A stretch of DNA of 32,000 nucleotides from Propionibacteriaceae bacterium (lineage in GTDB: Bacteria; Actinomycetota; Actinomycetes; Propionibacteriales; Propionibacteriaceae): positions 30,001 to 62,000 of the forward strand of contig JAIRQE010000015.1 of NCBI GenBank assembly GCA_031256725.1. The letters are read 5' to 3'. A program made the translations under genes and the position numbers. Below the pieces are notes generated by a model. It saw only the letters and a program-made list of their open reading frames with translations. It searched no databases and was not told the origin of the DNA. Shown here piece by piece: positions 1-32,000 of the stretch; position 1 is the stretch's first letter; each line of letters opens with the position of its first letter.

Positions 1-219
1 TCACCTGGAATACCAACCCCACAAAATCCGAAGGAATCCGTGGCTGACTTGGCCATATGTTCACGTTCTATCTCAATTATTGGACACACCATAGAGTCGA
101 GAGCCATCACGTCAGCAGCAGACAGTACCCGCGTGGTACCCCATTTGTGAGGCCCTGGATTGGTGACCAGACTGTGTGCCATACAAGCATCGTAGAGGTT
201 TTTCGGGCAAAGTTATCCT

Positions 220-1527
220 ATGACTGTCCCCGAAAAGAGAGTAGAGACACGCCTCGACCCCTATGTCGACGTGTATGCACAGCGCACCCAGGGCCTGCGG
301 GTCTCTGCTGTACGAGCTCTTTTCGCCGTCGCCAATCGGCCTGAGGTGGTCTCCCTAGCTGGTGGAATGCCCAATATCACCGACCTGCCCCTCGACGTCT
401 TGGGGTCAGTCATCGGTGACCTCATCAAATCCCGTGGCCCACAGATCATGAACTATGGTTCCGGTCAGGGTGAGGAGAGGATCCGTGAGCAGATCTGTGA
501 GGTCATGGCCCTAGAAAAGGTTGAGGCATCCCCCGATGATCTGATGATCTCATGCGGATCCCAGCAGGGACTTGATCTTGTCACCCGTACCTTCATTGAC
601 CCTGGGGATGTCATTCTTGTCGAGTCCCCCACTTATGTGGGCGCCTTGGGTACCTTCTCCTCCTACCAGGCCCAGGTCGTACACGTGGACACCGATGAGG
701 ATGGATTGATCCCGAGCGCGTTCAGGGCTGCCACTATTGCTGCTCGCGCTGCTGGACGCAAAGTGAAATTCCTGTATACGATTCCGAACTTCAACAACCC
801 CTCTGGGGTGATGATGAGTATAGTTCGCCGCCGGGAACTCTTGGAGGCAGCCAAAGAACTCGACGTTGTGATCGTTGAAGACAACCCCTATGGCTTGCTT
901 GCGATCGATGTACCACCCCAGCCCGCATTGAGGTCAATGGATGGGGGCCAGGTGATCTACTTGGGCTCCTTCTCCAAGACTTTTGCTCCCGGTTTTCGAG
1001 TCGGCTGGGTCCTTGCTCCTCCGGCTGTACTCAAAAAACTTGTCTTGGCCCAGGAATCTGCAACCCTATGCCCGCCAGTATTCTCGCAATTCGCGATCTC
1101 GGAGTATCTTGCGAACTGGGATTGGCAGGGCCAAGTTGAGGCCTTCCGGTCGATGTACCGTGAACGCAGGGATGCGATGTTGCGTGGCCTGGATGACCAT
1201 ATGCCTGCTGGAGCAACCTGGACTCGCCCCAAGGGTGGGTTCTTTGTGTGGCTGACTCTGCCGGAGGGTTTCGACTCGGATCAATTGAGTGCCCGGGCGA
1301 CCTCACACCGTGTGGCCTATGTACCTGGTACTGCTTTCTATGCCGATGGCTTAGGGTCTCGCAATATGCGCTTGAGTTACTGTTTCCCTACGCCAGAACG
1401 TATTTATGAGGGTACCCGTCGGCTCGGCGAAGCGATCGCCGAAGAGATCGAATTGCGGACCACCTTCGGGTTGGTGAACCCGAAATCTGCCCTCTCTGTC
1501 GGGCACGGACGCGAGTCGTCATCATGA
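220..1527 (+). CDS. PLP-dependent aminotransferase, fold-type I (class I/II; AspC/LysN/MocR-effector-like)
   Basis: Intact 435-aa ORF. It has the PLP-lysine motif 'SFSKTFAPGFRVGW', plus 'IPNFNNPSG' and 'VEDNPYG', typical of class I/II aminotransferases. No clear SD before ATG 220. Confidence 0.85.
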   Translation: MTVPEKRVETRLDPYVDVYAQRTQGLRVSAVRALFAVANRPEVVSLAGGMPNITDLPLDVLGSVIGDLIKSRGPQIMNYGSGQGEERIREQICEVMALEKVEASPDDLMISCGSQQGLDLVTRTFIDPGDVILVESPTYVGALGTFSSYQAQVVHVDTDEDGLIPSAFRAATIAARAAGRKVKFLYTIPNFNNPSGVMMSIVRRRELLEAAKELDVVIVEDNPYGLLAIDVPPQPALRSMDGGQVIYLGSFSKTFAPGFRVGWVLAPPAVLKKLVLAQESATLCPPVFSQFAISEYLANWDWQGQVEAFRSMYRERRDAMLRGLDDHMPAGATWTRPKGGFFVWLTLPEGFDSDQLSARATSHRVAYVPGTAFYADGLGSRNMRLSYCFPTPERIYEGTRRLGEAIAEEIELRTTFGLVNPKSALSVGHGRESSS

Positions 1528-1745
1528 GATCTGTCGCGAACCGGTCCATCCTGAGTTACGGAAACCTTCCCCTTGGCCCATCGGCCCAGTGCCAGGGGGA
1601 TGAGTGCCAGGGGGACGCATCTCCTGATATGCGGTTCACACCCATTCGTTCGATCATGGATGAGCGTTTCACACCTGATCAGCCACAACTCACTGTGTCA
1701 GGAGATACGTCTCCTGACACACTATTGACCAACACCTGGAGGTGA

Positions 1746-2690
1746 ATGATGGTACAAGAAGTAGTCGTCGTCTCGGGAGGACTCTCCCATGAACGAGAAA
1801 TCTCATTGGAGTCTGGGCTGCGGGTAGCCAAAGAGCTGACCCACGCTGGGTTTGAGGTCACTCGCTCGGATATTCAGCCCTCGTTGATTGAATTGCTCAC
1901 CACGATGGATTCCCCTGTGGTCTTCCCAATGCTGCACGGCGGTGCTGGGGAGGATGGTGCTGTTCGTGAAGTCCTGGAGTTGATTGGTGTACCTTATGTG
2001 GGCGCGACCGCTGATGCTTGCCGAGCCAGCTTTGATAAGGCATTGGCAATCCCGACTGTTGCTCAAGCTGGGTTGGTTGTACCCGATTGTGTGATCCTTC
2101 CCCATGACATGTTCCGTGACCTGGGTGCCTCGACCCTTTTGGGGTTGATCGAGGATCGTTTAGGGTTGCCACTGTTCGTGAAACCATCAACATCGGGTTC
2201 CTCGTTGGGGGTCTCTCGGGTGGACCGTATCGAAGATCTACCGGCCGCAATGGTGAATGCCTACAGTTATGGGCCTGTTGCGATCGTTGAAGAGTACATC
2301 TCAGGGCTTGAGGTGGCTGTACCCGTGTTCGACATCGGCGAAGGCCCTGTAGCCTTCCCACCGGTCGAAATACGCCCCGTTTCGGGGTTGTACGACTTCG
2401 AGGCCCGCTACACCGCTGGCAAAACGAAGTACATTTGCCCTGCGACCCTGGATCAGTCAACCACGGATGCCTGTATGGCCGCGGCTCTCGTAGCCCACAC
2501 ATCCCTAGGGTTGAGGGACTTCTCCCGGGCCGACATCATCGTTCGTGACGGGGTACCCGTGTTCATCGAGTCCTCCGTAGCCCCCGGCATGACTGATACC
2601 TCAGTGGTACCTTTGTCTTTGGCTACCACTGGGGAAAATCTTTCCCACGTACTAGCGTCACTGGTGACCTTGGCCGCCAAGCGTGGATAG
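1746..2690 (+). CDS. ddl: D-alanine--D-alanine ligase
   Basis: 314-aa ORF with Ddl/ATP-grasp motifs: 'VVVVSGGLSHEREISLESG', 'HGGAGEDG', 'FVKPSTSGSSLGVS', 'APGMT'. SD GGAGGTGA lies directly upstream, so the start could be ATG 1746 or ATG 1749. Confidence 0.92.
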   Translation: MMVQEVVVVSGGLSHEREISLESGLRVAKELTHAGFEVTRSDIQPSLIELLTTMDSPVVFPMLHGGAGEDGAVREVLELIGVPYVGATADACRASFDKALAIPTVAQAGLVVPDCVILPHDMFRDLGASTLLGLIEDRLGLPLFVKPSTSGSSLGVSRVDRIEDLPAAMVNAYSYGPVAIVEEYISGLEVAVPVFDIGEGPVAFPPVEIRPVSGLYDFEARYTAGKTKYICPATLDQSTTDACMAAALVAHTSLGLRDFSRADIIVRDGVPVFIESSVAPGMTDTSVVPLSLATTGENLSHVLASLVTLAAKRG

Positions 2691-2719
2691 CGCCTTCTTC
2701 TTGCTACCCCATTATGCAC

Positions 2720-2958
2720 TAGTCCCAACACACCTTCGTCACAGTCTCCCTGATCGACACTGTGACGCCCAAATTGCGAAGTTGTGGGTGCCTCGCCTGC
2801 TCGGATGAGCCGGATAACTAGGTTGAGAGACTATTCGAGCGAAACCATTCTCTGTAATCGCACAGGTGGCCCATCCTATTAAGGCGTTGTCTTTGAACCA
2901 TTGCGACACAGCATCTTGCGTGCATGGGCTCGGTCAAAGAGCGCTATGAGAACATCAC
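2720..2958 (-). pseudogene. Decayed PIN-domain VapC-type toxin (frameshifted, no start, C-terminal half missing)
   Basis: Minus-strand translation gives 'DVLIALFDRAHA' in one frame and 'DAVSQWFKDNALIGWATCAITENGFARIVSQPSYPAHPS' in another. This matches the VapC signature '..NVLIAL....H.HH.AA..WF....GWATCPITE.GFVRI.S.P.Y'. There are stops and frameshifts, no start codon, and the relic ends against ddl. Confidence 0.55.
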
Positions 2959-3203
2959 CAAACGCCTAACTCTTCTCTTAATCGGTTCACATCCTCGTTG
3001 CTCACCACGCTACTCTGAGACTCAAATTGTTCAATTCCCAGTTCTCGAAGGGCATCATCCATGAGTGATTGGGTAGGGCGCAAGGTTGTGTACCCGAGCC
3101 GGAAGTACTCAGAAATGACTGCTCCAGTAGTGAGTCCCTGATCCTGTGCGTTTTTTTGGCCGCATGCAGAACATCGTTGTCAATGGTTAATGTCGTCCTC
3201 GCA
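2955..3203 (-). pseudogene. Decayed VapB/ribbon-helix-helix-type antitoxin (frameshift in a homopolymer, start codon lost)
   Basis: The minus strand reads 'ARTTLTIDNDVLHAAKK'. After a 1-nt frame slip at the A7/T7 run (3151-3157) it continues 'AQDQGLTTGAVISEYFRLGYTTLRPTQSLMDDALRELGIEQF...VNRLREELGVW*'. Compare typical antitoxins, 'MRTTLTIDDDVL.AAK..A...G.SLGAVISEL.R.G'. The stop (2955-2957) overlaps the toxin relic, as in intact TA operons. Confidence 0.55.
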
Positions 3204-3380
3204 CATCATGTATAACGCATCTGATGCAGCGATGATTGAAGCACAGATCCTGTGCTCGTATATTGAGGAAATGGGAAGGTCTCTGTTGGTAGACCATTTC
3301 TCTGTAGGAGGACCAAGCAGTATATTTGTATATATGTCGATAAAGTTCTTTATCGGTACATCTCTATATTTCTTTATCGC

Positions 3381-4277
3381 TTATGCCATCAGCTCTAAGA
3401 TTCGATCGAGATCATCTTCACCAGCGAACTCAATGATGATCTTTCCACGGGTACCGATCTTGATCTGTACCCTGGTTTCGTACCTCTCCGAAAGGGCGGC
3501 CTCAATAGTGGCGGCACGAGGATGCTCACCTGCGACCTTGGGCTTCTTCGCAATAGATGGCTCACCAGGGAGGGCCGATTCGGCAAGGGTAACGGCTTCC
3601 TCAGTGGCTCGTACAGACATCCCCTCGGCGACGATCTTCGCAGCCAGTTTCTCCATGGATTCTGGATCAGGAAGGCCAAGCAGGGCACGAGCATGACCAG
3701 CCGAGAGTACCCCAGAAGCAACCCTCTTTTGTACAGATGTTGGCAGCTTCAGTAACCGAATAGTGTTCGAGATCTGGGGGCGAGACTTCTTGATCCTAGT
3801 GGCCAGTTCTTCCTGGGTACATCCGAAGTCAGAGAGCAACTGCTGGTAGGCCGCAGCCTCTTCCAAAGGATTTAATTGCACGCGCTGGATATTCTCCAAG
3901 AGGGCATCTCGTAGGAGATCCTCCTGCTCAGTCGGGCGGATGATCGCTGGAATGGATGTGAGTCCGGCCAGCTTCGAGGCCCGCAACCTGCGTTCGCCCA
4001 TGACCAGTTCATAACGACCTGGGCTAAGAGGACGTACAACGATGGGCTGGAGGAGACCGACTTCTGTGATCGACTCAGACAGCTCACTCAACTGGTCAGG
4101 GTCAAAAACAGAGCGGGGTTGCTGGGGGTTGGCCGTGATCGTTTCGATTGGCAACTCTTTGAATTGGGAACCCTCAGGCATCCCATCATTGCGTACTTCG
4201 TCACCCTCTGCCGGGGTCGTTTGCTGGAAGAGTTCGCCAAGACCTCGTCCTAGCCCTGTGTGTTTCTGTGCAGCCAT
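3381..4277 (-). CDS. parB: Chromosome partitioning protein ParB (Spo0J)
   Basis: Motifs 'GLGRGLGELF', 'IVVRP...YELVMGERRLRAS' (ParB box II) and an HTH 'QEELATRIKKSRPQISNTIRLLKL'. Start chosen at ATG 4277 ('MAAQKHTGLGRGL'), preceded by GGAAGGA. The longer ORF to 4331 would overlap parA. Confidence 0.93.
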   Translation of the reverse strand: MAAQKHTGLGRGLGELFQQTTPAEGDEVRNDGMPEGSQFKELPIETITANPQQPRSVFDPDQLSELSESITEVGLLQPIVVRPLSPGRYELVMGERRLRASKLAGLTSIPAIIRPTEQEDLLRDALLENIQRVQLNPLEEAAAYQQLLSDFGCTQEELATRIKKSRPQISNTIRLLKLPTSVQKRVASGVLSAGHARALLGLPDPESMEKLAAKIVAEGMSVRATEEAVTLAESALPGEPSIAKKPKVAGEHPRAATIEAALSERYETRVQIKIGTRGKIIIEFAGEDDLDRILELMA

Positions 4278-4290
4278 GTCAGGATCCTTC

Positions 4291-5226
4291 CTAAAGTGCC
4301 CGTGAAGCGAACTCTGCGGTGGCCTGAACATAGGCTTGACCGCCAGCCGATCCGCGGTGATAGGTGATGACCGTCTGACCGTACGAGGGAGCCTCCGAGA
4401 TTCGTACAGACCGCGGGATCACCGCATTCAACGTCTGTTGGGGGAAGTGAGCTCGTACCTCATCAGCAACCTGGGAGGACAAACGGGTACGCCCATCGTA
4501 CATCGTCAAAAGAACCGTGGACAGCGCGAGATCATCATTGAGGTTCCCCTTCACAAGATTGATCGTGTTCACTAACTGACTCACACCCTCCAAGGCATAG
4601 TACTCGCATTGGATTGGGATGAGGATCTCTTTGGCGGCAACAAGCGCATTCAGGGTGAGTAAGCCCAATGATGGCGGGCAGTCGAAGATCACATAGTCTA
4701 TCTGATGGGTGGACAGGTACGTGGCCAGCGCCTCTTTCATTCGACGCTCCCTACCCTGGATACTCACCAATTCAAGCTCAGCAGCAGCAAGGTCAATGGT
4801 CGCAGGAAGCACGAACAAGTTGGGGGCCTCCGCTGATTGTACGACGTGCCATTCCATTGCGGCCCCATCAAGGAGTACCTCATAGGTACCTCTGATCCCT
4901 TGACGATGATCGACACCCAATGCAGTCGATGCATTTCCCTGAGGATCCATGTCCACCAGAAGTACGCGCAACCCTCCAAATCCAAGCGCTGCTGCCAGGT
5001 TCACGGCAGTTGTGGTCTTCCCGACACCGCCCTTCTGATTGGCGATGACGATGATCCGAGTATTCGACGGCTTCTTGAGTGTTTCATGTGAAACATTCTC
5101 TGAACCATCCTCCATAGGTTCTGGCTCCACCAGCGGAGGAATCTCTGGACCATCGAAGAGTTCTGTACGTGGTTCTGGGAGAAGAGACATGTTTTGCCTT
5201 TCGTGTGTACTGCGCCTCGCAGCCAC
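4291..5226 (-). CDS. parA: Chromosome partitioning ATPase ParA (Soj)
   Basis: Deviant Walker A 'NQKGGVGKTTTAVNLA', 'VLLVDMDPQGNAS', 'DYVIFDCPPSLG'. It has the N-terminal extension typical of actinobacterial ParA. An alternative start is Met13 (5190). Confidence 0.93.
   Translation of the reverse strand: MAARRSTHERQNMSLLPEPRTELFDGPEIPPLVEPEPMEDGSENVSHETLKKPSNTRIIVIANQKGGVGKTTTAVNLAAALGFGGLRVLLVDMDPQGNASTALGVDHRQGIRGTYEVLLDGAAMEWHVVQSAEAPNLFVLPATIDLAAAELELVSIQGRERRMKEALATYLSTHQIDYVIFDCPPSLGLLTLNALVAAKEILIPIQCEYYALEGVSQLVNTINLVKGNLNDDLALSTVLLTMYDGRTRLSSQVADEVRAHFPQQTLNAVIPRSVRISEAPSYGQTVITYHRGSAGGQAYVQATAEFASRAL
5080..5095. promoter_or_regulatory. parS centromere-like site (15/16 match to TGTTTCACGTGAAACA)
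   Basis: TGTTTCATGTGAAACA lies inside the 5' end of parA. It is the only full-length parS-like match I could find by eye. Confidence 0.65.
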
Positions 5227-5402
5227 ATAATCATATCCAGCGACACTGGCAGGTACGAACTCGAACGGCTATTTCCGCCGCAACACTAAGGTTTAACACA
5301 GGGGTTTTCTGAAGTACTAGTTCAGACTCCATGGATGTGATACCCTCACCAACGTCTCTGTGAAATACATTCTGCGCCCCATGAGTCAGTCGCATGAGCA
5401 CA

Positions 5403-5489
5403 GGGGTGGGGTACACCTATCCCAACCGTCCCCTCGTCTGGAGATGATGCGTCCAAGGAAACGACATCGTGAATGTGTTTGGGATAGAT
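5403..5489 (-). repeat. Palindromic MITE-like intergenic repeat, copy A (inverted orientation, outer arm truncated)
   Basis: The reverse complement aligns with copy C: 'atctatcccaaacacattcac...atctcca...ggggacggttgggataggtgtaccccacccc'. It lies in the 580-bp rsmG-parA spacer. Confidence 0.75.
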
Positions 5490-5810
5490 TCCTCGGGTTT
5501 CGATCCTCACCCAAGAATCTCATACATCAACCCCGCGCCAACCGGTGTCGAGAGCGAAGCAGAGTACCTCATCATCGCCTTACGTGAGACCTGCATGTAC
5601 CTCTCTGCGTCTTCATGACGATGAGTTTGATTCGTAAACCTTCGGATGAATAACTGAGAGCGTGCGAAGAATGCGAGCGTGTCCAGACTTCAATCTGCTG
5701 GCGATAGTCACCTCATCAAGAGACCATCGAGAGGATCAATTCCCCAGAATGAAAGATCAGGAGAAGGAGTCCCGAAATAATCTCGACCAGATTGGTCGTC
5801 AGGAAGAACA

Positions 5811-6428
5811 CTAAGCCTTGGTAATCCTCAGTACAGTTCCAAGTAAGCTGCCACCAACCTCGGATCTGATCACCTCAGCCGTGAGACTTTTCTTCGCCAA
5901 GTAGTCTTGAGCTTCCTCGACTTCAAGACTCGCACGATCCCCTTTGATCGCGAGTACCTCTGCTCTATTCAACAATGGTTCAACCATACCCACAAGTTTC
6001 TCCACAGAACTCAAGGCCCGACAAGTCACGACGTCTACGCCTGCTTTAGGGCGGTATTCCTCACCCCGGCATCGCACCACCTGTACAGAATCTTGAAGAC
6101 CCAGATCACGGATACATAGATCCAAAAACTTTACCCGTCGTTCCATAGGCTCCACGAGAACCACCTGAAGATCCGGGCGGGCAATGGCGAGAGGTATTCC
6201 CGGCAACCCTGCTCCGGACCCAATATCCGCGACCAAGGAGTCCCGGTTCACATAGGGGGAGATACACACAGAATTGAGCAGATGTCTGTCCCAGATTCGG
6301 TCAGTCTCCCGTGGACCAAGCAACCCCCACTCGATTCCCTCGCATGTAAGCAGCTCAGCATATCGGGTAGCCACCTCCAGGCGTTCCCCGAATACCTCAA
6401 CAGCTAGCTTATCGATTGATTCAAGCAC
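5811..6428 (-). CDS. rsmG: 16S rRNA (guanine527-N7)-methyltransferase RsmG (GidB)
   Basis: 205-aa ORF with SAM motif 'DIGSGAGLPGIPLAI'. It sits in the conserved position between jag and parA. Confidence 0.9.
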   Translation of the reverse strand: MLESIDKLAVEVFGERLEVATRYAELLTCEGIEWGLLGPRETDRIWDRHLLNSVCISPYVNRDSLVADIGSGAGLPGIPLAIARPDLQVVLVEPMERRVKFLDLCIRDLGLQDSVQVVRCRGEEYRPKAGVDVVTCRALSSVEKLVGMVEPLLNRAEVLAIKGDRASLEVEEAQDYLAKKSLTAEVIRSEVGGSLLGTVLRITKA

Positions 6429-6457
6429 AATTACCTTCTACGACAGACAGAATTAGG

Positions 6458-6530
6458 GACCTCAGGAATGTAGAAACTCAATACGAACTCATAAATCGTT
6501 AGGTCGCGGGTTCGCGTCCCGCTGAGCGTG
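6458..6530 (+). pseudogene. tRNA-Met(CAT)-like relic: good anticodon arm, variable loop and T-arm, but decayed D-arm and acceptor
   Basis: ACGAA-CTCATAA-ATCGT (6483-6499) has a CAT anticodon flanked by T and A. Then comes tAGGTC, then the T-arm GCGGG-TTCGCGT-CCCGC (6506-6522). The 3' acceptor TGAGCGT pairs with only 5/7 bases of GACCTCA (6458-6464). There is no D-arm GG and no U8. Confidence 0.4.
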
Positions 6531-6559
6531 GATTCCCCGTGAGGAAGCGAAGAAAAACC

Positions 6560-7054
6560 CTAGTCCGTCACAGGGCTGATTACCACATGGCGCTTATCGC
6601 CCTCACCCTCAGACTCTGAGGTGAGCCCAGCAGCAGCAACAGCGTCGTGGACGATCTTGCGTTCAAAGGGGTTCATGGCTTCCATGGACAGGGCCTCCCC
6701 AGAGTTCTTGACCTCCACCACAGCAGCGGCAACGATCTCCTGGAGCTCCTTACGACGCTTCTCGCGATGCCCGGACACGTCAAGCATGAGACGTGAGTGG
6801 CGGCCAATCTTGGTCAACACCGCCAGGCGTGACAGATCCTGGAGGGCCTCAAGTACCTCACCATTAGCTCCCACTAACTTGTCGCCAGATGTGAGAATGG
6901 ATACGTGGGGACGTCCTGCCTCCACATAGGTATCGATGTCACCATCAAGGTCTGCGATGTCTAGCAATTCTTCAAGATAATCAGCAGCGGTTTCACCTTC
7001 TAGGGTCAGATGATCCATCTGCTCTGTGGCTTGAGCCTCAACTACTTCAGTCAT
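6560..7054 (-). CDS. jag: Jag/KhpB-type RNA-binding protein (KH + R3H domains)
   Basis: 'MTEVVEAQATEQ...' starts at ATG 7054, preceded by GGAGGAAAA. The C-terminus 'FERKIVHDAVAAAGLTSESEGEGDKRHVVISP' is an R3H domain. The longer ORF to 7252 overlaps the yidC tail and is rejected. Confidence 0.88.
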   Translation of the reverse strand: MTEVVEAQATEQMDHLTLEGETAADYLEELLDIADLDGDIDTYVEAGRPHVSILTSGDKLVGANGEVLEALQDLSRLAVLTKIGRHSRLMLDVSGHREKRRKELQEIVAAAVVEVKNSGEALSMEAMNPFERKIVHDAVAAAGLTSESEGEGDKRHVVISPVTD

Positions 7055-7106
7055 TTTTCCTCCACTCACCCTTGATCGGGTTATCGTCGACCGTACGGTC
7101 GGTGGT

Positions 7107-8168
7107 CTATTTCTTCTTGGGCGTTGTTCGGGTTGCCCGGGATTGTCTGGCCGGCTGCTGGCGTTGGATCTGCTGCCGGACCACACCAGTGGCTGGGGTT
7201 TCCCCATTCTCACTTGTGTTCGTGGTTCCCGCAACTGCACGGGAGTTGGCACCTGGTTGAGGTGTCTTGGTGCGCTTTGCTCTGCGCTCGGCTTGGATCT
7301 GCTCGGGATCCAATCCCTTCTTGGTCATCCGCTCTTCCCAGTCAATATAGGCCGGTGTTCCTGGTGTCGGGTTATTGCGGATGAGTAGGTACTGCTGTCC
7401 CAAGGTCCATAGGTTGTTGGTCACCCAGTACACGAGCACACCAAGGGAGATCCACAACCCGATAAACAGGTACATGAACGGGAACATGTACAGCATCATC
7501 TTCTGTTGCTGAGCCATGGGGCCTTGCAGTGCCTCGGGCGGCATATTCTTGCCCATGAGCTGCTTTTGGGTCACGAAGAACAACCCGGTCATTGCAAGGA
7601 TCAAAATGATCGCCATGATCTGGGTTGGGCCGAACAAGCTCCAATCCTCAAGCCAGAATTGTCCAGCAAGTTCGGCACCAAAGAACTTTGCCTTGAGCAA
7701 GGACCTCACCAGATCGTGATCCTTTTGGAAGAAGTACCCCAAAGCACGCGAGTTCGCAGCCGAATAAAGTACCTGGTACAAAGCGATGAAGACAGGCATT
7801 TGCAGAAGCAAAGGGAAGCAGGAGGCTGCCGGATTGACTCCCTCGGCTTTCATGAGCTTTTGCTGCTCAATGCCCATGCGTTGGCGGTCAGCGCCGTACT
7901 TCTCTTGGATCTCTCTCATCTTTGGCTGGATGAGCTGCATGTTGCGCGCAGAGTTGATCTGCTTGACGAACAGTGGAATGAGCAGGGTACGTACCAACAC
8001 TGTCAGTGTCATGATGGCGAGTACCCAGGTCAGACCCTGATCAGGGCCAGTGATCATCGACCAGAAGCGGTAGGCCCACATCAGGATGAATGAGATTGCC
8101 GCGTGCAGGGGGGTCATGATGGCATTGAAGAAATCTCCAATCCCCATTAGTGTCATCTCAATTGTCAT
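7107..8168 (-). CDS. yidC: Membrane protein insertase YidC
   Basis: Polytopic protein with a basic C-terminal tail. It has YidC motifs ('LLIPLFVKQ', 'KMREIQEKY', 'GVNPAASCFPLLLQMPVF') in the conserved yidD-yidC-jag order. ATG 8168 forms an ATGA overlap with the yidD stop and is well spaced from GAAGGAG. ATG 8174 is also possible. Confidence 0.92.
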   Translation of the reverse strand: MTIEMTLMGIGDFFNAIMTPLHAAISFILMWAYRFWSMITGPDQGLTWVLAIMTLTVLVRTLLIPLFVKQINSARNMQLIQPKMREIQEKYGADRQRMGIEQQKLMKAEGVNPAASCFPLLLQMPVFIALYQVLYSAANSRALGYFFQKDHDLVRSLLKAKFFGAELAGQFWLEDWSLFGPTQIMAIILILAMTGLFFVTQKQLMGKNMPPEALQGPMAQQQKMMLYMFPFMYLFIGLWISLGVLVYWVTNNLWTLGQQYLLIRNNPTPGTPAYIDWEERMTKKGLDPEQIQAERRAKRTKTPQPGANSRAVAGTTNTSENGETPATGVVRQQIQRQQPARQSRATRTTPKKK

Positions 8169-8446
8169 GAGCATGCTCCTTCATGTGTGGGGCATAGCCC
8201 CTGTTGCTCGAGCTCCCACTCGTAGGCTTCTTGGGTACCTGGTACTGGGTCATAGCCTCCGTGGGACCATGGGTTGCAGCGCAGTATCCTCCATATGATC
8301 AGCGCTGATCCTTTGAATGCCCCATGGGTTTCGACTGCACCCAACCCGTACTCTGAGCAGGAGGGGAAGTACTTGCAGGTCTGACCGTAACTGGGCGAGA
8401 TCACTGCTCTCCAGAATTTGATGAAGTAGATGAGTACCCACTTCAT
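8165..8446 (-). CDS. yidD: Membrane protein insertion efficiency factor YidD
   Basis: 'ISPSYGQTCKYFPSCSEYGLGAVETHGAFKGSALIIWRILRCNPWSHGGYDPVP' is the YidD signature. Confidence 0.9.
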   Translation of the reverse strand: MKWVLIYFIKFWRAVISPSYGQTCKYFPSCSEYGLGAVETHGAFKGSALIIWRILRCNPWSHGGYDPVPGTQEAYEWELEQQGLCPTHEGACS

Positions 8447-8763
8447 GGATGTACCTTGCGGTGGGCTTCAGCCCAAGCTGTGGTGAGGTCGCTGCGAAGG
8501 TCACCCTCACAGGGAAGCGCCCGTACAACAACCTCCATTGGTTGTGAATTAAGGATGAGCTCCCTAGCTCCATGGCGAAGGATTCTTTTAACTCGATTAC
8601 GCTTAACAGCGTTGCCTACCCTTCTCCCCACGATCACGCCAAAGGCAGGAGTCTGGGAGGGTAGGGCATGCAACACCAATGTCGGGCGGGGGACTCGTCG
8701 TCCCGTCCTGGTTACCGACATGATGTCTGCACTCTTGCGCAGCCTAAGATGCTGCGGCAACAT
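8443..8763 (-). CDS. rnpA: Ribonuclease P protein component
   Basis: 106-aa basic protein, 'RLRKSADI...VGNAVKRNRVKRILR', directly downstream of rpmH. It overlaps yidD by 4 nt. Confidence 0.9.
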   Translation of the reverse strand: MLPQHLRLRKSADIMSVTRTGRRVPRPTLVLHALPSQTPAFGVIVGRRVGNAVKRNRVKRILRHGARELILNSQPMEVVVRALPCEGDLRSDLTTAWAEAHRKVHP

Positions 8764-8765
8764 TG

Positions 8766-8903
8766 CTAAACGGTGAGCTCTGCGCGCCCCTTGGCCCTGC
8801 GGGCAGACAAGATCGCGCGGCCAGCACGGGTCCGCATCCGCGTACGGAACCCATGAACCCGGTTACGGCGCCGATTGCTCGGCTGATAGGTACGCTTGGT
8901 CAC
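8766..8903 (-). CDS. rpmH: 50S ribosomal protein L34
   Basis: Not in the ORF track because it is only 45 aa. GTG start; translation '(M)[44 protein letters not shown]'. Confidence 0.95.
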
Positions 8904-9130
8904 TAGAACAACTCACATTTCCTGGTATCTATTCCTGTTGGTTCAACAGGGGAATCATCGCAACAAAAGCGACTGTGCAACGATACGCGGAATTCCTTCT
9001 CAAGGCAAGTTCACCACCTTTTCTTGTGGTTCCTCGTTGTTATTATCTGGGCTATTTAGGCTGGAATTCAAGAATTCTCCCATGCCTGGAAAGTGCGGTA
9101 ATCTGTACCTTTGGATACGCAGCCACATAA

Positions 9131-9162
9131 CTGTCCACACCTGTGGATAACTGTGTGGACAG
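9131..9162. promoter_or_regulatory. Three DnaA boxes at the dnaA promoter/5' end
   Basis: CTGTCCACA (9131-9139), TGTGGATAA (9142-9150, perfect) and TGTGGACAG (9154-9162). Boxes 1 and 3 are exact inverted copies. Confidence 0.8.
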
Positions 9163-9193
9163 CGCTAGACACCATCATCAGAGAGGAGACACA

Positions 9194-10558
9194 GTGGCAT
9201 CATCAGACTCCTCAGAATCCTTGATGTCCCTGTGGGATCATCTTCTTTCTTCCACTGATCCTGCAACCCGTGCCCTCCTTGTTACCTGCCAACCATCTAA
9301 TGTTGATAATTCCACTATGCATCTGTTGGTTCCCAATGAGTTCACGAGATCCAGGATTGATCAACGGTTACGTGGCAAAATCGAAGAGACAGCCTCCGAT
9401 TACTACGGCAAAGAGATACACCTGTTAATCCAGGTTGATGAAAATCTTCCCATTCCTGCCCCCACCTTGCCTAATGTTGAGGACCATTCATTCACTGATT
9501 CTCGTTCCAGGGAACAACAGTTGGAAAGACTCAACAACAAGTACACCTTCGAAACCTTCGTTATCGGTCCCTCAAACCGTTTCGCTCATGCTGCTGCTGT
9601 TGCGGTGGCGGAGAGTCCAGGTAAGTCGTACAACCCTTTGATGATTTATGGGGCGTCAGGTTTGGGGAAGACTCATCTCCTTCACGCAATTGGTCACTAT
9701 ATCCATGCCTACTATGGTCGCCTTCGTGTGAAATATGTATCCACTGAAGAGATGACCAACGACTTCATTAACGCTATCTCTGACAATCGTACGACCCACT
9801 TTAGGGCGATGTACCGGGAAGTGGATGTTCTCCTTCTTGACGACATCCAATTTCTTGAGTCGAAGATTGGTACCCAGGAAGAGTTCTTCCATACCTTCAA
9901 TGCACTCCACAATGCACAAAAGCAGATTGTGATGACCTCGGATCGTCCACCAAAAACCCTCGAAGCTCTCGAACTGAGACTCCGCTCCCGATTCGAGTGG
10001 GGGCTGATCGCAGACATCCAACCAGCAGATCTCGAAACGAGGATTGCAATCCTGCGCAAGAAAGCAACAGCTGAAAGACTCATCGTTGAGTCTGAGGTTT
10101 TGGAGTTCATTGCTTCAAGGATCCAAACTTCAATTCGTGAACTGGAGGGGGCACTGATTCGTGTCACCGCCTTTGCCTCACTCAACGGCCAGCCTGTGAG
10201 TCTGTCTCTTGCTGAGATCGTTCTTAAAGACTTGATCCCTGATCGTCTTGATCGCCCGGTCACTGCAGAGTTGATTATGTCAAACACTGCTCACTATTTT
10301 TCTTTGACTGTTGGTGATCTCACGGGTACAAACCGTACTGCGTCTGTAGCGTTGGCTCGCCAAGTTGCGATGTACCTATGTCGTGATCAAACTGATCTTT
10401 CCCTACCCAAGATCGGTGCCCTCTTCGGCCGAGATCACTCAACTGTGATGCATGCCTATAAAAAGGTTTCAGACATGATGGTGAAGGATCGTGGGATTTA
10501 TACCACCATCCAAGAGATCACCTCCCAACTCAAACAAGAGTCCACGTCGTCTCAATAA
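9194..10558 (+). CDS. dnaA: Chromosomal replication initiator protein DnaA
   Basis: Walker A '[13 protein letters not shown]', Walker B 'LLLDDIQFL', and the C-terminal DNA-binding '[13 protein letters not shown]'. Start set to GTG 9194, with GAGAGGAGA ending 4 nt upstream. The track's ATG 9143 lies inside the DnaA boxes. Confidence 0.95.
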
Positions 10559-10580
10559 AGGGCATTCTCCCCTCCCATTG

Positions 10581-10849
10581 TTATCCACAATCGCAGCCAT
10601 ATCTGTGCATAACTTCACCATCATTGTGTCAAAACCTGTGTATAACACTCCATTACCTATTCCAGGATGGATCTATCCACAATCTATCCACAGTATCCAC
10701 AGACTTATCCACAGAAATACCATGGATGTCATTCAGATGCTTTCCTAGGCATATGCAAGTTATCCACAGTATCCACAGACGCTACTACTACTACTAAAAG
10801 ATAAATATCCAAGGTCTTCATAATCACCTTGGCTCAAATCTGTGGACAA
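10581..10849. other. oriC: oriC: DnaA-box cluster in the dnaA-dnaN spacer
   Basis: TTATCCACA at 10581, 10705 and 10760. CTATCCACA at 10673 and 10684. GTATCCACA at 10693 and 10769. Reverse boxes TGTGCATAA at 10604, TGTGTATAA at 10637 and TGTGGACAA at 10841. Confidence 0.9.
10760..10813 (+). promoter_or_regulatory. Predicted origin unwinding module: tandem DnaA boxes, GC spacer, DnaA-trio (CTA)5 and an AT-rich tract
   Basis: TTATCCACA-GTATCCACA-GACG-CTACTACTACTACTA-AAAGATAAATAT. The complement of CTA reads 3'-GAT-5', which is the DnaA-trio consensus. Confidence 0.7.
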
Positions 10850-11096
10850 ATCACTTCCCCATTCCCTTCCGTTGTTGCCCCATGCTCAAGAACCCCATTC
10901 TTATCAATCCTTGAATAGCCTGATAATTACCTGTGGGGTCTATCGGCTAAACGGTGTAAGTGGCTCTACTGCCCTGGTGGGCGGAAGGAGTCATAGATGA
11001 CTGCAACACTAGTGGTTATGGAACCCTACCTGTGTGCTGGATTCCGGCAGCGGATTAATTACCTACTAGATTAGATATCTCGTGGCTGGTGTACAC

Positions 11097-11199
11097 GGAG
11101 GGGGTACGTCTATCTCAAACACACTCCCACAGTTGTTTCTTGTAGAAACAACTCCTCCGTTCGGGGATACGGTTTGAGATAGATGTACCCCACTCCTCC
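11097..11199 (+). repeat. Palindromic MITE-like intergenic repeat, copy B (inside the dnaA-dnaN spacer)
   Basis: GGAGGGGGTACGTCTATCTCAAAC...central hairpin AGTTGTTTCT-TGT-AGAAACAACT...GTTTGAGATAGATGTACCCCACTCCTCC. The terminal arms are inverted repeats of each other and match copies A and C. Confidence 0.8.
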
Positions 11200-11326
11200 A
11201 AACATAAATCACGAAAAAACCAAGAACCATCACAACTAGCATAATAAGACATCAAGATAGAATTCTAAGAGACAATGTAGGACTTGACCCACCGAATCGG
11301 TATGATGCATAGAACAAGGAGTACCC

Positions 11327-12484
11327 ATGAAGATTCAACTCGACAAAGACGTTCTAGCTGATGCTGTGGCATGGGCAGCACGTTCCCTGCCTCTTCGCCC
11401 ATCTCTGCCAATCTTGGCCGGCCTTCTCATCAAGGCGGAAGCCAACCTGATCACTCTGTCTAGTTTCGATTACGAAACCTCCGCTCAGGTGACCATCAAA
11501 GCAGATGTGGAAGCACCTGGTCTTGTTCTCGTGTCAGGAAAACTCTTGGCAGAGATCACTAAATCTCTTCCCCAGAAGCCTGTGACCTTGACCAGTACAG
11601 ACTCTGAACTTGAACTGGTGTGTGGTTCTGCTCGTTTCTCTTTGCAAACTTTGCCTGCCAATGAGTATCCCGAACTGCCTTCGATGCCTAAGGCTTCTGG
11701 ATGGATTGGTTCTGAGGAGCTTTTGAAGGGTGTGTCGCAGGTGGTTGTTGCCGCTGGTCGTGACGAACTTCTCCCAGTTTTCACTGGTGTCAAAATTGAG
11801 TTTGATGGGGAGAACCTCTCCCTTCTTGGTACAGACAGATATCGTATGGCTCTCAAGGAGATGACCTGGAATCCTTCATCCAAGGTTGCAGAAACCTCGG
11901 CATTGGTCCCTGGTAAGGTTCTTTCCGATACAGCCAAGTCGATGGCTTCCTCTGAACGGATCACTATCTCGTTGGCTGATGTAGCAACAGGAGAGGGTCT
12001 CATCGGTTTCGAAGCCGAGACCACTGATGGTGTACGCCAAATCACCACTCGCCTCCTTGATGGCGAATTCCCGAAGCTTCGCCACCTGATGAATGTTCCC
12101 AACGATATGACTGTTCGGGTGAACACTGCAGATCTCATTTCAGCGGTACGTCGTGTAGCCCTGGTTGCGGAAAAGAATACGTCGTTGCGGATGAAGATTG
12201 AGGATGATTCGGTCACCTTGGAGGCTGCACGTGGTGATCAGGCTCAGGCTTCTGAGGCCGTACCTGCTCTTGTGGATTATGGTAGTGGTGAACCTCCGTT
12301 GTCGGCCGCTGGTTTTAACCCGCACTATCTTCTGGATGCACTGTCGGTGATGGACACCCCCTATGTCCATATTGCGTTCACGGGATCAGGGAAGCCCTGT
12401 TTGATTACGGCTTTGGCCGAGCTTGATGGCGAACCAGCCGAAGACTATCGTCATGTTATCATGCTCATGAGGCTCTCCAACTGA
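11327..12484 (+). CDS. dnaN: DNA polymerase III beta sliding clamp
   Basis: 385-aa ORF preceded by AAGGAG. It begins with the typical 'MKIQLDKDVLADAVAWAARSLP.RPSLPILAGLLI' and sits in the dnaA-dnaN-recF order. Confidence 0.95.
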   Translation: MKIQLDKDVLADAVAWAARSLPLRPSLPILAGLLIKAEANLITLSSFDYETSAQVTIKADVEAPGLVLVSGKLLAEITKSLPQKPVTLTSTDSELELVCGSARFSLQTLPANEYPELPSMPKASGWIGSEELLKGVSQVVVAAGRDELLPVFTGVKIEFDGENLSLLGTDRYRMALKEMTWNPSSKVAETSALVPGKVLSDTAKSMASSERITISLADVATGEGLIGFEAETTDGVRQITTRLLDGEFPKLRHLMNVPNDMTVRVNTADLISAVRRVALVAEKNTSLRMKIEDDSVTLEAARGDQAQASEAVPALVDYGSGEPPLSAAGFNPHYLLDALSVMDTPYVHIAFTGSGKPCLITALAELDGEPAEDYRHVIMLMRLSN

Positions 12485-12494
12485 TCATGGTGCC

Positions 12495-13634
12495 GTGTAC
12501 CTTTCCCAGCTTCATCTGAGCAATTTCAGGTCTTACACCTCGCTCGACCTAGAGCTTTCACCTGGTACCACGATTCTGGTGGGCTCTAACGGGTACGGGA
12601 AAACGAATATTGTCGAAGCAGTACAGTACCTCGCAACGTTGGGATCCCATAGGGTCAGCTCCGATCAGCCTCTGATCCGCCGTGGATCTGATATCGCAAC
12701 CATTGGTGCTCGGGTTCACGCCGGCATTGGTGATGATCGTTGCCTGAGTCTGGCCATCGATCTTCGATCCGGTGCGGCAAACAGAGCCCTTCTCAATAAA
12801 GCGCCAGTACGCCCACGTGAACTCAGGGGAGCTGTACGAACGATCTTCTTCGCCCCAGAAGATTTAGCTATCGTACAAGGTGATCCGTCCGAAAGGCGAC
12901 AGTTCATTGACGAACTTATTGTGAGTCGTTGGCCTCGACTTGCTGGAATCAGATCTGAATATGATCGCGCTCTCAAACAGAAGACAGCATTATTGAAGGC
13001 CATCTCGGGGCGCAGTCTTCGTGGTGCCGGAGGTGGAGCTGAAGAAACGGTCGCTGTGTGGGATGAGGAGATTGCTAAACTTGGTGCCGAGATTGTTGCC
13101 GCACGTTTGCGTACCCTCAGTGATAGTGAAGATATGGTGGCGCGTCACTATTCCACAATCGCACCAAAGAGCAATCTGGCATCTGTGAGCTATCATTCAT
13201 CGGCCGTAGCCCATGACTCACAGGCCGACGCGGACTTCCTACGTATAACCCTTGCTGAGGCTATCGCAATGAGAAAATCAGAGGAAATAGCTCGGGGGGT
13301 CTGTCTGGTTGGACCCCATCGTGATGATTGTTCCCTTTCACTAGGAGATTTGCCAGTACGCGGGTATGCCAGTCACGGGGAATCCTGGTCTTTTGCACTA
13401 GCACTCAGGCTCGCCAGTTTGGATCTTTTGCGTGAGGATGGCGTTGAACCGATCCTCATCCTTGACGATGTATTCGCAGAATTAGATAAATCTCGCCGTC
13501 TTGCCGTTGTGGCAGCGATCGACTCTGTTGAACAGGCATTCATCACTGTGGCTGTACCCCATGATTTGCCTCAAAACCTTGAAGGTAGTGTGTATGAGGT
13601 CACACCCGGTACTGTGGTGAAAAAGGAGGTGTGA
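12495..13634 (+). CDS. recF: DNA replication and repair protein RecF
   Basis: GTG start. '(M)YLSQLHLSNFRSY', Walker A 'GSNGYGKTNIVEA' and the signature 'ASHGESWSFALALRLA...ILILDDVFAELD'. Confidence 0.93.
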   Translation: MYLSQLHLSNFRSYTSLDLELSPGTTILVGSNGYGKTNIVEAVQYLATLGSHRVSSDQPLIRRGSDIATIGARVHAGIGDDRCLSLAIDLRSGAANRALLNKAPVRPRELRGAVRTIFFAPEDLAIVQGDPSERRQFIDELIVSRWPRLAGIRSEYDRALKQKTALLKAISGRSLRGAGGGAEETVAVWDEEIAKLGAEIVAARLRTLSDSEDMVARHYSTIAPKSNLASVSYHSSAVAHDSQADADFLRITLAEAIAMRKSEEIARGVCLVGPHRDDCSLSLGDLPVRGYASHGESWSFALALRLASLDLLREDGVEPILILDDVFAELDKSRRLAVVAAIDSVEQAFITVAVPHDLPQNLEGSVYEVTPGTVVKKEV

Positions 13635-14152
13635 TGAGTGAGGATGAACAGATCCTAGCAAGGCCCCATGACCCCACGGGTACTGATGTGGCTGAGCGGA
13701 TCGCCAATGCTGCTCGTGGTGTTGCTCCAGTGAAGCGCCGTCGTCGTAAAACTCCACCTGATGAAGACTCCCCATGGTCGAGTGCAGGCCCGGGACCCAG
13801 GGACCCTCAACGTGCAGGAGTAGTCCTGGATTCTGTACTCAAAAAACGCGGATGGAAGAAGCAGGTCTCAGTGGCTGCGCTCATGCCTGAGTGGGCTAAG
13901 TTCGTGGGTGATGTTAATGCTGCCCACACAAAACCCGAAAAATGGGAATTAGGAGTTTTGACTATCAGAGCAGAATCTACGACGTGGGCGACCTCTCTTC
14001 GAGCCATGTCCCCGCAGATCATCGCCCGGCTCAACGAGATCCTTGGCCCAAAAACGGTCACCAAACTCCATATTCTTGGCCCCCAAGCCCCCTCATGGAA
14101 AAAGGGGCTCCGCTCTGTACCAGGGCGAGGCCCACGGGATACCTACGGCTAG
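13634..14152 (+). CDS. dciA: DUF721/DciA-family protein (Rv0004-like, conserved after recF)
   Basis: 'VLDSVLKKRGW...WAKFVGDVNAAHTKPEKWELGVLTIRAESTTWATSLR...II.RLNE' with a C-terminal '...GPRDTYG'. ATG 13634 overlaps the recF stop, and AAGGAGG lies 4 nt upstream. Confidence 0.8.
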   Translation: MSEDEQILARPHDPTGTDVAERIANAARGVAPVKRRRRKTPPDEDSPWSSAGPGPRDPQRAGVVLDSVLKKRGWKKQVSVAALMPEWAKFVGDVNAAHTKPEKWELGVLTIRAESTTWATSLRAMSPQIIARLNEILGPKTVTKLHILGPQAPSWKKGLRSVPGRGPRDTYG

Positions 14153-14590
14153 ACGATGATGTAGCATCAGTACCGCAACAATCCATAGAAGTCCGCACTT
14201 GAATCGCTGGAGTATCAAGCAGGAAGAACATAAGAAATACTCTGACTGACTTAGCGTAGCGCTATCGGGAGTTCACCGCTAAGGTCTATTCTCCAACGAA
14301 TCAGATCATCACACCTGACTGGATTTTGTCGTTTATTGGAGTACCTTGCTCCTGTTTCTTCTCGGGGGTTTATATTCTGTGAATCGAAGACTGGGGCCTA
14401 CCGCGCTCATCCTATTGTGCCAACCATGACCTACAACATGGGATGGTGCTCCTCAGCGGACCTGACTATCGCCTATTCCATTTCAACGTCGTAACCAGCA
14501 TCCTTATGATTCTTGCTGTGCTCGCTCAACCGACAATCATAGAGTCTGAGGCTGGTACTTCAGGATTATCGACACCACCATAGACAGAAA

Positions 14591-14609
14591 ATACCCTATG
14601 GGGTATAAT
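14591..14609 (+). promoter_or_regulatory. CsoR-family-type operator (ATACCC-TATG-GGGTAT) overlapping a TATAAT -10 box of a leaderless thioredoxin transcript
   Basis: ATACCCTATGGGGTAT (14591-14606) is a 6-4-6 inverted repeat. TATAAT (14604-14609) ends 6 nt before ATG 14616, and there is no SD. Confidence 0.55.
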
Positions 14610-14615
14610 TGAGCT

Positions 14616-14960
14616 ATGTCTATCACTGAGGTCACCCTGGATTCTTTCGAGTCGTTTGTATCTAAGCCCGGAATTGCCTTCCTGGATTGCTGGGCTGAAT
14701 GGTGCCCACCATGTCGGGCATTCAAGCCCGTCTTTGAGGCAGCTGCGACACAGAACCCCGAGATCGCCTTCGGTTCACTCAATACCCAACAAGAGCAGGT
14801 ACTAGCGAGCGAACTGGAGATTACATCCATCCCCACAATCATGGCATTCCGTGACGGGATACTCGTCTACCGCGAACCGGGGGCTATGCCCGCCAAGGGT
14901 TTCGCCCAGCTCATCCAAGCCGTACAAGATTTAGATATGGCGAAAATCCAGGCTTCCTAG
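14616..14960 (+). CDS. Thioredoxin-family protein with a WCPPC active site
   Basis: 114-aa ORF with 'FLDCWAEWCPPCRAFKPVFE' and the cis-Pro region 'ITSIPTIMAFRDG'. Confidence 0.9.
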   Translation: MSITEVTLDSFESFVSKPGIAFLDCWAEWCPPCRAFKPVFEAAATQNPEIAFGSLNTQQEQVLASELEITSIPTIMAFRDGILVYREPGAMPAKGFAQLIQAVQDLDMAKIQAS

Positions 14961-15130
14961 GAGAAGTTCCCCACACAGAAAAGGTTCCCATCAGGATCCT
15001 TCAAGGGTGGACCAGGTTTCCATCTCATAAGCAATCGACACATGAGCGGCGATAAGGCGTTCAGAGCAAAGAGATGAAAGATTTCAAGAGATTTCGCAAA
15101 GTGGGAATAGAACACAATCGAATGTGGTTG
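14957..15130 (-). pseudogene. Possible relic of a glyoxalase/VOC-family gene (C-terminal part only, probable frameshifts)
   Basis: The minus strand ends '...GPPLKDPDGNLFCVGNFS*', matching the VOC C-terminal 'F.DPDGN..E'. An adjacent frame reads 'ERLIAAHVSIAYEMETW'. The upstream part of the 112-aa track ORF has no similarity and would run through the structured RNA region. Confidence 0.3.
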
Positions 15131-15189
15131 TATAAGGTGACACCGTCTCCCGAGGGAAACCTCGAGAAAAAGTGTGACTCTTCCCCGAG

Positions 15190-15345
15190 TGGACCGGAGC
15201 GAATCCCCCCCTCTCGCTCCGGCACATTCGAGACACACGTCGGTGCCAGTACGTCGGCGGGTCACTCCCCCCCAGCCCGCCGACGTGCTGAACACAAGAA
15301 ACCCCCCTGATTTGCGGCGGACACGTGGTCAGGGGGATTCTTTGT
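15190..15345 (+). ncRNA. Candidate 6C-family sRNA: two GC-stem hairpins with C6/C7 loops plus an intrinsic terminator
   Basis: Hairpin 1: CCGGAGCGA-[AUCCCCCCUC]-UCGCUCCGG (15192-15219). Hairpin 2: ACGUCGGCGGG-[UCACUCCCCCCCAG]-CCCGCCGACGU (15248-15283). Terminator: CCCCCUGA...UCAGGGGG (15300-15333), followed by AUUCUUUGUUCU. Confidence 0.55.
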
Positions 15346-15585
15346 TCTCCCCAATCTCAAACGTGATACGGATGATACGAGACTTCCGACCCTCCTAGGC
15401 TTTGCGTTGAGTACCAATGCACCATTTGCCCCGCTGCTTTTCACAACCGCAAAGAAGCACTCAAGAAGACTTACAAATCTGGGCACTTTGGCAACAGACC
15501 TGGGTATCTGGCTCACAGCACTGACACCCAAGCAAGCTGAGGAGTGGCTCTAGATTCTGCGGTACCCCAGGACTAATCTGGATAC

Positions 15586-16242
15586 ATGACGGTCATTATG
15601 GAAACTCCACTGATGGTGGTACGGCAGAGGTCAGTGGGACCTTGGGACAATAACGTGTTTATGATTACGGCAGGTGACTCTGGGGAGCAGATCCTGGTTG
15701 ATGCGGCAGATGATACACCAGCGATTCTGGAACTCATTGAGTCAGCCAGGGAAGATGGGCCTGACCCACGAGTGGTACTTATTATGACAACTCATTCCCA
15801 CGAGGATCATATTGAGGCGCTTGCTGACATGGTACACACAACAAAAGCAAGAACCGCCGCCGGCCGAGAAGACGCTTCAGCCATAGAAGACCACACTGGG
15901 GTAAAAATAGAAGTCCTGGTGGACCACGGTTCAATGATAGAGATAGCAGGACTGTCTCTATCAGTCATTTCATTAAGAGGGCATACCCCAGGATCTGTGG
16001 CACTGGTGTACCAAGAAGAAAACCAACCAACGCTCATCCTGACAGGCGACTCCCTCTTTCCCGGTGGAGTGGGAAACACCGATCAGGACCCCCAACGCTT
16101 CACCTCCCTCTTCACCGATGTCACGACAAGGATCTTCGATGTCTATTCCGATGACACAATCATCTGGCCTGGGCATGGTACCTCCACAACCTTAGGTAAA
16201 GAACGACCCCACTTGCAGGAATGGTACAAACGCGGATGGTAA
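15586..16242 (+). CDS. MBL-fold metallo-hydrolase (glyoxalase II-like)
   Basis: 218-aa ORF with the metal motif 'TTHSHEDHIEAL' (HxHxDH), plus 'LRGHTPGS' and 'GDSLFPGGVGNTD'. Confidence 0.88.
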   Translation: MTVIMETPLMVVRQRSVGPWDNNVFMITAGDSGEQILVDAADDTPAILELIESAREDGPDPRVVLIMTTHSHEDHIEALADMVHTTKARTAAGREDASAIEDHTGVKIEVLVDHGSMIEIAGLSLSVISLRGHTPGSVALVYQEENQPTLILTGDSLFPGGVGNTDQDPQRFTSLFTDVTTRIFDVYSDDTIIWPGHGTSTTLGKERPHLQEWYKRGW

Positions 16243-16267
16243 AGGACCTAGCTACTTCATGGTTGAT

Positions 16268-16385
16268 GTAAGCGGAGGGTGGGGCATATCTGTCCCAAAC
16301 ACATTCACAAGGTTGTTCCCTGGGGCAACAACATCTCCATTTGGGGGACACGGTTTGGGATAGATGTACCCCACCCTCCGCTTAC
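16268..16385 (+). repeat. Palindromic MITE-like intergenic repeat, copy C (most complete; 33-bp terminal inverted repeats)
   Basis: GTAAGCGGAGGGTGGGGCATATCTGTCCCAAAC...GGTTGTTCCCTGGGGCAACAAC...GTTTGGGATAGATGTACCCCACCCTCCGCTTAC. It lies between the convergent MBL and csoR-like genes. Confidence 0.85.
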
Positions 16386-16477
16386 GTGGTATCAGTTCTA
16401 GGTGTTGGAGAAACCAAGGTTGGGGTGACTGTTGGGCGTTCTGCACGATGCACCCAGGAATGCATTGTTGAGAAAAT

Positions 16478-16735
16478 CTAGGCCAGGGAAAGAAAAACAC
16501 GTTCGAGGCGCTCGGTATCTATATCGCCACCTTCAGAGGTGAGGCATTCTTTCAGGCCTACAGTGACGAGTTGGAATCCGGCACGGTCAAGAGCTTTACC
16601 GACTGCAGCAAGTTGGGTGAGTACTTCTTCGCACTCTCCACCTTCCTCAATCATACGGATAACCCCAGCAAGCTGACCTTGGGCACGCTTGAGACGATTC
16701 ATGACGGGGCGGCGAGCCTCCAGACTCAATTCCAT
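16478..16735 (-). CDS. CsoR/RcnR/FrmR-family (DUF156) metal/thiol-sensing repressor with an x-C-x-C fingerprint (CstR-like)
   Basis: 85 aa: 'MNRLKRAQGQLAGVIRMIEEGGECEEVLTQLAAVGKALDRAGFQLVTVGLKECL'. It aligns without gaps to M. tuberculosis CsoR as I recall that sequence. Cys36 and Cys65 are conserved, but the His61 position is Gly. Confidence 0.85.
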   Translation of the reverse strand: MELSLEARRPVMNRLKRAQGQLAGVIRMIEEGGECEEVLTQLAAVGKALDRAGFQLVTVGLKECLTSEGGDIDTERLERVFLSLA

Positions 16736-16919
16736 GGTCTCAGTCTAAGGCTGAATGATGAGTGCGGGGAAAATCTATCCCAGTGGGCGGTATTGTGCCC
16801 ACAATTGACAGTTAAATTCGTGTGCCATGTCGTAGACTGTCATCCGTGGTGCGCTATCACCGACAATTGAGCTCTATGGGCTCATATTGATAGTGCCAGT
16901 ATTGAATGAAGGAAATCCC

Positions 16920-17774
16920 ATGGCAGAGAAAAAACCAGCAGCAAAGCCCAAGCAAGTTGTTGCCGCCCCTCCCAAAAAAGTAGTCCAAGCAGAACCTGCG
17001 CTGTCCCAAACTCCTCAAGGTGGGACTTTCAAGGTCAGTGCTGAGGGCAAATCCAAGGCCACCAGTCTGCGCATCATCGCTGCACTCTTCTGGGCTGTGG
17101 CAATCGGGTTAGAGATGTTCGTCATCTTCTGGCTCCTCGAAAAGACCGAACTGAATCTGTACATGGTTTGGCTCATCGGGTCTATTGTTGTCATCGGTGG
17201 ACTCGCCCTGGCAGGATCAATGTTCTGGAAGAAGGCCAACCGTTTCGATCCGGCCTCCGAAAAGGACAAGGTACGCTTCTTCGTCCAGAATCAACTGGGT
17301 GCCATCATCACGATTGTCGCCTTCCTTCCGTTGATCATTTTGATCTTCATGAATGACAAAATGACCCAGGGCCAAAAAACTCTCGCGGGTGTCATTGGTA
17401 TCGTCGTTATGCTTGCTACTGGTGCTGCGAGTGCTGATTGGGCTCCGCCGTCGATTGAGCAGAGGTCTGAGCAGGGTTCTATCGTAATGGCGTACACCGG
17501 AAGCGATCAGGTCTATTGGGTCAAGGGAGGCTCGGTTTACCACCTGTGCAATCAGTACCCAGAGGGTTCAACCATTCCAGCCTTGGCTCGTGGTGGCGAA
17601 GACAATGATGTTATTGCGGGTACGATCGATCAGGCCATGGAAGCCGGCAAGACCCGTTTGAGCTATTACGGTTATTCCGAATGTGGGTTGACCGAGGGTA
17701 GTCCTGACTTCCCGCAGTATCTTCCTGATAGTGGCCAAGCTGCGAGCGAAGACCCCACTGACGAACCTACATAA
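16920..17774 (+). CDS. Hypothetical membrane protein: Lys/Pro-rich N-terminus, ~4 TM helices and a Cys-containing C-terminal ectodomain
   Basis: ATG 16920 is preceded by GAAGGA. The track's TTG 16887 is less likely. Hydrophobic segments include 'IIAALFWAVAIGLEMFVIFWLL', 'MVWLIGSIVVIGGLALAGSMFW', 'AIITIVAFLPLIILIFM' and 'LAGVIGIVVMLATGAA'. I recognise no family. Confidence 0.75.
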   Translation: MAEKKPAAKPKQVVAAPPKKVVQAEPALSQTPQGGTFKVSAEGKSKATSLRIIAALFWAVAIGLEMFVIFWLLEKTELNLYMVWLIGSIVVIGGLALAGSMFWKKANRFDPASEKDKVRFFVQNQLGAIITIVAFLPLIILIFMNDKMTQGQKTLAGVIGIVVMLATGAASADWAPPSIEQRSEQGSIVMAYTGSDQVYWVKGGSVYHLCNQYPEGSTIPALARGGEDNDVIAGTIDQAMEAGKTRLSYYGYSECGLTEGSPDFPQYLPDSGQAASEDPTDEPT

Positions 17775-17804
17775 GCGCTTGTCACTCGACAACTGAATAG
17801 TATT

Positions 17805-17860
17805 CACACCCAGTCAGGGAAGCCGTTGATGACTTCCCTGACTCAGGGTGTGTTTATTTT
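17805..17860 (+). terminator. Rho-independent terminator
   Basis: CACACCCaGTCAGGGAAG-ccgttgatga-CTTCCCTGACtcaGGGTGTG, followed by TTTATTTT. Confidence 0.8.
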
Positions 17861-17880
17861 CCTGTGGTATTCTGATTGAT

Positions 17881-20202
17881 ATGCAGGCAAATTCTCGTCT
17901 TCGCAAGCTGTCATCGTTCGGAATGCTTATAGCCGTCTCCGGCCTCGCAGGTGTTCTGGTGGCTGGTCTTGCGATTCCCGTAGCTGCTCTTACGGGGGTC
18001 ATGTCCCAAGTGGTCTCCACCTCTCTTGAGGAGCTCCCTTTGTACTTGGAGACCCCTCCCCAGGCCCAGCGTACGACTGTGTACTACTCCAATGGTGAGA
18101 AGATGGCTGAATTCTATGATGAGAACCGCACAATCGTCACCTTGGACCAAATTGCCCCGATCATGCAGCAAGCGCAGGTCGCTATTGAAGATGACAGGTT
18201 CTACCACCATGGTGCCCTCGACTTCAGGGCCTTGGCGAAGGCAGTACTGTCCTACTTTGGTCGCTCCGACGGTGGTGGTGGATCCACGTTGACCCAGCAG
18301 TACGTCAAGCAGGTCATCATGGAGGATGCTGCAAAGATCATGAAGGAAGACGAGAGACAGGAAGCCCTTGAGGCTGCCCAGGAACGTACCATCCGACGCA
18401 AGGTCCAAGAGATGAGGCATGCGATCGCGGTAGAGAACAAGTTCAGTAAAGACGAGATCCTGGAGAGGTACCTGAACATTGCCTACTATGGTGCAGGTGC
18501 TTACGGTGTCGAAGCCGCAGCACATAGGTACTTCGACACTACTGCTGCTGAACTCACTCTCGCCCAAGCTGCCCTTCTTGCAGGTATCGTTCAAACCCCG
18601 TCACGCAATCCAGTGGATAATCTTGCTGGTGCCCTGGAACGCAGGAACACCGTCCTTGATCGCATGGCAGAGTTAGAGATCATTACTAAGGCTGAGGCTA
18701 AGGAAGCCAAAGCTGAAATCTTTGATACTGGGCTCATCCAAAATGTGAGGAATGGGTGTGTGGGAGTTCCTCACTCTCAAGTATGTCGGTTGGTATGGAA
18801 CTATCTGATGACCAACGAGGCCCTTGGCAAGAACAAAATGGAACGCGAAAACATGGTGAAGCGTGGTGGGTTCGATATCAAGACCACCATTAACCCAGAA
18901 ATTCAAAATTCCACACAGGCCGCAATCTCAGCGAGAATCCACCCACAAGATCCAGTTCTTGCTGCCATCATCATTATTGAACCTGGTAAGGGTCGCATTG
19001 TTGCTGCTGCACAGAATCGATATGAATTCGGTATGGACGAAGCGGCAGGGCAAACCAACTACCTATCTTTTGCGCTACCAGAATTAGGAGGGGATGAGGG
19101 GGGCCAGCCCGGATCCACCTTCAAGATGCTGACCGCAGCAGCAGCCCTTGAGGCTGGAATACCACCCACGAAGAAGTTTGACGCAAAAGCGCGCATGAAC
19201 TTCCGTGGTCAGGTTTTCAGATCCTGTAGCGGGCCATTTAAGCTCGGAGATTGGAATGTGAGAAACGTATCTCCATCTGGCCCGATGGATATGTATCAGG
19301 CCGCGATGCAGTCAGTGAATACCTACTTTGTGCTCCTGGAACAAATGGTGGGTATTTGTAATGTGGTAGAGATGGCCGAAAAAGTCGGTGTGGTCGCAAC
19401 CAAAGGTCCAGACTATCCCGAGGGTCTGAGATCCTATGACGGTACAGCATCATTGACACTAGGGACTCTTTTAACATCTCCTATGTCCATGGCGACAGCC
19501 TATGCCACATTTGCGTCCGGTGGAATTCGGTGTAATCCCATTGTCATTGAATCAATCACTGATAAAGAAGGCAAGGAGTATTCAACCCAGCAACCCAACT
19601 GCGAACGAGTCGTATCAGAAGATGTCGCAAACGCGATTAACCTCATCTTCAACAAGGTGTTTACATCTGGTGGTACAGCGTCCTGCTGCGGAGTGAGGGA
19701 CGGAAGGCCAGCATCAGGAAAGACCGGAACTACAGATAACGGTGAGGCTGCATGGCTGATCGGATACACCCCTGAAGTTGTGGGTGTGTCCATGATCCGT
19801 GTGGATAAGAATCCTAAGTGGGATTATTTCTGGGATCCGAGAAGGAATTCAATGACTGGTGTCAGGCTTCCTGCTTCGGGAACAGTCTTGGCTGGTTATG
19901 GTGGTCCTGATGCTGGGCGGATGTGGAAGACTGCGATGGACTCAGCCATCGGATGGTACCCAGCCACACGCTTCAAGCCACCTGGAGGTTCCGTGCTTAC
20001 TGGGAAGGCCACCACTCCACCAAATACAGATGGTATGAGTGATGTAGCTGCACGACAGGTCCTGGAGGCTGCAGGATTCTTCATCATCACCACAGATGTG
20101 TATCACGATTCACAAGCTGGTACCTTCCTGGGTGCAAAGTGTGAACGAGTCTTGGGTGGTTCATGTACCTTCACCTACTCTATGGGGCCACGGCCTTCCT
20201 GA
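17881..20202 (+). CDS. Class A penicillin-binding protein (GT51 transglycosylase + transpeptidase) with a C-terminal PASTA domain
   Basis: GT51 motifs 'AIEDDRFYHHGALD', 'GGSTLTQQYVKQ' and 'RKVQEM'. Transpeptidase motifs 'STFK', 'SVN' and 'KTGTT'. The C-terminal 'MSDVAARQVLEAAGFFIITTDVYHDSQAGTFLG' is PASTA-like. ATG 17881 is preferred because GTG 17848 lies inside the terminator stem. There is no obvious SD. Confidence 0.92.
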   Translation: MQANSRLRKLSSFGMLIAVSGLAGVLVAGLAIPVAALTGVMSQVVSTSLEELPLYLETPPQAQRTTVYYSNGEKMAEFYDENRTIVTLDQIAPIMQQAQVAIEDDRFYHHGALDFRALAKAVLSYFGRSDGGGGSTLTQQYVKQVIMEDAAKIMKEDERQEALEAAQERTIRRKVQEMRHAIAVENKFSKDEILERYLNIAYYGAGAYGVEAAAHRYFDTTAAELTLAQAALLAGIVQTPSRNPVDNLAGALERRNTVLDRMAELEIITKAEAKEAKAEIFDTGLIQNVRNGCVGVPHSQVCRLVWNYLMTNEALGKNKMERENMVKRGGFDIKTTINPEIQNSTQAAISARIHPQDPVLAAIIIIEPGKGRIVAAAQNRYEFGMDEAAGQTNYLSFALPELGGDEGGQPGSTFKMLTAAAALEAGIPPTKKFDAKARMNFRGQVFRSCSGPFKLGDWNVRNVSPSGPMDMYQAAMQSVNTYFVLLEQMVGICNVVEMAEKVGVVATKGPDYPEGLRSYDGTASLTLGTLLTSPMSMATAYATFASGGIRCNPIVIESITDKEGKEYSTQQPNCERVVSEDVANAINLIFNKVFTSGGTASCCGVRDGRPASGKTGTTDNGEAAWLIGYTPEVVGVSMIRVDKNPKWDYFWDPRRNSMTGVRLPASGTVLAGYGGPDAGRMWKTAMDSAIGWYPATRFKPPGGSVLTGKATTPPNTDGMSDVAARQVLEAAGFFIITTDVYHDSQAGTFLGAKCERVLGGSCTFTYSMGPRPS

Positions 20203-20207
20203 GTTCC

Positions 20208-21962
20208 TTACCCAGCGAAGACAATCTCAGCAAAGTCGGCTTGACCGTTACCGTTACTGAGATCCACCACGCGGGTGATGTAGACGATGACATAGCGTGT
20301 CGTAACTGAGGAGAAATCCAAGGTGGTCACAGGCTCAGTGAGTTCAGATTGTACGACTGGAGTCCAGTGGGTGATGCTGATCATGTCAGGCGCCTCCACT
20401 GCTGCTGCATCACCTGCGGGTACATAGATTGTGACCGAGGTGGGGCGAAGGTTGATTGTCAGGGTTGCCTGACTCACAGGTACAGCCGACCCAAGATCCA
20501 AGATCAAACCCACACCAGGTTTCTTAGTCGGGATGACGGGTTCCTCGTATTCCTCAGTATGCCATGCGGTAGAGATATCACCATCGAAGGCGTACGGTAT
20601 CTCCTCGGGTCTCTCCCAACCCGAACCGCCGTCCTCCTTCGAGTCAAAAGCGGCGCCGGACATGATCGGTCGAATCGTGAGTTCGGTAGATGGCGTGGGA
20701 GTGTCCTTAACTTTGGGACTGCGAGCAGAATGGTACAACCCGATGATCACTGAACTCATGAGAGCCAGGATGACCAGGACAACCAAGGCAAGGAAGACCC
20801 GTGACCAAGCCCGCGCCCTGTCAGGCGGAATGGGTGGGCGCAGGGGTACCGCAGGATTCTTGGTGTTCACAGTGAACCCCCCCAAGGGTTGATCACTGGG
20901 GTCCTCAGGGGAAGCGTGGGCATCGACAACCACTGTGAGGGATTGCTCATCCAGGTCCCGAGCAGGAACAATAGTGGGTCGTTGGGCCTGCCCAGGAATG
21001 GGAGGTGAAGGCAAGACTGGCTGGGCATTCTCGGTGAGCTGTGCGACCCGATCCACCAACCAGGGGGTGGGGTCCTTGGAGCCGAGGGTGGAACCCATGG
21101 CTTCAGCAACACCAAAAGCAGTGTCAATATGTTCAGGATCTTTGAGAGAAAGGATCTGTGTGGTGAGTCGATTGAGCTCCACTGAGGTACCGGGGCGAAC
21201 ATGGATAGGTGGTTTCAGCCCCTCAGGGTTTCGTGGAGATGAAGGCAGGCCCACATCCGCGGCCCCAGGCCAGGTTGCTGTCAGGCAGGAATACAGCAGG
21301 CCACCACAGGCGACAACATCCATGGCCTCCATGTCGCTGCGAATCAGTTTGTGGTCATTCTCACGAGGGGTGAGAGTCTGGTCGAGGCGCAGCCCAAGGA
21401 TTTTCACTTCACCAGTGGTTGAGAGGAAGATCTTGGATGGGTCGAGGCGGCAATGGTACTGTTGCATCGTGTGGGCTGTCGCCAACCCTTCCGCAATCTC
21501 GCGTATCACGAAAGCGGACTCTTCACCTGAGAGGGGACCGAGGCTCAGGACTTCAGACAGACTCGCCCCATCGGCTTTTTCAGAGACAACAAAGGCACCA
21601 TCTGCATCCTGGCCAGCATCAAGAATTCTCAAGAATCGTGCATCCATAGCCCCGGATGCCATGCGGGCAGCTTCCAGACAAATAGCGGTGTTCTCATCAT
21701 TGGGAAAGGCTGTCACTAGTACTGTTCTGGACAGTGATTCATCAAGAGCCGACCAGCGAGTCCCACCACCAATGTTGGTAAGCATCTCACGCAGTCGGAA
21801 TCTGTCTGCGATGAGGGCACCTGGCACTAAGGGTGCAAGTCCAGTGAGGATGGGTTGGGTCTCCTCAGGGGTGAACTCTGGAAGGAAGGGGGAAGAGGGA
21901 ATCGAAGGCTCATCATCATGGGCACGTCGAGGACGGGATTCCTCGTTGGGGTGTTGGGTCAT
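20208..21962 (-). CDS. MurJ-associated pseudokinase: degenerate STPK-like domain, TM helix and an extracellular discoidin/F5-8C-like carbohydrate-binding domain
   Basis: The kinase-like fold has degenerate catalytic motifs: 'HCRLDPSKIF' instead of HRDxKPxN, and 'ILGLRL' instead of DFG. It has a TM helix 'VFLALVVLVILALMSSVIIGLY' and an ectodomain 'AFDGDISTAWHTEEY'. The architecture equals the C-terminal part of M. tuberculosis MviN (Rv3910). Confidence 0.85.
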   Translation of the reverse strand: MTQHPNEESRPRRAHDDEPSIPSSPFLPEFTPEETQPILTGLAPLVPGALIADRFRLREMLTNIGGGTRWSALDESLSRTVLVTAFPNDENTAICLEAARMASGAMDARFLRILDAGQDADGAFVVSEKADGASLSEVLSLGPLSGEESAFVIREIAEGLATAHTMQQYHCRLDPSKIFLSTTGEVKILGLRLDQTLTPRENDHKLIRSDMEAMDVVACGGLLYSCLTATWPGAADVGLPSSPRNPEGLKPPIHVRPGTSVELNRLTTQILSLKDPEHIDTAFGVAEAMGSTLGSKDPTPWLVDRVAQLTENAQPVLPSPPIPGQAQRPTIVPARDLDEQSLTVVVDAHASPEDPSDQPLGGFTVNTKNPAVPLRPPIPPDRARAWSRVFLALVVLVILALMSSVIIGLYHSARSPKVKDTPTPSTELTIRPIMSGAAFDSKEDGGSGWERPEEIPYAFDGDISTAWHTEEYEEPVIPTKKPGVGLILDLGSAVPVSQATLTINLRPTSVTIYVPAGDAAAVEAPDMISITHWTPVVQSELTEPVTTLDFSSVTTRYVIVYITRVVDLSNGNGQADFAEIVFAG

Positions 21963-21965
21963 CTC

Positions 21966-23663
21966 CTAGTCACCACTTCCTGGTTTATGGGTATCCACTC
22001 GTGGTTCCTTTCGCAGCCGTGAACGGATAATCGACGACAGATCCTCTACTTCGGGGATCTTCACCAGTTTCGCTAATCCCCAGTAAACACCAAATCCGAG
22101 AGTTCCTGCGATCACCAGGCCGATAAGGATCTGAGGTCGTCCAGGAATTAGCCAGTTTTGGAGCCACATGACCCCCCAAGCAAGCGCAGATGCCGGAACA
22201 GAGATGAGAAACAGAACAAGAGTGTGCCCTGCAATCTTTTTGGTCTCCAACCCCGGTACGGTGTTGCGGAAGAGAATCCAGGCAAGGAAAGCCGACGTGA
22301 TATAGCCCATCACATATCCGAAAGCCACACTGGGTGCCACCCATGCTGGCGGTACCTTGAATAGCAAGACTAGAAGCAGAGAGACACCCGAGGTAACTGC
22401 GACAAAGAGGATCTCCACAAAGAAGGGGGTACGGGTGTTTTGCATGGAATTGAACCCCTTCATCACCAGGAATCTCAAAGTGAAGGGAATCAAACCGGCA
22501 CTGAGTACGATCAGGGTCCAGCCGATTTGTACCCCTCCATTCGGGATACCATAGGCCATGATCATACCTGGAATCGATATGGAAGCCATGATCAGGGACA
22601 GGGGCATAACCACGACATAGATGGTACGGATACTCGATATGAATTGCCCAGTGAAGTGTTCCCAGTTCTGTTCGACAGCTAGTTTCGATAGTGAGGGGAG
22701 CAACGCCGTTGCCAGGGACACAGTGAGCAGTGCATGGGGGAGCAAGGAAACCAGCATCGCGGTAGTGAAAACAAAGGAACCTGCACCACTACCACTTAAC
22801 GTGGCACTACCAGTTAACCGGGTAATGATGAAGAAGTTGAGCTGATCCACAACCACTAAACCGAGGGCCCATTTCGCGAGGTGGGCGGTACTGCCCAAAC
22901 CAGTGTGAAGGAAGTCGAACCGGGGGCGGTAGCGGAACCCGACCTTCTTGAGGAAGGGGATAAGTATGGCCATCTGGATCGCGACCCCAAAGACTGATCC
23001 CAACCCGAGAAGAAGAATCTGGGATGTGGTAAAGGCTTGGGTGGTGTCATTGTGGAAACCCCAGATGAGTGCGTATATCCCAAGCATCGCGACCTGGATG
23101 ACATTGTTGAGCGCTGGAGCCCACATGAGCGGGCCGAAGGAACCACGAGAGTTGAGGATTTGACCACCAAGGAAAAACATTCCGAAAAAGAACACCTGCG
23201 GCATGACTAATGCAGTGAGCATGATCAGCGAATCATATTGGGAAGCCAACTCGTCCACCCGCCAAGTGGGACGGGTGATGAGCCGAACCACAAAAGGATT
23301 CAGCAGGACCAGTAAAGCTGTGATCCCTAGAACCATCAGCCCGAACAGGGTGACGATCCGGTCGGAATAGGCTTGACCCCCATCAGCGTCCTCCTTCATC
23401 GACCTCATGAGCTGGGGAACAAGAATGGCATTCAGGATTCCACCAGCAAGCAGGAGGTACATCTGGGAAGGAATCGATGAGGAAATATTAAAGATATCAG
23501 CCTGGATTGAGGTTGAGGTGAAAAGGTACCCCACAAGGAGGACTCGCACCATCCCTAGGGTTCGAGACACGAGGGTACCAGAAGCCATGAGCATGGTGGA
23601 TGAAAAAAGCTTGGGCTTATTCATCACTGCATCATCACCAGATTTGTTCACACGATCACTCAT
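21966..23663 (-). CDS. murJ: Lipid II flippase MurJ (MviN)
   Basis: 565-aa polytopic MOP-family protein with an N-terminal 'MLMASGTLVSRTLGMVRVLLVGYLF' and about 14 hydrophobic segments. Its start overlaps the upstream gene by 8 nt. Confidence 0.9.
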   Translation of the reverse strand: MSDRVNKSGDDAVMNKPKLFSSTMLMASGTLVSRTLGMVRVLLVGYLFTSTSIQADIFNISSSIPSQMYLLLAGGILNAILVPQLMRSMKEDADGGQAYSDRIVTLFGLMVLGITALLVLLNPFVVRLITRPTWRVDELASQYDSLIMLTALVMPQVFFFGMFFLGGQILNSRGSFGPLMWAPALNNVIQVAMLGIYALIWGFHNDTTQAFTTSQILLLGLGSVFGVAIQMAILIPFLKKVGFRYRPRFDFLHTGLGSTAHLAKWALGLVVVDQLNFFIITRLTGSATLSGSGAGSFVFTTAMLVSLLPHALLTVSLATALLPSLSKLAVEQNWEHFTGQFISSIRTIYVVVMPLSLIMASISIPGMIMAYGIPNGGVQIGWTLIVLSAGLIPFTLRFLVMKGFNSMQNTRTPFFVEILFVAVTSGVSLLLVLLFKVPPAWVAPSVAFGYVMGYITSAFLAWILFRNTVPGLETKKIAGHTLVLFLISVPASALAWGVMWLQNWLIPGRPQILIGLVIAGTLGFGVYWGLAKLVKIPEVEDLSSIIRSRLRKEPRVDTHKPGSGD

Positions 23664-25563
23664 GGGCTTCCTTCTTTCGTCTGGCGGTACGGACCCTCAA
23701 GAAGGTTCCCACAACGAAGAGTACGAATCCGGCACCTACGACAACCCAGCCCATCCAGGCGGATGCACTGGCATGGATTCTGATGGTGGCAGTGGAATCA
23801 AGGGGGATCCCACCAGATGTGCTCAGGCTCAGATTGGCATCGACATCACCTTCACGAATAATCGAAGCAGCGAGGTCAACCCTGAGACGGTCACCTGGAG
23901 GAACCTCAATCACAGTACTTGCTGGGATGCTTACAAGTGCCAGGGATCCACTCACAGGGGTGACCTGTGACGAGATTCTCACGAAAGCTGGAACACTGAG
24001 ACTGTTCGTGACCCACACTGGGAAAACATTCGTCTTGGATGTGAGAGAGACATCCCTAGCTGTGATCGTCACGGAAGCCATGATCTGATGTAACCAGGTA
24101 TCCACCGAGGAAGCGTACTGGGCTGCTTGCTCATCACTAGCCCAGGATTGGGAGGTGATCGAAGCGATAGGTGCAGTTGTGAGCAGTTGTACAGCAGTGT
24201 CGTCACCAATGAGGTCGGCATATTTGTGCATGGTGGACTGGGTGATCGACAAGGAATCCAGGATCGCAGAAGTCAAAGTACCCTGGGGTTCACCAGTGGC
24301 CGTCGATTCTTCCCACTGGCCATGAACAGGAATCAGATTCAGAGGTACGGTGGTCACCCAGGAGGGGAGAGTGAAAAGAGAGGCCTCGTCTTCGGTGTGT
24401 ACCACCCGGATGAGCGGGGAGTCACTCAGGGCATTCTCGGCAATCATTCGTTGTCGCAGCTGGAGGGTCGTCGAAGGATCATCGGGCCCAGGCCCGCCCA
24501 GGAAGGGTGTGGCCAAGGTGTTCAGCAGAACTCCATCCGTGAGGGAGACACTAGCTTTTGCTTCAGCTAGGACAAGCTCCGGTTTGAGGGGAGCAAGATA
24601 GTCGATGAGGGCAGAGTTTGCTTGACCATTGTGGGTACGAATGAGCAGGGGAAGGTCATCCATCTCTGGGTTTGCGAGCTCAGCTTGGAGAGATGCCGTC
24701 ACGACATCTGTACCTGTGGTTAAGCCGAGGGCAAGATCAGGATTACCCCACGGAAGTCGATGGCCATGATCACGATTAAGGGTACGAAATTGTGTTAACC
24801 ATTCTTGAGCGACTTTGCTGCCGCGACCTTCGCTATGGGTACGCCCATCCCAGACGGTGTACCCCTTCGCCATGACTGTGATCTCATGGAAGAGCCCAGG
24901 ATCAATAGCCCAAGAAACATTGGGTCGGGAAGCCAAGGTGAGCAAGGTAGCGAGTCGACCCTTGAGTTCACTAGACAGATGTTCATCAATGAAAACCGTG
25001 TCATGGAGAAGAGAAGGTGGGGTGGTGAACATCACGATGGTGGCTGTGGTGGCCGCAGTTGTTGTGGCGCGTGTTGCCAGGGTACGACCCTTGCCAATCG
25101 TCACCTGGGAACCCGAAGGTTCAGCGGAGCCACGAACATGGACCCCAAGGAGGTAGACAGCGTCATGACTAATGTTGAGTTCATCCCAGGTGGCTGAGAC
25201 TTTGAACTTCTGGGTTGTATCGGAGTTAAACCGCTGGTCTCCTTCAGTGATGGGTGAGATCGCAGCCGGATTCAGGATACGGTCTCCAGAGTCGAGTTCA
25301 GGACTGACCTCAAGGGCGGACCTCAATTGAGCCTGGGTGGTGAGCGGACGGTTGTCGACCCACAAGACTACTTGTACTTGGTAGAGATGATCCCAACCAG
25401 AGTTGGTGACCTCTCCTTGAAGACTGACCCCTAGATCGGTGACTGCGACTTCTGTAAAAGTGACACTGGCGTGGTACTGATCAGCGTGTGCCTGTGGGGC
25501 ACTCATAGAAACCGAGAAGGCAATGATTAGGAGCGCGACAAGAAGACACCCCTGGTGTTTCAT
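23656..25563 (-). CDS. Conserved actinobacterial secreted, C-terminally membrane-anchored protein upstream of murJ (Rv3909/DUF6049-like by position and architecture)
   Basis: Signal peptide 'MKHQGCLLVALLIIAFSVSMSAPQAHA', a large ectodomain, and a C-terminal TM helix 'WMGWVVVGAGFVLFVVGTFL' followed by a basic tail. The start is ATG 25563 (GAGGAGGA upstream) or ATG 25587. The family assignment rests on synteny and memory only. Confidence 0.8.
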   Translation of the reverse strand: MKHQGCLLVALLIIAFSVSMSAPQAHADQYHASVTFTEVAVTDLGVSLQGEVTNSGWDHLYQVQVVLWVDNRPLTTQAQLRSALEVSPELDSGDRILNPAAISPITEGDQRFNSDTTQKFKVSATWDELNISHDAVYLLGVHVRGSAEPSGSQVTIGKGRTLATRATTTAATTATIVMFTTPPSLLHDTVFIDEHLSSELKGRLATLLTLASRPNVSWAIDPGLFHEITVMAKGYTVWDGRTHSEGRGSKVAQEWLTQFRTLNRDHGHRLPWGNPDLALGLTTGTDVVTASLQAELANPEMDDLPLLIRTHNGQANSALIDYLAPLKPELVLAEAKASVSLTDGVLLNTLATPFLGGPGPDDPSTTLQLRQRMIAENALSDSPLIRVVHTEDEASLFTLPSWVTTVPLNLIPVHGQWEESTATGEPQGTLTSAILDSLSITQSTMHKYADLIGDDTAVQLLTTAPIASITSQSWASDEQAAQYASSVDTWLHQIMASVTITARDVSLTSKTNVFPVWVTNSLSVPAFVRISSQVTPVSGSLALVSIPASTVIEVPPGDRLRVDLAASIIREGDVDANLSLSTSGGIPLDSTATIRIHASASAWMGWVVVGAGFVLFVVGTFLRVRTARRKKEAHE

Positions 25564-25734
25564 GATGATCGCAATCCTCCTCACCATGCCATCCTACAAG
25601 TGAAGACACGCCGATTTGGGGAGGCCGCAGTGAGTTTTCAACCCATAATCGAGGTAATTCTGTCCACAGGGGACATGAGATATCGCGTGAAGAAATCTGT
25701 GTTCTAGACTATGTACCATCTAGAGGACAGTGCC

Positions 25735-28700
25735 ATGTTGGGCAGCGAGAGTTTTGGAGATTCGGTGGCCATCTTTGTAAGAGGGATACACAAGTCTCAC
25801 CGGGGTGTGAGGTTCCTCAGTGGTGCCAATCTGAATGTGAGAGACTCCGAATTCTGTGTACTCCTAGGCTCGGATACTCGCGGGAAGACCATGCTTCTCG
25901 CTTGTCTGGCTGGCTTGGCCCAACCCGATTCAGGCACCATTGAGATCAATGGTCATGAACTTGGATCCTGGGATGGCCGCCCCGAAGTGGGAGTAGTCCT
26001 CACAACGAGCCTTCTTGATCACAACTTAACTGTGGCGAAGAACATGGCCTTCCATGCACGGGTACGTAGGTTAACCAAGGAACAGCGTGCAGATCTTGAC
26101 GTGATCTACGATCAACTAGATCTTCACGAACACATGAACACCAAGGTACGAAACCTAACGCGTGGTCAGCGTAGACGTGCAGAGTTCGCACGAGCGCTGA
26201 TCCACAATCCCATGGTTCTACTTCTTGATGATCCAACCTCGGGATTGGATTCCCATAGTGCCACAGTGATGTGGAAGGTGATCATTGATCAACGCAACCG
26301 GGGTCGTACCATCCTGTTAGCTACCGATCATTCCAGCTTGGCGTCACGAGCCCATACTGTGGCCATTGTGGAAACTGGGCGAATAGTTGCACACGGACGT
26401 ACCACCTCCCTGATGGAAAACTTCCTGAAAGGCACCCAGTACAACCCCGGTACCCTTGATGATGTACTGCGTCTCGTACGTGAGCGGGCCATGATCGAGG
26501 ATGCGGAAGGTGATTTAGGTAGCGGGTCAGGATATGCCGATCCCGATTTCGAGACCGACGGGTACTTCGATGCTGAAGACTCCCTCGTGGAACTGTGGAC
26601 AGAGGATCGCGAACTCGAAGAAGACGATTCCGTGGGCGTAGACATCATGAGGCCTGTGGATCAGGACATGCTTGACCCATCCCTTGCCGATATGGATGTA
26701 CATGAGGATGAATACGAGGATGACTTTGAGGACGACCTTCAGGATCTGGATCTAGAAGCCTTCAATGATGTCGAGGTACTAGACGAGTTCATAGGCGATG
26801 GTTTTGAGCATCATGAGGAGAAGGACGCCAAAGAGGACGACGAGTTTGCCGAGGATGAGGATGTAGCTGAAGATACCCACGACCTAGAGGTCACCAAGGA
26901 AGTACAGCCACCCGGGGACACAAGTGAAAAACCAGCGAGTGAGAACGGTCGTACCCTGCCGGCCTATGTAGATGTGGTGAGCGTTCTGGAAGCAGAGAAA
27001 GCGGCCGTACTCAAGGTACTCGACGCAATCAAGGACGATGACGATGAGGATGACCTCATCGGACTACTCCTCCATGGCGATACCGAAAAAGCTAAAAAAC
27101 CTAAGCCCACTTCTATGGATATGGATACGGCCACGCCGCTGAGTGAACCAAGGCCTGTACAGCAATCCTCCCCAACGAACACCACGATCGGGAGTCTGTG
27201 GTGGAATCCTGTTCCCTCATCAATACCTGCAGTGATCGCCCAACATCCCAAGCCTGATGAGCGCCTCAAACCCCTGACGAACCCAGCGGATTTCTTCCCC
27301 CCAAGTCAACCAGGCACGCAGTCTGCAAGCCCCGAGTCGCCCAAGCCTGTATCTACAGAGGTACCAAAACCGCAAGTGACTCAGCTACCTGAATCTGCCC
27401 CCAAAACCGAGCCTGAATTCTGGAAGCCACGAGCAATGCCACCCATCCAGGCTCCGACCATGCCAGCGAGGACACCGCTTGTACCTCCAGATGCAGAGTT
27501 TGGTATGCCCGAGGTACCCTTGCCAGCTGTGATCTTCCCTGATGTGGGAGAGGATCTCTCCTTCATTCGCCAGACCCTTTTCGGGGAACTTGACAACGAC
27601 GAGGATGAACCAGATGTGCAGCTGAGTCAGGGTATGCAGCGTCCACCGCGTGAGGTCATTGCCGAGGTACCCAGTGAGGAGTTGGATCTTGATCAGGGGT
27701 TGGGTGAGGTCGATATGGCTTTGTCTGAGAGGTACCTTGAGCGTACCCGTCAGGATTTGGCGCGCGCTCGCCGCGACTTTGATCATGATCCTGAACCGAA
27801 ACTTCCGCCTCAACAGGCACAACCTGTGGCAGAAGAATCGCTAACATCCTCCATGGCAAAGGAACTTGATCTGGATAAGTTCCGCAGGGATCTTGATCGG
27901 GATTTGAATTTGGTACGGGAGCGCATTGCTGGGGATCTTGATGAAGATGACCCGCCTGTAGCAGACCTTGTTGACCTTGTTGTGCCACCCAAAAATCCTG
28001 TTCCCAAACCTGAGATAAGTACTGTAGTTCGGATTTCTGATTCTGAGTCAAAATCGGATGTCTCAAAACCAAGAACTGAAGATACTGGTGAATCACGGCG
28101 TCCTCGGGCACTCACAAATCCTGCAGTGAAAGGGTTTGCATTCCCCTCACTGTCGCGGTTGGTCTCCAAGAAGCAGGAGGTTGAAGACGAGGTTGTTGAG
28201 GATGAGGCTGTCGAGGAGGAACCGGAGTTTGAGGAAGAGTTCGTAGAGGACTACGACGAGACCGATGAATACGAAGATGAGTATGCGAGTGAAGATGACT
28301 GTGACGATGCCGATGACGACTATGAGGATGAAGACGACGAGGATGAGGATTACGAGGATGACGATCCATTAAGCTCCTCAACTCATCCGCAATCCTTGGG
28401 TACCCGTTCATCGGTGACTCCTCGACTATCCTCAGGGATCTCCCTACGCCCACCATCAACCTTGGATTCCCCGATTTCTCGGCTACCCTCCGAAACCTCA
28501 TCTGGTATTGCGCGCGCGAAACCTCCCACCGAGAGGCCCACCAAATCCCTGTCTGAAGCCACAGAACGTAACCTGTACTTTGCTGATCTTGCCGAAGCGT
28601 ATGGACTCGTTGACCGTGACGAAGACGAGGATTCGGGGCTGAAATTTGCCATGCCTCTCATTGAAGGATCAGAGGTGGGTGGGGAACAACTCTCGGAGGT

Positions 28701-28959
28701 CTCCCGCCTTCTCAAAGACGCCATCTCTGCCCACCCGCTACCCTCCTTTGATGAGCAATTCCCCACAGGGTTCATGCCGAAAGATGATGAGGAACCCCTG
28801 GAAGAGATGTTTGACGAATCTCATACACGGTGGTCTGATGAGATTAGACGCCCCGTTGATGCTGAACTGGCTCGCCAGGCCCGCATCCAACTTGCAGTGG
28901 CGAAAAGACTTGAGGGGGCTCGACGTCGACTCTCAGCCGAAAAGGAGGATCGTACATGA
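25735..28959 (+). CDS. ABC-type ATP-binding protein with degenerate catalytic motifs, fused to an ~800-aa acidic/proline-rich disordered C-terminal extension
   Basis: The first ~240 aa form an ABC NBD: Walker A 'GSDTRGKT', signature 'LTRGQ', Walker B 'VLLLDDPT', H-loop 'ATDH'. The rest is D/E- and P-rich low complexity in one intact 3.2-kb frame. The stop overlaps the permease ATG (ATGA at 28956). Start is ATG 25735 (GAGGA upstream) or ATG 25711. Confidence 0.85.
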   Translation: MLGSESFGDSVAIFVRGIHKSHRGVRFLSGANLNVRDSEFCVLLGSDTRGKTMLLACLAGLAQPDSGTIEINGHELGSWDGRPEVGVVLTTSLLDHNLTVAKNMAFHARVRRLTKEQRADLDVIYDQLDLHEHMNTKVRNLTRGQRRRAEFARALIHNPMVLLLDDPTSGLDSHSATVMWKVIIDQRNRGRTILLATDHSSLASRAHTVAIVETGRIVAHGRTTSLMENFLKGTQYNPGTLDDVLRLVRERAMIEDAEGDLGSGSGYADPDFETDGYFDAEDSLVELWTEDRELEEDDSVGVDIMRPVDQDMLDPSLADMDVHEDEYEDDFEDDLQDLDLEAFNDVEVLDEFIGDGFEHHEEKDAKEDDEFAEDEDVAEDTHDLEVTKEVQPPGDTSEKPASENGRTLPAYVDVVSVLEAEKAAVLKVLDAIKDDDDEDDLIGLLLHGDTEKAKKPKPTSMDMDTATPLSEPRPVQQSSPTNTTIGSLWWNPVPSSIPAVIAQHPKPDERLKPLTNPADFFPPSQPGTQSASPESPKPVSTEVPKPQVTQLPESAPKTEPEFWKPRAMPPIQAPTMPARTPLVPPDAEFGMPEVPLPAVIFPDVGEDLSFIRQTLFGELDNDEDEPDVQLSQGMQRPPREVIAEVPSEELDLDQGLGEVDMALSERYLERTRQDLARARRDFDHDPEPKLPPQQAQPVAEESLTSSMAKELDLDKFRRDLDRDLNLVRERIAGDLDEDDPPVADLVDLVVPPKNPVPKPEISTVVRISDSESKSDVSKPRTEDTGESRRPRALTNPAVKGFAFPSLSRLVSKKQEVEDEVVEDEAVEEEPEFEEEFVEDYDETDEYEDEYASEDDCDDADDDYEDEDDEDEDYEDDDPLSSSTHPQSLGTRSSVTPRLSSGISLRPPSTLDSPISRLPSETSSGIARAKPPTERPTKSLSEATERNLYFADLAEAYGLVDRDEDEDSGLKFAMPLIEGSEVGGEQLSEVSRLLKDAISAHPLPSFDEQFPTGFMPKDDEEPLEEMFDESHTRWSDEIRRPVDAELARQARIQLAVAKRLEGARRRLSAEKEDRT

Positions 28960-29837
28960 GTTCTCTAGGAACCCGACTCGCCATCACGAGAGCCCTAGTG
29001 TCGCGAAGTCTGCGAGTCTTTCGTCACAGCTACTCGTCCCTGGTCCTTGCATTGGTTTCCCCAGTGGTTTTATGGGTTTTTTTCCTTGCTTTGATCCGCC
29101 CCCAAACTGTCAGCTTCCTGGAGATGATCACCGACCAGGAGGTCGCTTCAATCAGTGACGCATGGGTTTTTGCCACGGTTGCTGTCTTGAGTGCCTTCCC
29201 CACAACACTGGCTGTGCTTACTGGTTTCTTAGCGGATTACCGTTCGGGGCGCCTCGGTTTGCTTCTTGCTTCAGGTGTCAAAAAGGGACAGCTGGTGTGG
29301 GGGTACATCATCGGAGCCACCCTTGTAGCCTTCATGATCTCTGGTGGTCTTGTCGTCATTGGGCAGGTGTGGGCTCTCGCCTTTGGACAGCCCACGATGA
29401 CTGTGCAGTTAGCGCTCAGTGTTACAGGCAGCGTACTAGCAGCAGCATTCTTCTTTGCTGTCTTGAATGCCACAGTCCTCAGTTTCACAGTCTCCCACAG
29501 TGCCTTCGGGGCGTACTGTTTCCTGGGAGGTACCATCGTGGGGATCCTGACCCTGTCCTACACTCTCAATCACGGCAGTGGGTTGTACCAAATAACAGGG
29601 GTCTTGCCCTTTGCTCAGCTTGCTGCCCTCGTACGCCAGCCCCTGATCACTCCAGGTATGGCATCTATAGACGAGAAGATCACGCCCGAGATCCTCAATC
29701 TTCTTGGTACCCAAATCCATATTATTAATGGTGGTACCTGGCCGATCTGGATGATCCTCGCCTTTTTGGCGGCCTGGACTGGGTTTGCGTTGATCCTGTG
29801 TCAGATGAGGGTACGCCACCTCTTGCGTGACCGCTGA
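28956..29837 (+). CDS. ABC-2-type transporter permease
   Basis: 293 aa with ~6 TM helices, translationally coupled to the ATPase gene. The topology is typical of ABC-2/DrrB-like permeases. Confidence 0.8.
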   Translation: MSSLGTRLAITRALVSRSLRVFRHSYSSLVLALVSPVVLWVFFLALIRPQTVSFLEMITDQEVASISDAWVFATVAVLSAFPTTLAVLTGFLADYRSGRLGLLLASGVKKGQLVWGYIIGATLVAFMISGGLVVIGQVWALAFGQPTMTVQLALSVTGSVLAAAFFFAVLNATVLSFTVSHSAFGAYCFLGGTIVGILTLSYTLNHGSGLYQITGVLPFAQLAALVRQPLITPGMASIDEKITPEILNLLGTQIHIINGGTWPIWMILAFLAAWTGFALILCQMRVRHLLRDR

Positions 29838-29958
29838 TCGAAGACTCGGACCCTGGGGATAACCCCACCATCAAAGTCTGGTGTAGGTACCAATGACGTA
29901 CAGATAGTAATGATGAAAAACTGAATGCAGTAACCTAAAAGACGTGGAAGGAAAAACC

Positions 29959-31236
29959 ATGAACCAGGTAACAGAAGAACTGCGCCCAGTTCAACAACTT
30001 AGGAAGCACTCGCTTGTGAACCGTACCCTCCGCGATTCCGGGTACATCCTCGCGGCACTGCCTTTCGCCATTGCATCCTTTATTGTCATCATCACCGGAG
30101 TCTGCCTAGGGGCGGGGATGGCGATCATCTGGATAGGTCTGCCGATTGGGGTCGCCACCTTGTACGCCGGTCGTGGATTCGCCAATATGGAGAGGCTGCG
30201 CCTACACAAACAAGGTACCATCATTGAAGGGGTGCCTGCCCTGCCGCAGACTTCCACTGCCTGGTGGGCGAGAGCCCTTCGTCCCCTCAAAGATCCTGGG
30301 CTATGGCGCGAAGCCCTCCACGGAATACTGATTTTCCCCATCTCGGTCTTCACCTGGTCAGTGACACTCACATGGTGGGCCCTAGTTCTGAGTGGATTCA
30401 CCGGTTGGATTTGGGAGCCACTAAGTGGCTATTACAGTGGCGCTGGTCAGCTCATGCGTCTCCTGCACTGGCCTATTCCCGGCTGGGTTTTCGATCTTAT
30501 TATCGGAGTATTCGCCCTAGTCACACTGCCTTGGGTGGTACGTGGGTGTGCGTTCATGCATGTCGGGCTCGCCAAGGCGTTCCTCGCACCCTCGAAAGAG
30601 AGTCTTGCCCAGCGGGTGGCCTACCTCTCTGAGGCACGCGACCAATTGGGGCGGGCCGAGACCTCAGCATTACGGCGTATGGAACGCGATCTTCACGACG
30701 GCCCACAGCAAACACTGATCCGTTTGGGTATGGATTTGGCTGCAACCCAGCGTCGCCTTGACGAGGGCGACATTGAATCCGGGACTGCACTTCTTGATGG
30801 TGCCCGTCATATGACCGACTCTGTTATCGCCGACCTTCGCTCGCTCTCCCGAAGTATTGCTCCTCCGATCCTCACCGAACGTGGACTCGGGCCAGCATTA
30901 CTTGCCGCTGCTGCGACCTGCACTATCCCAGTTTTAGTGAACTATGACTTCCCCAGCGAACCACCAGAGAAAGTCGCGACTGCTGCGTACTTTGTTGCAT
31001 GCGAAGCATTGGCCAATGCTGTCAAGCACTCTGAAGCCACAAGGATCACTGTGCTTGTCACCACAGACGACAACAATGATTTACTTCTGGAGATCCACGA
31101 CAACGGTACAGGTGGTGCCCAGTCCATCCCCGGTCACGGTCTGGCTGGTTTGCAGGATCGCATCAGCGGGCTGGATGGTCATCTCACGATCAACGGTACC
31201 TCTGGTACCACGATCACAGCAGTACTACCAATGTGA
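29959..31236 (+). CDS. Sensor histidine kinase, HisKA_3/NarX-LiaS-DesK class, with an N-terminal polytopic 'putative sensor' membrane domain
   Basis: H-box 'RMERDLHDGPQQTL'. HATPase motifs 'EALANAVKHSEA', 'IHDNGTGGA' and 'GHGLAGLQDRI'. The N-terminus has ~4 TM helices with no sizeable extracytoplasmic loop. ATG 29959 is preceded by GGAAGGA. Confidence 0.9.
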   Translation: MNQVTEELRPVQQLRKHSLVNRTLRDSGYILAALPFAIASFIVIITGVCLGAGMAIIWIGLPIGVATLYAGRGFANMERLRLHKQGTIIEGVPALPQTSTAWWARALRPLKDPGLWREALHGILIFPISVFTWSVTLTWWALVLSGFTGWIWEPLSGYYSGAGQLMRLLHWPIPGWVFDLIIGVFALVTLPWVVRGCAFMHVGLAKAFLAPSKESLAQRVAYLSEARDQLGRAETSALRRMERDLHDGPQQTLIRLGMDLAATQRRLDEGDIESGTALLDGARHMTDSVIADLRSLSRSIAPPILTERGLGPALLAAAATCTIPVLVNYDFPSEPPEKVATAAYFVACEALANAVKHSEATRITVLVTTDDNNDLLLEIHDNGTGGAQSIPGHGLAGLQDRISGLDGHLTINGTSGTTITAVLPM

Positions 31237-31261
31237 GTCAATGAATCGAGGAAGGTGAACC

Positions 31262-31897
31262 ATGCGACTGGTCATAGCCGAAGACAGTGTCCTGCTCAGG
31301 GAGGGGCTTGTACGACTGTTTACCGAACTCGGACACGAGGTTGTTGATGCTGTTGACGATGCCCCTCGATTGATTGAATCGGTACAGACCCATCTTCCTG
31401 ACATGGTTGTGACAGACGTACGTATGCCACCCACACATACCGATGATGGGTTGCGTGCCGCAATGACCATCCGTTCCACGAATCCTGAGATCGGCTTGCT
31501 GGTACTCTCACAATGGGTTGCAGTAGAAGCAGCACAGGAGCTTCTCCGCGATGGGAGGGGCGCAGTAGGGTACCTCCTCAAGGACCGGGTCCAGGAATTC
31601 TCGATGGTGGCCGCCACCTTAGACATCATCGTCAAGGGTGGAACGATGGTGGATCCTGAAGTCATCGCACAGATTACTTCAGATCGGAAAGGTCCCAATC
31701 CTTTGACCTCCCGAGAGTCAGAGGTACTCTCACTCATGGCCGAAGGCCGATCCAATACCGCTATTGCATCCCAACTCGTGGTAACCCTAGGTGCAGTAGA
31801 GAAACACATTGCCTCCATCTTCACCAAACTGGATCTGACCAACTCCAGCGATGATCACCGCCGTGTACTAGCTGTCCTGTGGTACTTGGGTGGTTGA
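31262..31897 (+). CDS. Response regulator, NarL/LuxR family
   Basis: Receiver domain 'MRLVIAEDSVLLREGL...MVVTDVRMPP'. LuxR HTH 'LTSRESEVLSLMAEGRSNTAIASQLVVTLGAVEKHIASIFTKL'. Confidence 0.93.
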   Translation: MRLVIAEDSVLLREGLVRLFTELGHEVVDAVDDAPRLIESVQTHLPDMVVTDVRMPPTHTDDGLRAAMTIRSTNPEIGLLVLSQWVAVEAAQELLRDGRGAVGYLLKDRVQEFSMVAATLDIIVKGGTMVDPEVIAQITSDRKGPNPLTSRESEVLSLMAEGRSNTAIASQLVVTLGAVEKHIASIFTKLDLTNSSDDHRRVLAVLWYLGG

Positions 31898-32000
31898 GGA
31901 CGCCTTGGTCAACCCAAGGACCACTACACCACCAATGATCGCCGCCAACCCGAGTACACGAGTCAGGGTTAGGGGCTCAGAAAGTACCACAACACCAAGT
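31868..32000 (-). CDS. 3' end of a membrane-protein gene (SMR/DMT-like last helix); partial, runs off the window
   Basis: The minus strand reads '...LGVVVLSEPLTLTRVLGLAAIIGGVVVLGLTKASSTTQVPQDS*'. It overlaps the convergent response-regulator 3' end by ~30 nt. Only 44 codons are visible. Confidence 0.35.
   Translation of the reverse strand, partial: LGVVVLSEPLTLTRVLGLAAIIGGVVVLGLTKASSTTQVPQDS

Follow-up and report, generated by a model that had tools for sequence, protein, structure and literature searches.

Given an ABC transporter ATPase gene whose reading frame continues for about 810 residues beyond the nucleotide-binding domain (NBD), we asked whether the extension is part of one protein and what it might do there. 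The gene lies in a window of 32,000 nucleotides from a Propionibacteriaceae bacterium (contig JAIRQE010000015.1, positions 30,001 to 62,000), and all positions given here are those of the window.

The gene and its neighbours

The initial annotation had described an NBD followed by a tail of about 800 residues in one long open frame, with the stop codon coupled to the start of the permease gene through ATGA. These points hold: roughly 810 residues follow the NBD, the ORF frame is preferred by codon-usage log-odds in every 300-nt window, and the overlap is real (28956-28959). The likely start is the ATG at 25735 and not that at 25711, since GAGGA (25723-25727) lies 7 nt upstream of the former and the NCBI model P0001, which is 100% identical to the window protein, is 1074 aa long. 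The ATG at 25711, the first in frame, has no SD sequence before it. Residues 261-1082 of the longer version contain 13.4% D, 13.0% E and 9.9% P, compared with 6.9%, 4.6% and 1.9% in the NBD, and the short tandem repeats of 6-21 nt in the D/E runs are trivial.

The same arrangement of NBD, variable linker and C-terminal module (C-module) is found in L002, P0125-P0129 and L013-L024, amounting to about 19 independent sequences. The fusion and the permease-start overlap recur on these sequences, which supports the view that the gene specifies a single translated protein and not two merged genes. The window ATPase is thus supported as a cytoplasmic protein translated as one chain, and we infer from sequence that it is produced at full length. 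The evidence comes from metagenome-assembled genomes (MAGs) and metagenome contigs; the named sources are all Propionibacteriaceae MAGs, at least one of them from termite gut. As had been anticipated, such an extension was not found, across Pfam, NCBIfam, the PDB and the literature searched, on any ABC-2 ATPase that is characterised or annotated. Judged by these searches, the architecture is undescribed and so far restricted to a small group of uncultured Propionibacteriaceae.

The junction with the permease gene is likewise conserved, as a GTGA or ATGA overlap in the metagenome loci L013-L024 and L010; in L002 the permease ORF begins at 12396 and the ATPase stop lies 20 nt further on, at 12415. 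The window permease, which has no match in Pfam and none to FtsX, shares 45% identity with its counterpart in L002 and 37% with that of L010, and the DUF6049-like protein encoded upstream shares 48% identity, over 614 aa, with the product of the DUF6049 gene upstream of P0129 (L012). On these identities, the window and family loci are orthologous. The two-component system is peculiar to the window locus, being absent downstream in L010, L012, L017-L019 and L022, and other family loci have a divergent PadR regulator in its place. The PadR and pentapeptide-repeat neighbour genes are both missing at the window locus.

Table 1. Coordinates of the ATPase gene, the parts of its product and the neighbouring genes in the window.
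Feature	Position	Strand	Description	Basis
MurJ	21966..23663		adjoins DUF6049-like gene	
DUF6049-like secreted or membrane protein gene	23656..25587	-	divergent, upstream	synteny anchor
ABC ATPase with tail, complete CDS	25735..28959	+	1074 aa from ATG 25735; 1082 aa from ATG 25711	ORF list, NCBI model P0001
NBD, DrrA-like/ABC-2 type	25735..26520	+	aa 1-262; degenerate motifs	Pfam ABC_tran, motif alignment, AF2
Net-acidic hypervariable disordered linker	26521..28680	+	aa 263-982	AF2, BLASTP, family comparison
Conserved island 1	26584..26655	+	'LVELWTEDRELEEDDSVGVDIMRP'; hydrophobic residue and Trp, then acidic run	
Predicted helical island	26974..27072	+	aa 414-446; helices 414-433, 438-446	AF2
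Proline-rich, almost neutral block	27073..27510	+	7-11 P per 40 residues, net charge ~0, pLDDT ~30-36	
Two 'ELDLD' modules, two predicted helices	27700..27930	+	aa 656-682, 713-732; pLDDT 75-82	
Conserved island 2, degenerate	28066..28110	+	'KPRTEDTGESRRPRA'; 'W.RA.RF.DTGR..RRP' in other members	
Main polyacidic run	28171..28365	+	aa ~813-877; 23-29 D+E per 40 residues	
Conserved C-terminal module	28681..28956	+	aa 983-1074	homologues, dN/dS, AF2
Translational-coupling junction	28942..28959	+	SD AAGGAGG 28942-28948 inside last tail codons; ATGA stop/start overlap	
Divergent ABC-2-type permease, ATPase partner	28956..29837	+	293 aa	orthologues' weak ABC2_membrane matches
Two-component system	29944..31897	+	histidine kinase (Sensor PF13796, HisKA_3, HATPase_c) and NarL/LuxR-type response regulator	Pfam

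Anatomy of the protein

The NBD accounts for the single Pfam match of the whole protein (ABC_tran, PF00005, aa 37-177), which scores 86.3 bits against a gathering score of 25. The highest-scoring NCBIfam models, PQQ_ABC_ATP and drrA, both stay under their cut-offs; the score for drrA (TIGR01188) is 127.4 bits and the cut-off 312.45, which places the NBD outside that subfamily. The NBD ends in 'TLDDVL', which resembles LDEVFL and is followed by acidic sequence. The DUF4162-like segment of about 45 residues that precedes this point in P0125-P0129 is deleted in the window protein and in L002, and the window protein has no Pfam match to the DUF4162-type domain (PF13732).

Several catalytic motifs of the NBD are degenerate, as mapped on ABCB4/ABCA3 and in a family alignment with 55 outgroup sequences. 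Walker A is present (GSDTRGKT, aligned with GSSGCGKS and GHNGAGKT), with atypical inner residues. Walker B reads LLLDD, so that Asp takes the place of the catalytic Glu of the canonical motif; the corresponding residues are DE in all other family members and in 51 of the 55 outgroup sequences. The signature is LTRGQ, not LSGGQ, and the Q-loop Gln column holds Thr (VGVVLTT vs IGVVSQE). At the H-loop column the window NBD has D, with a His at +1 (TILLATDH), and in the rest of the family that column holds D, E or A, and no His lies nearby. The apparent family-wide loss of the H-loop His, together with the DD of Walker B in the window protein, suggests a slow or regulated ATPase. Such an enzyme would fit a regulatory or sensory appendage, a link that we offer as speculation.

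Disorder and AlphaFold predictions, which the initial annotation had called for, separate the NBD sharply from what follows it. In the full-length AF2 model, aa 7-262 have pLDDT values of 87-98, and 650 residues fall below 50, all of them in the tail except residues 1-6. Within the linker these are aa 264-412, 441-658, 683-711 and 733-982, so that about 79-80% of the ~810 tail residues are predicted to be disordered. The linker of the window protein gives no BLASTP alignment with those of family members, whereas the NBD and the C-module do align. Across the family, the linker ranges from 285 to 848 aa and varies in composition, as would be expected if it were a spacer but not if it were a folded domain. 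Its net charge stays negative throughout, from -18 to -131; the linker of L017/P0126, at -18, is rich in P, S, T and G and contains 11.7% D+E. In close family pairs the linker dN/dS is 0.20-0.32, with 32-101 gap columns and in-frame indels.

The landmarks that had been read from the sequence within the linker are largely confirmed. The long D/E runs placed at nt ~28177-28366 correspond to aa ~821-885 of the 1082-aa ORF, with up to 29 D+E per 40 residues, and the densest stretch, with 42 D+E in 60 residues, is the maximum of the window, the value for any of the 20 other genes being at most 16. The Pro-rich block at nt ~27150-27560 is found at aa ~460-600, with 7-11 P per 40. The two 'ELDLD' modules do begin near nt 27678 and 27859, but they resemble each other only modestly (Smith-Waterman z = 3.7, matched by 4 of 1000 shuffles), and BLASTP detects no conservation of them across the family. 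Between residues 414 and 446, the 10-residue blocks that cover the predicted helical island have mean pLDDT values of 63, 82 and 59.

Two short islands in the linker are shared between family members. Island 1 has the equivalent '(G)VIAPVW' plus acidic residues elsewhere in the family, is aligned with 'SSWWNDDEELDDDNDDVGIGILKP' of P0002/L002, and its motif occurs in 9 of the 12 full-length members. Island 2 was matched by regular expression and by eye with 'WSRAPRFSDTGRTSGTRRRPV' of P0128 and with eight other members; it is degenerate in the window protein and absent from L002 and L019.

Within the tail, a comparison with 1.84 billion representative sequences found homologues for the C-module alone, with nine matches, of which those to eight other proteins have E-values of 1e-8 to 1e-28. 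It consists of a helix 'LSEVSRLLKDAI', the motif 'LPSFDEQFP', a helix with '..W..E', 'RP' and, at the end, the long basic helix 'DAELARQARIQLAVAKRLEGARRRL'. AF2 predicts three helices (983-998, 1022-1038 and 1043-1073), with mean pLDDT values of 88-96 for the blocks of the last. The basic, helical end that had been noticed from the sequence is therefore borne out by the model. Alignment of 19 distinct C-modules, all at the extreme C-terminus, gave the 80% consensus LP.FDE.FP ... W..E..RP..E..A.QAR..LAVEKR...ARRR, to which the window protein conforms with LPSFDEQFP, W..E..RP and ARQARIQLAVAKRLEGARRRL. Its identity to family members, 36-52%, is similar to that of the NBD. The L002 module lacks 'RP' and 'LP.FDE', which indicates that the module is not uniformly constrained. 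The C-module has no match in Pfam, NCBIfam, the PDB or Foldseek.

In close family pairs, the dN/dS of the C-module is 0.07-0.11, compared with 0.12-0.24 for the NBD. These ratios are rough, as dS is partly saturated (0.5-2.5) and the linker alignments are uncertain, and they describe other pairs of family members and not the window protein, whose nearest relative is ~50% identical. For the C-module itself, dS is 0.63-0.97 and dN is 0.045-0.094; synonymous sites diverge freely while dN stays low, so the constraint acts on the protein. A dN/dS near 1, which the initial annotation had named as the mark of a tail free of purifying selection, is not seen in these pairs for either the C-module or the linker. 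The tail had also been described as almost only low-complexity sequence after residue ~260. It is instead a hypervariable spacer with a few short conserved islands and a conserved C-module of about 90 residues; the homologue search found conservation of the NBD and the C-module, but not of linker length, nor strictly of linker acidity.

Possible roles of the tail

We propose that the gene product is the ATPase subunit of an ABC-2-type exporter whose C-terminus has grown into a two-part cytoplasmic appendage. The first part, a long, disordered and usually polyacidic spacer that is free in length and sequence, would serve as a flexible leash or entropic bristle. The second, the strongly conserved ~90-residue terminal helical module (an amphipathic helix, 'LP.FDE.FP', 'W..E..RP' and the basic helix 'QAR..LAVEKR...ARRR'), would be mobile yet held at the membrane transporter. 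The terminal helix is too polar for a membrane anchor (<H> -0.39 to -0.65, muH 0.20-0.43). The module and the two short spacer islands would bind a partner encoded in every host, that of the window included. The PadR and pentapeptide-repeat proteins are unlikely partners, because their genes are missing at the window locus; since the partner would be needed in all hosts, the likeliest target is the transporter (NBD or permease, in cis or in neighbouring complexes) or a housekeeping cytoplasmic component. AF2 gives no computational hint that the module docks onto the NBD, the isolated C-module having a pTM of 0.29 and a pLDDT that is no higher in the full-length model. Both the binding by the module and its target are what we infer. 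On balance we lean towards this reading, in which a flexible spacer tethers a putative partner-binding module to the transporter by analogy with FtsZ or SSB, and a tether fits the anatomy of the tail. Linker acidity is not strictly conserved, as L017/P0126 illustrates, which weakens the polyanionic or cation-binding role that had been suggested for the tail as a function of the whole family.

Another possibility is that the tail acts as an autoregulatory electrostatic switch, in which the basic terminal helix and the C-module would dock on the protein's own NBD dimer or on the permease and gate ATP hydrolysis, and the polyanionic spacer would compete or screen, so that activity would respond to ionic strength, pH, Mg2+ or polyamines. 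The charge is blocky, with acidic blocks reaching -29 per 40 residues and a basic terminal helix; a partner must exist in all hosts, and the transporter always does; the degenerate NBD motifs suggest regulated or slow turnover; and OpuA offers a precedent for gating through a cytosolic NBD element (PMC7673798). We nevertheless consider this switch unlikely. The C-module gains no pLDDT in the full-length AF2 model; the acidity of the linker varies across the family (-18 and 11.7% D+E in L017/P0126); and a leash of 285-848 residues seems needlessly long for a contact in cis.

The tail might alternatively be a scaffold for self-association, with aromatic and charged 'stickers' (islands 1 and 2 and the C-module) and disordered spacers linking transporters into nanoclusters or condensates at the membrane. 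The chain has four conserved islands rich in W, F and R, with long disordered stretches between them, and it combines blocks of opposite charge; the FHA-linker module of Rv1747 phase-separates while its transporter forms nanoclusters (PMC9312465). A net charge of -131 per chain would disfavour homotypic condensation without a polycationic partner, Pfam detects no FHA or other multivalent folded domain, and island 2 is degenerate here and absent from L002 and L019, and we regard such clustering as improbable.

It is very unlikely that the tail is mostly non-functional, with the linker a tolerated, neutral expansion of low complexity behind the NBD and the conserved end a product of nucleotide-level constraint from the permease SD and start. 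The linker does lack detectable conservation between lineages and is rich in indels and short codon repeats, and the permease SD does lie inside the last tail codons. That constraint, however, spans about 15 nt, as against 270 nt that are conserved; the dS and dN of the C-module indicate constraint at the protein level, which largely refutes this explanation for the module; and the linker still has a dN/dS of 0.2-0.3 and an open frame of 285-848 codons in every lineage. Finally, that a sequencing or assembly frameshift or a chimera joined an NBD gene to an unrelated downstream ORF, a danger in error-prone low-complexity DNA from a MAG and one that the initial annotation had raised, is refuted to the point of near-impossibility by the identical fusion in contigs of independent origin, which represent several assemblies and samples (WRIC01 from NCBI, ERZ27257293 and ERZ27257295 from ENA, QMCE01, and JGI 3300010882, 3300042604 and JGI24699J35502), and codon usage favours one frame across the whole gene.

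To our knowledge, few bacterial proteins contain disordered regions that run to several hundred residues, and for the stand-alone ATPase subunit of an ABC transporter such regions are essentially undescribed. A 2026 survey that covered 1581 ABC sequences put the median disorder fraction at 0 for the C-terminal flank in NBD-only proteins (PMC13257379). The tail follows a clear grammar, with a freely evolving spacer and a terminal module under tighter constraint than the ATPase, which makes it an experimentally tractable case. Should the module regulate or localise the transporter, it would represent a new regulatory principle for type V/ABC-2 exporters, together with a new domain family that is as yet unannotated; should the tail have no measurable effect, it would still be a useful example of long low-complexity sequence kept in frame in bacteria.

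Comparison with known systems

The window NBD resembles DrrA-type ATPases in its best-scoring models (drrA and PQQ_ABC_ATP), in the LDEVFL-like 'TLDDVL' with acidic sequence after it, and in its separate permease gene, translationally coupled through an ATGA overlap. Work from the Kaur laboratory reportedly shows that the C-terminal motifs of DrrA act in contact with DrrB. The C-terminal region of Streptomyces DrrA contains the LDEVFL motif and a Glu-rich CREEM motif (PMC3533511). Unlike DrrA, the window protein scores far under the cut-off (127 vs 312 bits) and lacks the DUF4162-like segment, and its extension is not tens of residues but ~810 aa ending in a module that DrrA does not have.

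Rv1747 of M. tuberculosis is an ABC exporter in which a long cytoplasmic disordered region mediates regulation and clustering (PMC9312465). The two are alike as actinobacterial ABC-2-like exporters with such a region. In Rv1747, however, the module is N-terminal, of ~310 aa, and comprises two FHA domains and a linker with phospho-Thr sites, whereas the window appendage is C-terminal, ~810 aa long and ends in a novel helical module; Pfam finds no FHA domain in the window protein at E <= 0.01. The layout of a conserved globular domain, a hypervariable linker of variable length and a conserved terminal interaction element is shared with two unrelated proteins. SSB is described (10.1101/797431) as a globular domain, a hypervariable disordered linker (IDL) and a conserved acidic tip, and FtsZ (PMC9312465) as having a C-terminal linker (CTL) and a conserved C-terminal peptide (CTC). 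Their terminal elements comprise 6-15 residues, compared with ~90 in the window family.

OpuAA has a short anionic C-terminal tail. In OpuA of L. lactis, a cytosolic NBD extension and electrostatic interactions set the on/off state, giving ionic-strength gating (PMC7673798). OpuA differs from the window system in that it is a type I importer, has folded CBS domains and ends in a tail of ~20 residues, and Pfam finds no CBS domain after the window NBD. ABC-2 exporters accompanied by a HisKA_3 kinase and a NarL-type regulator include LnrJK-LnrLMN and YvfTU-YvfRS of B. subtilis. The window has the same order of ATPase, ABC-2 permease, intramembrane-type HisKA_3 kinase and LuxR-type regulator; the B. 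subtilis ATPases, however, are ~300 aa long and without a tail, and other window-family loci are without the two-component system. A BceAB-type resistance module, which would have a BceS-like kinase and an FtsX-type permease whose extracellular domain is large, was rejected, the permease being a 293-aa ABC-2-like protein without an FtsX match and the kinase combining PF13796 with HisKA_3.

A bolder reading, and in our judgement a rather unlikely one, is that these proteins form an unrecognised 'leashed' class of ABC transporters, in which a catalytically attenuated NBD, with no evident H-loop His and in the window protein a Walker B of DD, would serve chiefly as a membrane-anchored sensor or hub, and a disordered leash of 300-850 residues with its module would capture or release a cytoplasmic partner, or cluster complexes, according to the transport state or cytoplasmic ionic conditions. 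Such a class, if it exists, would be a bacterial counterpart of the logic of the CFTR R-region and of Rv1747, built from entirely new parts.

Reading frame and composition of the ABC ATPase gene

The ABC ATPase of the window consists of an NBD (aa 1-262), a linker (aa 263-982), and a conserved helical end of ~90 residues, which we call the C-module (aa 983-1074); the linker and the C-module together make up the tail. The first in-frame ATG (25711) is not accompanied by a ribosome-binding site. The ATG at 25735 has a GAGGA 7 nt upstream and is also the start in the NCBI model of the protein (P0001), giving 1074 aa. The ATPase therefore probably starts at 25735 and has 1074 aa rather than 1082 aa, and residue numbers follow the 1074-aa protein unless stated. 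Pfam finds no domain in this ATPase besides ABC_tran (aa 37-177 of the 1082-aa reading).

The tail is a compositional outlier within the window. Over aa 261-1082 of the 1082-aa reading it contains 13.4% D, 13.0% E, and 9.9% P, compared with 6.9%, 4.6%, and 1.9% for the NBD, and its D+E content peaks at 42 per 60 residues, while that of 20 other window genes is at most 16 per 60. The DNA repeats of the tail are trivial (6-21 nt, within D/E runs), and codon-usage log-odds are best for the ORF frame in all 300-nt windows along it. This agrees with the initial annotation, which had described a frame open throughout and ATGA-coupled to the permease, and which had correctly placed a D/E run, a Pro-rich block, two ELDLD modules, and a basic end. 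A perfect AAGGAGG Shine-Dalgarno sequence of the permease lies at 28942-28948, inside the codons of the last tail residues (EKEDRT), so constraint on the extreme C-terminus acts on the RNA as well as on the protein. The sequence that separates the acidic run from the C-module, at 28369-28560 (aa ~878-940), is Ser/Thr/Pro-rich (e.g., SSVTPRLSSGISLRPPSTLDSPISRLPSETSS); that this stretch might be the target of an actinobacterial Ser/Thr kinase, by analogy to the Rv1747 linker, is purely speculative.

Features of the window and of the ABC ATPase, in nucleotide (nt) or residue (aa) positions
Feature	Position	Strand	Details
Origin region	nt 9143-14152		dnaA, dnaN, recF, DciA-like gene
Class A PBP	nt 17848-20202		after origin genes
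584-aa protein	nt 20208-21962	-	weak kinase-like match (pseudokinase-like) and F5/8 type C domain
MurJ	nt 21966-23663	-	
DUF6049-like 643-aa protein	nt 23656-25587	-	48% identity with the DUF6049 protein upstream of family protein P0129 in locus L012
ABC ATPase ORF	nt 25711-28959	+	1082 aa from first in-frame ATG
Permease coupling	nt 28956-28959	+	ATPase stop/permease start overlap, ATGA
Walker A	NBD		GSDTRGKT
Q-loop	NBD		Gln replaced by Thr
Signature	NBD		LTRGQ
Walker B	NBD		LLLDD; catalytic Glu replaced by Asp, in window protein only
H-loop His column	NBD		D/E/A family-wide; D then H in window
Island 1	linker, just after NBD		hydrophobic-Trp-acidic; window LVELWTEDRELEEDDSVGVDIMRP; others GVIAPVW then acidic residues
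Island 2	linker		basic motif W.RA.RF.DTGR..RRP; degenerate in window as KPRTEDTGESRRPRA
Predicted helical island	aa 414-446		AF2
Predicted helical islands	aa 656-682, 713-732		the two ELDLD modules; AF2
Predicted C-module helices	aa 983-998, 1022-1038, 1043-1073		AF2; last reaches pLDDT 88-96

Family members, linker, and C-module

In a word-indexed protein search, the tail matched only the protein itself ('MAG: Propionibacteriaceae bacterium'). The NBD alone found P0002 as its best match (50% identity; next, 37%) and missed the other family members, which were recovered by exhaustive HMMER; P0002 ends at a contig end, yet already runs into a similar acidic stretch. The same type of search with the C-module alignment gave no matches, probably as the candidate list was swamped by D/E and R words, and a plasmid megablast gave no match. 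A GTDB scan located the complete orthologue, L002, in a Propionibacteriaceae MAG from section P3 of the gut of Neocapritermes taracua, a humus-feeding termite; the scan used N-terminal patterns specific to the window/L002 subclade, and hence carries little information on the spread of the family among GTDB genomes. L002 encodes the NBD, a ~550-aa P/S/T/E-rich stretch, and a recognizably similar C-terminus, and its permease ORF, whose start precedes the stop of the ATPase by 20 nt, is 45% identical to that of the window.

Exhaustive HMMER with the 822-aa tail against 1.84 billion representatives returned only nine proteins, with every match confined to the last ~90-110 tail residues. The full-length matches are ABC ATPases of 658, 699, 821, 1149, and 1254 aa that carry the C-module at the extreme C-terminus. 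A metagenome scan with the C-module alignment added 12 loci of the same layout, with a GTGA/ATGA overlap into the next gene, for a total of 19 distinct C-modules. Every cluster member that has a name is a Propionibacteriaceae MAG. The family is confined to a small clade of uncultured bacteria, and its appendage and domain are lineage-restricted.

When the window protein was compared with 11 full-length relatives by BLASTP, two regions aligned, the NBD at 37-50% identity and the C-module at 36-52%; the stretch between them never did. Family linkers range from 285 to 848 aa and are all negative in net charge (-18 to -131), with compositions extending from 37% D+E (P0125) to P/S/T/G-rich and nearly neutral (P0126, at locus L017). 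Where the initial annotation had weighed conservation of the whole tail, its length, and its charge against conservation of the NBD only, the outcome is split: the NBD and the C-module are conserved, and linker length and charge vary. In the P/S/T/G/A-rich linkers of P0126 (L017, 4558-8019) and of L018, a unit of 12 residues, PGTRPGQSPAQT, is repeated in tandem about five times. As these near-neutral, repeat-bearing linkers show, linker composition was remodeled independently between lineages. Two short stretches within the linker, islands 1 and 2, are conserved.

The full-length AF2 model, built from 69 aligned sequences, has pLDDT values of 87-98 over aa 7-262 of the NBD and below 50 at aa 264-412, 441-658, 683-711, and 733-982. 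The latter segments amount to ~79% of the tail, in keeping with the disorder proposed initially. The ELDLD modules were rejected as a true repeat family; they resemble each other only weakly and are not conserved among the ATPases of the family. The 80% consensus of the 19 C-modules is LP.FDE.FP...LP / W..E..RP..E..A.QAR..LAVEKR...ARRR. When the last 125 aa are modeled in isolation, the same helices appear with a pTM of only 0.29, which suggests that the C-module is a helix set that probably folds on a partner and not a compact domain. A PDB profile search, Pfam at E <= 10, and Foldseek against PDB returned only noise for the C-module (E >= 0.3), and it is matched by none of the Pfam or NCBIfam models, PDB sequences, or solved folds. 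PADLOC, run on the whole protein, gave nothing beyond a generic partial ABC-ATPase match. The terminal helix is too polar (<H> -0.39 to -0.65) for a membrane-targeting amphipathic helix or anchor, which rules out that role.

We calculated dN/dS by the Nei-Gojobori method for four pairs of more closely related family members, which share 60-71% identity overall. The ratios, which describe the family and not the window gene directly, the window protein having no close relative, and for which dS is partly saturated, are 0.12-0.24 for the NBD, 0.20-0.32 for the linker (alignable columns only; 32-101 gap columns), and 0.07-0.11 for the C-module (dS 0.63-0.97). The C-module lies below the NBD, so protein-level constraint is stronger at the end of the tail than in the ATPase domain. 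The linker is relaxed, yet not neutral, and keeps its frame through many indels. The overlapping Shine-Dalgarno sequence and start are ruled out as the cause of C-terminal conservation, since synonymous sites diverge freely. Strain-specific junk, which the initial annotation had allowed for, would be expected at a dN/dS of ~1, and all regions fall at 0.07-0.32 in the family pairs.

Locus organization and NBD motifs

G+C falls to 0.47-0.49 at 9-12 kb in the origin region, which is that of the chromosome, and the cumulative GC skew minimum lies at ~12-17 kb in the window. The genes at 17848-25587 form a cell-envelope cluster adjoining the transporter. The 643-aa protein itself has no Pfam match; given the shared upstream DUF6049 gene, the locus is orthologous across the family. 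At all the other family loci compared (L002, L010, L012, L017, L018, L022), the ATPase is immediately preceded by a divergent PadR regulator, together with a DUF1048 or a DUF1700-like/pentapeptide-repeat protein, and is followed by an ABC-2 permease. In the window both upstream genes are missing and the intergenic region is 123 nt (25588-25710), so the window appears to have lost PadR and the DUF1048 or DUF1700-like/pentapeptide-repeat gene. Since the C-module is kept in the window, where both are absent, PadR and the pentapeptide-repeat protein are unlikely to be its obligate partners. Downstream, at 29944-31897, the window carries a PF13796/HisKA_3 histidine kinase and a NarL-type regulator, a feature unique among the family loci. 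The window permease (28956-29837) has no Pfam or NCBIfam match, yet it is clearly an orthologue, at 37-45% identity, of family permeases whose ABC2_membrane matches are no more than weak, and so belongs to a divergent ABC-2 permease lineage.

NBD motifs were mapped on ABCB4 and ABCA3 and in the 69-sequence alignment. The Walker A of P0002/L002 reads GKA, and the window/L002 subclade lacks a ~45-residue DUF4162-like segment before an LDEVFL-like 'TLDDVL' motif. DrrA-like ABC-2 ATPases are nearest to the window NBD, but its scores fall far short of the cut-offs for that group. The catalytic motifs of the window NBD are degenerate, and an NBD homodimer would have two degenerate sites. ABC homodimers with such substitutions are expected to hydrolyze ATP slowly. 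Slow hydrolysis by the window NBD homodimer would be consistent with a regulated or sensory function.

Possible roles of the tail

The arrangement of a globular domain, a hypervariable disordered linker, and a conserved terminal interaction element is the design known from SSB (10.1101/797431) and FtsZ (PMC9312465). Given this match in anatomy, we favor, if only by a little better than an even chance, a reading in which the C-module would be a tethered binding module whose flexible leash is usually polyanionic. The terminal element of the window tail is much larger than those of FtsZ and SSB.

An electrostatic autoregulatory switch, in which the tail would dock back on the transporter by analogy to OpuA (PMC7673798), is unlikely; AF2 gives no sign of C-module docking on the NBD, pLDDT being equal in the isolated and full-length models, which argues only weakly against it. 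Sticker-and-spacer clustering, for which Rv1747 is the analogue (PMC9312465), would be distinctly improbable. Still less probable is a mostly neutral expansion, which is refuted for the C-module by its low dN/dS. An assembly artifact has a negligible probability, since the NBD-linker-C-module architecture recurs in other sequences, ruling out the frameshift merger of two genes that the initial annotation had considered.

For the tethered binding module, the architecture is far more certain than the function, and that architecture is real, conserved, and unusual. The operon is an ordinary ABC-2 exporter operon; what is new is the undescribed appendage and domain on its ATPase. A survey of ABC-transporter disorder from 2026 found the C-flank of NBD-only proteins to be essentially ordered (PMC13257379). 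The closest described C-terminal regulatory element is the LDEVFL and CREEM region of DrrA (PMC3533511), which spans tens of residues, whereas the window tail spans hundreds.
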